62,566 nt of DNA from a virus (IMGVR_UViG_3300027779_000030:1-62566); one strand, 5' to 3'. Positions 1-62,566 are shown, counted from the stretch's first letter. Program-made: numbers and translations. The notes: generated by a model from the letters alone, not told the origin.

Positions 1-981
1 ATTTGGTGTTGTATATAACGGAGAATTTGATATGACTACCCCACTAGTATCAGATATTGCCCAAGATGTTTCTCCTGGGTAAGTATCAGGTATTACAGTT
101 ATAAGTAAGTTAGTTTCTCCAAATGGGCAAGATTGTCCTGAATATTGACAAGTACCATCATCTGAATTAGCCCATGGGTTATAGTTAATTGCTGTAGAAT
201 CAATACATCCGCCAAAACAATCTCCAGTTATTATGGTTAGAGTATCAGTATATGAACCATCGGCCAACTGTCCTTGGAAGTAATATGTAGTATTAGATTG
301 TTGATTATTCCATAATAATCCAGTATTAGAAAAATTTGCGGGATAAGGATACCACGTGGAACCTAATGTATTAATATCGGATGATTTTGTATATGCTGCC
401 ACTTGGCAATTTGGATTTGGCATATTAGACCAGTGATAATGTATTTTATTATTATTCCCATCGCAATACGTTTCTACCCATAGAGTATCGAGTCCTGCAC
501 ATGGTGGATATATACATAAACTATCAACTCCCCATGATGAGTTTGGATCATAGTTTGTAGCTATTGGATTCATACATCCTCCGTAAGGAGGAGCACATGG
601 TGCAATAGTTAAAGATTCAATATAACTATATCCATAATTACCTTCAGCGTAAGCTAAAGTATCTTCACATATATTTGAAAGTAGTACATGTCCAATAACT
701 CCAGCCCAGCTTAATCCATCTCCATATGAATCGTTTACAGTAAGAGTATAATTTCCTGAAACTAGAGAATCAATAAATATTGTTGTATCTGATAAACCAT
801 TATAATAAGGTCCTCCACTTGCAATAACTACAGTATTTGCATCTTGTAAAGTCCAAGTGCATTCTGATGCATACCCATCGAAATCAAATTCGAGGTGTGC
901 CCAAGTATCAGGGTTCTGTGCAAAACTATTAGATATGCACAAGACCATGGCAGTAATAGTTAGTAATATGTTCTTTAACAT
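1..981 (-). CDS. Secreted Bacteroidota-like protein with Cys-containing GC(T/M/I)D-type repeats; partial, runs off the left window edge; not in the ORF track
   Basis: ATG at 981, open frame to position 1. Translation begins MLKNILLTITAMVLCISNSFAQ (Sec signal peptide, A-Q cleavage). It contains GCMNPIATNYDP...C and GCIDSTAINYNPWANSDDGTCQY repeats and the motifs YTLTVNDSYGDG and PDTYPGETSW, which are typical of flavobacterial T9SS cargo proteins. Confidence 0.75.
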   Translation of the reverse strand, partial: MLKNILLTITAMVLCISNSFAQNPDTWAHLEFDFDGYASECTWTLQDANTVVIASGGPYYNGLSDTTIFIDSLVSGNYTLTVNDSYGDGLSWAGVIGHVLLSNICEDTLAYAEGNYGYSYIESLTIAPCAPPYGGCMNPIATNYDPNSSWGVDSLCIYPPCAGLDTLWVETYCDGNNNKIHYHWSNMPNPNCQVAAYTKSSDINTLGSTWYPYPANFSNTGLLWNNQQSNTTYYFQGQLADGSYTDTLTIITGDCFGGCIDSTAINYNPWANSDDGTCQYSGQSCPFGETNLLITVIPDTYPGETSWAISDTSGVVISNSPLYTTPN

Positions 982-1009
982 ATGTAAAAAGTTTTTTTAA
1001 TCGTAGCCA

Positions 1010-3445
1010 TTAAGCTGATGTTGTTTTTATATCTAATCGCTTTTCAATCTTTCTAGCTGATGTGATTTGTTTAGCTGCATCCCTTCCCCATCCTGCATTA
1101 GCTCTTGCACACATTTGTACAGCCTCATCTGATGTCCTAAATGAGTTGGGATCTATACTTCTACTCTTTAACCTATTCAATAGGAAAAGAACTGCTACTT
1201 TTGCTGCTAGATTTATGTCATTAAGTTTATCTGGATTAGATACAATATCCACTCCAGTTTCTTTTGCATATTTCTTATACGATTGCTTAAATGTAACTTG
1301 GTTAAATCCTCTTCCTCTATATTTATATCCGTCTCCAGGTAATACTGGGTCGTCAGATTTATTATTCCAGGTGTGGTATCCATTTTTAACTGATATGTGA
1401 CCGTATATTGTGTCATAAAAAGCAACATCATCTTTCTTTAATACATCTACTTCTGCTACGGTTAAATGTTTAAGTGTGCCTTTAAAAACAGACTTTAGGT
1501 ATGAACCTCCACTTCTGCTATATGAATATTCATTTTTAGGAACGAATGAGGTTTCTTTTCCAATAACTGATAAGAAACCAATTATTGTATTAGGGTTAGT
1601 TATTCCATGTTGTTTTGCTACTGTTTCTAATACCGCTATATTTTTAGCGGCAGCTCCCGTATAATTATGAGTTATGCTTGATTCTCCCGTTCTAACAATA
1701 TAGTTATTACTATCGGTATATGCCGATGTTCCATACCAGTGATTAAAGTAGTTTACAATAATCTTAGCCCATGCTTTTTCTGTAACATCTTGCTCAGATC
1801 CCGCTTCTTTATATAAAAATACCTTATTATTTTCTAGTTTGCAGACTCCTAAGTCTTGCCCTCTTCTATTAGATACGCTATATTCAATTTTATCTTTTCT
1901 ATTACCTTTTCTAAAGTATAAGACTCTTTTTTCTTCCCTATCCCATATTTCAAATTTCTTTGCTCCATATCTGGCGGAACTTTTCTTCTTTGATGTAGAT
2001 TTAGTTCTACCGGTCAAAACTTCTGCTGTTTCCGAATTAACCTCTCCGGTCACAGTTAGGTTGTTATCTTTTTGGAATTTTTTGATTTGTCCTCTAGTTT
2101 CTTTTCCAATTTTTCCATCCACTCCATATTTTGGAAGAGGATATCCTTTTTGAACCAGTGCTAATTGTATTTCTTTGACTTCATCGGTGTTTGACCCAAA
2201 TGATTCTGTTTTTACAGGTTTAACTTTATTAGTGTTTGTAATCTTTCCTTCTGTTACATACTTTTTATAAAATTGGGATGGAAATTCAAAATGTCCCTGC
2301 TCAATTCTTTCTACTATTTGTTTTGATTCCTCTAATTGTCGGCTTAGGCTTTCCCATCTACCATCATTGTAGAATTTAGCCATTCCCGGGCTTCCATATG
2401 TAAATACTACGGTTCCCTCTTGAGAAGGAAAATTAGATAGACTAAAATTCTTAGGTATAGATGGATCTATTAATCCGATTTTATCTACGTTACATCTATT
2501 TGCAACCTTAAATACTAGAAGTGCTCCTAGTGAGAATCCAGTTAAGTATATTTCCCCGACTCCCCTATCTCTTGCTTTTTTAATATAACTTACTATTGAT
2601 GATGTTGACGCTGCTTTCTTAAGAGCTCCACTTGTATCTGAATCAAAGGTAACAACCTCCCATGTTTTTTGTATTTCACTAGGAATATGTTTCTTTAGCT
2701 TTTCTCCAGAATAATTTTTTCCTCCAATAGCAATTAATATTCCCTTTACTTTATTACCTTCTGGGTTGGTTGATTCTTCTTCAGTAAAATCAGTCGAGGC
2801 ATTTGCTACTTTAGTTGCAATAGCATCTTCAAATTCTTTAGTCCTACTTCCTTTAAAGTAATCAGTAAATCCGATTAGGGAACTTTGAGATAATTTTCTA
2901 TTATGTATTCCAACCCTATGCCCTTCTCCAGATTTTTCATCATTTGTATTTCCCTCTATTGTCTTAAATGTTTTACTACTAACGTCAACTGCAGTTACTA
3001 TACCAGTATGTCCCTTACCACTCCCAGGTCTAGACATTATAAAAACTTGACCTGGCTTAACCAACGATGGGTTATTTCTAGCTGCGTCTATGTTTATTTT
3101 AACATCAGCATCTGATCTATCCCAGTGCCTAAGCACCCCAGCTGTTTGCGGAAGGGTATTAGCAATGTTTAGTGCACTACATAAATCATTGTGCATTGTA
3201 TATACAAATGCCATACACCAAGGGTATCCAGTATTTGGTAATGCTTTTCCGCTTTTATTATTATTAAGACCGGACGTCTTAACGTATCTATCAACATCAG
3301 TACCATGGTTTTTACCACGAGGTACCTCTTTTACTGGATAGTTTTTAACTAGTATTTCAGCAAATTTTTCTCCTGCTTCAGTAGGATCTTCAATAGATAG
3401 GGCATTTTCATGCAGCCAATTTTCAAAACTTGTAAATCTTTTCAT
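1010..3445 (-). CDS. Multidomain peptidoglycan hydrolase: CHAP + alpha/beta-hydrolase + PG-binding + GH19 lysozyme/chitinase
   Basis: CHAP motifs PWCMAFV...GHTGIV...TIEGNT; nucleophile elbow GFSLG with IDPS and a distal GH; PG-binding motif VKEIQLAL...GVDGKIGKET...FQ; GH19 motifs KET...NE and DGYKYRGRGFNQVT...NPD. Confidence 0.85.
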   Translation of the reverse strand: MKRFTSFENWLHENALSIEDPTEAGEKFAEILVKNYPVKEVPRGKNHGTDVDRYVKTSGLNNNKSGKALPNTGYPWCMAFVYTMHNDLCSALNIANTLPQTAGVLRHWDRSDADVKINIDAARNNPSLVKPGQVFIMSRPGSGKGHTGIVTAVDVSSKTFKTIEGNTNDEKSGEGHRVGIHNRKLSQSSLIGFTDYFKGSRTKEFEDAIATKVANASTDFTEEESTNPEGNKVKGILIAIGGKNYSGEKLKKHIPSEIQKTWEVVTFDSDTSGALKKAASTSSIVSYIKKARDRGVGEIYLTGFSLGALLVFKVANRCNVDKIGLIDPSIPKNFSLSNFPSQEGTVVFTYGSPGMAKFYNDGRWESLSRQLEESKQIVERIEQGHFEFPSQFYKKYVTEGKITNTNKVKPVKTESFGSNTDEVKEIQLALVQKGYPLPKYGVDGKIGKETRGQIKKFQKDNNLTVTGEVNSETAEVLTGRTKSTSKKKSSARYGAKKFEIWDREEKRVLYFRKGNRKDKIEYSVSNRRGQDLGVCKLENNKVFLYKEAGSEQDVTEKAWAKIIVNYFNHWYGTSAYTDSNNYIVRTGESSITHNYTGAAAKNIAVLETVAKQHGITNPNTIIGFLSVIGKETSFVPKNEYSYSRSGGSYLKSVFKGTLKHLTVAEVDVLKKDDVAFYDTIYGHISVKNGYHTWNNKSDDPVLPGDGYKYRGRGFNQVTFKQSYKKYAKETGVDIVSNPDKLNDINLAAKVAVLFLLNRLKSRSIDPNSFRTSDEAVQMCARANAGWGRDAAKQITSARKIEKRLDIKTTSA

Positions 3446-3456
3446 ATCTTAATTAT

Positions 3457-3951
3457 TTATCTTACTCGATCTAGTATAATTAACTGGGATCGATTGATTA
3501 TTTCATACGCTTTATCGACTGGTACAAATCCTGCCCAATCAATTTCTTCTATTTGAATATCTTCTTTATTAACGGTTAGTTCTGACATGCCTAACTCAGA
3601 TAAATCATCTACTCTATAGATATAATAATATAACTGCCAAGACACTTCTCCCTTTCTATTATAGGAGTTGGCAACGTTTACCTCTTTATCTAAAACTCTA
3701 GGATTTATAGATATTCCGGTTTCTTCTTTTACTTCTCGTACAGCAGCTTCTAGGTAATCCTCTCCATTTTCAATTCCACCCTTAGGAATACCATATGCAT
3801 TTCTTTCTTTATTTGAGTCGGATGCATGTACTAATAATATATTATTTTTATATAGTATACATACGCCTGCTGCTTTTTTAATCCCTCCACTCTTAGATTC
3901 AGTTATCCTTTTTAACTTATTTCTACTATTATATCGCTTAACTCTTATCAT
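3457..3951 (-). CDS. NUDIX hydrolase
   Basis: Intact Nudix box GGIENGEDYLEAAVREVKEETGI; N-terminal AAGVCI...ILLV strand. Confidence 0.9.
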   Translation of the reverse strand: MIRVKRYNSRNKLKRITESKSGGIKKAAGVCILYKNNILLVHASDSNKERNAYGIPKGGIENGEDYLEAAVREVKEETGISINPRVLDKEVNVANSYNRKGEVSWQLYYYIYRVDDLSELGMSELTVNKEDIQIEEIDWAGFVPVDKAYEIINRSQLIILDRVR

Positions 3952-4120
3952 ATCTATTTTTATATTTTGCCTTACTTAATTGTTCTCTTCTACGTTGGGA
4001 TTTTTTCTTGAACGTTCTTCTTTCTCTAAGTTCTCTAATCGTTCCTATTTTATCCACTTTTTGTCTATATGCCTTAAGTACGTAATCTATCCTCTTACCT
4101 TTAGTTTTAATAATTATCAT
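3938..4120 (-). CDS. rpsU: Phage-encoded 30S ribosomal protein bS21
   Basis: 60 aa, very basic: MIII...IDYVLKAYRQKVDKIGTIRELRERRTFKKKSQRRREQLSKAKY. Matches the bS21 pattern (ID.ALKR.K.K..K.G...ELR.R..F.KPS..RR) with the Bacteroidia-type C-terminal KAxY. Confidence 0.9.
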   Translation of the reverse strand: MIIIKTKGKRIDYVLKAYRQKVDKIGTIRELRERRTFKKKSQRRREQLSKAKYKNRYDKS

Positions 4121-4977
4121 TTACTTAAATATTTTGAATAATCAATGGTGTGCTTTGATTTAAATAACAATGCATCATATTGTTTATCTTTAAAGTAAGG
4201 AGCTACGTTTTCTTTTATTATTTTATGTTTTACCCAATTTGGAAAATTAGATTGATAAAAATCAGAGTATGCAGATTCATACATTTCTACTGCTTGATAT
4301 GGATTAATATTAGATACTTCCTCTATTTTATCTAGGTATATTTTTCCGTCGCTTGATTCTATTAATCGTATAGAATAAAAATCTAGGTCATATTTAGAAT
4401 ATATGTCCTTTGATATAGATTTTAATTCATTTAAGTAGTCAAATCTTTTTAACTTGCAATCTATTCTATATTTGTTTATTATTTCCTCTAAACAAATAGG
4501 AGAATCTTTAAATACTATTGCTTTGAATCTTGTATTTGGAATAATATCTTCTGAGAATGTTTTATATATTGAATTTGATTTTTTAAGCTTTCCTATTGTT
4601 TTATACCTATTCTCAGATGTTTCATTTTTTGCGACTACTGGAAATTTAAGCTTTTTTATATTTTTTATATCACTTACTCTCTTAGGAATATAGTCATTTT
4701 CAAAAAGATCTTCATATACCGATTCACTATTTGGAATAGAAGAAAGACCATATGTAAACACGTCATTCTCATTAATTATTGAATAATCTAGTGAGAATGA
4801 GTTACACATTATTACTGGTCTACTGTTATCTAATTCATTAAATTCGAAAACATTAGAAATATTATCAAAGTATGCGTATTCTAGTTTTTCATTGGATGCC
4901 ATAATTACCCTATTTAAATAGGAATTCGGATCTTTTGAAATAAGCTTAGAATATTCACCAAACGTCTTAAGCACCAT
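4117..4977 (-). CDS. ATP-grasp (RimK-like) fold protein, catalytic motifs apparently degenerate
   Basis: YIPK...LKFPVVAK and ELKSISKDIY..YDLDFYSIRLIESSDGKIYL resemble ATP-grasp segments. The usual D and E-x-N residues are replaced (SIRL, LDKIEE). Confidence 0.5.
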   Translation of the reverse strand: MVLKTFGEYSKLISKDPNSYLNRVIMASNEKLEYAYFDNISNVFEFNELDNSRPVIMCNSFSLDYSIINENDVFTYGLSSIPNSESVYEDLFENDYIPKRVSDIKNIKKLKFPVVAKNETSENRYKTIGKLKKSNSIYKTFSEDIIPNTRFKAIVFKDSPICLEEIINKYRIDCKLKRFDYLNELKSISKDIYSKYDLDFYSIRLIESSDGKIYLDKIEEVSNINPYQAVEMYESAYSDFYQSNFPNWVKHKIIKENVAPYFKDKQYDALLFKSKHTIDYSKYLSK

Positions 4978-4996
4978 ATAATTGTTTCATTTTTAT

Positions 4997-5004
4997 TATT
5001 TATA
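4997..5004 (-). promoter_or_regulatory. T4-type late promoter TATAAATA driving the ATP-grasp/bS21/NUDIX operon
   Basis: Exact T4 gp55 late consensus about 20 nt upstream of ATG 4977, followed by ATAAAA. Confidence 0.65.
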
Positions 5005-5008
5005 GTAA

Positions 5009-5016
5009 GATAAATA
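5009..5016 (+). promoter_or_regulatory. Late-promoter motif GATAAATA, divergent from the 4997-5004 site
   Basis: GATAAATAAAATAAAA about 18 nt upstream of ATG 5035; the same motif occurs upstream of many structural genes. Confidence 0.55.
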
Positions 5017-5034
5017 AAATAAAATTGACGAGTA

Positions 5035-6141
5035 ATGATCAAATCATTTAATTCATGGGACGATGTTAATGAAGCTAAGATTAGAGGAAAGCAGATATTA
5101 AGGTCCCCGAGTGGAAAAAGACAAAAGATTGCATTTAAAGTCCAAGCGGATAATAAATTTTTAATTAAAATCATTCATATGAATGATATTATTGTGGATG
5201 GAAAAATGACATTGGAAGGAGCTAAAGCTATAACTAATTTTATTAATAGTCAACTTGCCTTAGTAAATACTATCGGAAAAATAGATTCTACTTTTTTTAG
5301 TACTAAGTTTATTATATACACAGTAAAGAAAGACACTAATCGACAAGAAAAAGTTCAATTTACAATAGTATCAGATTCAGAACACCCAGAAATTCCAGCA
5401 GATACTCAATTTATATCTAGTGAAGATGCTGCTGCTCTTTTAGTAGCATATAATGCAACTAATACAGACGCAGTTGATTCAGGATTAAATGATGTTGTTG
5501 TTGATAATGAAGAAACAGTAGTAGTTGATGACACTGATGATGAACCGGAAATTGTAGAAGATGAAGGATCTGAAGAAGATGCAGAAGGATCTGAAGAAAT
5601 TGACGAAGAACTTTGGGTAAATGGATATAAGTTTATGTATACAATGAGAACTAACATGAAGACATACCTAATGAAGTTTGTAGAAGGTGGAGCAATTGAT
5701 GCTAACGTTAAAGGAGAAGATTCTCCAAATGGAGCAGTTTCTTGGGAAGATCCAAAAATTATGTGGTACACTGATTTAGATAATGCAGATGCAGGAACTA
5801 CATATGCTAAATGGGTGGATGAAGGAGCTCCTTTATATATTGATCAAGAAATTACTCATAAAATGGATGTAGACTTCTTTACTAAAATGTTTACCGATGA
5901 AGAATATAGAGATTCAATACTTAAAAAATATAATGATGAGTATGGTGATTCTGAAGTAAATTTAGAGAATATTAAAAATATGTTATATTATAAAGATAAT
6001 ACTAGGATTTTTCCATCTACTGTTAAAGGTAACGTAACAACTGGTGATGAGGTTGTAGCTACTACAGGAAAAGAAGTAGACATCGCTGCTGCTAAAGAAT
6101 ATGAAGATAACATAGTAAAAACTAAAAGAAAAACTTATTAA
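5035..6141 (+). CDS. Hypothetical acidic protein, possible internal head protein
   Basis: 368-aa ORF; N-terminus MIKSFNSWDDVNE resembles a capsid-targeting sequence; central D/E-rich linker with a 15-bp direct repeat (5563-5577, 5584-5598). Confidence 0.6.
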   Translation: MIKSFNSWDDVNEAKIRGKQILRSPSGKRQKIAFKVQADNKFLIKIIHMNDIIVDGKMTLEGAKAITNFINSQLALVNTIGKIDSTFFSTKFIIYTVKKDTNRQEKVQFTIVSDSEHPEIPADTQFISSEDAAALLVAYNATNTDAVDSGLNDVVVDNEETVVVDDTDDEPEIVEDEGSEEDAEGSEEIDEELWVNGYKFMYTMRTNMKTYLMKFVEGGAIDANVKGEDSPNGAVSWEDPKIMWYTDLDNADAGTTYAKWVDEGAPLYIDQEITHKMDVDFFTKMFTDEEYRDSILKKYNDEYGDSEVNLENIKNMLYYKDNTRIFPSTVKGNVTTGDEVVATTGKEVDIAAAKEYEDNIVKTKRKTY

Positions 6142-6157
6142 AATAAATATAAAACAA

Positions 6158-7783
6158 ATGTATAACCCTAACTTTTATAGAAATTATGGAACATATTTAG
6201 TAGAACAATCTACTGTTGTTTCTGATGAACTTGATCCTAGACTAAAGGGATACTTAGAAAACGACTCTTTCTTAGAGCACATTATGCCTGAATTAGAGAA
6301 TACTCCTGATGGGGAAACTAAGGAAATAGTAATAGTCGATAAAAATGAATTTGGAATATTAGATGAGGATAAGATATATCTAAAAGTTGATAAGTCTAAT
6401 CCGCAAGCTCCTATTTTTAGCATGTGGATATTAAATGACGAATATATTTATGGTGGTATTGATTTTGATTTACTTTCTACTATTGTACATAATGCTGCTG
6501 ATGAAGGATCTGTTATTGGTTATGTTGGAAATCTAATAGGCTCTATATTTGGAGCTGGAGATGCTGGGGATTCTGGGACAGATGAAGATACAATAGTTGC
6601 AGCAAGTGCTGCCCTTCATCAACTTGCTCATGAGAAAAGCATAGATGCAATGTTATACTTTGATAAGTTAGAAGAAATATACGCTGGAAAATATGGAGAA
6701 AGTTTAAAAGATATGCTAGAGACTGAATTTTCTGGAAGAGCAGAAGTTTCTGCATTACAAGCATTTAGGAGAGAAATTACTCCTTCAGTTTTAAGAGGAA
6801 TGAATCCTTTAACTATATTAGGAGATATTGCATTAACTGTAGTTACTCTTGGAGGATCTTCTGCATTTATGGCAGGATTAAGAGGAGCAACAGGAGGTGT
6901 TCAAGCCGCCAAAGGAATGAAAGGTATAAAGGGAGCAACTGTATTAGCCAGAGGAAGTGCTGCTATTGGATCAGGAGTAGGTGCTATATCTAGAGTAACT
7001 GGAATGGCTAAGCTATTTCAGAAAATGGGGCCAGCCGTTAGATTAAGAACTCTAACATCAGTAGGCGTTAAAACTGGTCATCCAATAAAGGTAATAAGCA
7101 CTAAGGGAGTAACCAGCATGAAGACTTTAGATCTATCAACAGATGTTACTAAATATTTAAAAGGCGCACAAAAGGCAACATTGGGTAAAAATCAATTAGC
7201 CTCGGCTCAATATGTTACTGTAATATCAAAAGGTGGAACGAAAAATGCCATGTTGTGGTCTGGTGTATTTGCTGGATCTGCTCCAAAAACACAAATCGCT
7301 ATTGCTACTGCAGGTAAACTAGCTGCTCCAGCAACAATTGCAGCAATGCACTCAGAAGCAGGAGGAGGAGAAGCTGCACCAGAAGCAAGCTTAGGAGCTA
7401 AAGGAGCAGAAGCTATGGGATGGTACGATACTCAAACTGCAGATCCTAGATCATTTATTGAAGCTCAAAAAGGAGCAGCAGCTACAGGTTTAGCTGAAAT
7501 AATATTTGATCTAAAGAAAGGTAGTGGTCTTTTTGGAAATACAACAAACCAGGAAGAATTACTAATGGCTTTAACTATTTTAAGTTTAGATGGAAAAGGA
7601 GCTAAAGAAGTTCAAGTAGCATATAAGAAACTTGATGGTGAAATGAACGTATACGCAGTACTAGATGATGAACTTGGGGGAGATATGTCAATGTTTGCAA
7701 AAGCACATTGGACTGCATGTACAGGAGAAGGAGCAGAGTATGCAGCTGGAATCAAGAATATTAGAGCAAGAATTAAAAAATAA
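6158..7783 (+). CDS. Annexin-repeat-containing protein with a central Gly/Ala-rich hydrophobic region
   Basis: Repeat 1: GDSGTDEDTIV...LEEIYAGKYGESLKDMLETEFSG. Repeat 2: GLFGNTTNQEEL...EVQVAYKKLDGEMNVYAVLDDELGG. Both fit the annexin pattern GxGTDE...Y...YG.SL...I..E.SG. Confidence 0.7.
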   Translation: MYNPNFYRNYGTYLVEQSTVVSDELDPRLKGYLENDSFLEHIMPELENTPDGETKEIVIVDKNEFGILDEDKIYLKVDKSNPQAPIFSMWILNDEYIYGGIDFDLLSTIVHNAADEGSVIGYVGNLIGSIFGAGDAGDSGTDEDTIVAASAALHQLAHEKSIDAMLYFDKLEEIYAGKYGESLKDMLETEFSGRAEVSALQAFRREITPSVLRGMNPLTILGDIALTVVTLGGSSAFMAGLRGATGGVQAAKGMKGIKGATVLARGSAAIGSGVGAISRVTGMAKLFQKMGPAVRLRTLTSVGVKTGHPIKVISTKGVTSMKTLDLSTDVTKYLKGAQKATLGKNQLASAQYVTVISKGGTKNAMLWSGVFAGSAPKTQIAIATAGKLAAPATIAAMHSEAGGGEAAPEASLGAKGAEAMGWYDTQTADPRSFIEAQKGAAATGLAEIIFDLKKGSGLFGNTTNQEELLMALTILSLDGKGAKEVQVAYKKLDGEMNVYAVLDDELGGDMSMFAKAHWTACTGEGAEYAAGIKNIRARIKK

Positions 7784-7808
7784 GTATTATTAAATACGTT
7801 TATATTTT

Positions 7809-7837
7809 AAAAGAGAGCAATTAGCTCTCTTTTTTTT
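7809..7837. terminator. Intrinsic, probably bidirectional, terminator between convergent genes
   Basis: AAAAGAGAGC-AATTA-GCTCTCTTTT perfect 10-bp stem followed by a T tract on +; lies between ORF 6158-7783(+) and the end of ORF 7821-8468(-). Confidence 0.8.
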
Positions 7838-8468
7838 GTATTCTAGATTTGATCTTATCTAAAATCTTTAATTTTTTATCGATTGATGGCCGTGATATTT
7901 CTCCATCTTTAGTATGGTAATATATGGATTTTTTACCATATGATGTTAAATACTCATCTTTTATATCAGATTCACATCTATCAAATATATCCTTTCTTGA
8001 AATTACAAAACATCCGTCTGGTATTTTAGAATACATTTTACTTTCATATATTGGATCATTGTACATTGTATTATCAATGTAGATGACAGTAGCATCTGAT
8101 ATATCAGAGTCAAAGAAAGATTCATTCAATATTGATATATTAGAATAGTCTAAATCTGGATAATCTATTTTAATATCATCTATGAATAAACATCTTTCCT
8201 TACTATATTCTATGCCCACTGACTTAAATACTTTATATTTTAATCCAATATGTATGGGTATTTTTCCAGTTCCACTTCCTAGATCATAGAATATTGTAGT
8301 ACTATTAAAGTAATCTTTAAATTTTTCAACTATTGCATCTATCGCATCAAAATTGCTTTCTCCGTATACGAGATGTTTTACTTCTAATCCTACTGTTTGA
8401 TTTGAATACTTTCCTCTAGATTTTATGGCGTGTATTTCCTTAAGGATTACATCTAACGGGTTGTTCAT
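7821..8468 (-). CDS. DOT1-like class I SAM-dependent (protein lysine) methyltransferase
   Basis: VYGE, FYDLGSGTGK, GIEYS and DATVIYIDN match the DOT1 family pattern (YGE / DLGSGxG / GxE / AxVIFxNN). Confidence 0.7.
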   Translation of the reverse strand: MNNPLDVILKEIHAIKSRGKYSNQTVGLEVKHLVYGESNFDAIDAIVEKFKDYFNSTTIFYDLGSGTGKIPIHIGLKYKVFKSVGIEYSKERCLFIDDIKIDYPDLDYSNISILNESFFDSDISDATVIYIDNTMYNDPIYESKMYSKIPDGCFVISRKDIFDRCESDIKDEYLTSYGKKSIYYHTKDGEISRPSIDKKLKILDKIKSRIQKKES

Positions 8469-10372
8469 TAGAATGGCTTAATATGCTTTAGTGTATTATT
8501 TTCAGCAATAGACTCAAATAGTCCCGAGCTTGTTCCTATATCCATTCTATCTACTCTTTCTTTTATTGTAGGATCTTCCGCTATAATATCCTTATAGAAT
8601 TTTTGAACGTCGTCTGGAATCTTATCTTTTGTTCCAGAAGTATAGTATACAACGTCCCCAATTCCAGGTAAACCAAATCGTTCGGCCTGAAGCCGTTGAT
8701 TCTCTTTAAGAACTTCTTGTCCTGGTGAGTTTGTTATTGCATCTACATATGGAACATCATATGATTGATTAGGATTTTCTTCAAGATTCTTATTCATTAT
8801 ATCTTGCATAGTGGTAGATACTGCAACGTTTCCAATAGCTTCTAATTCACTGTCGCTTAGATCCATTCCTTGCATATTCGCAAATAACTTATATATTTGT
8901 TTTCCGATAAACATAGGGATTTGTTTGGTTACAATAAATCCGCCAATCACTTTGCTTCCTACTCTATTTACGAGACCCATTGCTTCACCAGCTGCTTTGT
9001 TTATTCCCGCTATAGATCGATACAGGTCTACTATATGATCTGAATTCTTTGCCATTAGCTCAGTTGTCTCTTTTCCAATTATTCCTCCCCATCTTTTTGC
9101 TATATGATCTGAATTTTTTATGAACGCGGCTGGAAGTTCAGCCACTACTTTACCTGATACATCTTTAACTAGTAATCCAGCAGTTCCCTGCGTTACCTCT
9201 TTTCCTATATTTTTAGAAATAGTACCTGCAACAATTTCAGTTCCTGGTTTTGATGCAGCTTTAAAGAAATCATCTAAACTATGAGTAGCTATTTTTGCAC
9301 TTGCTTTTGTAAAGTCGTCAGAAAACTTAAGAGTTTTAGTTACATATCCGTCAAATAATTTAGCAATAGAGTTAAAGAATTTTTGAAGAGGTTTTCCTAT
9401 AAAAGGAACCCAGCTTACAAGTTTTCCTATAAAATCTCTAAAGAATCTACTGATAAATCCCCTTAATCCAGGAAGTACTTTTTTACTAGATTTTGCCATA
9501 TAATCTAAGGCCTTTATACTATCAGGGGATGCCTTTGCTAAAAGTTTCACTGCGTCATCAGATACCTTTGTAGATTTTCCCATTACGGTAGCAATCTTTA
9601 TGGCTTCTGCTCCAGTCTTACTTCCTGCTTTAAATATTCCTGCAAAAATGTTTCCTGCGAATGGTAGCATTGCTGCTACAAATGATATTGTTGCTAATAC
9701 CCATTTTCCTCTTACCATGTATATAATACCGTTTAAAACATCGGCGATCATACCAACTGGTCCAAAGAAATCACCAATTAAACCAACTACATCTAATACT
9801 AGGTGAAGTATTCCAATAGCACTTCCATTCTCGGTGATTGCATTAAATAACTTCTTTAGTAATCCCCACCATCCTCCTTCGTGAGTAAGTATTCCAGAAG
9901 TATCTGTAGTACTTTTAATATTACCAAGTAAATCATCCACATCATTTGGACCTCTTTTTAATGAGGCTGCATTATCTATAGATGATGTTATTTGTTCTAA
10001 TATTGCTTCTTTATTTTTACCGTTTAATGATTTAAATCCTTCGAAAAGTTCAGACATTGCACTTTTTAATTCACCCATATCGGATTCATTAATGTGAGAT
10101 TCAGCCATATCAAATAATAGATTCTTACTCTCAGTCAATCCTTTATAATAATCTTGAGATGTTGATTTATTTCTTTTTAATATTAAATCTAGTTCTAAAT
10201 TAAATTTTAGATCCTCAGGTATTGATTCTTCTGCTCTATTTAAAAGCTCTGCTTCCTTAGATATATTTTCTAATGAAAATAAATTTTCAAATATTTCTTC
10301 TGTTCCTTCAAATATATTATTTAAGTGGCCACAAAAGATTTCTGGAGTTTGATATGCTGCAATGTGCTTCAT
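8468..10372 (-). CDS. Pre-toxin-TG-like hydrophobic-helix protein, possible ejected/internal head protein
   Basis: LHLVLDVVGLIGDFFGPVGMIADVLNGIIYMVRGKWVLATISFVAAMLPFAG resembles PT-TG. The N-terminal about 130 aa are rich in (I/L/V)xE sites (IFE, LTES, INES, LFE, ILE). The protein starts MKHI and ends LKHIKPF. Confidence 0.6.
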   Translation of the reverse strand: MKHIAAYQTPEIFCGHLNNIFEGTEEIFENLFSLENISKEAELLNRAEESIPEDLKFNLELDLILKRNKSTSQDYYKGLTESKNLLFDMAESHINESDMGELKSAMSELFEGFKSLNGKNKEAILEQITSSIDNAASLKRGPNDVDDLLGNIKSTTDTSGILTHEGGWWGLLKKLFNAITENGSAIGILHLVLDVVGLIGDFFGPVGMIADVLNGIIYMVRGKWVLATISFVAAMLPFAGNIFAGIFKAGSKTGAEAIKIATVMGKSTKVSDDAVKLLAKASPDSIKALDYMAKSSKKVLPGLRGFISRFFRDFIGKLVSWVPFIGKPLQKFFNSIAKLFDGYVTKTLKFSDDFTKASAKIATHSLDDFFKAASKPGTEIVAGTISKNIGKEVTQGTAGLLVKDVSGKVVAELPAAFIKNSDHIAKRWGGIIGKETTELMAKNSDHIVDLYRSIAGINKAAGEAMGLVNRVGSKVIGGFIVTKQIPMFIGKQIYKLFANMQGMDLSDSELEAIGNVAVSTTMQDIMNKNLEENPNQSYDVPYVDAITNSPGQEVLKENQRLQAERFGLPGIGDVVYYTSGTKDKIPDDVQKFYKDIIAEDPTIKERVDRMDIGTSSGLFESIAENNTLKHIKPF

Positions 10373-10393
10373 GCTTAACTATCTATTTTTTAT

Positions 10394-10401
10394 TATTTAT
10401 T
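10394..10401 (-). promoter_or_regulatory. Late-promoter motif AATAAATA
   Basis: AATAAATAATAAAAAA about 21 nt upstream of ATG 10372. Confidence 0.5.
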
Positions 10402-10484
10402 CCTAATAGATTGATAAAATAGTTAGATAGTTTAATGTTGTGAATGGCAAGATTTGAGCATATGACTCCCGTGCTCGATATTAT

Positions 10485-11492
10485 TTACTTAATAGAATTA
10501 AATATCCTCTGTAGTTCTTCTTTTTGCCTATTTAAAAGATCCTTTGAGTTAGAATCATATGCAGATATTAATTTTTTAATATCTTCTTTATTTTTTACAT
10601 ATAATAAATCTTTTAAGATTGGGTCCTCTATTAAAGTACGATTAGGATCATATTCTATTTGTATTGCGGCTAAGCAATTTGAAGCAAGAGTTTCATAAAA
10701 CCTATATGTTGTAACATTATCAAGGTGTTCCTCATCTCCAGTTATTAGTGAGACTTTAACGGTGTCCAGCTTATTCATTAAATCATCATGTTTTAATTTC
10801 TTAATAAATTCAGCTGGAACTTTATTAGATTTATATCCGATTAATAGATTATTAGTATCTTCTGGAAAATATTTTCTTAATTGATTCTCTCTAAAGGAAC
10901 CTCTCTTATCTCCATAATATACTAAATCCCATTCTTTTTCTTGAGGTAAATCTAATTGTTCTTTGTCTGAAAACCTATGTTTAAAAATATATGTAAACCA
11001 ATCTACCCTTTTCCAATTCTTAGGAGTATATCCTAAGAATTTATCTATTTTTGTTCCTGGGAATAGATAAATTGCCTCCTCCAATATCTTAGACCAACTT
11101 TCTATTGAGTCTGTGCATATATTAAATCTATTTGATATGATCTCTGCATAATTTAAAGGGGGTATCCTAGGGTCATTTACTAGCATATATATCTTACCTT
11201 CATATTTTGCTAAATCGTTACATATCTTTTCACAATGGTCTCCAAGAACTCCTCCAAAAAAATTAGGAGTACTTAGTTGCAATATTACTGCCCCATATTC
11301 TGAAAAATCTGTACTTTCGTAATCTATATAAAAATCTAAATCTTTAGTATTTCTATTCTTTTTACCAACGACGTCGACAGTTGCTCCCTTTTCTTCCATT
11401 AATTTCTTAAAGAACATCGCTTCTAGTCCTCTATGATTTTTATTATTATATGTAAGATTAGCAAGTACTGAAGTTATAGCTACTTTCTTCAT
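10485..11492 (-). CDS. bgt: DNA beta-glucosyltransferase (T4 BGT family, GT-B fold)
   Basis: Collinear with T4 BGT motifs: PNFFGG (INFFGG), LAKYEGKIYMLVNDPRIP (MAKYKSKIYYLFTDIRLP), DLVYYGDKRGSFRE (DVIYGGSFRSGQRE), LITGDEEHLDNVTTYRFYETLAS (LIIGDKNYNDNFITLRVWETMAS). Confidence 0.88.
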   Translation of the reverse strand: MKKVAITSVLANLTYNNKNHRGLEAMFFKKLMEEKGATVDVVGKKNRNTKDLDFYIDYESTDFSEYGAVILQLSTPNFFGGVLGDHCEKICNDLAKYEGKIYMLVNDPRIPPLNYAEIISNRFNICTDSIESWSKILEEAIYLFPGTKIDKFLGYTPKNWKRVDWFTYIFKHRFSDKEQLDLPQEKEWDLVYYGDKRGSFRENQLRKYFPEDTNNLLIGYKSNKVPAEFIKKLKHDDLMNKLDTVKVSLITGDEEHLDNVTTYRFYETLASNCLAAIQIEYDPNRTLIEDPILKDLLYVKNKEDIKKLISAYDSNSKDLLNRQKEELQRIFNSIK

Positions 11493-11773
11493 TTCTTATT
11501 TTTTTCTTTAATATAGTTATCTAGGCCGCCTAAATATGCGACGCAATCTAATAGGTTGTCTTCTCTATAATTATATGAATGTCTTGAAAGTTTTAATCCA
11601 ACTAATACAGCGTAAATATCCTCAGCTTCAAAATTCTTGCCAGTCATACCACTTGCTATTTTTGCAGCTCTTTCCATCCCTTCACTAAAGGGTCCATACA
11701 TTCTTTCTTTTTCTTCTGACCGATTATTGATTATCTCGTCAGCTTCTCTAAGTATTGATCTTTTCTTTGCCAT
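11489..11773 (-). CDS. DUF6378-like small helical phage protein (nucleotide-modification-associated)
   Basis: SILREADEII..R...R.YGPF...A.I...DI...LV.LKLSR....REDNLLDCVAY pattern. Confidence 0.7.
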   Translation of the reverse strand: MAKKRSILREADEIINNRSEEKERMYGPFSEGMERAAKIASGMTGKNFEAEDIYAVLVGLKLSRHSYNYREDNLLDCVAYLGGLDNYIKEKNKK

Positions 11774-11804
11774 ATCTATATTATACTAATTTTGTTAAGA
11801 TAGT

Positions 11805-12641
11805 TTAAACAGCGGCAAGCTTATTATCTTTTTCTTTTAGTAATTCCCAAGCTCTTCCTAACCTAGTTAAACCAATTCCTCCACCAAATCTAGGGAAGAA
11901 ATCATTATCAAAAAACTCATTTAGCTCTGATTCAACTCTTTCTTTACCAAATAATTCAAATAGTTTATCTGCATATGTTCCTTCCATTATATTATAGAAA
12001 AAATGTTTCATTTCTTTAACGTTAGAGCTGCGTTCTGCCGTGCCAAATGTTTCTTGACCATATAAAATGATGTCGCATTTATTAAATTTACCATCTCCAA
12101 TATATTTCATATTCCAAAAAGGAGATGTTCTAATGGGGAATGTTTCTAATGAGACAGAATGACCTAGTTCCTTCCACATTCGTGATTCATGTTCATCTTC
12201 TAATATTTCTACTCCACCATATTCTTTGCATGTTTCGTCATAGTCTATTTGAGTAGGCGAGTCAAATCCTAGATACTCCAATAATTCAATATTAAGTTTT
12301 TTAAGGTCGGTAAAATTTCCTTTAGATTCAAATTCAAACATTGGAAATATTTTCTCATGTCTTCCGGGGATAGGATCCTGCTCATTTCTATAAGAAGTGG
12401 ATACACAAAAGCATCCTTCCCATTCTGGATTTTTTAATAGCTCATATTCTAACCACATTTGTCCAGTCTGTGGTAATGGCCATACTATCCCATCATATGT
12501 AAAGGTTGAAACTGAATGAGGATTTTCACATGCAGCAAGAATAGATTTTCTTGATTGTGAGGGTACTTCTACAAAATTTTTAGTCAAAAAAAAATCCCTC
12601 AGCTTCTGAGAGATTTCGTGATAAGTTTTCGTTTTTTTCAT
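11805..12641 (-). CDS. Class IIb aminoacyl-tRNA synthetase catalytic-domain-only protein (AsnRS/AspRS/EpmA-like); likely start ATG 12641
   Basis: Motif 1 LRDFFLTKNFVEV; LPQTGQMWLE; motif 2 STSYRNE...RH..IFPMFEFE; motif 3 RFGGGIGLTRL. No N-terminal OB-fold anticodon-binding domain. Confidence 0.8.
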   Translation of the reverse strand: MKKTKTYHEISQKLRDFFLTKNFVEVPSQSRKSILAACENPHSVSTFTYDGIVWPLPQTGQMWLEYELLKNPEWEGCFCVSTSYRNEQDPIPGRHEKIFPMFEFESKGNFTDLKKLNIELLEYLGFDSPTQIDYDETCKEYGGVEILEDEHESRMWKELGHSVSLETFPIRTSPFWNMKYIGDGKFNKCDIILYGQETFGTAERSSNVKEMKHFFYNIMEGTYADKLFELFGKERVESELNEFFDNDFFPRFGGGIGLTRLGRAWELLKEKDNKLAAV

Positions 12642-12738
12642 TTTTTTTTTAGTTGTGTTAAACACAATTAAAATTAATGATTCGTAAAATATTTTATGTC
12701 CTTCTATAAATACAATGGATCAATAAAAACTACAAGTT

Positions 12739-14493
12739 TTATGCGTCTGCTAAAGGCTTACTAGCATCCTCACCTTTTGGACTAATTATCTTTCCGTCTA
12801 CAACAGTATATCCCTCGGCTTTCGCGTCTTTCCATCCGTCTCCAAATCTGTTTTTAAGTATTTCATCAGAAGTTAATTCCTTTTCCCCTTCAGATTCCAT
12901 CACATATCCATTAGATACTGTAATGTATCGCTCTTTAAACATTGAAACTTGATCTAGTACATTTTCCTTAATCTTTTCTAGCTTAGAAATCTTAGAAGTA
13001 TCTAGTCCTTTATGAGAAAGTGCCTCATCTAATTTAGTTACAGTTTCTTCTAATTTAGAAATATTCTCTTGTAATTTATATTTCTTCTTTTCTTGTTTAA
13101 GCTTTTTTCTATAATCTTTAGTTAATTCAGTTCCAAAAGTATTTTTAATATCATATTTATAATTTCCTAAGAAGTATTCATATAATTCTAAAGAATTTAC
13201 TTTTTTCCAATCTCTGTCTGCTGCATTTGTATGTTCACATAAGAAATAACTTCCTTTTAATTTAAAAACTGTTGATTCTTTTAAAGTTCTATGGTTTGAT
13301 GCTTTTTTAATAAATTCAAAATTAGAGAAAGAATCTAGGTTTTCGAAAATTATATTAGTTAGTGCATTAACTTCGTTAGATTCCATAACTAGGGCCTCAC
13401 TTATATTAACCGTTTTTGCATTCTCAACTACCTCATCATTAATTAATAAATCTAAATTGTTATCTGCATTTATAGCAAATCCCATTTTAAAATTTCTAAC
13501 TAAAGAAGATTCTACTCCAGAATGATTTTCAGATTTCTTAAATCCTAATTTAGCATAAGACTCGCATAGTGTATAAAAATTAGAATGACTTTCTTTTACA
13601 TATTCCGGGCTTAATGTAGATATAATAAATCCTCCAGCATTTATATGAACTTTACTTTCGTTTCCAGTTAATTCTTTAGATTCTGAAATACTTATGAATC
13701 TATCGTCATGATATATAACAACACCGTTGCTTCCTTTGGTTGCTGGTGCAATAACGTTATCTACTCTGGTATTTCCATCCCCGTTTCCAATTGTAAATAC
13801 ATCAGAATTTTGCGATTCTAGTGCTTTAAGATTTTCAACAAGTGAATTAACAATAGGAAGATCTAAATCTTTAAATTTCATTTTAATAGCATCGGACGTA
13901 TATTTTCCATTAACTAAACACTCTTTTAAATAATCACATACTGTATCATATAATGGAAAATTAACTCCTCCTTTCATCTGATTAATAGAGTAAAGAACTT
14001 CTAAGTTTTTTCTATTTTCATCTATTTTATTTTCTATATCAGATATAGCTAATTCAACAGATTTTTCAACAAGGTGAGATCTAAAATCCTTAACAAATTG
14101 AGGATATAAAGTAAATTCTTTAATTCCAGAGTTTATTTGCACTAAATATGAATCTACCTTTTGACTAATTAATGGATTAGAGTAAGCAGTTGATTCTTTG
14201 ATTGACCCAAGCTTTTCAGCTAATCTTCCAACCTTTGACATTTCTAATATTTTAAAATCAATAGTTTCATCATTCTTGTCGAATTTTTTGATGATATCCT
14301 TTAATTTAGAATTATTAGAATTCTTACTTATCTCATCAAGTGAAGATCTAAGTTTATTATAGATAGCATCAGGATTTTCTCCGTTCTTAATTGAGCTTGA
14401 CGCTGATTCTGTAACCATTTTTACAAGTGAATTTTTTTTCAATTCACCGTCTGTGTTTAATTCAACTATTACGTTGTCTACGAAATTTCTCAT
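12739..14493 (-). CDS. Putative prohead core/scaffold-type protein
   Basis: Helical and coiled-coil, with many (I/L/V/M)xE(S) gp21-type cleavage-like sites (VTES, IKES, ISES, VKES, VMES, LKES); GATAAATA at 14515-14522 upstream. Confidence 0.45.
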   Translation of the reverse strand: MRNFVDNVIVELNTDGELKKNSLVKMVTESASSSIKNGENPDAIYNKLRSSLDEISKNSNNSKLKDIIKKFDKNDETIDFKILEMSKVGRLAEKLGSIKESTAYSNPLISQKVDSYLVQINSGIKEFTLYPQFVKDFRSHLVEKSVELAISDIENKIDENRKNLEVLYSINQMKGGVNFPLYDTVCDYLKECLVNGKYTSDAIKMKFKDLDLPIVNSLVENLKALESQNSDVFTIGNGDGNTRVDNVIAPATKGSNGVVIYHDDRFISISESKELTGNESKVHINAGGFIISTLSPEYVKESHSNFYTLCESYAKLGFKKSENHSGVESSLVRNFKMGFAINADNNLDLLINDEVVENAKTVNISEALVMESNEVNALTNIIFENLDSFSNFEFIKKASNHRTLKESTVFKLKGSYFLCEHTNAADRDWKKVNSLELYEYFLGNYKYDIKNTFGTELTKDYRKKLKQEKKKYKLQENISKLEETVTKLDEALSHKGLDTSKISKLEKIKENVLDQVSMFKERYITVSNGYVMESEGEKELTSDEILKNRFGDGWKDAKAEGYTVVDGKIISPKGEDASKPLADA

Positions 14494-14514
14494 TTCTATG
14501 TAATTATTTTATTT

Positions 14515-14522
14515 TATTTATC
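14515..14522 (-). promoter_or_regulatory. Late-promoter motif GATAAATA
   Basis: GATAAATAAAATAAAA about 21 nt upstream of ATG 14493. Confidence 0.55.
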
Positions 14523-14558
14523 TTATTTTATAGCAAATAAAACAAAGATAGCATGCTA

Positions 14559-16535
14559 TTACGAGTTAGATACGTTTGTTTTAATTGTCTTTGGCATCTT
14601 AGAAAATCTTCTATTTACAACTGAAGCAACTCCTCGTTTCTTAATAAACCAAGACCTGCTCTTCTTTTTCTTTTGTATTTCGTTGTACTTTTCTAGTTTT
14701 TCTAATTTAGCTTCGTAATCAGCTAACTTTTGTTCTAGTTGTTGTCTTTCTTCTGCTTCATTCTTTGCAGCAGATACTGCTGCGTCTACATCGGACTGCT
14801 GTGTCGCTTTCCTCCACTCTCCAGTATATAATAGGCTTTCAGAATTATCCTGAGATACCGAGGTTATATATACAGTTTGATTATCAGAAGAAAGAATATT
14901 TTTACTATCTCCCTTAGATACTAAAAACGTTAATATTCCACTTGCTAATGATTCTAACTTATCGCTATTTGAATTAGAAATAGATACTTTTCCATTATCG
15001 GTATCAAATACTAAATTATATTTAGATGCGTTTGAGTTTAAATCCAATGGAGCTGCTTTTTGATCTATTATATCATATACCTTTAGCTTAACTGTATTAT
15101 CAAATGGAGATAATATAAATCGCAGTTTGCCTGGCTTAAATATTACTTCGTCAGCGAGATCTCTTTTCTTAGCCATTTTAGAAACATTTGATATACTTAT
15201 ATTATTATTACTAAAGTAAACAGGAACATATTCGGTAGATTTAGTAGGTTCTAGTGATTCTGGAGTAACTTCTTCATCAAATCCAGGAGCAAAGGTTGGC
15301 TCTATGAATAACTTAGTAGATTCAAAGTTCTTCTGTATTAATTTATTATATACTTTTTGCGATTGTGGTTCAGATGCTAATGGTATATTAATTAAGTTTG
15401 TTCCATATTTTTTAGGAGATAACATAGTGAAGGATGCTTCTCTTATTATCTGTTCCCCATTCAATCTATTTGTTAATCTGCATATTAGATCAGCTGACAT
15501 GCTTACTGCATGATCTGCATTTTTAAGTATCGGTCTAAATAATAAAGGTTCATCATAATCGCCTTCTTGGAATATAACTTGTCTAGATGTATTAATAAAT
15601 CCGGATCCTACCTGTTCAAATATACTAAGCTGGTGTACAATAATCCAATCATTCGATGGATTTCTTCCATTTAAAGTAGCAACTAAATCTTCTGGGAATG
15701 CTGAGTTAAATGTCATATAGTATTCTAAATAGTCCCCCGCTGTAGATTCTGCTATATACGCTCCTACTCCATTAAATTCATTATCTTGAGATAAAGTTGA
15801 CGTATAACTCTCAGATATTTCAAACACATCATACTCTACCCCAACATTTGTATGCATTTTCTCTTTCTTACTGCACTCAGCTAACGTAATTTCAATTGGA
15901 GCATTAGTTATAAATCCGTGGCTAATTCCAGATGTTCCAGTTTGCGGCGTAATTGCGGCAGCAAAAGTAGTAGCTGGATTTGGAGAAGTTGTATACTCTT
16001 CATTTATATTCTTAATTGATGGAACCTTTATATCAATATATCTGTCATATGTAGAATTTGCGATGAATAACGGCTTAGGATTAAATGTAATAAGCTCAAC
16101 TGAGGTTTCAGGAGCAAATAATATATTTGCAAATACGTGAGTTGCTGTATTATTCATTTCATTTTTAATACTTAAAAGTAATCCTTTGAATCCTTCAAAA
16201 TCAAAACCCGTAATAAAATGAAATCTAACTTTATCATATACTACATTAAATCCTGATACTGTTGCTTCTTCTATATTTGCATCATAATCTATATAGTTTG
16301 GTATAATTTCTGCATCTGTGTATGCAAACCTATTATTCCCAATTGGAACAGCAGACATATCTAGTATATTTTTAGTAGTTAATACCGAGGCATCAGTATT
16401 AAATATCTGAAGTAATCCTGTTTCTGTATTTTTTAATAGGGTTACATCATCAGTCATATAGTTTAACGAACCCATTGGTTCGAACATATATTCAACTAAA
16501 CAATATGGGGTTAAACTTATAAATCTGCTTTGCAT
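14559..16535 (-). CDS. Hypothetical beta-rich structural protein with C-terminal coiled coil and basic tail
   Basis: 658-aa ORF in the structural operon; no family recognised. Confidence 0.5.
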   Translation of the reverse strand: MQSRFISLTPYCLVEYMFEPMGSLNYMTDDVTLLKNTETGLLQIFNTDASVLTTKNILDMSAVPIGNNRFAYTDAEIIPNYIDYDANIEEATVSGFNVVYDKVRFHFITGFDFEGFKGLLLSIKNEMNNTATHVFANILFAPETSVELITFNPKPLFIANSTYDRYIDIKVPSIKNINEEYTTSPNPATTFAAAITPQTGTSGISHGFITNAPIEITLAECSKKEKMHTNVGVEYDVFEISESYTSTLSQDNEFNGVGAYIAESTAGDYLEYYMTFNSAFPEDLVATLNGRNPSNDWIIVHQLSIFEQVGSGFINTSRQVIFQEGDYDEPLLFRPILKNADHAVSMSADLICRLTNRLNGEQIIREASFTMLSPKKYGTNLINIPLASEPQSQKVYNKLIQKNFESTKLFIEPTFAPGFDEEVTPESLEPTKSTEYVPVYFSNNNISISNVSKMAKKRDLADEVIFKPGKLRFILSPFDNTVKLKVYDIIDQKAAPLDLNSNASKYNLVFDTDNGKVSISNSNSDKLESLASGILTFLVSKGDSKNILSSDNQTVYITSVSQDNSESLLYTGEWRKATQQSDVDAAVSAAKNEAEERQQLEQKLADYEAKLEKLEKYNEIQKKKKSRSWFIKKRGVASVVNRRFSKMPKTIKTNVSNS

Positions 16536-16550
16536 TAGTATTTGATATTT

Positions 16551-16937
16551 TTATTGAGCAACGTTATAAACAATCCAAGATGAAAGAGTAATTGTCGCGC
16601 ATCCGGCAATAAATCCGACCCATGGTTTGTTATACCATTTATCTACTTTTTTTAATCGATCATCATATAATTTAATTTGATCATTTAGTAATAATATTTG
16701 AACATCTTTATAATTAATAATTGTGCTATCTTGTAGCATCAACATTCTATAATTACTTAATTGGATATTCAAATCATTTATTAAAATTGTCTTAACTTCA
16801 TCCTGTTCTTTTAAAGTATCTATTGCTAGAAATACTTCTTCTAGCTCTACTTTAGAAATACTGATGCTATCTTGAGAAGTTTGAGAATACGCATTAACTG
16901 AAAACAATAATGCTATTATAAATATTAAATTTTTCAT
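16551..16937 (-). CDS. Exported coiled-coil protein with C-terminal membrane anchor (spanin-like candidate)
   Basis: Signal peptide MKNLIFIIALLFSVNAYS-Q, heptad region, then KWYNKPWVGFIAGCATITLSSWIV. Confidence 0.5.
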   Translation of the reverse strand: MKNLIFIIALLFSVNAYSQTSQDSISISKVELEEVFLAIDTLKEQDEVKTILINDLNIQLSNYRMLMLQDSTIINYKDVQILLLNDQIKLYDDRLKKVDKWYNKPWVGFIAGCATITLSSWIVYNVAQ

Positions 16938-17440
16938 CTTACTCTAATATATTTTTTGTTATTTCTAATGTACATTTGTCCTACATTTACTTCTACTAAT
17001 TCTCTACCTAACATATCATACATGATACCATTATCTTCCCAAGTGAATTGTAATTCACTTATTCCAGTTGGATTACCCATGTTAAGTAATACCCATGAAT
17101 AAGAAAATCCATCATATACTAACGAGTCACAATCTGTACATACGTAAGTTGCTCCCATAAAATATATGTAAGCGTCGTAACATAATTTAACCGTATCAGT
17201 TGTTAATATACTTGTAAACATTGCGGTATCGCCTGACCCTGTATAACATGTTGATGAATTACAAGCTGACCAACTCCATATAACAGAATCTGCTAAATTT
17301 AATAGTGATGACGCATTTCCTGTTGCCATTAATGTTTGTGTTCCTGGTACAACCGTATACGATAATGAATCACAGTAACTTACTTGTGCTTGGGCTTGTA
17401 GTCCTATAACTACTAATAATGCTGCTAATAATTTCTTCAT
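16934..17440 (-). CDS. Secreted protein with a T9SS C-terminal-sorting-domain-like tail; likely start ATG 17440
   Basis: MKKLLAALLVVIGLQAQAQ signal peptide; Cys pairs; C-terminus PTGISE...MYDMLGRE...MYIRNNKKYIRVR matches the short T9SS CTD pattern YDxxGR...YIxxxKK. Confidence 0.7.
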   Translation of the reverse strand: MKKLLAALLVVIGLQAQAQVSYCDSLSYTVVPGTQTLMATGNASSLLNLADSVIWSWSACNSSTCYTGSGDTAMFTSILTTDTVKLCYDAYIYFMGATYVCTDCDSLVYDGFSYSWVLLNMGNPTGISELQFTWEDNGIMYDMLGRELVEVNVGQMYIRNNKKYIRVR

Positions 17441-17441
17441 A

Positions 17442-17744
17442 TTATTTCTTTTTATTTCTATATTTTTTTTCAAAATCATCTAATGTATCTTTTGATTTTT
17501 TAGTGTTTTTTACTTTATCTTTAGATTTTTTAATCTTAGTAGATTGCTTTTTAATCTTTTCCTTTGTTACTTTTTTATCAACATCTACCTTTTTAATCTT
17601 TTCCTTAACCTCATCTACTTCTTCTTCTTTTTTTCTTACTAATTTTTTAAATTTAATTTTACCAGCCGCTGGTGATATAACAAGTAAGAATATAGCGCCG
17701 ATTACTCCGACTACCAATAATATTATTTTCCAAATCTTTTTCAT
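17442..17744 (-). CDS. N-terminally membrane-anchored Lys-rich coiled-coil protein (i-spanin-like candidate)
   Basis: TM segment IILLVVGVIGAIFLLVI followed by a K/E-rich helix. Confidence 0.45.
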   Translation of the reverse strand: MKKIWKIILLVVGVIGAIFLLVISPAAGKIKFKKLVRKKEEEVDEVKEKIKKVDVDKKVTKEKIKKQSTKIKKSKDKVKNTKKSKDTLDDFEKKYRNKKK

Positions 17745-17747
17745 AGT

Positions 17748-17990
17748 TTAAATATTTTTTAATGCTTCTATAAGAGAGCCCATTGTTACCTCTTCTCCAC
17801 ATTGCTCTTCTATATTATTTATAATACGAGCTTCACGTTCTCTTAAGTTATATAATTTACTTAAAAGATTATCTCTTTTTTTACTTATAGTTATTATTTC
17901 TGACTCAAGCTCGTCCAATTCTCCCCTAACTTCGCTAAACAAGTCTCTTATCTCTACTATTTTATCTATATTTTCTTTTTCTATTTTCAT
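17748..17990 (-). CDS. Small coiled-coil hypothetical protein
   Basis: 80-aa ORF with 1-nt overlap to the upstream gene. Confidence 0.55.
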   Translation of the reverse strand: MKIEKENIDKIVEIRDLFSEVRGELDELESEIITISKKRDNLLSKLYNLREREARIINNIEEQCGEEVTMGSLIEALKNI

Positions 17991-20071
17991 TATTCTACTA
18001 TTTTGACATCAAGAGGACCAAGTAATAAGTTTTCTATTCTTCTTAATCTATTTTCTAGTCCCGACGTATTAAAATTATTTGATTGCATACTTTTATTTTC
18101 AGAATTTTCTTCGTTGCTTGTATTATTATTAGTTGTCGAACTATCTAAACTACTATTTGAATTATCTGTACTCGACGTTGAGCTTTTAGAAGTATTTGAG
18201 CTAGAGCTTTCACTATTTGATTCGACATTAGATGTTGATTGTGGAACCTGGCTTGACGTTACAAGAGGAGCAAATGATTTATCTAAAGTATTCACTTCTT
18301 TATTCACTTCTAATGAGCTCGTATTAGTATTAGTAGATATATCTGTTATACTGTCAGTAACTCCTGAGGTTCCCCCGGTTACAAAACTTTTAAGAAGATT
18401 ATTAGTACTGCTTGACGAGTTAGATAGTGCATTAGATGTGATGTTAGACATTCCCTCGTTAATAGGATTATTAATACTTGATATGTTTTCTGTTAAACTA
18501 GGGTTGAGCAGCGAAATATCTCCTCCAGTTTTAAATAAACCACCCTTATTAGATATATTGCTAAATATGTTGGAGTTATTTATTGCGCCGGTAACCTCAT
18601 CACCAAGCGAAGTTTTTTCTGTTGTAATCTCATCAATTGGAGAAACAGCAGGATCAGTTTGACTTATATCTTGAGATGGAGAAGAGATAGATTTAACAGT
18701 ACCATCATCTCCAGAATCTGATATTGAGATTGGGGCAATATTAGATTCAACATCCAGGCCTGAGTCGCTAGGATTTAATATTTGATTTGTACCTGCGTCT
18801 ACTGATTCTTGATTATTCTCTATATTTGTATTACTGTCTACTGATTCTTGATTATTCTCTATATTTGTAATAACATCGCCTTCGTTTATAACAGATTGCG
18901 ATGTAGTAGATACTTCACCAACTCCCCCTTCAATTTGGGAGTCTAATATTGCAGATTCAATAGGCTGAACTTCAGGGGCACTTGCTTCTATTTTAGAAGT
19001 AGTTTCTACATCTTCTAATTTATTAATAGCTGACCATGTTTTTGGCCCGACAATTCCATCTGGGGATAACCCGTTTGCTTTTTGAAACTCTTTTACTGCC
19101 TTTTTAGTAATTGGGCCGAATTTTCCATCTGACTCTATACCGAGAGATTTCTGTAGAAATTCAACATCTTCTCCTTTACTTCCATACTTAATAAGTTTCC
19201 TAGGGGTAGATTCTTCAATATTTATAGAAGGCTCAATTATCTCACTAATATCCTTCTTTGGCTTATCTTCAGATTCATTTATTGGGGTTTCAATAGGACC
19301 GAACTCTTCCTCCTCCTTTACTTTTTCTTCTTCTTTCTCTATCGCATCTTCGTTAAGTAAGTCAAAAACCTTTTCTTCAGTGACAGTATCCTCTTTTACT
19401 TCCTCTTCTTCTATTACTTCGACTGGAGCTACCTCGTCCAGCTTTACATCATCTACTTTATTCTTTAGTGGATTTCCATGTTCCTTACATGCTTCATATA
19501 GTTCAACACTACTAGATATTCCTCTTGGTGGATCAGGAAATGCATTATAGTCAAGGACCATTGATATATCATCTTGATTATCTTCATCATATTCATCCGG
19601 AAAAAATTCCCTAAATAGTTTATCTGAATCTTTAAATACTCCACTTGACATAGATTCTGCCATAGTAGAACCTATTGCTGTCATATACTTACTAAACCAA
19701 TATTCTCCTCCTGCTTCCTTTAGGGCAATATATCGATTAACTGAATCTTTTGCTCCTTGGAGTTGTATTGGAGCATTCTTTCTTTTAAAGAGAGCTCTAA
19801 CTTCGTCTTCAAATGCTCCTTGAAATAAGGTACTTAGGTGATTATTAAATAATATATTATTAAATACTCCATTTTCTGGAAAGGTATCAGCAACTATTTT
19901 TGCATCACCATCTGCTCCATATTCAGTCGCCGCGGATATTGCCGCATTTCTAAGTTTAGTAAATTCCTCTAATTGAGATTCCTTTTTAGATACCCGATCT
20001 TTCTGTTTAGATATTTGATCGTTTGATTTACTATCAAATAATTTAATAAATGCGTCTAATTTTACTCCCAC
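17990..20071 (-). CDS. PG-binding-domain protein with long acidic and Ser/Thr/Asn-rich regions, in the tape-measure/hub position
   Basis: LIKYGSKGEDVEFLQKSLGIESDGKFGPITKKAVKEFQKANGLSPDGIVGPKTW is a clear PG_binding_1 motif; ends RLRRIENLLLGPLDVKIVE; follows the gp26/gp51-like pair. Confidence 0.65.
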   Translation of the reverse strand: MGVKLDAFIKLFDSKSNDQISKQKDRVSKKESQLEEFTKLRNAAISAATEYGADGDAKIVADTFPENGVFNNILFNNHLSTLFQGAFEDEVRALFKRKNAPIQLQGAKDSVNRYIALKEAGGEYWFSKYMTAIGSTMAESMSSGVFKDSDKLFREFFPDEYDEDNQDDISMVLDYNAFPDPPRGISSSVELYEACKEHGNPLKNKVDDVKLDEVAPVEVIEEEEVKEDTVTEEKVFDLLNEDAIEKEEEKVKEEEEFGPIETPINESEDKPKKDISEIIEPSINIEESTPRKLIKYGSKGEDVEFLQKSLGIESDGKFGPITKKAVKEFQKANGLSPDGIVGPKTWSAINKLEDVETTSKIEASAPEVQPIESAILDSQIEGGVGEVSTTSQSVINEGDVITNIENNQESVDSNTNIENNQESVDAGTNQILNPSDSGLDVESNIAPISISDSGDDGTVKSISSPSQDISQTDPAVSPIDEITTEKTSLGDEVTGAINNSNIFSNISNKGGLFKTGGDISLLNPSLTENISSINNPINEGMSNITSNALSNSSSSTNNLLKSFVTGGTSGVTDSITDISTNTNTSSLEVNKEVNTLDKSFAPLVTSSQVPQSTSNVESNSESSSSNTSKSSTSSTDNSNSSLDSSTTNNNTSNEENSENKSMQSNNFNTSGLENRLRRIENLLLGPLDVKIVE
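18797..18869. repeat. 34-bp perfect direct repeat, 39-bp period, in frame (TNIENNQESVD x2)
   Basis: GTCTACTGATTCTTGATTATTCTCTATATTTGTA at 18797-18830 and 18836-18869. Confidence 0.9.
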
Positions 20072-20091
20072 TAATAGTTAGATTATTTTTA

Positions 20092-20313
20092 TTATTTATT
20101 TGTTTTTAGGTGAGAAGGTAATCCTACTTTGGTTTGTGAATTAGGGGCATTAAGATTCGCCTGTTCTCTTATCTTTTTATTTTCTTCCTCAATATCCTTA
20201 TTGATTATATTTAAAAGAAGAGAATATTCTAAATATTCCATATTATATAAAGTATCGAAGCTTTGGTTAAGCTTCACCGCCATTCGAGCATTAAGCTCAA
20301 ATAAGTTCATCAA
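20092..20313 (-). CDS. gp51-like baseplate hub/tail assembly chaperone (small); its frame is open upstream to 20376
   Basis: NLFELNARMAVKLNQSFDTLYNMEYLEYSLLL..I...IEEENK resembles T4-like gp51 small proteins; directly overlaps the gp26-like gene. Confidence 0.6.
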   Translation of the reverse strand: MMNLFELNARMAVKLNQSFDTLYNMEYLEYSLLLNIINKDIEEENKKIREQANLNAPNSQTKVGLPSHLKTNK

Positions 20314-21319
20314 ATCTAGCTGAAATAACGAAAATATCTTTGACAGTGAAGCTTCCTCCCAAAAAAATCGAACTGGTTATTTGGGATTTACAGCTTTCAC
20401 ATACGCACGTTACTTTATTTACCGATGCTTTCTTTAAATCCTCTGTAAATTTATGTATTGCTAAAAATTTATTTTGAGACCAGCTATTAGATCGTATCTT
20501 CAAAGAATGAATTACTTCTCTATTTAGATTTCTAAAATCGTTTAATATATATGGAGAAAAATTATAAAAGGATTCGTCTATATCAATTCCTTTTTTGGAT
20601 TCTCCCTGTCTATATTCTCGAATAGCATTAGTTATTCCTATATTTGGCATACTAAATTCAAGAGTCTCGTTTAATTTTTCAGAAGGTATCACAAATTTCT
20701 TATCCGTATCAGAGTACCATTTCTGTAAATCAGTAGGAATATCAAAGCCTAGTAAATTCTGGCTTCCTACTTGAACCCTATTAACACTCCCACATTTAGT
20801 ATTAGAGCATTTAATATTTGCCATTAATTTATTCTCATTATTAGGAAAAGTTAATTCTTGAATTCTAAAAAGTAAATGAAACTTATCTACTTCTAAGAAA
20901 TCATTTAGATTAAAGTGAATTGGTTTACCTTTTACCTTAAACTTCGTACATTTATTTAAAATAAATCCTATTTTTTCCCTGACATCAATTGGATCATGTT
21001 CATCCATAGTGGACCAGTGTCTAATTTCTTTAGTCTTAGCTGATTTTATAAGAAGTTCTGCTCCTTCTGGATAGAACATTCCTTTACTTGGGAGAAGTGA
21101 GAAACTAAGTAGCTTCCAAGGAGATTCCTCAGCTGCAGTTAATCCTGGGCCTTCCTCAAGCCCTTTTATCTTACCTAGACTAGTTGACACGCTAGGAGAT
21201 GTTGCTTGTTTGTTTTTCTCAACCGTAACTTCAACAGCAGTATTAATCTGATTTTCCTCATCTATACTGTCTAAGTGAGAAAATGCATCACTGTCGGTCA
21301 CGTTTTTACGTTTTGCCAT
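20297..21319 (-). CDS. gp26-like baseplate hub/tail assembly chaperone; likely start ATG 21319
   Basis: LPSKGMFYP...IKSAKTKE, DKFHLLFRIQELTF, and two CxxC-like Zn motifs (CSNTKC, CESC). The track start at 21358 lies inside a terminator hairpin. Confidence 0.7.
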   Translation of the reverse strand: MAKRKNVTDSDAFSHLDSIDEENQINTAVEVTVEKNKQATSPSVSTSLGKIKGLEEGPGLTAAEESPWKLLSFSLLPSKGMFYPEGAELLIKSAKTKEIRHWSTMDEHDPIDVREKIGFILNKCTKFKVKGKPIHFNLNDFLEVDKFHLLFRIQELTFPNNENKLMANIKCSNTKCGSVNRVQVGSQNLLGFDIPTDLQKWYSDTDKKFVIPSEKLNETLEFSMPNIGITNAIREYRQGESKKGIDIDESFYNFSPYILNDFRNLNREVIHSLKIRSNSWSQNKFLAIHKFTEDLKKASVNKVTCVCESCKSQITSSIFLGGSFTVKDIFVISARFDELI

Positions 21320-21346
21320 AATAAAAATGTTTTTTATTTTATATAC

Positions 21347-21380
21347 AAAAAAAGACAATAGTTTTAGAAGCTATTGTCTT
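21347..21380 (-). terminator. Intrinsic terminator downstream of ORF 21413-21883
   Basis: AAGACAATAG (21352-21361) / CTATTGTCTT (21371-21380) 10-bp stem, followed by a T run on the minus strand. Confidence 0.75.
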
Positions 21381-21412
21381 ACTTTGATATTTGTTAAGAT
21401 TATAATAAATAG

Positions 21413-21883
21413 TTAGGATCTTAGAAATTGGGAAAATGTAAGAGCTCGGTTAACTGATTCAAAGATTCTTTCCATAGTATCTACATAAATTTCCTGTACT
21501 TTTCCAGTTTTAGGCTCTACTATGTATACTCGTATTGTATGGTTTCTTCTATCTACTTTTACGTTTTTTAACTTTCCAATTACTACTTTTCCATTGTTTG
21601 ATTTAAGTTGAGAATTAACTAAAATACCTCTGATTAGATCCCCAGGCTGGTAGTGAAATTTTATCTTATTTATGTTTTGGTCAAATTCTCCAATTCCTGG
21701 ATCTCCATGTCTAGACATATCACTTAGCGGTAGTTGTTTTATTGAAACTCCTGGAGTAAACTGGCTTCTTCCTACTGTAAAATTAAAATCTCCTTTTGCG
21801 CCATAAAAGGGTAATCCTCGCATATTATCGCGATTTTGAAAGTTTCCTAACGCACTATTATTTTGTTCCTGAAGCTTCTTCAT
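21413..21883 (-). CDS. Hypothetical protein with SH3-like beta-barrel; C-terminal RALTFSQFL motif
   Basis: YQPGDLIRG...VIGKL...IRVYIV pattern. Confidence 0.5.
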   Translation of the reverse strand: MKKLQEQNNSALGNFQNRDNMRGLPFYGAKGDFNFTVGRSQFTPGVSIKQLPLSDMSRHGDPGIGEFDQNINKIKFHYQPGDLIRGILVNSQLKSNNGKVVIGKLKNVKVDRRNHTIRVYIVEPKTGKVQEIYVDTMERIFESVNRALTFSQFLRS

Positions 21884-21905
21884 GTTTTATAATAAGTATG
21901 ATATT

Positions 21906-22334
21906 TTATCCTAGTCCAAGTATTTGCAATGGAGGAGCTGCCAATCTCTTTCCATATACGGTATACCCTGATCCGACTGTTGTTTCGTTTCCAGCGCTAT
22001 CACAAAATGCAAACCTTCTAATATATACATCTTTTATTAGTGTAGTTCCACAAAAACTGGGACTGCTTGGATCATAGTATGCAAGCGCATATAAAATCCC
22101 AGGAGCGGCTAAATCCATTTGATGTGTCCATATTGCCATATGAGTAGTTCCTCCACCTCCAATTCTTACACATTCTAATTCTACGATAGGACCTGATCCT
22201 ATTCCAACCTTTCCTCCAGATGGACCTACTTGCCAATATCCTAACTTACCACCTCGCTTATCATCGGTTATTTTATGACAATTATAATCTGTTTGTTCGG
22301 TTAGGACTAATATTTCGGTTGCTGATGTTAACAT
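21906..22334 (-). CDS. Hypothetical Gly-rich protein
   Basis: 142-aa ORF in a co-directional late operon. Confidence 0.5.
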   Translation of the reverse strand: MLTSATEILVLTEQTDYNCHKITDDKRGGKLGYWQVGPSGGKVGIGSGPIVELECVRIGGGGTTHMAIWTHQMDLAAPGILYALAYYDPSSPSFCGTTLIKDVYIRRFAFCDSAGNETTVGSGYTVYGKRLAAPPLQILGLG

Positions 22335-22346
22335 AATTAATTTAAT

Positions 22347-22916
22347 TTATTTTTCTGCTTTTCCATAAGTTATTAAACCATTTACTTTAACTTCAAACAA
22401 AGTATTTGGGTTTACTATCTTTATCTTATTTATCAATTGATCCGCATCATTAGATTTAGGATTAGTGATTAATGTAAATAAGTTGTGCATTGGATATTGT
22501 TTATACTGAAGAGACTGTGCATCTTCTATCCATAATTGGACATTCTTATCTTTAATATCTATTTCTTCTCCATTTGTATCTAATTTAGGGTAATCTATTT
22601 TAATTATTATACCTCTAACATATAACTTACCTTCATCTAAAACAGGTGATGGAGATCCTATATTTGTTATTTCATTGTTAAATATTTCTAGCTCTCCATT
22701 ATTAATAGCGGCATGTAGGTGAATACAAGCGTGACCATCAACCGGAGAAACAAAATCAGATAAATCTAAAGATCCTAATGTTGCCCCGGATCCTTTCTCA
22801 AATATTCCAAATTCTTTGCTATCCGTCAGTTGGAGGACAGCACTATGGTCCCCACAATCTTCACATATATCTCTAATTTTAGGAATACTTGAATTAGTTG
22901 TTACATAAGTTGGCAT
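22347..22916 (-). CDS. Hypothetical (probably structural) protein
   Basis: 189-aa ORF; GATAAATA at 22938-22945 upstream. Confidence 0.55.
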   Translation of the reverse strand: MPTYVTTNSSIPKIRDICEDCGDHSAVLQLTDSKEFGIFEKGSGATLGSLDLSDFVSPVDGHACIHLHAAINNGELEIFNNEITNIGSPSPVLDEGKLYVRGIIIKIDYPKLDTNGEEIDIKDKNVQLWIEDAQSLQYKQYPMHNLFTLITNPKSNDADQLINKIKIVNPNTLFEVKVNGLITYGKAEK

Positions 22917-22923
22917 ATTATTG

Positions 22924-23316
22924 TTAATTCTTTTGTTTATTTATCCCCCCAGGATAATTCTTTTCGTCTTTTTTATCTACTCTAGATGATAAATCAGACT
23001 TATGTTTACTATAATGTTCAAATATTTCTCTTTGAGGAACGCCGTCATATAGTCCTTTGGTTCTTAGCCAATAGTTGAGAGCTAATTGATAATCTAGTTC
23101 TTTTGTTAAATTAGAGCTGACTACTGATTGTTTCTTTGATGGAGATGCAACTATTCCACTATCTCTTAAAAATTGCTTATCCTTACTAATTGCCTCCTCT
23201 TGTCTTATCTTTTCTTCTTGAGCGTCATCAAACCAATCATCGACATCGATATGGTCGTCTATTACCCCGATTGAGGTGTCAATTTTTAAATTGGTTGAAT
23301 CGTCTGACTTAACTAC
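22924..23316 (-). CDS. Start-less 130-codon reading frame: -1 frameshift extension of the 23313-23912 membrane protein
   Basis: In the -1 frame after A_AAA_AAG the translation is VVKSDDSTNLKIDTSIGVIDDHIDVDDWFDDAQEEKIRQEEA...LDYQLALNYWLRTKGLYDGVPQREIFEHY...GGINKQKN*. It has no ATG and fills the apparent 400-bp gap exactly. Confidence 0.65.
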   Translation of the reverse strand, partial: VVKSDDSTNLKIDTSIGVIDDHIDVDDWFDDAQEEKIRQEEAISKDKQFLRDSGIVASPSKKQSVVSSNLTKELDYQLALNYWLRTKGLYDGVPQREIFEHYSKHKSDLSSRVDKKDEKNYPGGINKQKN

Positions 23317-23912
23317 TTTTTTTTTGAGTCAGGCTCATAAAAGGTATTTGGAAAATCTTTTGACATTTGCTCCTTTATCTCGCCAGGTGATTGTGGAGCA
23401 GGATCAACTATATTATTAGATTCTTCTTCTTCTTTTTGTAAATTTTCAGTAAATTGAATATAGAAATGAAGTGCAGTAAGTGACATTATTGGAAGAGTAC
23501 CCCCTTGAATCGCTGCTAATAATCTTCGATGATCAACCATTTCCCAATCAAAGAATAGTGGGCTAATTAATTCGACCCAAGAGGCGAATGCCTCGCTAGT
23601 TATATTTATTTCTTTATATTCAAAATATATATTTCCAATTATTTGAATTATAGTAACCATTATGAATAAGAACCATATTGATCCCTTTCCTATTTTAATT
23701 GATGCGGCTGCTACACATGCAATAGCAAAAAATTCAACAGCTACTGATAGATATATTGCCCAGCTTAAAGGGTTTCCGAGATCATACCAACTAACAACAT
23801 GGCTAATTGACATAATAACAACAAGAAGTATTGGAAGTAGGAATGAATTTCTAATAATTGTATTCCTATTGTCTCCGATCCAACCTATAAATCTAGCTAA
23901 TCGGCTAATCAT
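23313..23912 (-). CDS. Multi-pass membrane protein (DUF2637-like), ends at a slippery site
   Basis: 3-4 hydrophobic segments (LLPILLVVIMSISHV, WAIYLSVAVEFFAIACV, WFLFIMVTIIQIIGN, LLAAIQGGTLPIMSLTAL); ends TCA AAA AAA AAG TAG. Confidence 0.7.
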   Translation of the reverse strand: MISRLARFIGWIGDNRNTIIRNSFLLPILLVVIMSISHVVSWYDLGNPLSWAIYLSVAVEFFAIACVAAASIKIGKGSIWFLFIMVTIIQIIGNIYFEYKEINITSEAFASWVELISPLFFDWEMVDHRRLLAAIQGGTLPIMSLTALHFYIQFTENLQKEEEESNNIVDPAPQSPGEIKEQMSKDFPNTFYEPDSKKK

Positions 23913-24222
23913 TTTGTTCTATCTTATTTTTAATTTGAGATAGACTGATTTTTCCTCTATCTAAGTCATCCTCATATATTAAATAATCAAGCATTACCCG
24001 TTCCATTATATCGTTTGCTTCTTTTGAAGATACTGACTTATTTTCTAATACTTTTATTCTATTCGTTAAAGAATCTACAGCGTTAGACAAATCAATGTGA
24101 TTCTGCTCAATAATATTATTTGTTTTTATTATTTTATTACCAGTACATCCTCTTCCTAGAAATAAAAATAGAAATAGGATTGCAAATACTTGCCATGCCC
24201 AGTTTTTTATAAATTGTTTCAT
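23905..24222 (-). CDS. Membrane-anchored (possibly lipoprotein) small protein
   Basis: WAWQVFAILFLFLFLGRGC followed by a helical region; TATAAATA at 24269-24276 upstream. Confidence 0.55.
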   Translation of the reverse strand: MKQFIKNWAWQVFAILFLFLFLGRGCTGNKIIKTNNIIEQNHIDLSNAVDSLTNRIKVLENKSVSSKEANDIMERVMLDYLIYEDDLDRGKISLSQIKNKIEQND

Positions 24223-24349
24223 TTTTAACCGATTATTTTTGTTAAAATTTAACTTATTTTGTTTATATTATTTATACTTCACTTGCAGTAAGTGTTTTTA
24301 ATAGGGAATGCAGCAAAATATCAAAATATAGCCTATTTTAACAATTTTA

Positions 24350-24817
24350 TCATTGTGTAATAAGAAATATCCCTGCAATTATCGGAGAAATTGCTAATAT
24401 TGTAAAATATATTATGCTATATATTAATCTTCTTAAAGAATACTCTCTAAATGCAAATTTTATCTCTATTATATAGCCGTAGTGATCTAAGCTTTGAATT
24501 CGATCGTAATCTGCAGCAATTGAATCTAATATTCCTTCTTTTTTAAGAAATTCTGTAAATATTTTCATTTTGTCTTGAACAAACTTCAGTTCTACAGTTT
24601 CCTGTGAAGATTCCCCATATAGAAGTAGTTCAGGATTAAGATCTACTCCAAAGTACAGCTTATCCTGTTTAAGAGTTAGGCCAACTTGCTCTAATTTTCC
24701 ATTTTCTTTTAATTCTTCAAGAATTGTTTTATACTTTTTGTAATATTTCAATTCAGTTATACAATACTTTAGATAATTGTATACGCTTTTAGGTTTTATA
24801 TAATTTAATATGTTCAT
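24350..24817 (-). CDS. Hypothetical protein with C-terminal transmembrane segment
   Basis: Ends LIYSIIYFTILAISPIIAGIFLITQ. Confidence 0.55.
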   Translation of the reverse strand: MNILNYIKPKSVYNYLKYCITELKYYKKYKTILEELKENGKLEQVGLTLKQDKLYFGVDLNPELLLYGESSQETVELKFVQDKMKIFTEFLKKEGILDSIAADYDRIQSLDHYGYIIEIKFAFREYSLRRLIYSIIYFTILAISPIIAGIFLITQ

Positions 24818-25491
24818 AAGTCGAATATGTGATTTAGTGTTTCTTTAAATGATGGATTTTTTTTCAATACCTTCTCCTTTAGATCAATTCTAACTTTTCT
24901 TAGCTTAGTTTTTACGGTATTCTCATTTATGTTATATTTTATAGCAATATTTTTAACTTTTTCTTTCTTTAACATCTTATCTATTGCTATATTTTTTAAT
25001 AAGTTGTCTTTTATTCCATTAATTTCATCAATAGTTATATTATATAATCTATCCCACTCGTGCTCAGTTTCGTGAAATATGTCAATATAATGATTTCCAT
25101 CTTTTTCTAGCCATGAAGTATCTCCACTATTTCCACCTTCAGAGTTACTTCTACTATATAATGTTGAAATAGAAGTAATTGGATTCCTTTTCTTTTGATA
25201 TAAGAAGAAAAGCGTTTCATTTCTAGCTATTGTATATATCCAAGTGGTAAATCTTCCTTTTTCTATATTAAATTTAGATATATTATTGAATATCTTTTTT
25301 AAAGTCCACTGTAACGCTTCGTCCGTGTCCTCATTGTTTTTACAATATTGCCATATATAATATCTAAGCTTGGGATATATTAATTGAGCTAATTCGTTTC
25401 TTTCCCTTTCTGTAATTTTATTATCAACTAATTTCTGTGATATTTCGTTAATTCTTTCGTTAATTATTTTATTAGTAGTTTCAAATCCCAT
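24814..25491 (-). CDS. Sigma-70 family (ECF-like) RNA polymerase sigma factor
   Basis: Region 2 EDTDEALQWTLKKIFNNISKF...GRFTTWIYTIARNETL; region 4 HTH VKNIAIKYNINENTVKTKLRKVR. Confidence 0.85.
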   Translation of the reverse strand: MGFETTNKIINERINEISQKLVDNKITERERNELAQLIYPKLRYYIWQYCKNNEDTDEALQWTLKKIFNNISKFNIEKGRFTTWIYTIARNETLFFLYQKKRNPITSISTLYSRSNSEGGNSGDTSWLEKDGNHYIDIFHETEHEWDRLYNITIDEINGIKDNLLKNIAIDKMLKKEKVKNIAIKYNINENTVKTKLRKVRIDLKEKVLKKNPSFKETLNHIFDL

Positions 25492-25492
25492 A

Positions 25493-25813
25493 TTATTCCG
25501 TGTGTTGTTTTTTATTATTAGTAGATAGATTATTTATGATATTTACACAAGTTTGACATTTTTCATATTCTTCAAGATCAGGGTTTTTATAGAAATCGAT
25601 ACATCTATTTAATAACGTCACAACTTTATCTCTAGTTAATTTCCAAATGTGTTCTTTACCATTAATAGTTATATTTACCACATTTATTTCTGAAATTTCA
25701 TCTTTTGTGTAATTATCTTGTATAGATGCTAATATATTATCATATATTTCCATCTTATAGTCTTGAAAAATTTGATCTATTGTTATTTCTCCGGTGAAGT
25801 TTAATTTTCGCAT
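25493..25813 (-). CDS. Hypothetical protein with UVR-like C-terminal helix
   Basis: LNRCIDFY...EEYEKCQTC pattern. Confidence 0.5.
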   Translation of the reverse strand: MRKLNFTGEITIDQIFQDYKMEIYDNILASIQDNYTKDEISEINVVNITINGKEHIWKLTRDKVVTLLNRCIDFYKNPDLEEYEKCQTCVNIINNLSTNNKKQHTE

Positions 25814-25852
25814 AAATATGTCTTTGTACTATAATTATACTAAAAAGTCTAA

Positions 25853-27826
25853 TTAAGATTTAAAAAAACTGTCATTTATTTTTTTTATCTTGTTTAGTGT
25901 ATTAATATCAAATATATTCGTTTCACCTTTATTTTTAGGATAATTGTGTCCTGCGTCATTTAATTTCCTAAGTTCATCAAAGTCAAAGGTTGACCTTCGT
26001 TTACCTGCATTATTAATATTAAATATTTTTTCTTCTAAGTCTTTTACGTATTCATCATCTTGTCTCTCAAATGTTTCTATACCAACGTCCCAAAATTGAG
26101 AAGAGTCAAATAGTGAAGATATATTAATTGATGTCATTGCCAAATCATCATTTCCATTTTGTCCCCTGTATATTCCGCCTTTAGACTTTCCAAATGCCAT
26201 AAGTTCCATTATTGTTGTATAGTCATTTGGAATTATTCTATTAATAGTTACTAAATATCTAAATTTTTCACAGTATTTAATTTTATTAGAAGGACCCAAT
26301 CTTAATCCTGGTTTAAAGTTAACTGCCGCTTGTGTATGCTTAGTCTGTACTATTTGTCCTCCCCAATACTTATCGTTTTCTCTAAATCTATTTAATAATA
26401 TATCTCCCTTATGATTTAACTCTAAAACAATTCTAGTTTGATCAGTGTTAAATATATCATATATTATATGTTCGCATGCAGTCGCGAATTCATTTATATC
26501 GATTTGATTAGATCTTAAATATCCAATTTGAACTAAAGATATTGTATCTAATTCGGATTTTATTATCTCTTTCTTTTTTAATAATTCCCTGACTGGCATC
26601 GCAACTGCTTTAAATATATTGAGAACTGAAAAATCTCCACCTACTCCATCGGCAGTATCTATGCTAAATATAAAATTACTTTCATCTTCTTTAAAATCAG
26701 CCATTGTTTTATTAACGTAGCTTTTATGTAGAAATAGATATTCATTTATATAGTTAAGATCCTCATCTAATATTAGATTTGGATTTTCATACTCAGTTTT
26801 AATATTATCTAACTTTTTTAAATCTTTAGAATTTAGTAGAAGTTTATCTGATGAAAAGAACTGTAGACCATATTCTTGATTAAATGCTTCTATTGATCCT
26901 AGATCTGCAATAGTTTTTTCTTTCCAATTATCTTCCCTTCCTTCTACTTGCCACCAATCTACTCTTAATGGAACGTAGCTAGATTTTCCATCTATTGCAT
27001 CTTTCCATATGTCCCAAAATTTATTTTTACCATTTGGGGTAGATGTTATTATTATTTTACCATTTGGATCAGCGGTAACCGTTGGAAATATTGCTCTATA
27101 GAATTCATCAAGGTTTGCGTCATTTATATGAGCAAACTCATCGATGTATAAAAGATTAACAGTTAATCCAATACCTGATTTTTTAGTAGTAGTTCTTCCA
27201 ACTAATCGGCTGTTTGAATCAAAGGAAACGGAGCTTTGATTTATAACCTGTATCCCAGGTTTCATAAAAAACGGAAGTCCTTCTAATGATATTTTAAACT
27301 TATCTATTAGTTCCTTTGTTGTTGTAAAATTGTCAGCAACACATAAGGCAGTTTTATCTGTTTGAAATAATAGGTACCATAATATAAACAGCGACGATGT
27401 TACTGTTTTACCTACCTGCCTACTTGCCATCACTATATTTAATTTAGAAAGTCTAAAGGTATCAAGCATTTGATCTTGATAATCCCGCAATCCTTCAATT
27501 TCATTTATTAATTTTCTTCCATTGTTGGTTTGTATAATACAATAGTTATTTACAAAATATAGAATACTTGCTCTACATTTTGATAATTCTTCCATTTCAC
27601 CCGGAGTATATTCAAATGGTAAACTATCTCTTCTTAAATTTAAATCATTGTCTTTGAATGGAGAATTACTTAAGCTTCTAATATCTGCGCGCCCATTGTT
27701 TATATCATCAACTAGTTTGTTAATTTTTTCAGTAGACCAAATATAACTATTATCCTTAGAGTCTCCACCGATTGATGATACTTTTATTGACGAAAATCCG
27801 CCAGAACTTGACATTATATCTCTCAT
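25853..27826 (-). CDS. terL: Terminase large subunit (T4 gp17-like)
   Basis: LRDYQ; Walker A SRQVGKT; Walker B LLYIDEFAH; STPNG; AFNQEY; nuclease motifs IDTADGVGGDFS, LELN, NDDLAM. Confidence 0.95.
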   Translation of the reverse strand: MRDIMSSSGGFSSIKVSSIGGDSKDNSYIWSTEKINKLVDDINNGRADIRSLSNSPFKDNDLNLRRDSLPFEYTPGEMEELSKCRASILYFVNNYCIIQTNNGRKLINEIEGLRDYQDQMLDTFRLSKLNIVMASRQVGKTVTSSLFILWYLLFQTDKTALCVADNFTTTKELIDKFKISLEGLPFFMKPGIQVINQSSVSFDSNSRLVGRTTTKKSGIGLTVNLLYIDEFAHINDANLDEFYRAIFPTVTADPNGKIIITSTPNGKNKFWDIWKDAIDGKSSYVPLRVDWWQVEGREDNWKEKTIADLGSIEAFNQEYGLQFFSSDKLLLNSKDLKKLDNIKTEYENPNLILDEDLNYINEYLFLHKSYVNKTMADFKEDESNFIFSIDTADGVGGDFSVLNIFKAVAMPVRELLKKKEIIKSELDTISLVQIGYLRSNQIDINEFATACEHIIYDIFNTDQTRIVLELNHKGDILLNRFRENDKYWGGQIVQTKHTQAAVNFKPGLRLGPSNKIKYCEKFRYLVTINRIIPNDYTTIMELMAFGKSKGGIYRGQNGNDDLAMTSINISSLFDSSQFWDVGIETFERQDDEYVKDLEEKIFNINNAGKRRSTFDFDELRKLNDAGHNYPKNKGETNIFDINTLNKIKKINDSFFKS

Positions 27827-27836
27827 ATGTATATTA

Positions 27837-28571
27837 TTATATTATCTCAGTTAAATCAATGAAATCGTCATTCTTCCTATTCTCATCTTCACTTATTTCA
27901 ATATTATTATCTCGCATAAGCTTTGCTTTATTATTAGGATTAACTAAATTGTCCGATGGTTCTACAGATACTGCCTGAACACTAGGCTCAGCTAAATTTT
28001 CTATTACATTTTTTGTACCGATAGATATAAAGAACTTTCCTTCTGTGTCCTTAGATGGGACTTGTGTATCATCCGGATTAACAGGATAATCGTCATTTAA
28101 CTTTTTATACGTATCTTCTAAGAATAGTATATAATTTGCTTGCATCTTAGTGATGTTTGCCATCTTATCTTGCAGTTGCCCCATTACCTCTAATAGCCTA
28201 GGGTGAGTATTACCAGCTGCAATCTCTTCCATTATTTTTATAACTGTTATCTTTAAAGTCTTTAATTGAAAAAATAGATTAGATATATTAATTGTATCTA
28301 ACTCTTTTTTATGCCTAGCATAATCGTTTTTTTCAAATATCCCAATATCTACAAAGTTTTTAAATAGAGAATCAGTTATGCTCTTTGCTTTTTGAGTAAA
28401 TTGATCACTCATTTCTTCAAAATCATAGGGACTTTCCCTCTGAAGCTCACTTGCTAATTCATTGTTTATTAAAAGATCTTCGGAAGGCTCAGCACTAATA
28501 TTATTAAGTAGAGACTCTATTTCATTCTTTAGGTCCTTCCTAGTTTCTTTGTTTAGTTTACCTTTTGACAT
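27837..28571 (-). CDS. Putative terminase small subunit
   Basis: Helical protein directly upstream of terL; HPRLLEVMGQLQ resembles the gp16-like HPRxYEV..QL motif. Confidence 0.55.
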   Translation of the reverse strand: MSKGKLNKETRKDLKNEIESLLNNISAEPSEDLLINNELASELQRESPYDFEEMSDQFTQKAKSITDSLFKNFVDIGIFEKNDYARHKKELDTINISNLFFQLKTLKITVIKIMEEIAAGNTHPRLLEVMGQLQDKMANITKMQANYILFLEDTYKKLNDDYPVNPDDTQVPSKDTEGKFFISIGTKNVIENLAEPSVQAVSVEPSDNLVNPNNKAKLMRDNNIEISEDENRKNDDFIDLTEII

Positions 28572-28816
28572 TAATTAAATTTATTTTCGTGTTTGTCTAG
28601 AGCAGGATTCGCCCATATTTTAATTTGTTTTACACTATCTATCCATCGATATATTACATCATTTAAGTATGTTATAAATTTATCTAAGGGTAAATTAATC
28701 CCAAACATTTGACCTGAAAGTGTATTCTTCATAATCTTATCTTTGTAATCATACCCAAGATGTATACGTTTTTCTCGTCTTTCGTATATTTTTCTATATA
28801 TGCTGTCTTTAGTCAT
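28571..28816 (-). CDS. Hypothetical protein
   Basis: 81-aa ORF between the wedge and terS-like genes, translationally coupled. Confidence 0.55.
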   Translation of the reverse strand: MTKDSIYRKIYERREKRIHLGYDYKDKIMKNTLSGQMFGINLPLDKFITYLNDVIYRWIDSVKQIKIWANPALDKHENKFN

Positions 28817-28823
28817 GTCTATA

Positions 28824-30491
28824 TTATTTTTTTAACATCATAGGCCTAGGAACAATCTCATTTATTTTAATATTGACTGCGCCTAAAGAATCATCAGATA
28901 GTCCTTCTGCATATACATTTCCATGTCGATCCTTAAATCCTCCTCTTATTAAAGGTAGTTCTTGTTGTTTTATTATTATATCATTGAATTCATCTAATCC
29001 TACCGTTTTAGCTTTTGAATTCTTTGATTTTGAGATCTCATTCTTTTCTCCAAGTATTGTTATTGCTACGGAATCAACTCCATTCACTTCTTCTAGTATT
29101 TTAATTAGATCACTTTTTGGTATTCTCTTTCTTCTAGTATTTTCTATAAAGTAATTAGCCAGACCTAGAGTTATATCCTTTTTAATTATTTCTATGGATA
29201 CATCATCAAATGCAATAATAGTTAAATTTATTACATACTTAATGACTATTGGATCAACAATTTTAACATCTGTTGATATTAACTTAGTTCCAGATTTTTC
29301 AATATATCTTAAAAGTTGAGACTTTTGATAATCTCCTAGTACAAACCTATTTAAATCTGCTCCAAAATAATCTTGGGATATTGAAAATGACTTTCTAATG
29401 TCCGGTATTAGAAATAGATTTAGCATTCTCTCATCTAATTCATCTAGAAATACATCTATCATAGAGAACATTTTTAGTTTACGTAAAACTATTTCATAGT
29501 GATCTGGGTTAACTAGAGCAAAGCTTTTAGATGTATGTGGTGCAATTAATCTAGTTAATTCTGAATCTTCTGGGTTTACTCCAAAAAATGGAGCGTGTTT
29601 TGTGGATATATCAATATATTCATTTAACTCTACTTCGTCTCCAAGTATTGTAAATCCTGTATCTTCAAATTTAAATCGTATTTTAGAAGTATCATCAGTT
29701 CTTATATTTCCTCTAGGTCCTTCATTCACTAAATATTCAACAATAACCTCTGTTCCAGGTTTTGGAATTTTACCAAAGTGTCCGTTTCCAAAATATATAT
29801 CTAATCCGGTAGTTATTCCAGTTTTAGCAATAAACCCTTTTGCGTTTCTAGGGATATCTAACATAGACTCATATTTTTTCCATTTTTCTCCGTTTACATA
29901 TACATTTACAAAAAAGTTATCTATAAAGAAATTTTGAGGACTTCCTATTGAGAAGCTTTGTATCGCTACTCCCTTAGCTATTACTGTTTGCGTCTCGAGT
30001 ATTCCCTGTCTAATAGGAAGATTTATTCCATCATCTTCTCCATTTAATGAGAACTTTATTTCATCCTGTGGTAAATCTAATATGTATTGCAACCCATTCG
30101 ATTCGCAGATTAATTTAGTTAGATTAGGAATTATTACAAAATCTACAGGTACCTCAACTGCATCTTCGTTTATTCTTAAGGATATTTGACCAGTAGCTGA
30201 CATTGCTCGAGATGGATTATGTCCAGCTAAAGAGGCTAGTGAATAAATTGATGTAAGTCTGCTTGCTTCATTAATATTTAATTCAGTAATAGAATCCTCT
30301 ATATAATAAAAGACAAGTTGTGTCAAATTTTCTATTACTATAAGTATTTGACCAAACGGGGATGCCGCAGTAAAAACAGATTTACTTTGATTAAATCTTT
30401 TTGTTAGATAGTTTATTGTGTCCATAAGAATGTCCTCTACTTGGACACTCAGACTTCGAAGTACTTTATATTTTCCTAATGTTGTCGCCAT
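28824..30491 (-). CDS. Baseplate wedge subunit (T4 gp6 / baseplate J-like)
   Basis: SPFGQILIV...ELNINEA...SIYSLASLAGHNPSR; IYFGNGHFGKIP; EYLVNEGPRGN; EDSELTR...ALVNPDHY; LEEVNGVDSV. Confidence 0.85.
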   Translation of the reverse strand: MATTLGKYKVLRSLSVQVEDILMDTINYLTKRFNQSKSVFTAASPFGQILIVIENLTQLVFYYIEDSITELNINEASRLTSIYSLASLAGHNPSRAMSATGQISLRINEDAVEVPVDFVIIPNLTKLICESNGLQYILDLPQDEIKFSLNGEDDGINLPIRQGILETQTVIAKGVAIQSFSIGSPQNFFIDNFFVNVYVNGEKWKKYESMLDIPRNAKGFIAKTGITTGLDIYFGNGHFGKIPKPGTEVIVEYLVNEGPRGNIRTDDTSKIRFKFEDTGFTILGDEVELNEYIDISTKHAPFFGVNPEDSELTRLIAPHTSKSFALVNPDHYEIVLRKLKMFSMIDVFLDELDERMLNLFLIPDIRKSFSISQDYFGADLNRFVLGDYQKSQLLRYIEKSGTKLISTDVKIVDPIVIKYVINLTIIAFDDVSIEIIKKDITLGLANYFIENTRRKRIPKSDLIKILEEVNGVDSVAITILGEKNEISKSKNSKAKTVGLDEFNDIIIKQQELPLIRGGFKDRHGNVYAEGLSDDSLGAVNIKINEIVPRPMMLKK

Positions 30492-30503
30492 GTTAACTTT
30501 TCC

Positions 30504-30571
30504 TATTTATATTATTTATACTGCGAATATTTATTTTAGATTATTAAAACGTTAGTTAATTTAGATAAATA
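30504..30571. promoter_or_regulatory. Divergent late promoters: two tandem TATAAATA on - (30504-30511, 30513-30520) and GATAAATA on + (30564-30571)
   Basis: Motifs read directly in the intergenic gap between 30491(-) and 30595(+). Confidence 0.6.
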
Positions 30572-30594
30572 AAATAAACATATTATATATTGAT

Positions 30595-31905
30595 ATGATA
30601 GATATTGACAAAAATATTAAAGAATCTAAGATTTCATTTATCTTTGAATTTAAGTCCCCAACTAGGAGAAGAGATCTAGCGTCTAAATTATCTAAAAATC
30701 TTGGTAAAAAAGTAAAGTGGTTTAAAGGAGTAAATGAATCGTTTAGAGCAAATGATTCTATATACAAGCTTTCTAATAAGTATTCAGAGTTTTCAAAAAC
30801 CTTTGTATTTGAAACAGGCTTCATGAAATATCACGACGGCATACACTGTATGTTAAAAACTATGAATTTAATAGATCATTTTGGATTTACCTGTGATAGA
30901 TGCGAAATGAAGGTAAATATAAGAGCAAATGAAGATTCATCCAACAGTATTAAACTTGATAGGCTTAATAAGTTTAAATATTTAATTGGACTTGAAGAAA
31001 ATAGCCTACTTGACATGTGGAATACAGATAGTAACGAAAGACAAAAATTATATCATGATCAACATATGTATATTAGTGCAAAAAATCCATATTCTACATA
31101 TATGACAACCAAAGTAGTAGAAAATATGGATCCTAAATTATTTTCTTTTCCATATTCGGAGTTTTTTGGTCATAATTTTTCGAAATTAGATGAAGGTTAT
31201 TTACAAATTAATTACATTGGTGGAAAAGATTATCATAAACGTAAAACTGAAGCTAGAAAAACTATTGATTTAGTTATTGGAAGAGTATATGAGACTTTAA
31301 ATAACAATTATGATTATAATTTAAATGAAAAGAGAAAAATAGAAAAAATAGTAGAATCTTATAAGGATGCAGTAGATTCGACTAAAAACTATTCTACCTT
31401 TTCTAAATCTTATCCAAAGATTAATCTATATTATGACATGACCAACGAAGAATTTAGATTAGACAATAATTTTAGTAATATAAGAGAAAAGTTATTTCAA
31501 CTTGTTGTATTTGGAAAAGTGGAAGAGGCTTTAATCAATTATGATAATGAAAGAAAGGTATTTCAAGTAAAAGACGCTAAAATAGATAGAAATATTATAG
31601 TTGAAGATTTTGAATTTTATAACTGCCAAATAAACGCTGACGCAAAGGGATGTTTATTTGAAAATTGTACTATCCGAAATTCTAAACTAGAAGATTGTGA
31701 TATATTAACATCAAATTACATTAAAAATTCTAAGATACTGGATTGTAAATATCATGGATCAGGTAATAGTATTGTAAACAGTTATATTGATAATAAGGTA
31801 GATTATATGATAGATGCGGATCTTAGAAAATGTATCGTTGCTTCTGGAAAGTTTAAATTATCTGCGAGTATAGACAAGGACACCTCTTTTTTTAATATAC
31901 ATTAA
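30595..31905 (+). CDS. Amidoligase (COOH-NH2 ligase)-like protein, apparently catalytically degenerate, with C-terminal beta-helix repeats
   Basis: ISFIFEF, FVFETG, GFTCDRCEMKVNI and YLQINYIGG align in order with the amidoligase motifs GxExE, ExxT, CxxHxN and EFR, but with key residues replaced. C-terminal FYNCQI...FENCTIRNSKLEDCDI repeats. Confidence 0.45.
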   Translation: MIDIDKNIKESKISFIFEFKSPTRRRDLASKLSKNLGKKVKWFKGVNESFRANDSIYKLSNKYSEFSKTFVFETGFMKYHDGIHCMLKTMNLIDHFGFTCDRCEMKVNIRANEDSSNSIKLDRLNKFKYLIGLEENSLLDMWNTDSNERQKLYHDQHMYISAKNPYSTYMTTKVVENMDPKLFSFPYSEFFGHNFSKLDEGYLQINYIGGKDYHKRKTEARKTIDLVIGRVYETLNNNYDYNLNEKRKIEKIVESYKDAVDSTKNYSTFSKSYPKINLYYDMTNEEFRLDNNFSNIREKLFQLVVFGKVEEALINYDNERKVFQVKDAKIDRNIIVEDFEFYNCQINADAKGCLFENCTIRNSKLEDCDILTSNYIKNSKILDCKYHGSGNSIVNSYIDNKVDYMIDADLRKCIVASGKFKLSASIDKDTSFFNIH

Positions 31906-31991
31906 TAATTTATCTAAATAATACAATCTTAATGGTAACATAAATCTTATGCACTATAATTGTGATAAATAAATAAAAATATGGATATTAA

Positions 31992-33665
31992 ATGCCAATT
32001 TATAAGAAACTAGAGGGTATAAGAAAATTAAGCAATTCTAGCCTAACCGCGTTAGTCGATGTTACTAATATAAACTTTAAAGATTTATCTGCTGCAACGC
32101 TAGAATTTTTAAAGAATATAAAATATGATGAAACTTTAAATTCCGCAAATCTTAAGACCGGAAACTTTGAATATGTTAATATATCTGATAAACTTTCCCT
32201 TAAATTAGACAATATACCTACCTTTACGATAGATTCACTTGGTAGAGCAGAAGGACAAGAATTATTAGTTAAAGTATCTGAATCAAAAAGACATAGATTC
32301 ACTGATTTTAACGACTGGCCTGATGTTGGAGTTCCAGGAGAAGTAATATATACAGGTATTCAAAATCAAAAACCAGAATTTGGCGAAGATTTTATAGGAT
32401 ATTTAGATACAAGAGGATGGGTAAGTCTTACTAATTTAAATAGCTCAGTTACTCAATTGATATTAGATGTATTATCAGGAAGTCCAGCTATTGCACCCAT
32501 TGTTCCTTTAGGAAGTGGATCAGTATGGTCTGGACCTTTAGGATTAGAAAACGTATTTGTTCCCACGAATAATACTTTATATTATACTGATGTAAATGGT
32601 GATATTTTTGATATATTAACAGATCACGTATGGGCGCTCAACGGAAATGATGCAAGTTTTATACCTACTGGTAATTGTATTATTGGAGATATTATTAATA
32701 ATGGATCTTTAAGATATGTCGACGGAAACCAAACTACTGGGTACGTTCTTACTAGTGATGCTTTAGGTAATGCATCATGGCAACCTGCCCCTAGCGGAGG
32801 TAGCGGAAGTGGGGGAGCAGCTGCTTCATATGTTACAGTTGTTGATTTTATTGCTAATTCTACTGAATTAATATCTCATAATTTAGGAACTACTGATGTT
32901 CACGTTCAATTAGTTGATTTAGATACAAACGATTTAATACAAGCGCATATTGATGGATATACTTCAAATACGTTAGATATAACATTTACTTCAGATAATC
33001 AAAATGTAAAAGTAATTATTTTAGCAGGAGGAGCATCTTCTCTTACTGAAATTTGTGGAGTTCCAATTCAATGTGGATCTCCTGGACCAACTGATGGAGA
33101 TACTCTTGTATATAATTCATCATTAAATATTTGGGAATTAACCACAGCTTCTTCTGGAGGTAGTACTCTTACCTTTCAGAGAACATTCACAGCAGATGAA
33201 TTAATAAGTATGGACTATATAACACCATCTGATCCTTATGCAGGAATAGAAATTTTACCACCACCTGGTGCTGGTAAGTGTTATGTGAAAAAATCAAATT
33301 TTGTTGTGATTACTTATTCCTATGATGGAGATATTTTTAATACCGTTGATCCAGATTTGTTATTGGCCATATATTGGCCAGAGGCTGGACCAGCTGGAGG
33401 TGCACCTGATCCTATTTCTTACCTAGGATTAGAATCTTCTATGGGTGAAAGTTTAAACATAGGTTCTGCTACAGAACCCACAGCACTATTAGCTGATTGG
33501 AATATGGGTGGACAAGATCATAGTATATCTGCCCCAGGTTTTATTAATCAGCCTTGGTATATAGGAACACGGGGATCACTAACAAAAAACTCTGTAGCAA
33601 CTGAAGGAACTATTTCAATACGATTCCAATACGCCATTGAAGATATTTCAGATATCTGGCCATAA
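31992..33665 (+). CDS. Tail fibre/baseplate-associated structural protein
   Basis: GYVLTSDALGNASWQ, ISHNLGTTDVHVQL and PTDGDTLVYNSSLNIWE fibre motifs; GATAAATA at 31964-31971. Confidence 0.7.
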   Translation: MPIYKKLEGIRKLSNSSLTALVDVTNINFKDLSAATLEFLKNIKYDETLNSANLKTGNFEYVNISDKLSLKLDNIPTFTIDSLGRAEGQELLVKVSESKRHRFTDFNDWPDVGVPGEVIYTGIQNQKPEFGEDFIGYLDTRGWVSLTNLNSSVTQLILDVLSGSPAIAPIVPLGSGSVWSGPLGLENVFVPTNNTLYYTDVNGDIFDILTDHVWALNGNDASFIPTGNCIIGDIINNGSLRYVDGNQTTGYVLTSDALGNASWQPAPSGGSGSGGAAASYVTVVDFIANSTELISHNLGTTDVHVQLVDLDTNDLIQAHIDGYTSNTLDITFTSDNQNVKVIILAGGASSLTEICGVPIQCGSPGPTDGDTLVYNSSLNIWELTTASSGGSTLTFQRTFTADELISMDYITPSDPYAGIEILPPPGAGKCYVKKSNFVVITYSYDGDIFNTVDPDLLLAIYWPEAGPAGGAPDPISYLGLESSMGESLNIGSATEPTALLADWNMGGQDHSISAPGFINQPWYIGTRGSLTKNSVATEGTISIRFQYAIEDISDIWP

Positions 33666-33772
33666 AGTAAAACAATCTCCTATTTTGCTTATATAAATAT
33701 TCAACCTTATGCCTATTTAGAAAATATAATCGCCAATTCTTTTAATAAATAACTAAAAGAATCGAATAATAG

Positions 33773-36700
33773 ATGTCAATTACTAAAGAATACCATGATT
33801 TACGAGTATATGGCGAAATAACATCAGAAGGTTTAACTATTCAAAGTCCAATAGGGGCAGCCGATGGATATACATTTCCATCTGCGGATGGCCTACCTAA
33901 TCAAATACTTGCTACTAATGGATTTGGACAGTTATCATTTCAAAATGCAACATCGCTTGCTTTAACAACGGATGATGTACCTGAAGGATTAATCAACTTA
34001 TATTTTACAGAAGAAAGAGTAGACGATAGAATAGCTGCTTTAATTCAAAACGGAATAGGAATAAATTGGACCTACGACGACCCTAGTAATACATTTACAG
34101 GTAATGTTACTCTTACTCCTTTTGACACAGATGATTTATCTGAAGGAGCTACTAATTTATATTTTACAAACGAAAGGGTAGATGATAGAGTTGCCCAGTT
34201 AATTATAAATGGGACTGGTTTAACTTGGACATATAATGATGTTGCTAATACTCTTCAAGGAGTGGTCAGCCTTTCTCCTTTTACATCAGACGATCTTATT
34301 GAAGGAAGTACTAATTTATATTTTACGGACGAAGCAGCTCAAGATGCAGCTGCTGCTATGATTCAAAATGCTACTGGAATTTCATGGACATATAATGATT
34401 TAGGAAATACTCTTACTCCAACTATAATTCTTGGAGATTTCACAACAGATGATTTACCACAAGGTATGTCTAATTTATATCTTACGGATGAAGCAATAGA
34501 TGATAGAGTAGCACTATTAGTTCATGATACTGCTACTGTTACTTGGGTATATAACGATATTGCAAATACATTAGAAGCTAATGCAGCCACTCCGGTTAAA
34601 ATTCAAAAGGGTGGAAGTTTAGTAAGTGGAGACCGAGATACTATAAATTTTATAGAAGGAACAGATATAACACTAGCAGTTGCTGATGATTCAGTTAACG
34701 GAAGAGTAGATGTTACAATTTCATATAGTGGAATCCCAGGAACTGGAGGAGTAACTGTTAATACTTCTGAAGGATTAACAACAGACAGCATTACATCAAC
34801 CGTTGAATTTGGAGATGAAATTGGAGGCGGAGGGGCATTTTTTACATCTGACAGAGAAGTAAACTTAAATGGTAAATATTTAGAATTTCTAGGAACGCCA
34901 TATATGGACGTCATACTGTCTAGTAAGGGAGATGGAGCAGTAGGTATTGGTTCACTTTTTGAAGATGATTTGTCTTCGATGCTTCACCTCCACGGTACAA
35001 CAAGAGGAAATCACTCTAACTTAGTTGAAAAAACTACTTTATTATTAAGTGGATTAACAACAGAGAATGATGTTCATTATCCAATTCAAGTATTTCACGC
35101 AAATTTAGATAATGATAATAATGGAACTCACATTACTTTATATGATGAACATGTTTTAGATAATTGCCAGATGATAGGAGAAACTCGATATGACGGATAT
35201 ATCTATGGAAATAATTTATTAGTGGCAGGATCACCTGGAGTAGCCGCTACGGGAATAAGTACCTTGAGTAATAGTCTTAATGAACCATTACTTAATACTT
35301 TCTCCACTCACGTAAATACAGTAGAAGGAGAAACCTTAAATCTTTGGCCAGGATTTAGTGAAGATGCCTTCTTCCCATTATCATTAGACGAGCTAAAAAA
35401 TACATCTGTTGATGCTGCATTTAAAGCCGAATATGACGCATTTAAAGTATTTACATGTTCTTTAGCTGTTGAACCAGAATATGATATATCAACCGAATTT
35501 GCTAAAAGCTTATCAACTGCTGCTGAGATTACCGCAAAACTAGCAGAAGTAAATTCTAAAATATCTGAATCTAAATCTGAATATGACGAGCAAATAACCT
35601 TAATAACTATTCAAATAGAAGCAAATGAGGCAGCTAAGAAAGTAGCAGAAGATAGTTTATTAGATTTACAAAGTATGAAGGCTGAACTGGAAGAAACTTT
35701 AGAGAAGTTGAACTCTGAGAAAGTAGAAGCTGAATCCGCACTAGCCGAAGCACAAGCCGCTTTAGAAGAACTAAATGCGGAAAGAACCATTGCATTAGAC
35801 GCATATAACGCTCAAGATAAAATTTATGAAGATTTAATTGCATTACTAGATGCCTTAATTGCAAGATACACATCATCAGAAGCTGACCTGATTTCAGATA
35901 TATCAGCAGAAGACCAAGCTTTAATCGCAAGTCTGCTATCAGATATAGCAGACGGAGTAGAGGGAACTGAATTTGAAGAAGAATGGACTAATCTTCTTAC
36001 ATTTTTAGGAGTAGGAACTAACACTATATTAGATGCTATAAATGAATGTCAAAATTTTAAAGCACTTATTGTTCAAGCAAAAGCAGATGCCGATGAATCT
36101 GAATCAAATGCAGTTTCATTATATAATGAAACTAAAAACGATCTAGATATTGTTATTGAAGAAAATACATCCCTTATTGCTGATATTCAATCACAAATAG
36201 CTGAAAATCAAGAAACGCTAGATACGGTAACTTTGGATATTGAGGCAACTGAGCTAACTATTGCAGAGTTAACTTCGTCAATAGAAGAGCAAAATTCACA
36301 GAAGAAGGCATGGGCAGATTGTTCTGCTGAACTAGAAACAAAGATTCCAGCCTGGTTAATCCTATCTGATACTCTTCAAATATTATTAGATACTAACGGA
36401 GACAGCGGATTCATAGATTGTAATAATATAAGTTACGCTGAGTATTATATTGGAGGTACTCCTTATTGCTTAGACGATGCGACAGAAGTATATGGAATAA
36501 CATTAGATCGTAAGTATACTAAGTTTGGACAAGGATGGCTATATGGAGCAGATATCGAAGAGCTTGGTTATGGAGAAGAGGTTGAGTATGAATTAGGACA
36601 TTCAAATGCCTCTGTTGTAATTGGAACAACTAATCCAAAAGATGAAGAAAAATGTGAGGTACCTACTGCAATGCTTGATGTTTATGGAAATAGTATTACT

Positions 36701-39700
36701 GATTCTGGAAAATTTACTCAATATCCTTTTATAAGATTTAGAGGAATGCCACAGGCCAATACTTTTTCAAACGTTTATGTTGATAAGCATGGATATTTAT
36801 GGCAAACGAAAGGTGGAGGACAGGAACCTATGGGTGGGTTACATGAAAAGATGATTGAAGCGTCTATTTCTGACGGAGATATAGATAATTTAAAATATCA
36901 CTATAAGCTAGACGGTGAACCTGGACCTTTATCAACTAGAGATTCGATACTGGATTCAGTTGGAACCGGCGGTTTAATATTATCTACTAATAATGGACTA
37001 AACTCAATAGACAGAAACTTTTCTGTATTAAATCAATCTTTAAGACTTGGGGGAGATAGCGTTCTCCATGCGACAGTAGATGGAACTATTCCTGCATTTG
37101 CAAATAGTATATCTATCCACGCATATTTTGATAAAGTAAATACAGGATCTCACCAACTTATTATGGCTATTGCAGATGATACTGATGGTATTGTTATGCA
37201 TGAAAAAGATGGTAAGTTATATGCTGGTGTATATACCTCTTCCGGTGGAGAAGGAAATCAGGCAATTTGTGAAACTTTAATATTAGAAAAGAAATGGTAT
37301 CATATTTCTTTAGTATTCGATACTGGTGATCAGAGTGTAAAATTATATTTAGATAAAATATTAGTAAACACGATATCACTAGCTAGTTTACCAAATATTA
37401 GTGGAGGTATATCTGGACTTATTGATAATACTATGATGGTAGGCGGAATATTTGGAACAGCTAGGCTTCCATATGGAAATACATCATCTGTTTCTTATAC
37501 TAGTGAGCTTGCTCCGCACACCCAATCATTTAAAGGGTATATAGATGATATTCGGATATATTGGGATGCTTTAACTGCATCTGAAGTTCAAGCACTCGGC
37601 ACTGTTATTGAAGCATCAGCATCTGTAAGGTTAGGCGGAGATTTAATTGAAGCTACTGATATTAATGTTAATAACTCTAATTTTAAGATAAAGTCGGACT
37701 CTTTAAATACTAATTATTTAAATATTGGATCATATCAAAATGAAGAATCAAGAGCTGCTTCTGAGGATTTAAATAAGGAATTAGATAAGCTTACTGATGA
37801 CTACAACACCCATAATGCAAAATTAGATGATGTATTAGCAAAATCAAATGAGGTACTATCCGACTCTAAATCATCAGATAAGGACAAAGAATCCGCTCAG
37901 ACTGATTTAGATAACACATTATTAGATAAAGCTGCAACTAAAAGTAAATATGACGAATCTAAAACTGAGTATGATCAGCGAATATCTGAGGAAGATGCTA
38001 GCGGAGATCCTATTTGGGAAGTTGGATGCGCTGAAAATCTCATTAATAACGGACCAGTTGATACTATGCTATCTAAAAACGGTAAGCTAGCCGCAACAGA
38101 AAATATTCAAATTAGAATAGGAGAAGTCAGTAATAGTTATGAATCTACTTTTTCAAGTACTAGCTTTACACCAGAAGGATTATTTTATACTTTAAGAAAC
38201 AGTAATGATAATACTGGAACTGGAGTTAAGTTCCAGATTGGAAATTACGTTACTAATGAGTGGATAACTGATGGTAGAGCAATATTAATAAATACATCAG
38301 CTACTCAAGGAGAAACTTTTTATAATTCTTCTCATTATGCTAGACATAATTCAATACATAAAGGTAATGAGACCCAAGGTCAAACTGGCGGGGCTAATTA
38401 CGGAGGAGCAGGTCAAATAAAGTCAGAGTATTTTTCATGGAATTATACCTCGCCCACTTCACCAGGTCCTATTAATCTATATACTAATCCAGATACCCAA
38501 GAAGAGATTGTTATAAGTCCTGCTAAAAATACAGGTCATTTTTTCTTTGAATCCGTTGTTATGGGAATGGGAGAATGCGAACCTAATTCAATTACAATAA
38601 AATTAAAAGGAAGTGCTAGAGTTGATGCTGGTGGAAACGCTGCTTTAATCGGATCAGTAACTAAAACTGTTGAGTCAACTAATGGCGTATCCGGAGCAAC
38701 AACTGCAGATTATGTTATTGCATCTGGGACTCTTGGAATACAGGTTAGTGGAGAAGTAGACGATATTATGATGTGGTCTGCAAATACAATTATACACGGA
38801 ATGACTTGGAATTCAGGTCAACTTGGAGACTGCGCAAAAGCTGAACAAAGCGTATATATTAAATGCGATGCAGATGGCGGAGAAGGAGAAGATAATTCAT
38901 GTGGAGATGGAACGGAACAAATAACAACCCTAGGATTAGTAGGAGGATGGAATAACTTTAGATATGGATGCTGCTGGTACATATTAAATCCTGAGGGAGT
39001 AGCAGACGATTCAGTTACAACAATAGATCCTGATATGATTACTCCTCATTCTAATGGAGAGGCAACATGCGAATCAATTGCTGGATTATATGGAACAACT
39101 TGGGAAAATTGCGTAACTAAAGAAACTAAAGTTTCTCTATGTTGCACAGATGAAATTAATCATCCAGCTGATGTAGTAATCAGTAACTTATTCGATCTAG
39201 ACGGTGTTATAATGGAAGGATGTTGGAAGAAAATAGGATATGCTACTACTGAATCAATTACTGCTCAGTGTCCAGAGGAATTCATAGTTCCTAATCGAGC
39301 ATGTGAAGACGATGATTGTCAGCCCCCTAGCGGATATTCATGGTTCTTATGTGAAGGCCAAGAAGGATGTGAAATCTCAGACTTTAAATTAGAAGAACAA
39401 ATAGCAGGTTCCGAAATCGGGACTGAAAAAGCAAGATTCCAATGCTGCTGGTATGAATATAGAGAATTAGAATCTAGTTCTAATTCAGTTACTATTCCTG
39501 GCCACATTCCTTTATCTGAATCTACATGTGCAGACGCAATAAAGATAGATGGAATACAATGGAAAAAATGTGGATCTGAAGAATTAAGATATAGTGTATG
39601 TTGTCCATCTGAAACTCAATATATGTTGGGAGATATTATAGATAATCTTAGAGATGCTGGATGCAAGTCTAATCTACCTGGATGTTGGGAATATCTTGGA

Positions 39701-40669
39701 GCAATTGCTATACCAGAAGATGGACCTACGGCATGTTGTCCTGCGGAATCGTGGAATGTTTTAGATAATGGAGAATGCCCAGAACAATGTACTGATTCTG
39801 ACGAATACTTTGTATTAATAGAATGCCAAGAAGAGGAAGAACTAAAAAAAGCACCGGAGGGAAATACAATTCAAGCGGGAGCCCAGTCTGGATATATAGG
39901 AAACGGTACTGAGATTGTAATATATGACGGAAAATGCTGGACGGTCAAATCTGGAGGAGAATCACAATTTGACTCTCTTACTTTAATAGACTTTACTATT
40001 GGAGATTGTATATGCTGTATTAATCGATCTTGCGTAGTAGCTACAAAATATGTAGATTGTGAAGCGGCAGATCTTACAATTACAGTATTATCATGTGGAG
40101 ATCTTTCTCCAGGAGATTGGATTGATATATCAGGAGAATGTTATAACATAACAGACGGAGAACCAGATCTAAATAACTGTATATCATATGCGTATACTAA
40201 AGTTGAAAACTGCGAAGTATGTGCAAGAGGAGGAGTAGATGTTAAATTTACACAAGATGGAGAAGATGGAAAAAAATATAAAATGGAGCTTAAATCTAAA
40301 GAGAAAGAGATTGCCTTAAGAAAATTCGAATTAGATGCTGAACCTGCTGACGGCGCTAAAATTAGCATTGCCTCTATTGAGGCCGAAGTATTTGATTCTG
40401 AAACTTGGACAAGCACTGTTGTATCAGACGAAGAATTACGTGGAGATGGTACAACAGATTGGACCGTAACCGATGGAGAAGGTTTTCCAAATCCAGCTAC
40501 TCTACCGTTAGATGTATATGTTGAATCAGCAGATATCGAGTTTGATAAAGAAGTAGATCTAGAAATAGCAGATATTAAGAATCAAGTATGGACAAGAGAT
40601 GATGGTTCTGTAATACCTTCTGGCAATATTGTTATAACAATTGAATTAGCAGACGATGGTAAAAAATAG
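33773..40669 (+). CDS. Giant mosaic tail fibre/adhesin (2298 aa): 53-aa repeats, coiled coils, LamG domain, Cys-rich repeats
   Basis: YTFPSADGLPNQILATNG fibre motif; 4x TDDxxEGxxNLYFT repeats; acidic coiled coil at about 35480-36370; LamG (KWYHISLVFD...KLYLD...FKGYIDDIRIYWDALTASEV) at about 36890-37610; Cys-rich region at about 38820-40230. AATAAATA at 33744-33751. Confidence 0.8.
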   Translation: MSITKEYHDLRVYGEITSEGLTIQSPIGAADGYTFPSADGLPNQILATNGFGQLSFQNATSLALTTDDVPEGLINLYFTEERVDDRIAALIQNGIGINWTYDDPSNTFTGNVTLTPFDTDDLSEGATNLYFTNERVDDRVAQLIINGTGLTWTYNDVANTLQGVVSLSPFTSDDLIEGSTNLYFTDEAAQDAAAAMIQNATGISWTYNDLGNTLTPTIILGDFTTDDLPQGMSNLYLTDEAIDDRVALLVHDTATVTWVYNDIANTLEANAATPVKIQKGGSLVSGDRDTINFIEGTDITLAVADDSVNGRVDVTISYSGIPGTGGVTVNTSEGLTTDSITSTVEFGDEIGGGGAFFTSDREVNLNGKYLEFLGTPYMDVILSSKGDGAVGIGSLFEDDLSSMLHLHGTTRGNHSNLVEKTTLLLSGLTTENDVHYPIQVFHANLDNDNNGTHITLYDEHVLDNCQMIGETRYDGYIYGNNLLVAGSPGVAATGISTLSNSLNEPLLNTFSTHVNTVEGETLNLWPGFSEDAFFPLSLDELKNTSVDAAFKAEYDAFKVFTCSLAVEPEYDISTEFAKSLSTAAEITAKLAEVNSKISESKSEYDEQITLITIQIEANEAAKKVAEDSLLDLQSMKAELEETLEKLNSEKVEAESALAEAQAALEELNAERTIALDAYNAQDKIYEDLIALLDALIARYTSSEADLISDISAEDQALIASLLSDIADGVEGTEFEEEWTNLLTFLGVGTNTILDAINECQNFKALIVQAKADADESESNAVSLYNETKNDLDIVIEENTSLIADIQSQIAENQETLDTVTLDIEATELTIAELTSSIEEQNSQKKAWADCSAELETKIPAWLILSDTLQILLDTNGDSGFIDCNNISYAEYYIGGTPYCLDDATEVYGITLDRKYTKFGQGWLYGADIEELGYGEEVEYELGHSNASVVIGTTNPKDEEKCEVPTAMLDVYGNSITDSGKFTQYPFIRFRGMPQANTFSNVYVDKHGYLWQTKGGGQEPMGGLHEKMIEASISDGDIDNLKYHYKLDGEPGPLSTRDSILDSVGTGGLILSTNNGLNSIDRNFSVLNQSLRLGGDSVLHATVDGTIPAFANSISIHAYFDKVNTGSHQLIMAIADDTDGIVMHEKDGKLYAGVYTSSGGEGNQAICETLILEKKWYHISLVFDTGDQSVKLYLDKILVNTISLASLPNISGGISGLIDNTMMVGGIFGTARLPYGNTSSVSYTSELAPHTQSFKGYIDDIRIYWDALTASEVQALGTVIEASASVRLGGDLIEATDINVNNSNFKIKSDSLNTNYLNIGSYQNEESRAASEDLNKELDKLTDDYNTHNAKLDDVLAKSNEVLSDSKSSDKDKESAQTDLDNTLLDKAATKSKYDESKTEYDQRISEEDASGDPIWEVGCAENLINNGPVDTMLSKNGKLAATENIQIRIGEVSNSYESTFSSTSFTPEGLFYTLRNSNDNTGTGVKFQIGNYVTNEWITDGRAILINTSATQGETFYNSSHYARHNSIHKGNETQGQTGGANYGGAGQIKSEYFSWNYTSPTSPGPINLYTNPDTQEEIVISPAKNTGHFFFESVVMGMGECEPNSITIKLKGSARVDAGGNAALIGSVTKTVESTNGVSGATTADYVIASGTLGIQVSGEVDDIMMWSANTIIHGMTWNSGQLGDCAKAEQSVYIKCDADGGEGEDNSCGDGTEQITTLGLVGGWNNFRYGCCWYILNPEGVADDSVTTIDPDMITPHSNGEATCESIAGLYGTTWENCVTKETKVSLCCTDEINHPADVVISNLFDLDGVIMEGCWKKIGYATTESITAQCPEEFIVPNRACEDDDCQPPSGYSWFLCEGQEGCEISDFKLEEQIAGSEIGTEKARFQCCWYEYRELESSSNSVTIPGHIPLSESTCADAIKIDGIQWKKCGSEELRYSVCCPSETQYMLGDIIDNLRDAGCKSNLPGCWEYLGAIAIPEDGPTACCPAESWNVLDNGECPEQCTDSDEYFVLIECQEEEELKKAPEGNTIQAGAQSGYIGNGTEIVIYDGKCWTVKSGGESQFDSLTLIDFTIGDCICCINRSCVVATKYVDCEAADLTITVLSCGDLSPGDWIDISGECYNITDGEPDLNNCISYAYTKVENCEVCARGGVDVKFTQDGEDGKKYKMELKSKEKEIALRKFELDAEPADGAKISIASIEAEVFDSETWTSTVVSDEELRGDGTTDWTVTDGEGFPNPATLPLDVYVESADIEFDKEVDLEIADIKNQVWTRDDGSVIPSGNIVITIELADDGKK
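33965..34590 (+). repeat. Four in-frame 159-bp (53-aa) degenerate repeats in the giant fibre
   Basis: Units start at 33965, 34124, 34283 and 34442 (xTDDLxEGxxNLYFTxExxDDRxAxLIxxxxGxxWTYNDxxNTL). Confidence 0.85.
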
Positions 40670-40693
40670 ACTAGATATTAGTAAAATTTAGAT

Positions 40694-41209
40694 ATGATAA
40701 TTGGACCATATACCTCAAAAATAGAAAGAAGTCTTGATATAGAAATAGACGGAGTCAAGAAAATGAACCCGAGTTATTTTCCAGATCCCGATGAGGATCT
40801 TGTTTCTTTAGCTAGATTAGATCTAGGAGTAGAGCGACCTACTGAACATAGATCAGCTAGTGAAGGAAAAATAAATGTTGATTGGAGTCTAGAAATAAAA
40901 GATGCTATATACGGAATATATTCTATGTCTATTATAGTAGACCGGGTTTATGGATATATACAAGTTGAAGATATTCCAACCAATTCTTTAGGAGAAGATC
41001 CAGATGAAGATCTAGAAGATTTTGAAATAGAGTTCGATTCTAAAGATAAATCTAAGGGAGAATGGACAATTACAGTAGAGGATAATTTAGGAGGAACTAA
41101 TTATTATGGTGCAGAAGATAGAGATCCATTTAAACTATATGACGGATTCGGCATAGGGGAAGTTTCTATAGATTTTAGCGATAATACTATTATAGTATAT
41201 ATTAATTAA
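40694..41209 (+). CDS. Hypothetical acidic protein
   Basis: 171-aa ORF directly after the giant fibre. Confidence 0.55.
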
Positions 41210-41754
41210 TCAAAATCAATATCTAATTTAAAATCTAAGTATTTAAACTTAGCAGTGAAAGTCCTAAATTCTGGAGTGACTGAACTATATGATAATTTTA
41301 TACCATCCTGACCATATAGGATTGGCTTATTAAACACTATTGATGAAACTAAATATCCTTCATTACTTAAAAGAGAAAGTCTCATAGGTGAAAAGGTTTG
41401 ATTCCTATTTGCAAAATCTATATAGTTTAAAGAGTTATCTATAAATATCCAATAATTTAAAAAAGCATCTGCCATTTTAAAAGTTAAAGTAAATTCTCTA
41501 GTAAATAAATCTTCTACTGGAACTGAATTCTTATATTCTTGTTTCTTACCTCTGGTTCTAGTTTGTTGAGCCAATTGCATATTCCATCCTGGAAATTCAA
41601 TCTGTTGAATTGTAGATGACATAAAATCCTCAATTGTATCGTAAGGAAGAATTAAACTTTGGTAATACTTTTTATATTTCTCCTTAACACTTTCTGCGAA
41701 AAAATCAGGAGGAAAAAAGAAGGCAAAGCCGTTATTTCTAGCGTTTAAAATCAT
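41206..41754 (-). CDS. Tail tube-fold protein (T4 gp3/gp19-like tail completion)
   Basis: [11 protein letters not shown]...[16 protein letters not shown]...[10 protein letters not shown]...FTAKFKY; adjacent to a gp15-like gene. Confidence 0.55.
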
Positions 41755-41776
41755 TTAGTAGCTTTATTTTTTTTAT

Positions 41777-42562
41777 TTATTCAGTTGGTGGAAAATCAGG
41801 ATCTATCCATGCATCACTAATTGTTGTTCCACTATCTTGTATTTTTTTAGTTATACCAAACTGGTTTATTACGTTTCCTTTATACATAGTTGCACTCTCG
41901 TCAAAGCTAGGAAAATATGTTTCCATAGATATTGAAAAAGAAGTATTTACATAAGTATCATCATTATAATTAAATGCATATTTCTTATCATTACTCATTG
42001 ATTCTGGGAATTTTATTTGTCCTGGAATTCTTATTCCTCTATATTGGAAATATACTACTTCATTTTTATAATAAAAATCAAATATTTTTTCAGTTATTTT
42101 AAATGTTTTATTTAAATTATCTGTTATAATTTTTATATCGAAATTTAAATCCATAGGTAAACTATATAATCTAGAAGAAAATGCTTTCATTTCCTTTTGA
42201 TCATTTTTATTTCTTTGCTCTTGAGTAAAGGTTCCCCTTACAAACTTATTAGTGATATCTGATGACTTTATAGAAAACGTATTTAAAGTTACAATACCTC
42301 TCGGCACAACCTCATAATTTCCTTCTGCAAGTGATGGGTATTTACAATCATTCGGTAAATCTACAAAAAAATCTTGCATAAATCCTTGATTTCCTGCAAA
42401 GTTATAGAAGAAAGGTACTTCATGTTTTTCTACTTTGTCTCCACGAACTAAGTCTATTATAATTCTACGGTTTAAAACGTCTAAGACAGATAAGGTAGCA
42501 TTTCTTAGAAAAATGTCTTGAACGTTACCGTTCATTATATTTTCGTGATTTGATTTTTGCAT
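41777..42562 (-). CDS. Tail sheath stabiliser/terminator (T4 gp15-like)
   Basis: EVPFFY...VPRG...LPMDLNFDIKI...TSFSISMETY pattern. Confidence 0.7.
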   Translation of the reverse strand: MQKSNHENIMNGNVQDIFLRNATLSVLDVLNRRIIIDLVRGDKVEKHEVPFFYNFAGNQGFMQDFFVDLPNDCKYPSLAEGNYEVVPRGIVTLNTFSIKSSDITNKFVRGTFTQEQRNKNDQKEMKAFSSRLYSLPMDLNFDIKIITDNLNKTFKITEKIFDFYYKNEVVYFQYRGIRIPGQIKFPESMSNDKKYAFNYNDDTYVNTSFSISMETYFPSFDESATMYKGNVINQFGITKKIQDSGTTISDAWIDPDFPPTE

Positions 42563-42574
42563 AATATATTTTTA

Positions 42575-44725
42575 TTATTTATTTTTAGCAATATATGGAA
42601 GATTAAGCTGAGGCTTACAGTTATCTATTATAAGAAGTTTTGACTCGTCTTTAATATATTGTTGACTTAATATAAATTCATGTTGATCTTCCTTTATCAT
42701 AGTATTAAATAGCCGAATATTTGATATCCACATATTTGATGATGGTATATAATACTTACTATTAGTTAAGCTAAACTCAGATTGTGGTATGGCTGACTTT
42801 GATTCTAAAATAAGGTTAAATTCATTATGATTAATTATGTCGGCTGGATCTTCAGATATTGAATATATGTACATTCCACATTGATTAAATTCGTTTGATA
42901 TAGACACAACAATAGCATACCATTCTCCTGATTTTAAATTAGATACAGTTGCACTCTTATTTGTTGAATTTATATCAACAGATAGAGTAAAGTCTCCTTC
43001 TGGTTCATCGTTGAAGTATTTAGAAAACTGACCAGATATTTTAAATCCTTTTTGAGTTTCATTATCATATCCATTTAAAAATTGAACAACATCACTTCCT
43101 GTATTTAGATTAAAAAGCGTAGTATATGATAAGTTTTGTACACCTTCTGAATTGAATTCTGGAATTGAGTTATATAATATAGAAGTTTCTCTAATTTTAA
43201 ATTTAACGACATCGTTTCCATTAGTATCTAATCCATGCATAATATTTCTTTGATTCGCAAAAGATAGGCCATTATATGCTTCTATTCTAATATACCTACC
43301 TGTCTCTGATTGTCCAATGTGGTCAGGTATAGTATCTAGCGGCGCTCTTACTTTAATATATCTAGAATCATTATCTTTAACATTTTTATCTGTTGTTATT
43401 AGCGCATTATTTCTCCATGCTTTAAATGGGCCACTTCCTTGATATGCTAAAAGAACATCATATTTTTTACTACAATTATCATTTAAGCTAGGTAAATTTT
43501 GAACTATTATTGATTCTGATGTAAGAGGAGAGCCTTCTAAAAGCTCATATGTTGAAGTTGTATATGTAATTGCACTTAAATCATAATAATTTTCAACTAG
43601 ACTTGCATGATTATATGTATACTTAAGAGGTCTAATTGTTAAATCTGGATGTATTGCATTTCTAGAAGAATCAAACTTTTGAGATATTGTATCATATTGT
43701 TTTGGCATGGTGCCATCTTTTATATCATTTTCAACGTCTTCTCCAAATAATTGTTCTGCACTACTTACTATATTATCTAGGAAGTGTCTGCTATCATCCT
43801 GTAATAGCATATCAATATTTGGGTTGTATTTTTTAAGTGATACTTTCCACATCGTAGGTTCCATCATGAATCCCCTATGCAAATAACTTCCCTGCACCTC
43901 ATACATTCTATTAATTAATGGAAAATATAAAAAGTCTCGATATCTAGGTTGAGATTTTTTACCAAATACTGATTGAAAATATCTATGATCTACATGAACT
44001 TCGAATGGAAGTTCAAAATCTAAACCAAAATCGGCAAACTTTGGTTGATTACTAGGGAAAGCGTTTTTAGGTACCGCTACCTTTAAACATTTTCTATCTA
44101 CATTTTTAAATAGTGTCCATTCTTTAAATACAAAATCTCCACTATCTGACTCTGGTAATGTTCTAAAGTATACTACTTCATGGCCAAACATAACATTTGT
44201 ATAAAAAGATAGTTCTTTAAACATTCCAATAGCGCTATCTACATTATATGGTTTAAAAGATGGATCTGTTTTAGCTATTATTGATGTACATCCTTCATCA
44301 CTACATTGAGTTTGAGGAGAATAAGTATTTTGGGTAGGTGAGGTTTGTGCAAATCTTAATTTTATTTCATTTATTTGTATAATAGACCCAAGCTCTTCAC
44401 AGGTTCCATCATCATATTCGTACTTTATTTCAAAATAAAATTCAGAGCAATCTTCAAATATAATATCACCAGCTTCTCCTAAATCACCCGGCTCTACTTG
44501 ATACCATAGCGACCAGTCGTGCCTATTTCTTGAATATCTAAAATATCTATTCAATTTACTAAGATCTATTGCACTAGGATCTGCTATAATAAGATCCTCT
44601 AAGAACTCAGTAAATCCAGTTATATCTGTCGTTGGATCGAGAGTAGAAAAAATTCTATAGTTTTTACTAAAAGTTAAAGAATTTTTTTCCGGATCTATTA
44701 ATAATTTTAAAGTGAGATTAGCCAT
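42575..44725 (-). CDS. Neck/head-completion protein (T4 gp14-like domain) with C-terminal LamG-like region
   Basis: FGHEVVYF...KFADFGLDF...FQSVFG...PRYRDFLYFPLINRMYEV; C-terminal GEWYAIVV...ISNIRLFN. Confidence 0.65.
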   Translation of the reverse strand: MANLTLKLLIDPEKNSLTFSKNYRIFSTLDPTTDITGFTEFLEDLIIADPSAIDLSKLNRYFRYSRNRHDWSLWYQVEPGDLGEAGDIIFEDCSEFYFEIKYEYDDGTCEELGSIIQINEIKLRFAQTSPTQNTYSPQTQCSDEGCTSIIAKTDPSFKPYNVDSAIGMFKELSFYTNVMFGHEVVYFRTLPESDSGDFVFKEWTLFKNVDRKCLKVAVPKNAFPSNQPKFADFGLDFELPFEVHVDHRYFQSVFGKKSQPRYRDFLYFPLINRMYEVQGSYLHRGFMMEPTMWKVSLKKYNPNIDMLLQDDSRHFLDNIVSSAEQLFGEDVENDIKDGTMPKQYDTISQKFDSSRNAIHPDLTIRPLKYTYNHASLVENYYDLSAITYTTSTYELLEGSPLTSESIIVQNLPSLNDNCSKKYDVLLAYQGSGPFKAWRNNALITTDKNVKDNDSRYIKVRAPLDTIPDHIGQSETGRYIRIEAYNGLSFANQRNIMHGLDTNGNDVVKFKIRETSILYNSIPEFNSEGVQNLSYTTLFNLNTGSDVVQFLNGYDNETQKGFKISGQFSKYFNDEPEGDFTLSVDINSTNKSATVSNLKSGEWYAIVVSISNEFNQCGMYIYSISEDPADIINHNEFNLILESKSAIPQSEFSLTNSKYYIPSSNMWISNIRLFNTMIKEDQHEFILSQQYIKDESKLLIIDNCKPQLNLPYIAKNK

Positions 44726-44750
44726 TAATAATATGTTTTATAGTTTTTAT

Positions 44751-44806
44751 TATTTATTCGTTGCATTTTTATTAAACTGAATGACTTTAGTTCGGTAAAA
44801 TAAATA
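44751..44806. promoter_or_regulatory. Divergent late promoters AATAAATA (44751-44758 on -, 44799-44806 on +)
   Basis: Both copies are followed by ATAAAAA and lie 21-25 nt upstream of the respective ATGs. Confidence 0.55.
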
Positions 44807-44827
44807 ATAAAAAGATAGATTGAGCAA

Positions 44828-45631
44828 ATGAAGAAGGAACACGTACTAGATCCACTATGGATAACTAAAGGAAGTCCGGGATTAGATCCCGAATATTATA
44901 AGTATATATTATTGGCTGCCAATAAGAAATATAGAGAAAAATTAGAAGGTGGAGATATCTCTAGCTTTTATGAAATAGTGTTTCATGCTCTAAATTTAAA
45001 CAATCTAGCGGTTGATGGGAGTGTATTTAAGTTTAATATGACTCCAGTTTGGGATAATCCTAGATTAAAGGAAATACGAAAAAACTTAAGAAAATTATAT
45101 CAATTACCAGAAGATCTTGTTGAAATTCTAAAGAGCGCAAATTTTTTACTTACTAGCTTAATAGTTGATTATTTAGATGAAATGTTAGAGGCATCTGATA
45201 AATGTAAGGTATATTTTGTTAACCATAACATACATAATCAAAAAGAAATATTTATAGTAATAACTAAAAAGAATAGTGTTGATTATAGTGTATGGAAGTT
45301 AAGATTTGATAGAAGATTTAAATTTGGACACTCTATTGAAAGAATACGAAGAGTTGAATTGAATACATTAGAAGACAATGCCCTTAAGGATGCAGTAGAC
45401 AAGCTAGGTGATCCCCAATTAAATAACATGGATGCTAATACTAATATATGTTTTGCTATCACAGAGGGCAACGAGAATGAATCTAATATAGCTTCATTTA
45501 TTGCAAATACTATAATATTTAGTAATGGTATTCTTAAGAAGCATGCATTTAACCCTAGAGTATTAGACGATCTATTTCAACTTGTTAAAGTTGAGCGTGT
45601 TATGCCATTTACCATGAAATCATTAGGATAA
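44828..45631 (+). CDS. Hypothetical protein
   Basis: 267-aa ORF beginning LDPLWITKG..LDPEYYKYILLA; no family assigned. Confidence 0.55.
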   Translation: MKKEHVLDPLWITKGSPGLDPEYYKYILLAANKKYREKLEGGDISSFYEIVFHALNLNNLAVDGSVFKFNMTPVWDNPRLKEIRKNLRKLYQLPEDLVEILKSANFLLTSLIVDYLDEMLEASDKCKVYFVNHNIHNQKEIFIVITKKNSVDYSVWKLRFDRRFKFGHSIERIRRVELNTLEDNALKDAVDKLGDPQLNNMDANTNICFAITEGNENESNIASFIANTIIFSNGILKKHAFNPRVLDDLFQLVKVERVMPFTMKSLG

Positions 45632-45634
45632 TTT

Positions 45635-48600
45635 CTAGAATCCTGGAAGAGCTTTTATTATCCAATGTACTTCCATATTTAATGGAACAATAGAGGTTGT
45701 GATTGCATTCCCTTCTAAATCACTAGACTGGGCATCTGAACTAGTTAGTAAGTTGATTTCGTGACTATGTGTTCCTCCTGCCTGTAGTGTTAAAGTGCTC
45801 GCGTTATCTGCTTCTCTTGTAAGGCGGTTCATGCCAGATCCTCCAATAGCTGTTGGAATTGTGTGAGTATGCGCTCCATCGCTATAAGTATTACCTTCAA
45901 CTAAGTGAGTATGCGGAGGTAAATTAGCTTCTGTTATCATAGTATTAACAGCATCGTTGCCTCCTAGGTGTCCTAATCCTCCACCTCCATATCCTCCACC
46001 ACCTGTTCCCATTAAATATCTATTAGCAAGATCCGGTAAAGTTATTTCAACCAAAGTTCCACCCCATTTACCAGGTGTTGATGTAACCCAATTTAGTGGT
46101 GTGCCTATTGCTACTAATTCTGGGTAACCAGAAGCATTGAATGTTTGTCCATTCATCTTTAACCATCCTACCGGTTCATCTTCTCCTACATATGCAACTA
46201 TTGTTCCAACCGGAGAACTCATCCCAGATGGCATTCCATTAACTGTCATGTTTCCAGTAACATTTAAATCATTAGTACTTAAGCTACATCCGACATTCAC
46301 GCTATTTCCAATATTAGCAGATCCATGAACTTCTAAGTTTTGTCCTATTTTAGCGTCAATTGTATGTATTGAATCTGCACTTACTTCTCCAGCATTAATA
46401 TGATCAGATTCTATTCCGTCAAGCTCTAGAGTTAGTAATCCTCCTTGTCCAGCAAATAAATCATTTTGGTTCCCTTGTGATAAGTATATATTATTTCCTA
46501 CTATAACAAACCTAGTGCAGTATGCAAGAGCTTCATCTAGCTTAGTAGTTAAGTCATGTGTCCATAATTTTTTAGGATTAGATGGAGATTTTACATCTAC
46601 TTTAGTTACACACATTTGCTTACCAATAGAGGTTCCACTATATTGGTTTTGATTATCCATAATATTAGACGTATGTAAAATATATAAGCTATTACCAACT
46701 AATTTACAATCGGTTGCTTGCACATTCTGATAATCGGTGTACGCCCATAGTGCGGTAAGATCATTAATTTGCTGTGTTGGAGTATCCCAAGCTTCTCCTA
46801 CACCAAGCGGCTCAGATACACATTGTGCAATTTTTAATGTATTACCAAATGCTGCGTATATATAAGTTCCATCTGTATCTATTGTTCCAAAATGATTCAT
46901 GGTACCTAATTGTTTATAATTATCTCTATTAATAGTAGCTCCAGTACCTTGAGTATCCCATAGTGCATTAGATTCTGCTTGATGCGAAACCCATCCTGCC
47001 ATATTATCATCTGATAAACAGGATTTTGTAAACGCGTGTATTGAAACTTTATATCCATCGAATGAGATAGAGCTACCTGCTGTACCTCCTGGTACTTCCG
47101 CGCATCCTTCTGATGGAATTGAGTTTCCATTATACGAAGTATATTGACAACAGCTACCGTCTCCGGCATATCCTGGAGTAGGATCTCCTCCCCCTCCGCT
47201 CTTGGTTCCTAATTCAAGAGTCAGTGTATATAATCTCTTGCTATCACTACACATATCCATGTGATGTGATTGAGGCAAATTAGAACCTGCCATTTCTAAT
47301 CCTATAATTCCATTCAAAGAAGGAGCTTGGGGATTTTCTGGATCAGATATACCAATCGGTATAATAGTTGCCGCCAGACCCATATTATTTACTGAATCGT
47401 TTGGAAACATGATATTTGTTAAAGAATAAGGAGTAAAATCAAAAGTATCATGTCCCCAATCTTTAAGATTATTAGTTGCAACATATGCAACATCCCCATC
47501 TAACTCTAACCTCCACGCTCCAGATAATGCAGAGTTCTGCGATCCCACAGTTTGATCTGGTGAAGATGGAACAGGGGAAGACAAGTAATCGTTTACGTGA
47601 CCAATTCCTTGAAATCCAGCAGGATTAATTTTGGCTACTTGAAAATATGTTCTGGTGAAAGCGTTAGGATCACACATATTGACCTTAACTGATCCTCTCA
47701 TAGCATTGTGCACAGAATATATGTATTTACCATCTGATTTCATATCAGCTAAATTAGCTCCATGAAATCTTTTCCCATTATTGTTATTCCAAGTAGGATT
47801 AGCTGTCGTGCCTGTGTCATATACAGTTCCCTGTGGTAGAATCTCTGACATTGCAGACCCAAATGAGGCGTTATTAAGATTAATAGGGGAATCTTTATCT
47901 CCTCCTATTCCATATCTAGCTATTGTACATCCTCCGCTATTATTTACGGGATCTCCATTAACGTTAGACTTTGTAAAATTAGAATTACATGCGAGTATTT
48001 CATTATCTACTACAATTATTGATGTATTTCCAAATTGATTATCCAATTCAGGCTGAGGATCATTATCTAATCGAAGAAGACTACCCACGCCTGCATGAGG
48101 GGTTCCTGCTCCAATCTGTTCGATATTTCCATCATTTTGAAAAGTATTTCCATCTATAAGTACTCCATCTACACTATCTCCTTTTATCATTAAATAGTTG
48201 CGCTCTAATCCAGGAACAGAAATATATCTATCTGGTGCATTATAATTAGCCCAACTATATGTACTTCCTAAATCTATAGCGATACCTATTGTTCCAGCAG
48301 AAGTGAATCCATCATATCCAAAACTTATTCCATCTATCCATCTATTTCCATTGTTTGATTCACCAATAGCTTCTCTTGGTCCTATTCTAGTTATAAATTT
48401 AACTCTATCTTCTGTTAGACCATCGGTATTATATTTAGAAGATAAAAACTCAAACATTGAATTATAATCTAATTGGGATAGTCCTTGAGCTTCAGTAGTA
48501 GTCATTGAAAGATGACCGACATTTATAGGTTCAGTTTGATTTACCGCCCAAACCGCAGATCCACTCAAATCATTAGTATAGTGTCGAAATTTTAAATTGT

Positions 48601-49291
48601 GTTTAAGCTCAGTCAATCTCATCGTAGCAGAAATTGGGTCTGTATATAAAGTACCTAACTCTAGATGATATCTTTGAGGAATACCTGAGGTAAAGTCTAC
48701 ATGAATTTTTTGTATTGCATCATATAAAACGTCTTCAGCTGGCCAATTATCAATATTGTATACTGTCTCATTAAAATTATTAAGATAGAAAATATCGTTG
48801 TTTGTCGCAATACTTCCAATCATATCAGATGCTGAATCACTTGCAGTATTTCCTCTATTTGGAAAGAGTATATATCTATTGTCTAATGGGGAAGCATCTC
48901 CTAGTCCTCTAATAAAAGTTGCTCCGGAAGCCGCTAAATAATTATTGACTACTGTTTCTAAATCTATAAGTAATTCCCAAGTATTAGTTGCTGCATCATA
49001 TTGATAAATTGTGCTATTATCTACATCTATATAGAAATCATTATCTTGTAAATCTATAAAGGTATTTGAGTTAGGGTTGCCACTTCCGACAAACCACTTA
49101 TTACCATCGTCTCCTTGTAATCCCTGAGGACCAAGGGGACCTGCTGCTCCAAGTGAGCCTGTTATTCCGGTTGGGCCCGGTAACCCTATTCCTAATTCTA
49201 ATAATTTATTAAAATTAAAATTAATTTTATCTACAGTGATTTCTTGAGCATCACTATCAAATAGTTCCTTTAGATTTATTCTTATTGGCAT
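45635..49291 (-). CDS. Tail fibre with short collagen-like segment, beta-propeller-like middle and C-terminal tail-collar/His-repeat tip
   Basis: GLPGPTGITGSLGAAGPLGPQGLQGDDG; WFVGSGNP...DFYID; LVIVD-like blades (GDVAYVA, ISDPENP, VDVKSPSNP); collar PVGTIVAY...PVGWLKMNGQ...LPDL; HTH/HTH/HSH motifs. Confidence 0.8.
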   Translation of the reverse strand: MPIRINLKELFDSDAQEITVDKINFNFNKLLELGIGLPGPTGITGSLGAAGPLGPQGLQGDDGNKWFVGSGNPNSNTFIDLQDNDFYIDVDNSTIYQYDAATNTWELLIDLETVVNNYLAASGATFIRGLGDASPLDNRYILFPNRGNTASDSASDMIGSIATNNDIFYLNNFNETVYNIDNWPAEDVLYDAIQKIHVDFTSGIPQRYHLELGTLYTDPISATMRLTELKHNLKFRHYTNDLSGSAVWAVNQTEPINVGHLSMTTTEAQGLSQLDYNSMFEFLSSKYNTDGLTEDRVKFITRIGPREAIGESNNGNRWIDGISFGYDGFTSAGTIGIAIDLGSTYSWANYNAPDRYISVPGLERNYLMIKGDSVDGVLIDGNTFQNDGNIEQIGAGTPHAGVGSLLRLDNDPQPELDNQFGNTSIIVVDNEILACNSNFTKSNVNGDPVNNSGGCTIARYGIGGDKDSPINLNNASFGSAMSEILPQGTVYDTGTTANPTWNNNNGKRFHGANLADMKSDGKYIYSVHNAMRGSVKVNMCDPNAFTRTYFQVAKINPAGFQGIGHVNDYLSSPVPSSPDQTVGSQNSALSGAWRLELDGDVAYVATNNLKDWGHDTFDFTPYSLTNIMFPNDSVNNMGLAATIIPIGISDPENPQAPSLNGIIGLEMAGSNLPQSHHMDMCSDSKRLYTLTLELGTKSGGGGDPTPGYAGDGSCCQYTSYNGNSIPSEGCAEVPGGTAGSSISFDGYKVSIHAFTKSCLSDDNMAGWVSHQAESNALWDTQGTGATINRDNYKQLGTMNHFGTIDTDGTYIYAAFGNTLKIAQCVSEPLGVGEAWDTPTQQINDLTALWAYTDYQNVQATDCKLVGNSLYILHTSNIMDNQNQYSGTSIGKQMCVTKVDVKSPSNPKKLWTHDLTTKLDEALAYCTRFVIVGNNIYLSQGNQNDLFAGQGGLLTLELDGIESDHINAGEVSADSIHTIDAKIGQNLEVHGSANIGNSVNVGCSLSTNDLNVTGNMTVNGMPSGMSSPVGTIVAYVGEDEPVGWLKMNGQTFNASGYPELVAIGTPLNWVTSTPGKWGGTLVEITLPDLANRYLMGTGGGGYGGGGLGHLGGNDAVNTMITEANLPPHTHLVEGNTYSDGAHTHTIPTAIGGSGMNRLTREADNASTLTLQAGGTHSHEINLLTSSDAQSSDLEGNAITTSIVPLNMEVHWIIKALPGF

Positions 49292-49292
49292 A

Positions 49293-52200
49293 TTATATAA
49301 AATTCATTTTTATCTTAGGGCTTATTAAAATACCAGAGTTTAATTTCTTATTAAATTCGAATTCTAATACTAACCTATCTATTTTATTTATTCTTAAATT
49401 TTTGTTTAGTTTGTATCCTAAGTCGAAGCGTTGAGTATCGTCTAAAAAAGTAAAGCCTATTGCATTCTGATTAGATGATGTTGACCCATTAATTAGTGAT
49501 TTATCTTCTTTATCATAAAATTCTACATCAATTAGTTGATATAGTTTTATTATATTTTGCTTGATATATTCTTTTACATATTCTTCAATTGAATCATAGT
49601 TTCCAATGTATTCTGGAGAATTTTCTAGAAATGTGGTAAATGGTGCAGAAATTCCATCGGTTATTAAATATGATGTAAGTATATTTTCAAGATTTATAAA
49701 GCCTTTTATCTTTTTATCTTCCTCAACTATCGCAAGTTCTATCTCATCTTTATTAATTAAATTAATATCCGTATGATTAGTTATGATTGGATTTTCTAAC
49801 TCTAATTCATCTCTAAGAGAAATTAATTTTGATAGAAAACCATAATCTTCTTCTATTCTAAGAGATCCAGAAACGGGAGACTTATTATCTTTAGTAGAAT
49901 ATTTATGATGGAAGCCATAATCCCAATTGGAATTTAATAAGAAATAGTCACTTCTTCCGATAGCAATTTCGTTTACTGCTTCGTATCTAGGATCGTATTT
50001 TTCATCGGCCTCTAATGAAAGTATTTTCGAATCAGATACCTTAATGTGATTAAAGTTAGATATCTTTAAAAAATTATCTATATTAATATTAAACCTAGTG
50101 TTACTTAGGGTTAGCGGAGAAATATCATTGTTGTTAAAATTAAATGTAGAATTGAATGCGAATAAGTTTTTAACTAGCGGAGAAAATCCACCATCATACC
50201 TGTTTATTTCATATGAGTTATCCATTGATGCTCTTTCATATTTAAAACCTACTATATTTTCAGAAGAAACGTTTGCTGGGATATCATCATCAATCTGAGC
50301 AATAACAGCATTCGTTTTAGATATATTTGAAACATTTGGTATTTCGCAATAAAAACTATTACTTGACTCTAATACTGAATTAGTTCCATCAAAAGTATAC
50401 GATTTATATTCAATAAAATTATCAAGCGTATTAATATATGATTTAAATTTTCCAAAAGATAGCTTACTTAATAAGGATTGATAATATAGTTCTCCTCCTG
50501 CTATAATTTTAAATATAGCAGAATCTCTATAATATGCAGCAGGTAAGGCAGCAGGAATATTTGAGGTCACATTATTGCCTTCGGAAATTATTTTTATTGT
50601 TGGAGCTTGTTGGTTATAATATTTAACAAAATCTATTCCTGCAGATTCTAAATAGCTCTCATTATAATTAAGTACTCCGCCATTAGTATTATCTAAAAAG
50701 TAGTCTAATCCTGTTGCATATGAGTGATATGAAAGAAAGGTACTTGTTGTTGTTCTATTAATTTCATCAGATAAATTAGATGGATAACTCGGGATATTAG
50801 TATTAGCCATTCCATTAATAATAGTTGGTGTTGAAGGTTGAAATGCACCAGTTGCACTCAAGTCTATTTTTTGCGTAAGCTTTACATTAGAAAAACTACT
50901 TGAGAAAGTATTATATTTTTTATTTTTTAACGAATATAACAAAGTATGATTCATATTAGAAACCCCAGTAAGATCAAAAGATAAACGGTAGTCTCCTGAT
51001 ATAGAATCAAATGGCAAGGTATAATCTTGTAAAAACGTATTTGTTTCTAAGAAATTAGTATTGTTTACTGAATCTCCATTTTGAATAGAAGGGGATGGAG
51101 ATGCTATTGATAAATCAAAATTCTTCAACCAAAATGAGTCAACGTCTTCAATTGCCCCTAAGTTCAATTCAATTAATAGAATTATATACTTAAATGTTTT
51201 ATGTTCTATCATTCTATATCGTATCGGCGGGACTTCGTCGTTTTCTATATCTTCCCTAGACGTTGTTAAAATAGTACTAAATTTGTAATCATCAAATCTA
51301 TTAGAATTTGGATTAGATTCAGGTTTTCCATCTGGACCTAAGTTAGTTGCTGATATAAAGTCTTTAAATTTAATATTAAATCCTTTAAAGAATGTCGAAT
51401 ATTCCCCTAGATCATTCTTATTAATTTTAGAATATCTAATTTGAGTTTTTCCTACTTCTTCTGTAAAAAAAGTTGGAGTATATGTAAAATAATTTATAAA
51501 ATAGTCTTTATCTGATACCGCTTGAGAAATATCAAATTTAGTATCAAAATATGAGTTATTTAATTTTACAGTTTGAATATCGTCTATATAATTAAACTTA
51601 GATTCAATATAGAACCATTCATGTGTAAATTTTGAAGGATTTTGAGAAATATCATCGTGGTCTGGTGAAAAATTATTAAAACCGAACACAAGTTCAGAAT
51701 TAAGCCTATATGGATTACTTCTAGAATCAAGACCATCCGCTTTAGCCCATTTTGTAATATATGGCAGTATCTTAGACTTTAGCGCGAAATCTTTTGAAAA
51801 ATTTTCTTTGTAGTAGTCATACTCTGTTTTTGCAATACCATTAATATACTTTATTTTTTTAGTATAGTCATCACTATTTGATTCTTCAACAACTCGATCT
51901 GGATCTTTAAGTAAGAAAAATCCTGGGAATTCTGGAATTCCCCCACTTTGGTCATTTGAAGGAATATCATATCTATTTCCTGCGCCAGTAGAAGGATCAT
52001 ATGGAATATGAGTGGATAGATCAGCATTTTGTCCGCTATATGAAATAACTGGGTTTCCGGAAGTAACTTCATATGATGCCCCTGATGTTGTTGTAAAAAT
52101 ATCTCCCCCGTTGTATTGATTGCCGTCGCTTACTAATATTGAACCATCCCCATATACCTGATATTCATACTCATTACTTAATAAATTTACATTAGGAGGA

Positions 52201-54362
52201 ATGAAATAATAGTAATATAGATCAATAAGAGGAAAGTTTAAATATTCACTTGAATAAAAATCAAAGTCAAAATCAGATATCGGAAAGAAGGAAATTAATC
52301 CAAACGAAGGATTATGCTTTTTAAACATAATAAATTCACCATATTTAATATCTGGACTATCATCGGATTCTAAAGTTACTACTGTTTTCTCAAAGAAGTC
52401 ATCTATTATTATTTTTTTTGTATCATAGTTATTTGGAGCATTTGCCTCTGCTTTAGTTATTGCTATCTCAGTTATTACATCAATATTACTTGATATTTTT
52501 TTAATCTTAGACCAGCCTACGTTAGTTTTAACTAGAATATCTGATTTATCATTTAAAATTTTAGTATAGTGACCTGAATCAATTAATAATCTATTATCAT
52601 CATCTAGTGATCCTCCTTGAAAATTAATTAAATTTCCAGAAAGAGTAAATCCAGTTATTCCATTTATTGTTATTCCATCCCAGGCCCCAGTTGGAGAATT
52701 AAATTCTAGTTTAAAAGATTCATCTAATTCTCCTGCGATATTGCTTTTTATGAATATGTAGTCATTTATTGGAAATGATCTAAAGTTTCTTATTCTAATA
52801 TTATTAAGGCAACCAGATATTGCATTCGATACATCTTCAGGGGTACCGGTTGTATCAAAATAAAATATATCGAATCCTACGATATTATCAATGTCATGAT
52901 AATAGTAATAATCTCCTGGGTTAGGACATTGAGAATATCCGTTAGTTCCAGTAAGTAAGTCAAATCTACCACCTGCATCAGTTTGGGTTCCATTTGGGTG
53001 GTATATTTTAATTGTATCTAGTTGAGATACACTCTCTAGCTTAAGATATGAGTGAGAAAATCCTCTATTCTTTGACACTGTTCCCTTATCCTGTAAAAAT
53101 TCTTCTTTTGGTCCAAAGAATTTTCCTATATCGATATTTTTATTTGACATTCTTATTTTAGAAGTAAATACCTCTTGTCCTAAATCATCTCTTTCTATTG
53201 TATATGGGGAATCTAATTTAGGTATATATAAGTTATTATCTCTATCTTGTATATAGTTAAAGAACATATTACTTTGATCTGAAAAAATATTCTCAAAATC
53301 CGATAGATATAGGCTATTCATTTTAATAGGAAGAATTGCCCCATCTGAATTTTCTTGATTTATTACAATATCTTCATTTTCAAAAAATTCTCTTCTAAAC
53401 CTAGGGCTGTTTTCCCATGATCCTCTTTCTAAATACGCTCTCTTTAAATCGATATCTAGTTTATCTAATTCTAATGCGTTTACATATACCCCAAAATATC
53501 TATTAAAGTCATATACTTCTGATGTTTCATCATCAAATAAAAATTCAAAGTTTATAATATTTGGAAATATTACTCCGTTTCTCTCAAATCCTAATGTTAT
53601 AAACTCTTCAAAATACTTTAAAGGATTTGATGATGAGTATAAAGAATCTAGAAGTTCTCCTCTATTTCCAAGAACTCCGGAATCATATAGTATCCCATTA
53701 AATGTTGTAAATTCATCCTCCTCATACTTAGCCGAGATAGGACTTTTTGGAAAATTGGAATCGTTATAATAGTCTCTAATATATTTTCCAACAGTAGTAT
53801 CTTTTCCAATATCAAATGTTTTTACGATTGACGACGTCTTAAATAATTCTTTTAGATAGTCTTCTTTATTCTCAGGATAATTGGACTTAAGCTCCGTTAT
53901 TTTTTTATTTAAAGGGTTTTCAATTTTAAATATTACAAAATAATCTGGGATATTATCCTTTAAGTATAGTGGAGCAAAATAAGACATCTTTTCATCATAT
54001 CTCCTATTGCTTAAATATTTTGCGCCGCTAAAGTAGTGAGAGAAATCATATTGATCTTTGAAATCATTGGATGTTTTAGTAGAATCAAATGATTCTGACA
54101 TAGAAAAGACTAATTCACTAGCAGTTGATCCTCCATTAAAGAATCTATACATATTACCCGCCATGGATATTGAGGGGTCTATTGCTACTCTTTTATAAGA
54201 ATCTTTTGATAGATGTTCATTAGCATCAATTGAGTTAAACCACATCTTATCCTGATCGTTAATTGTAAATTTAATATTTCCAGTTAACTTAGGATTGGTC
54301 CTAACTAGTTGAAAACTAGATTCATCTTCAAGTATTTTAAGATAGTCTATATTTCTTGCCAT
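49293..54362 (-). CDS. Large baseplate/structural protein (1689 aa)
   Basis: SFQLVRTNPKLTGNIK N-terminus, aromatic/Asn-rich composition, operon context. Confidence 0.6.
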   Translation of the reverse strand: MARNIDYLKILEDESSFQLVRTNPKLTGNIKFTINDQDKMWFNSIDANEHLSKDSYKRVAIDPSISMAGNMYRFFNGGSTASELVFSMSESFDSTKTSNDFKDQYDFSHYFSGAKYLSNRRYDEKMSYFAPLYLKDNIPDYFVIFKIENPLNKKITELKSNYPENKEDYLKELFKTSSIVKTFDIGKDTTVGKYIRDYYNDSNFPKSPISAKYEEDEFTTFNGILYDSGVLGNRGELLDSLYSSSNPLKYFEEFITLGFERNGVIFPNIINFEFLFDDETSEVYDFNRYFGVYVNALELDKLDIDLKRAYLERGSWENSPRFRREFFENEDIVINQENSDGAILPIKMNSLYLSDFENIFSDQSNMFFNYIQDRDNNLYIPKLDSPYTIERDDLGQEVFTSKIRMSNKNIDIGKFFGPKEEFLQDKGTVSKNRGFSHSYLKLESVSQLDTIKIYHPNGTQTDAGGRFDLLTGTNGYSQCPNPGDYYYYHDIDNIVGFDIFYFDTTGTPEDVSNAISGCLNNIRIRNFRSFPINDYIFIKSNIAGELDESFKLEFNSPTGAWDGITINGITGFTLSGNLINFQGGSLDDDNRLLIDSGHYTKILNDKSDILVKTNVGWSKIKKISSNIDVITEIAITKAEANAPNNYDTKKIIIDDFFEKTVVTLESDDSPDIKYGEFIMFKKHNPSFGLISFFPISDFDFDFYSSEYLNFPLIDLYYYYFIPPNVNLLSNEYEYQVYGDGSILVSDGNQYNGGDIFTTTSGASYEVTSGNPVISYSGQNADLSTHIPYDPSTGAGNRYDIPSNDQSGGIPEFPGFFLLKDPDRVVEESNSDDYTKKIKYINGIAKTEYDYYKENFSKDFALKSKILPYITKWAKADGLDSRSNPYRLNSELVFGFNNFSPDHDDISQNPSKFTHEWFYIESKFNYIDDIQTVKLNNSYFDTKFDISQAVSDKDYFINYFTYTPTFFTEEVGKTQIRYSKINKNDLGEYSTFFKGFNIKFKDFISATNLGPDGKPESNPNSNRFDDYKFSTILTTSREDIENDEVPPIRYRMIEHKTFKYIILLIELNLGAIEDVDSFWLKNFDLSIASPSPSIQNGDSVNNTNFLETNTFLQDYTLPFDSISGDYRLSFDLTGVSNMNHTLLYSLKNKKYNTFSSSFSNVKLTQKIDLSATGAFQPSTPTIINGMANTNIPSYPSNLSDEINRTTTSTFLSYHSYATGLDYFLDNTNGGVLNYNESYLESAGIDFVKYYNQQAPTIKIISEGNNVTSNIPAALPAAYYRDSAIFKIIAGGELYYQSLLSKLSFGKFKSYINTLDNFIEYKSYTFDGTNSVLESSNSFYCEIPNVSNISKTNAVIAQIDDDIPANVSSENIVGFKYERASMDNSYEINRYDGGFSPLVKNLFAFNSTFNFNNNDISPLTLSNTRFNINIDNFLKISNFNHIKVSDSKILSLEADEKYDPRYEAVNEIAIGRSDYFLLNSNWDYGFHHKYSTKDNKSPVSGSLRIEEDYGFLSKLISLRDELELENPIITNHTDINLINKDEIELAIVEEDKKIKGFINLENILTSYLITDGISAPFTTFLENSPEYIGNYDSIEEYVKEYIKQNIIKLYQLIDVEFYDKEDKSLINGSTSSNQNAIGFTFLDDTQRFDLGYKLNKNLRINKIDRLVLEFEFNKKLNSGILISPKIKMNFI

Positions 54363-54366
54363 TTAA

Positions 54367-57300
54367 TTAAAAATTTATTGAAACATTACCCCTAGATGGC
54401 ACAATTGGTGCATCTAAAGTAGTTTCTTTCTTATATTGCGAACTAATTTCAATGTCAAATGAGAAAGGTGCTTCGTCTTTTACTCCTATATCTATTCCTA
54501 TCTTTTTAGCATATTTTATATTATTTAGAGGTGCAGTACTAAATCTATAACCTCCAATATTTCCTAATTTATCAGATGCTCTAAACTGATAAAGAACAGG
54601 AATATTTATAGAGTTCTCTGATCCCATTGATATTTCTTTTATTGAAAGAGATGGGTGGTTCCCATCAACTGATATGTCTGGATAATCATTAGGAAAAACA
54701 AATAAGTAATTACCACATGTATATTTTCCTATTAAAAATTCATCGTCCGGTTTAAATCCTATTCTTGTTGGATAGTGATCTGCAGTTCTAGTTAAATTAC
54801 TCACAAATGTAGAAATAGTATTTCTATTTGATTGAACATAATGTTTTTGACCAAGTATTCCAGTATCTTCATTTACTGATGTTTCCATAAATGTAGCATG
54901 AGATATTGGAAGATATGCTTGGGTTGTAACTGGGTTAAACTCAGGCTCAAAGAAATCTTTAAGTGATGTGCCAAGTGTGATGTCATACGCTGCACCGAAG
55001 TTTTGTATTGATGGATGCTCTATGTGAATACAAAATTCTGATTGAACTCCACCTCCATCTGGGGTATTAGCAACAGCCGAAGTACCTACCCAAATATTAG
55101 TATTTGGAACCCCATCGTTTGAATAAGGAGCAGCAATTCCCGCTGGAACAAAAGGAACATAGTGTTGTCCTTGAATTGGAACATCCTCTCCTCCAACTGA
55201 AACTCCATCATATGCGTATGCGGTTAACGCAGGAGCAACTGATGTAGATGAATACAGAGCATCAGATAATCCATAATTAAAATATCTAGAATATAGATAT
55301 TGACTCTTTACTTGTGAAGATTGATATCCGGTTAAATGGATATCCCCTGATGTTTCTCCTTCTGTTGCACTATTAATTGAAAGAGAGGCAAGATCATATC
55401 TTCTATTTACATGATAATCAGAAGTAGGAAAACTACCGGGATCTGATAGCGGAGCAATTTGATCAATCCCTCCCATTAAGCTTGATACTAGTTCTAATTT
55501 AGTTGCTGACGTGTTTTCTATCGATATTACATATTGCTTAGTTATTACTTTCCCATCATTATATACTGTAACTCCTCCTGATGTATCTGCAATTTCATCC
55601 CTATAGAATCCTGCAAATAATTTTAAGGTATCTCCAGTCGTTACTTCTGATACATTTCCTTTATCATCAATTACTGTTACTTTTAAAGTTCCCTTGGCAT
55701 CTGTAATGGATTGCTGTAGTCCCTCTATTATATTTTGCATTGCCTTAACTTGTGCATAAAGGTCTATCGTTTTTCCTTCAGATGTGTAAAATCCGCTAGA
55801 TATATCCTCTGCTTTGTGAGAAAAGAATCGTTCACCTGTCGTAAATTGATTTTGTAAGTGAAGATCTAAACCTCTTGTTGTCAGTTCATCTTCAAAATCT
55901 AAACGAGCTTCTTCAGCAAATGTTTTTTGAGATATAATCGATGCTTCTTCAGCTGATTCTATATCTTCTGGAAAAGATACTTGAATTGATTTAGACCAAA
56001 CAGATTCTGCCGCATTATCTGGCCAACCTGCCTCAGATAATGATTTTATTTGTGTCTCAACCGTTTCTCCCTTTCTAATTGGAATATCTAATTGGTTTAT
56101 GTTTACCTCGTCCGCGTTGGAGAGATCTTCTGTAGTCCATATATATAAACCGGTAGATGAGTCTAGTTCTTTTCTTCTAGCCTTGGTTAAAACTTCACTC
56201 CATGGAGAAAATACTGCAAATTTAGATTCTCCTCCTTCTTTAATTCTAGATTGTTTTGCGTTAGGCGCTGTTCCTTTTTTACTTAGATATCTATATCTTA
56301 TTTTAAATTGAACAACTTCTTGTTTTCCATACTTATTTTCCTTTGCCTCAGGTATTGGCCAAAATCCTCTTACTCTATATTTTGGCGTACGAATGAATGC
56401 AGGTCTTGTTGATATATCTAAAGTTATTTCTTTAACTGCACTTGTTAATTGAGATTGGAGAGTTGCTTTTTGTTCAACTGAACTCTTTATCTTTTTTTCA
56501 ATTCTCTTCTTTTCCGATGAGGTTTTTTGAGAATCGTTTAATCTAGATTTTAAATCATCTATTTTCTTAGTATTTTCTTTTACTTTTACCTTTAGACTTT
56601 CTTTTTCGGCTATTTTATTTTGTATTACCTTTTGATCTTCATCTTCTTTTATATGTTCATCTATTTGAACAACAGAAAAATCAGATGGATTTAGTGCTGG
56701 AATATTTGGATCTTCAGCAATAGCTGCTGGTATCTTTCTTTCCTTTGCCGCATTTAAAAGTATTAAACCAAAATCTGCTACAAAATTGTTATAGTAAGAT
56801 TCCAAAGTAGTTTCACTCTCATCCTCCAGGGTAATTTTTAGAGAATTTGTATATACTCCAAATCCATTAGAATAATCGTCTACTGTTAAATTATTTGATT
56901 TACTTATTGGCTTTATGAAAATTACCTGTCTTTCGTTATATCCTACATTAACTTGTAATTCAGGAGTTCTATATTTTATTGGTTTTAATTTTAAAACATC
57001 TGCTCCTATTGTTATGGGGTCGATCCCGAAAATTCTTTCTAATAATATTTCTGTGTTTGTCTTATCAACTGATACTATTTTGTATTCTGAGTCATTATCT
57101 GTCATTAGAACATCACCGGCTGCTAGCATTCTATTATTTACTGTATCTTCTAGAACATCAGTATAGTTTAAAGTACTAACTTTATATCTTCTAGTAACTA
57201 AAGAAACAACATCATTAGATGATGCGAGAGTAGTATCTACTTCTTCTTCAAATATCTTTATTACATCAAATGATCCTTTTAATCTGTTTATTGGTACCTC

Positions 57301-57924
57301 TAAATCTATAGTATTATCATCTTCAAAATAATCTATTCCCTGTTCATCTAACGAAATCTTTATAGACTCTAAAGATATGTCATTCATTTCTCTATAGTTA
57401 CTATCAAAGAATGTTAATTCATCGTCGTCCTCAGAGTTAACTATTATTCTTTTTACTTGAAATTGATCTATATCATCAGTCAGTATTGAGCTAATATCTA
57501 TTCCTACAAAAAGTAGCGGATTTAAAAATGATTCGAAAAACCAATTATTCTTTACTCCAAATTCAGTTGGGATATTAAGAGAAGTATCTTTTATCTTTTC
57601 TAAGTCCTGTACTAATTTAGATACTTTTTTTAATTCAAACTTTCTGACATCTCCGTTTGCTGATTTAATTCCAATGACTTCATCATTAGCCGATATTAAC
57701 GTATCAAAGTTATTGCTTACGTTTTCTATTTTACTTTTAAGATATCCGAAAGATGGAACATTGATAGTTGTTTCAGTTCCATCGTTTAGGCGCTGCTTTA
57801 TACTTACATTTTCTGACTTAGACTCAAGAATTTTCTCAAGACTAAATAGAAAGGCATTCATATTATCTACATCGACTACTAGTCTAGATAATAAATCTGA
57901 TATTGTGTTTTTATTTTCGCTCAT
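54367..57924 (-). CDS. Large structural protein with central coiled coil (1185 aa)
   Basis: Coiled coil (KIAEKESLK...LQSQLTS) flanked by beta-rich FN3-like segments (VQFKIRYRY, SEAGWP..ESVWS). Confidence 0.55.
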   Translation of the reverse strand: MSENKNTISDLLSRLVVDVDNMNAFLFSLEKILESKSENVSIKQRLNDGTETTINVPSFGYLKSKIENVSNNFDTLISANDEVIGIKSANGDVRKFELKKVSKLVQDLEKIKDTSLNIPTEFGVKNNWFFESFLNPLLFVGIDISSILTDDIDQFQVKRIIVNSEDDDELTFFDSNYREMNDISLESIKISLDEQGIDYFEDDNTIDLEVPINRLKGSFDVIKIFEEEVDTTLASSNDVVSLVTRRYKVSTLNYTDVLEDTVNNRMLAAGDVLMTDNDSEYKIVSVDKTNTEILLERIFGIDPITIGADVLKLKPIKYRTPELQVNVGYNERQVIFIKPISKSNNLTVDDYSNGFGVYTNSLKITLEDESETTLESYYNNFVADFGLILLNAAKERKIPAAIAEDPNIPALNPSDFSVVQIDEHIKEDEDQKVIQNKIAEKESLKVKVKENTKKIDDLKSRLNDSQKTSSEKKRIEKKIKSSVEQKATLQSQLTSAVKEITLDISTRPAFIRTPKYRVRGFWPIPEAKENKYGKQEVVQFKIRYRYLSKKGTAPNAKQSRIKEGGESKFAVFSPWSEVLTKARRKELDSSTGLYIWTTEDLSNADEVNINQLDIPIRKGETVETQIKSLSEAGWPDNAAESVWSKSIQVSFPEDIESAEEASIISQKTFAEEARLDFEDELTTRGLDLHLQNQFTTGERFFSHKAEDISSGFYTSEGKTIDLYAQVKAMQNIIEGLQQSITDAKGTLKVTVIDDKGNVSEVTTGDTLKLFAGFYRDEIADTSGGVTVYNDGKVITKQYVISIENTSATKLELVSSLMGGIDQIAPLSDPGSFPTSDYHVNRRYDLASLSINSATEGETSGDIHLTGYQSSQVKSQYLYSRYFNYGLSDALYSSTSVAPALTAYAYDGVSVGGEDVPIQGQHYVPFVPAGIAAPYSNDGVPNTNIWVGTSAVANTPDGGGVQSEFCIHIEHPSIQNFGAAYDITLGTSLKDFFEPEFNPVTTQAYLPISHATFMETSVNEDTGILGQKHYVQSNRNTISTFVSNLTRTADHYPTRIGFKPDDEFLIGKYTCGNYLFVFPNDYPDISVDGNHPSLSIKEISMGSENSINIPVLYQFRASDKLGNIGGYRFSTAPLNNIKYAKKIGIDIGVKDEAPFSFDIEISSQYKKETTLDAPIVPSRGNVSINF

Positions 57925-60026
57925 TATCTTATTTTGTCTATTTTAAATGTTAAAGTATCAGGATTTATACAAATTATTTCAAAAATAGGGGTATTTCCCG
58001 ATGGAGTAAAATCTAGGTCATTTAATAGTCCTACTGTTATCCCATATATTCCATTATTCATTTTATTTAAAGCATCTGTTTTAATCTTTAAATTATAAAT
58101 ATCTGGAATTAATTGATCTTCTATTACAATCCTTAGCATTTGACCTTTAGCCCATTTTATTTGGCTATCGTCTATAAATATCTCTAAGTCTCTAGTTAGA
58201 ATTATTGGGTTATTACTATTCTCATGCCTAACATAATTTGAAAAAGTTCCTAGGCTTATTACATTATTGCTAAATATATTTGTAATAGAATTATTAGATA
58301 TATTATATTCCTGGTTTGAATTAACTAATTTAACTCTGTTAGGAGTTCGTCTATCTAAGTTTATTCCATCTCCTGGTCTAATTGTATCGCTAGCATATGA
58401 TATTTCTACGTTTTCTGTGCCATTAATTATACTATTGATTTTAGAATTAACATTATCAATCATATTAGTTAGCTCTCCAGTCTTGTTGAAAATTGCACTG
58501 TTTGCTTCTAAGGAGGTCTCAACATTATCAATTCTTAATTCTAATTCTTTTTGATCTTCAGAATTGATTAACAAGTCTTTTAGTTTTTCAACGTCTTGAG
58601 ATAATTTAGTTAAATCAAGTAGCTTGTCTCCTATTTTAGTCTGTAATTGTTTAAACTCAGTCAAAACATCAGTAAATAGGTCCAACGAGAACGTAGAAAA
58701 ATCGTTTATTGATCTTTCAATAAGTACGTTTTCAATAGATGTATCTAACTTTAGATTTAGTTTAAACGAAAACGCGTTACCATTTATTTTGTTTAATGGG
58801 TCTGGTTTATATTTTGTAATATATGGTATACTAAATTCTAGACCACTTTGTTCAATTTGATCTAGAAAAAGAATTCCATATAAATTAGTTTTAAAGTCTA
58901 GTGGGTTACCTTCGTCATCTAGATTATTAGGATCGTAAGTATCATAGTATACCAGAATTGCATTGAATTGAAAATCTTTATTTGCAACATAGTCATTTAG
59001 CTGGGCAAACACATTTATTTCTGGGTTTTCAGAAGCAAGTTTATAGTTATCTAAATTAAAATCTAGAGATATACCATCTAGATCGGATCTTACGTAATCG
59101 ACAGTCGCTAATCCAAGAGTTTTAGTAACATATTTATTTTCTGCAATATTATATTCCCCGGATAAATTAACGTTATCTGTATAGTATGCATTCTTAACGG
59201 TTTGGTTAAACCAATTCCCAGGAACGGCTGTTCCTCCGTATGTTGATGCCATTTCTGAATATACGCTTCCATCATCTAAATCATAATAAGCTTTTATAGA
59301 TAATCCAAATGGGTGAGTCTCATTAAAATGACGACCAGATAAATATTCAATATCTAAAGGATCGTTTGGATTATTTCCAACTGTCATATTTGGAAAATAA
59401 TTTGAATCAGTAATAGAGTCAAATAAAACGTGTGGAGTGGTTCCTACATTAGTTGGAATATGAATATATACTTCAGTATATGAATTATCTTTTGATTTAA
59501 TTGTATTTACTACATCAATATCCCCAAGGTATTGAACAACTCTATTATATGTACTATTTGTTGTACTCTCCTCGGCAAATCTCTTTTCTGTTCCTAGCGA
59601 TGTTATATTTTTTTCTAAATTATTAGCATCTCTAAATCTAATTGAGCCAGATTCCTTTAGCCACTTCCAAAATACTCGCTCTGAGACTGTTAATTTTTCG
59701 TCTCTGTTATATTGAGGGCGGCCAATCAATAGAGATTCAAAATTCAAAGCATAGCTTTGAAAACTTTGAGCTAAATTCATGTTTTGATCTACGGTTACAC
59801 CATCTATTAAATGGCTTTCACCTTGAGCCATGAATTGAAATTTATTATCCGTTTCTAAAGTATTAGGTACTCCAAATTCAGGGATTCTTAAAAGAGCAAA
59901 TTTAGAAAACCGAACCGCGGTTTCACTATTTGTTAGAGTTATATTAATATCCTCTAATGCACTCTGAAAGGTATAAAAAATTCCTTTTTTATTTAAGATC
60001 GGTTTAAGTAAAGGTGTTACTGCCAT
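57924..60026 (-). CDS. Structural (baseplate/tail) protein (700 aa)
   Basis: GIFYTFQSALED...FSKFALLRIP, SERVFWKWLKE, FNAILVYYD motifs; operon context. Confidence 0.55.
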   Translation of the reverse strand: MAVTPLLKPILNKKGIFYTFQSALEDINITLTNSETAVRFSKFALLRIPEFGVPNTLETDNKFQFMAQGESHLIDGVTVDQNMNLAQSFQSYALNFESLLIGRPQYNRDEKLTVSERVFWKWLKESGSIRFRDANNLEKNITSLGTEKRFAEESTTNSTYNRVVQYLGDIDVVNTIKSKDNSYTEVYIHIPTNVGTTPHVLFDSITDSNYFPNMTVGNNPNDPLDIEYLSGRHFNETHPFGLSIKAYYDLDDGSVYSEMASTYGGTAVPGNWFNQTVKNAYYTDNVNLSGEYNIAENKYVTKTLGLATVDYVRSDLDGISLDFNLDNYKLASENPEINVFAQLNDYVANKDFQFNAILVYYDTYDPNNLDDEGNPLDFKTNLYGILFLDQIEQSGLEFSIPYITKYKPDPLNKINGNAFSFKLNLKLDTSIENVLIERSINDFSTFSLDLFTDVLTEFKQLQTKIGDKLLDLTKLSQDVEKLKDLLINSEDQKELELRIDNVETSLEANSAIFNKTGELTNMIDNVNSKINSIINGTENVEISYASDTIRPGDGINLDRRTPNRVKLVNSNQEYNISNNSITNIFSNNVISLGTFSNYVRHENSNNPIILTRDLEIFIDDSQIKWAKGQMLRIVIEDQLIPDIYNLKIKTDALNKMNNGIYGITVGLLNDLDFTPSGNTPIFEIICINPDTLTFKIDKIR

Positions 60027-60050
60027 TTTATCTAAATTAAATTTTTAATA

Positions 60051-61034
60051 TTATTGATAAATCTCCATTCCAACCATAGATGTTATTAATAATCTATCGT
60101 TTGTATTTTGATCTAGTATATAATTAAACGTAGCATTTGCTGCGTGTTCGGTTATTGCCTGTGCTATAACATTAGAGTTAGTTGATCTTATTCCTAAGAA
60201 TAAGGCATTTGAAACAAAATTATTATGCATAACTATTGGGGCATTCAATGCTGCCGCATTTACTCCAGCTTTAAACTTTAATTCTAAGCCAGCTAAGTTT
60301 ATAGTTGATGATATACTTCCTGATGTAGAATTTTCTAAAACATCGACTAAGTAAATAGTAAATGTCGTATTTTGTGCAGGTGGGTTGTTTACATCAAAAT
60401 CAATATATAAGCAGAACTCAGTAATACCTGCATTTAAGGTTGTTGTTCCCGTATCATATACTTGATTTGGACCGATAGCGGTTACACAGCTTAGATTAAC
60501 ATATATGTTTCTTCTAGAAGTATTAGTAAGGGTGATTCTTCCATCTGCTTCATTTGTAACAATATTATACTCTACAGGAACTACTACTGTTTCTTTAGAT
60601 TCTACAATTGAAGAATCATATTTAATAGTATTTGTAAAAGTAGCGGGGCCGGCTGAAGTAAGTGAAGTATTCACAGTTGCTGTGTTTACAGATAAATCAT
60701 TCATTGACGATATCATATCAATATTTAGATGATCTACGTTTAATACTGATTCATCATTTCCGTTCTTTTCTAGTTTTGCTATTATTTGATTAGGTATTCC
60801 TGTTTGAAATATAAATCCTCCATCTTGCATTATAACATTTTGGGTATTTATATTGTTTATCGGATTATCTACTCCTATTGAAATGGTGTTGATATCCATT
60901 TCAAATGTGTTTATTAAGTCTTCCGACTTATCTTTTAGAATTAAAACATTCGAATTATGTATCTGAGCTAAGTCAGTTATAAAATCCGTTTGCAATATTT
61001 CTTGAATTGCTAAATTAATTGGTGAAAATGCCAT
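60051..61034 (-). CDS. Structural protein, fibre-like
   Basis: N-terminus IQEILQTDFI.D.AQI.NSN resembles the N-termini of other fibres here; GATAAATA at 61057-61064. Confidence 0.55.
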   Translation of the reverse strand: MAFSPINLAIQEILQTDFITDLAQIHNSNVLILKDKSEDLINTFEMDINTISIGVDNPINNINTQNVIMQDGGFIFQTGIPNQIIAKLEKNGNDESVLNVDHLNIDMISSMNDLSVNTATVNTSLTSAGPATFTNTIKYDSSIVESKETVVVPVEYNIVTNEADGRITLTNTSRRNIYVNLSCVTAIGPNQVYDTGTTTLNAGITEFCLYIDFDVNNPPAQNTTFTIYLVDVLENSTSGSISSTINLAGLELKFKAGVNAAALNAPIVMHNNFVSNALFLGIRSTNSNVIAQAITEHAANATFNYILDQNTNDRLLITSMVGMEIYQ

Positions 61035-61077
61035 ATTATCTTAAATTATTTTATTTTATTTATCATAAATCGTTAAG

Positions 61078-62565
61078 TTAGTTTATAAGTTTAAGTTTTC
61101 TATTGTCTAACCTTGATTCTATTTTTTTAATATACTGTTGCTTTGTTAAAACGTTTATCATTTTAGGAGCTTCATTTGTATATATGTTATTTTTATTATC
61201 ATATATTTCTACCTTGAGAGCATATCTTCCTAGATCTTTAAATTTCCAAACAAAGAAAGGAACTGATTTTACTTTTACTACTTCTTCTTCTGTTTGAGTA
61301 TTATATAGAGTCCAAGTAAATTTATTTTTTCCATCTATATTGTTGATTGTAAAAAACATTGGGCAATTTTCTGGTATATCAAATGACGTCTCAAAAACTT
61401 TTATATCGTTTATATTAAATGAGTTTTGATCTATAGTAGTGGGTAAATATCCAATCTGTTTATCATTTTCAAACTTCCAACATTTTTTGCCTACCCAAAA
61501 ATTAGGATCTTGAACTGATCCACTTAAGATATCTGATGTTTTCGCGTGTAAAAATAAAGTCTCTTCATCAAACATCGGGTATGTTAATTTTAGATATTCG
61601 ATAAGTCTCCTAGAATATACTTCTTTTGGTAAAAAGAATGTGTATTTGTCAATATTGCACGATCCTCCGGGGCTAGACGTAAGCGGTGAGCCTGGGCTTG
61701 ATGTTGGGATACTTGGACTTGATGCTGGGCTACTTGGACTTCCTCCCCCATCTGAATATATTATGTGATACATTTCCTTGCTTAAATATTCTGCTTGCGC
61801 ATGAACTATATATTGGCAATCAGAATGTCTCCCATCTATTATCTCATAATTGAATAGGTTTATAGCAGGATGGTCGCTATCATTTAAAATAACTATGAGT
61901 TCATCCAATGTATTAAAATTAGGAATAGTATATGTTGAAAATAGAGACATTTTGATAGTTTGTCCTGGTTTTGGGTCAGATATATAAAAACCTGCTTTAA
62001 AGTCGTCTACATAAACATTTCTTGTGAATCTATTGAAGAACATAGATTTAAGACTCACATCTTTGAAATCTTCTAACTTCATAGGATGTCGAGTTCCACC
62101 TATTCCCCAATATTCTTTTTTAGGATGAGATTGAGTCGGATCATTATATGGAATATATGTATTAGAGTCAACATCATATAATTCAGCGTCATATATATTT
62201 TGTCCCATTCCGTATCTATTTTTAAAGAACCATTGCCACTCTAATAAATTCTTATATACGTTTACTTCAGTTATTGCTTTTTCATTATCTAATACATTGA
62301 TTTTTGGATAGTAAAACGGGGATGTTCCAAAGTCTATCATTCTAACATTATCTAAATTATCTATTGAATATTTAAATTTATCTTCTAGTCGAGTTGTCGC
62401 GATAATATGGGGTTTCTGATCTGGATCTACTCTAATTATTTTACTAAATACATTTGTGTTTCCATAGAAGTCATGTAAGTGGGCGATTACCCTATACGTT
62501 CCACTGTATGGTAATATATGTGGTAATTTATGTAAATCTTTTATTTTGCCTCTATATTTAAACTC
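61078..62565 (-). CDS. Structural protein with PKD-like C-terminus; partial, open beyond the window end
   Basis: The frame stays open upstream of 62340 to the edge (EFKYRGKIKDLHKLPHILPYSGTYRV...). C-terminal FTWTL...WKFKDLGRYALKVEIYDNKNN; Ser/Pro-rich insert at about 61660-61750. Confidence 0.65.
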   Translation of the reverse strand, partial: EFKYRGKIKDLHKLPHILPYSGTYRVIAHLHDFYGNTNVFSKIIRVDPDQKPHIIATTRLEDKFKYSIDNLDNVRMIDFGTSPFYYPKINVLDNEKAITEVNVYKNLLEWQWFFKNRYGMGQNIYDAELYDVDSNTYIPYNDPTQSHPKKEYWGIGGTRHPMKLEDFKDVSLKSMFFNRFTRNVYVDDFKAGFYISDPKPGQTIKMSLFSTYTIPNFNTLDELIVILNDSDHPAINLFNYEIIDGRHSDCQYIVHAQAEYLSKEMYHIIYSDGGGSPSSPASSPSIPTSSPGSPLTSSPGGSCNIDKYTFFLPKEVYSRRLIEYLKLTYPMFDEETLFLHAKTSDILSGSVQDPNFWVGKKCWKFENDKQIGYLPTTIDQNSFNINDIKVFETSFDIPENCPMFFTINNIDGKNKFTWTLYNTQTEEEVVKVKSVPFFVWKFKDLGRYALKVEIYDNKNNIYTNEAPKMINVLTKQQYIKKIESRLDNRKLKLIN

Positions 62566-62566
62566 G

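Follow-up and report, generated by a model that had tools for sequence, protein, structure and literature searches.

The window analysed here, a 62,566-nucleotide stretch of viral DNA (IMGVR_UViG_3300027779_000030), carries on its minus strand three overlapping genes that encode, in order, a 286-aa protein with an ATP-grasp fold that has lost the catalytic residues of its active relatives (p286), a ribosomal protein bS21 and an intact Nudix hydrolase, and these are followed by the gene for a peptidoglycan hydrolase. Our explanation is that this is a late operon of pseudo-ligase, bS21, Nudix hydrolase and lysin, some of whose products bear an N-terminal tag and would be packaged into the phage head and ejected into the next host; taken as a whole, we hold this explanation with evenly balanced confidence.

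The window, which amounts to 24% of the genome by the CheckV estimate, comes from a myophage of roughly 250 kb whose morphogenesis genes are T4-like. It encodes TerL, a baseplate wedge protein, gp15-like and beta-glucosyltransferase-like proteins, and a sigma factor. The closest TerL matches belong to huge metagenomic phages and to phages of Flavobacterium, Tenacibaculum and Prevotella, and the host is probably a member of the Bacteroidota.

Layout and transcription of the locus

The genes for p286 (4117-4977), the 60-aa bS21 (3938-4120) and the 164-aa Nudix hydrolase (3457-3951), all ORF calls on the minus strand, are co-oriented, and the bS21 gene overlaps both of its neighbours. The p286/bS21 junction is an ATGA at 4117-4120 and the bS21/Nudix overlap spans 14 nt (3938-3951), just as the initial annotation had described. 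Among relatives, the first overlap is 1-4 nt long, with the exception of one locus (L001) that has a 1-nt gap, and the second is 4-23 nt long.

The transcription unit exceeds these three genes. Eleven nucleotides separate the Nudix stop codon from the start of the gene for the 811-aa lysin (1010-3445, minus strand), a multidomain peptidoglycan hydrolase with CHAP, PG_binding_1 and GH19-like domains, and a search of minus-strand positions 1-8600 gave no terminator-like site. Sigma-70-type promoters inside the unit were considered and rejected, as promoter-like sites are no commoner there than in shuffled sequence. On the plus strand, the block comprises the p368 gene (368 aa, 5035-6141), which is divergent from the p286 gene, and the p541 gene (541 aa, 6158-7783), both encoding proteins of unknown fold. 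The right edge of the block is a plus-strand terminator-like hairpin (7809-7833) between the convergent genes for the 541-aa protein and a 215-aa protein.

The trio had originally been placed behind a perfect copy of the motif TATAAATA. That copy is present at 4997-5004 (minus strand), 19 nt ahead of the p286 ATG, but the motif by itself is not significant: the window holds 17 copies against 23.3 +/- 4.7 in shuffles, 95 of 100 shuffles contain at least 17, and the first T is missing in all nine related loci. The conserved and enriched element is instead a 14-mer, ATAAATAATAAAAA, which overlaps TATAAATA and lies at 4990-5003 (minus strand), 12 nt ahead of the same ATG, the two together forming a promoter or 5'-leader motif at 4990-5004. 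Allowing up to two mismatches, the 14-mer occurs 31 times in the window, against 15.3 +/- 4.1 expected. With at most one mismatch there are nine copies, every one of them 6-39 nt upstream of the start of a gene on the same strand (p286 and eight other genes), in a window whose intergenic share is 4.6% by the gene list used here. Its core is kept upstream of the p286 homologue in nine of nine related loci. The trio does sit behind a motif, and this motif is common to baseplate and tail genes. In our model the genes from 4977 to 3457 open a longer unit, of which they form the first three cistrons and which includes the lysin gene; this unit would have a T4-late-like ATAAATAATAAAAA element as its promoter or leader and would be expressed late.

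The ATP-grasp-fold protein p286

The AF2 model of p286 (pLDDT 82.4, pTM 0.83) contains an ATP-grasp fold, with residues 1-17 lying outside it, and a helical C-terminal extension that starts at about residue 243. ATP-grasp proteins make up all of the top Foldseek and VIA matches to the model, with Z>=8 for 60 chains. In VIA the best match is RimK (PDB 4iwx; Z 11.8, rmsd 4.6 A, 217 residues aligned), beside LysX/ArgX (11.8/11.6), synapsin (11.3) and a macrocyclase (11.1). Alignment of the p286 family to its active relatives with hhalign gives 99.85% probability (E=1.2e-30, 281 columns). The fold assigned by the initial annotation is therefore borne out by the model, the structural matches and the profile alignment alike, whereas the label 'RimK-like' is not specific: RimK scores within 1 Z unit of other ATP-grasp folds, and p286 matches no Pfam family at E<=1, PF08443 (RimK) included.

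Direct searches with p286 of PHROGs, NCBIfam and PDB profiles returned nothing useful, a DNA-level search of the phage collection gave no match, and the protein-level phage search gave a single distant one (LR756500). The family profile reaches 92 representatives, 19 of them at E<=1e-30. Among 62 distant representatives scanned, 59 match at least one ATP-grasp Pfam family (E<=0.01), with RimK models matching no better than those for Ddl, YheCD, ST or R2K; about 10 of the 62 reach the PF18299 cut-off (26.2 bits), which p286 itself does not match.

The active site was compared between 24 active relatives, in which the relevant columns are invariant or nearly so, and the 23-member p286 family. 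The Gly-rich loop of the active relatives (G141, G143 and I144, after the FPxxxKP strand) is deleted in p286, with gaps in 23 of 23 family members. E177 is replaced by R150, and the position is K or R in 23/23; D249 has become R204; E262 corresponds to K217 and is never E in the family; N264 corresponds to E219; and both K101 and R193 are lost. Across the family, the three metal-ligand columns either vary or carry the opposite charge. The loss of the ExN motif that had been noted earlier (E262 to K217, N264 to E219) is therefore real, and further catalytic positions have gone with it. Because the Gly-rich loop and all three metal-ligand positions are missing, p286 is, judged from its sequence, an ATP-grasp-fold pseudo-enzyme, built on the scaffold of a phage ligase family that is partly R2K.2/Ddl-like by Pfam.

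One could argue that p286 has remained catalytic by rebuilding its active site, and that it and the Nudix hydrolase act on a common small molecule linked to a nucleotide. The window protein does retain Lys117 (in the FPxxAK strand) and the hinge residue Glu143, S208 is invariant in the family, and the invariance of D199, E207 and N225 leaves a small chance of such a rebuilt site. However, the Lys117 column holds Tyr, Ser or Phe in 12 of the 23 family members, a variability at ATP-contacting positions that would be unexpected of an enzyme, and the universal loop deletion and the state of the metal-ligand columns also argue against catalysis, making this reading very improbable. Neither the window nor five related contigs, all of them fragments, yielded an active paralogue. 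With 37 invariant columns over 23 sequences whose identity falls to 39%, the p286 family is nevertheless under constraint. The protein most likely binds something rather than ligating it.

The bS21 and Nudix hydrolase genes

The 60-aa gene product is, by its sequence, a Bacteroidota-type bS21, in agreement with the earlier identification of the middle gene. It scores above the cut-offs of both PF01165 (31.4 bits against 27) and TIGR00030 (34 bits against 28.95), with the match extending over residues 7-56 of 60. All 12 phage copies compared have Tyr53, which in alignments falls on the terminal Tyr of S21 from Bacteroidota. The available text of PMC9723584 describes a conserved C-terminal aromatic residue in Bacteroidota-type bS21 (Tyr54 in F. 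johnsoniae) and a contribution of bS21 to sequestering the anti-SD in Bacteroidota hosts. An exact-peptide search for cellular relatives found none, and relatives were obtained with an alignment of related phage bS21 copies: all 80 cellular loci listed with a related S21 are from Bacteroidota, as judged by record titles (two Candidatus genera were looked up), and identity to the window protein is 43-54% in 66 of these 80. The phage protein could replace host bS21 on the 30S subunit. In the five contigs without bS21 at the locus (fragments, 5-51% complete), no copy was found elsewhere.

The third gene encodes an intact Nudix enzyme, as had been annotated. Its product matches PF00293 (E=3.4e-16, 59.9 bits against a cut-off of 21.1), and the Nudix box GX5EX7REUXEEXGU is complete, with G58, E64, R72, E76, E77 and G79 invariant and E73 nearly so. 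The structural model (pLDDT 84.5) has Nudix fold matches and a disordered 21-residue N-terminal extension (residues 1-21 below 50). The description 'RppH-type' fared less well. E. coli RppH is near the top of the structural matches, but the likeness is no better than that to Ap4A hydrolases, DR1025 and YmfB, and the best RppH model in NCBIfam gives 33.7 bits against an equivalog cut-off of 116. On sequence comparison, the closest characterised relative found is T4 NudE (BLASTP E=2e-9, 33% identity over 96 residues), which the T4 record describes as a broad ApnA/ADP-ribose/FAD/NADH hydrolase. The window protein is thus predicted to be an active hydrolase, related to NudE and in the structural neighbourhood of ApnA hydrolases, RppH and decapping enzymes; its substrate is something that we infer rather than observe. 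Complex prediction for p286 with the Nudix protein scored 0.00 in both runs, which had no controls, and counts as evidence neither way.

Conservation of the gene order

The Nudix gene lies downstream of p286 in eight of the eight loci long enough to judge, the lysin gene follows the Nudix gene in relatives, and p368 is kept in nine of nine p286 loci. The order p286-bS21-Nudix with overlapping junctions is found in the window and in four of eight p286-anchored loci. The Nudix-anchored loci were a sample of 80 out of 178, so the proportions describe that sample only; among the 12 informative loci listed there are at least seven trios, at least two cases of bS21 and Nudix, and at least three of Nudix alone. 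In L002 and L004, p286 directly abuts Nudix with no bS21 between them; bS21 and Nudix occur without p286 in L069 and L073; and L068, L075 and L080 have Nudix without either. The ORFs inserted between p286 and Nudix in L003 and L005 have no Pfam assignment. The survey of gene neighbourhoods therefore upholds one part of the initial proposal, the recurrence of the trio with tight junctions, but not the notion of an obligate three-part unit, since p286 and bS21 are each optional and all sub-combinations occur. The conserved core would be Nudix followed by lysin, echoing T4 nudE-e, with the pseudo-ligase and bS21 as optional additions directly upstream that may be translationally coupled where present.

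These patterns bear on the idea that the trio works jointly on the host's 30S platform and on the mRNA pool, with p286 binding bS6 (or bS18/bS21), the phage bS21 swapping for that of the host and the Nudix enzyme processing RNA 5' ends. The recurrence of the overlapping gene order, in the window and in the p286- and Nudix-anchored loci, speaks for this idea, and it is also in keeping with it that RimK and RppH appear at or near the top of the respective structural matches, that bS21 takes part in sequestering the anti-SD in the phylum of the host (PMC9723584), and that the active relatives of p286 partly match R2K.2, whose members are predicted to modify host or translation proteins in the available text of PMC4431377 and PMC7824862. 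However, each partner is also found without the others, RimK is indistinguishable from other ATP-grasp folds, the RppH equivalog cut-offs are missed, and the bS21 genes of the related huge phages LR745206, LR756502 and LR756504 have neither p286 nor Nudix as a neighbour within 4 kb. Binding to bS6, bS18 or bS21 and remodelling of the ribosome platform by the trio are conjecture, and we regard joint action of this kind as improbable.

Plain accretion offers another account, which we consider unlikely though less so. The locus would be a set of accessory genes packed together by genome compaction, in which a NudE-like housekeeping hydrolase that acts on dinucleotide polyphosphates, ADP-ribose or damaged nucleotides was joined by an independent bS21 insertion and a drifting p286 remnant. 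It is consistent with accretion that the accessory genes come and go independently, and that T4 has both a homologous NudE and the same order of Nudix and lysozyme genes. In other relatives the Nudix gene adjoins ligase-like and nucleotide-kinase-like genes (assigned by reading the sequences), a setting in line with a simple role in the nucleotide pool. For the active ATP-grasp relatives the surroundings are those of nucleotide metabolism: there was no Nudix or S21 gene among 89 neighbours scanned, and no match to the window Nudix or bS21 in the ORFs of 52 active-relative loci. Yet the invariant columns of p286 and the 19 representatives of its family at E<=1e-30 are not those of a drifting remnant, and accretion would in addition have to attribute the N-terminal motif described below to a codon or mRNA constraint.

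An N-terminal aromatic motif

An aromatic-x-x-aromatic pair falls within the first 14 aa in 67 of the 129 proteins, and 110 of the 1481 internal windows contain one. For the strict form, aromatic-x-x-aromatic-[ILV]-x-E, the figures are 15 of 129 for N-termini and 3 of 1481 for internal windows. By family, the pair is present in 15/18 Nudix proteins, 11/13 lysins, 13/13 p286 members, 11/12 p368 members and 9/11 of a family of 104-161-aa proteins, and in 0/10 bS21 and 0/15 copies of an acidic protein; as family members are related, these counts are not independent events. The full pattern through Glu is present in 11/18 Nudix, 10/13 lysin and 10/12 p368 family members.

In the window itself, the lysin has the full aromatic-x-x-aromatic-L-x-E at its N-terminus, p368 starts with F-x-x-W ... 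V-N-E, and p541 has Y-x-x-Y-L-x-E at residues 10-16, a motif present in three of nine members of its family. The window p286 has the aromatic pair only, within the segment outside its fold, and the [LIV]-x-E site occurs in just 1 of 13 members of its family. The window Nudix protein lacks the pair, having only Y7 and I-T-E at residues 16-18. The N-terminal segments are of low confidence in the p286 and Nudix models, and the Atlas models of p368 and p541 are of low confidence with no usable relatives.

T4 IPII and IPIII begin with the same pattern. The available text of PMC9026906 assigns targeting to residues 4 and 7 of the T4 tag and processing to residues 8 and 10, and places the gp21 cut after L/I-x-E. 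The N-terminal peptide of the Nudix protein, p286, the lysin and at least two to three unknown families may therefore correspond to a T4 capsid-targeting sequence with a prohead-protease site. Tagged proteins would enter the prohead late in infection and be trimmed there; after ejection into the next host they would act as infection begins. Our tentative proposal, held with somewhat less than even confidence and resting on a pattern in protein sequences, is that at least five unrelated families of this jumbo Bacteroidota-phage lineage are tagged as head-packaged, trimmed and ejected proteins, and that the Nudix hydrolase and the dead ligase are first-moment effectors. A prohead protease of family PF03420 was found neither in the window nor in five related contigs (22-54% complete), and controls likewise had none.

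In an AT-rich phage, K, N, F and I should be common at protein N-termini, and part of the enrichment could thus be an mRNA-level effect, as accretion would require. Against such an origin, the motif includes Trp and the spacing of its aromatic residues is fixed; it occurs in three of the six genes of the block and in 3 of 36 other window genes; and it is absent not only from bS21 and the acidic protein but also from the ligase-like and kinase-like families of the same loci.

Several further roles can be imagined should the tentative packaging proposal be correct. The Nudix enzyme may act on host nucleotide signals or on RNA 5' ends, and p286 may sequester a host target. Active ATP-grasp relatives might likewise be injected modifiers of host proteins, analogous to T4 Alt. 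The bS21 protein, which is untagged, probably acts in the cell that produces it, and it could also be co-delivered or share a translation-takeover axis.

Significance

Phage bS21 genes are widespread, and the present lineage gives them a defined, recurrent context of pseudo-ligase, bS21, Nudix and lysin. The dead ATP-grasp family suggests that phages can keep a ligase scaffold after catalysis has been lost, which points to a binding or decoy role, and the target of p286, once found, would also reveal the substrate of the active phage ligases. If the N-terminal tag is a capsid-targeting signal, a simple sequence rule would predict the ejected proteins of uncultured large Bacteroidota phages, and the Nudix hydrolase and pseudo-ligase would no longer count as 'late' functions but as agents of takeover in the first minute. 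Should all of this fail, what remains is an ordinary accessory-gene cluster around a T4 NudE-like hydrolase.

Comparison with known systems

The phage R2K.2-like/Ddl-like ligases (PF18299, PF07478; Burroughs et al. 2015, PMC4431377, available text) resemble p286 in fold, are homologous to it over the full length and are also phage-encoded, and both groups have the N-terminal aromatic pair and a C-terminal helix of the Y..IYEDFY type. What sets p286 apart from these ligases is the absence of the Gly-rich loop, of the E-x-R pair and of the D/E-x-N metal ligands, the lack of any Pfam match of its own, and its linkage to Nudix and bS21 genes. The bS6 glutamate ligase RimK (4iwx), although the best VIA match, is tied within 1 Z unit with many ATP-grasp proteins, and p286 has neither a PF08443 match nor the catalytic residues. 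Dcp2, the partner of Pby1, is a Nudix enzyme. Pby1 (PDB 6y3p), named as an mRNA decapping enzyme partner in the PDB title, has an ATP-grasp fold that matches p286 with Z 10.1; it is one of the 60 chains at Z>=8, a likeness that shows no specific relationship.

The published Bacteroidota-phage bS21 proteins (Chen et al. 2022, PMC9723584) belong to the same family as the window protein, and share with it the C-terminal Tyr, the predicted host phylum and a location near structural genes; for the published phages, the available text proposes that bS21 is expressed late. The published clades differ in that bS21 lies on the reverse strand among TerL, MCP and portal genes and has an unrelated conserved neighbour, bS21_CN, and a term search of the main text of that paper found no mention of Nudix or ATP-grasp. 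The huge phages LR745206, LR756502 and LR756504 encode a bS21 of the window family, but with other neighbours.

At the level of pattern, the locus resembles the T4 nudE-e-ipIII-ipII cluster, in which a Nudix gene directly precedes one for a cell-wall hydrolase and lies beside genes for proteins with capsid-targeting N-termini. The T4 cluster has no ATP-grasp or bS21 gene, T4 NudE (gene e.1) lacks the N-terminal extension, and the window lysin is an 811-aa multidomain protein. The putative tag of the window lineage is a sequence pattern, the spacing of its Glu varies by family, and p286 members mostly lack the Glu site, whereas its order of elements is that of the T4 IPII/IPIII tag: an aromatic residue, two residues, a second aromatic, I/L, one residue and Glu, followed by Ala/Ser, all within the first 10-16 residues.

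Organization and conservation of the gene block

The three overlapping minus-strand genes reported in the initial annotation were located as claimed: the gene for p286, a 286 aa protein (4117-4977), the bS21 gene (3938-4120; 60 aa) and the Nudix gene (3457-3951; 164 aa). The ATGA overlap of p286 and bS21 (4117-4120) and the 14 nt overlap of bS21 and the Nudix gene (3938-3951) were read in the sequence, and TATAAATA, the 8-mer placed ahead of the trio, occupies minus-strand positions 4997-5004; the literal statements made about this DNA are all correct. The transcription unit extends beyond the Nudix gene. The gene for an 811 aa cell-wall hydrolase (lysin) begins 11 nt past it, and no minus-strand terminator-like site was found in 1-8600.

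Two further observations concern the surroundings. The gene after the lysin (1-981, minus strand, running off the window) has a signal-peptide-like start and Cys/Gly/Tyr-rich repeats, features that suggest an accessory protein which is secreted or located at the surface. Pfam also gave notable matches for three neighbouring genes, to a DOT1-like methyltransferase (7821-8468; E=4e-13), a T4 beta-glucosyltransferase-like protein (10485-11492) and the catalytic core of a class II aminoacyl-tRNA synthetase-like protein, just 286 aa long (11805-12665; PF00152, E=5e-7; phrog_29758, E=2e-91).

Nine viral loci encode p286, and the Nudix gene lies downstream of it in all eight that offer enough sequence to judge (L006 is truncated). 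The bS21 gene stands between them in L001, L007, L008 and L009, the last two being identical over the locus; p286 directly adjoins Nudix in L002 and L004, and two unrelated small ORFs separate them in L003 and L005. A scan anchored on the Nudix gene covered 80 of 178 loci, at least 16 of them with close orthologues. Among the loci listed, at least seven carry the full trio (L067, L070, L072, L077, L079, L082 and L083), at least two carry bS21 and Nudix but no p286, although 2.7 kb upstream is available (L069 and L073), at least three carry Nudix alone (L068, L075 and L080) and at least four are too short to tell. Near the bS21 genes of three huge phages, neither p286 nor Nudix occurred within 4 kb. 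From the p286- and Nudix-anchored arrangements we conclude that Nudix followed by lysin is the core of the block. The expected synteny of the trio therefore holds in part: Nudix reliably follows p286, but p286 and bS21 are each optional, though tightly coupled where they occur.

The 52 loci of active ATP-grasp relatives have other contexts, for example thymidylate synthase, dCMP deaminase, RNR, sigma factor and AlaDH-like genes. Neither Nudix nor S21 was present among 89 neighbours from 26 of these loci, and a phmmer search with the window Nudix and bS21 against the ORFs of all 52 gave no match. At about 4370-5440 in L022, L027, L028, L033 and L035, the active relative is followed by a gene of about 350 aa with a 4 nt overlap (in L033, a 3 nt gap). 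This gene is alanine-dehydrogenase/PNT-like in the three loci scanned, which suggests a distinct two-enzyme module of other large phages.

A pseudo-enzyme of the ATP-grasp fold

No direct family match to p286 was obtained in Pfam, PHROGs, NCBIfam or a PDB profile search. A model built from a 23-sequence alignment (pLDDT 82.4, pTM 0.83) nevertheless had only ATP-grasp proteins as its best structural matches, in agreement with the fold first proposed; Foldseek placed DdlB, PurK and ArgX at the top. Searching 1.84 billion representatives with a family profile yielded 92 proteins, and 59/62 distant relatives have ATP-grasp Pfam matches at E<=0.01. Profile-profile comparison of the p286 family with 24 distant ATP-grasp relatives gave 99.85% probability over 281 columns. 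The narrower label, RimK-like, found no support as a family assignment: an independent aligner (VIA) ranked RimK first (Z 11.8) but level with LysX/ArgX, synapsin, macrocyclases and others, and among the distant relatives the RimK family matched less strongly than the prevailing Dala_Dala_lig_C, R2K_2, YheCD and ATPgrasp_ST families.

Features conserved in the 24 active-type relatives are FPIIAKP, the loop G-x-S-G-I-G, E-x-R, one more Arg, an Asp and E-x-N. We mapped these positions in two independent ways, hhalign and mafft-profile, which agreed. The Gly-rich loop is deleted in 23/23 members of the p286 family, E177 is Lys or Arg in every member, and K101 and R193 are lost. In the window protein, D249 is replaced by R204, E262 by K217 (Glu never occurs here in the family) and N264 by E219. 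The loss of the ExN motif noted at the outset is thus confirmed, and the accompanying suggestion of a non-catalytic protein is supported, with the other losses carrying it further. The ATP-binding Lys is present in the window (K117) and is Tyr, Ser or Phe in 12/23 members. Despite these losses, the family has 37 invariant columns. We regard p286 as a pseudo-enzyme; the gene calls, the ATP-grasp fold and, judged by sequence, the loss of catalysis are solid. In L005 (3992-5161) the p286 ORF is prolonged by a basic segment of roughly 100 residues that weakly matches DUF5754 (E=1.4e-5, below cut-off), the result of either gene fusion or loss of the stop codon.

bS21, the Nudix hydrolase and the ribosome hypothesis

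The middle gene is indeed bS21: its product scores above the Pfam and TIGR bS21 cut-offs and retains the C-terminal Tyr, which does not vary among 12 phage copies. A pattern drawn from related phage copies found 110 cellular S21 relatives. Judged by their record titles, all 80 of those listed belong to Bacteroidota (the placement of two Candidatus genera was looked up), including Cryptobacteroides and Lishizhenia, which we take to be Bacteroidota. The window protein is 43-54% identical to 66 of those 80, a resemblance that makes a Bacteroidota host likely. Cellular Bacteroidota S21 (L147-L226) has F-E-K-P-S where the window protein has F-K-K-K-S; the Pro is present in part of the related phage copies and absent from others.

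The record is a 62.6 kb fragment estimated to be 24% complete; related contigs spanning 127-137 kb reach an estimated 51-54%, which puts the full genome at probably some 250 kb. Gene products of the window include a large terminase, a T4 gp6-like baseplate wedge, a gp15-like protein, tail-fibre proteins and a beta-glucosyltransferase-like protein. In the phage collection, the nearest terminases come from huge metagenomic phages and from phages of Flavobacterium, Tenacibaculum and Prevotella (Lak).

The third product is, as annotated, a Nudix enzyme, passing PF00293 with a complete Nudix box and modelled confidently except at residues 1-21. E. coli RppH is among its fold matches, but these are flat (DR1025, RppH, YmfB, Ap4A hydrolases, Dcp2 and MutT1; E 2e-8 to 4e-7), no NCBIfam equivalog cut-off was reached, and the protein aligns with T4 NudE at E=2e-9; RppH-type is therefore one possibility among several. 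According to the T4 record, NudE acts on FAD, diadenosine polyphosphates, ADP-ribose and NADH.

The trio had been read as a possible module in which a RimK-like ATP-grasp protein, bS21 and a NUDIX enzyme may jointly remodel the ribosome platform and tune the mRNA pool. Host proteins, among them perhaps translation factors, are the predicted targets of modification by phage R2K ATP-grasp ligases (Burroughs et al. 2015, PMC4431377; Iyer et al. 2021, PMC7824862). The module reading is weakened, however, because two of its three parts are optional and neither RimK nor RppH gives a specific signal. In Bacteroidota bS21 phages, bS21 lies among head genes with a different conserved neighbour (Chen et al. 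2022, PMC9723584); neither Nudix nor ATP-grasp was found when that paper's main text was searched for these terms. A non-exhaustive literature search turned up neither a degenerate ATP-grasp family with links to bS21 and Nudix nor a capsid-targeting-like tag in these phages.

A conserved upstream element

The 8-mer TATAAATA alone is not enriched (17 copies in the window versus 23.3 +/- 4.7 in shuffles), and its first T is kept in 0/9 related loci. The conserved element is an overlapping 14-mer, ATAAATAATAAAAA, whose core follows a T-rich stretch upstream of the p286 homologue in 9/9 related loci; these homologues are only 40-46% identical as proteins, yet the core is kept. Allowing at most one mismatch, the window holds nine copies (4990-5003, 10387-10400, 20086-20099, 24262-24275, 30506-30519, 41767-41780, 42569-42582, 44744-44757 and 44800-44813), all on the strand of the downstream gene and 6-39 nt upstream of its start; for eight of the nine the distance is 6-18 nt. 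Intergenic DNA makes up only 4.6% of the window. The genes behind the copies belong mostly to the tail/baseplate region and include the baseplate-wedge and gp15-like tail genes. We read ATAAATAATAAAAA as a putative T4-late-like promoter or leader element, and the same phage encodes a sigma-factor-like protein. Six copies lie 12-14 nt from the start codon, a nearly fixed spacing that could also reflect a leader or translation signal.

A shared N-terminal peptide and its parallel in phage T4

Mutually unrelated families encoded in the window (1010-7783) and in L001-L009 and L067-L083 share an N-terminal peptide: aromatic-x-x-aromatic, often [ILV]-x-E, then Ser/Ala. It occurs in Nudix relatives, lysins, p286, p368 (5035-6141, plus strand) and a family of 104-161 aa proteins. 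Across 18 related loci, the aromatic pair falls within the first 14 residues of 67/129 N-termini versus 110/1481 internal windows, and a strict seven-residue pattern in 15/129 versus 3/1481. By family, in counts that are not independent since members are related, the pair is found in 15/18 Nudix proteins (11 also with a nearby [LIV]-x-E), 11/13 lysins (10), 13/13 p286 proteins (1), 11/12 p368 proteins (10), 9/11 small proteins (8) and 3/9 relatives (3) of p541 (6158-7783, plus strand); neither feature occurs in bS21 (0/10), the acidic protein described below (0/15), or the ligase-like (0/4) and kinase-like (0/3) families. In the window, 3/6 block genes have the pair versus 3/36 other genes. 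The window Nudix keeps just Y7 and I-T-E at residues 16-18, and the Glu site is mostly absent from the p286 family. The N-terminal extension is disordered in the predicted p286 and Nudix models. AT-rich codon preferences could lie behind part of the pattern.

A prohead protease was not found in the fragments searched (the window and five related contigs). In relatives, the lysin is followed by a strongly acidic 155-195 aa protein rich in [IV]-x-E (L001, 7166-7696, and homologues; 15 loci). It has no Pfam match and may be scaffold-like or core-like; no copy was found in the window, which may end on the left before reaching it.

Our overall reading, which we regard as evenly poised, is of a late unit with a T4 NudE-like Nudix and a lysin at its centre, to which a pseudo-ligase and bS21 were added by acquisition, with most products bearing a probable capsid-targeting tag. 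A parallel is seen in phage T4. In its record (L227, 5417-7491), nudE, e (lysozyme), ipIII and ipII lie on one strand, echoing the Nudix-lysin order, so that genes for a Nudix enzyme, a cell-wall hydrolase and capsid-targeted internal proteins stand side by side; T4 NudE lacks the N-terminal extension, unlike the Nudix here. The capsid-targeting sequence of T4 IPIII is its first 10 residues, with residues 4 and 7 serving targeting and residues 8 and 10 processing, and gp21 cleaves after L/I-x-E (PMC9026906). On the strength of the shared peptide and this parallel, we propose that the block encodes head-internal proteins, which would enter the phage head and then be ejected; a tagged 811 aa multidomain lysin would fit such a role. 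The N-termini of T4 IPII and IPIII have exactly the pattern of the peptide shared within the block.
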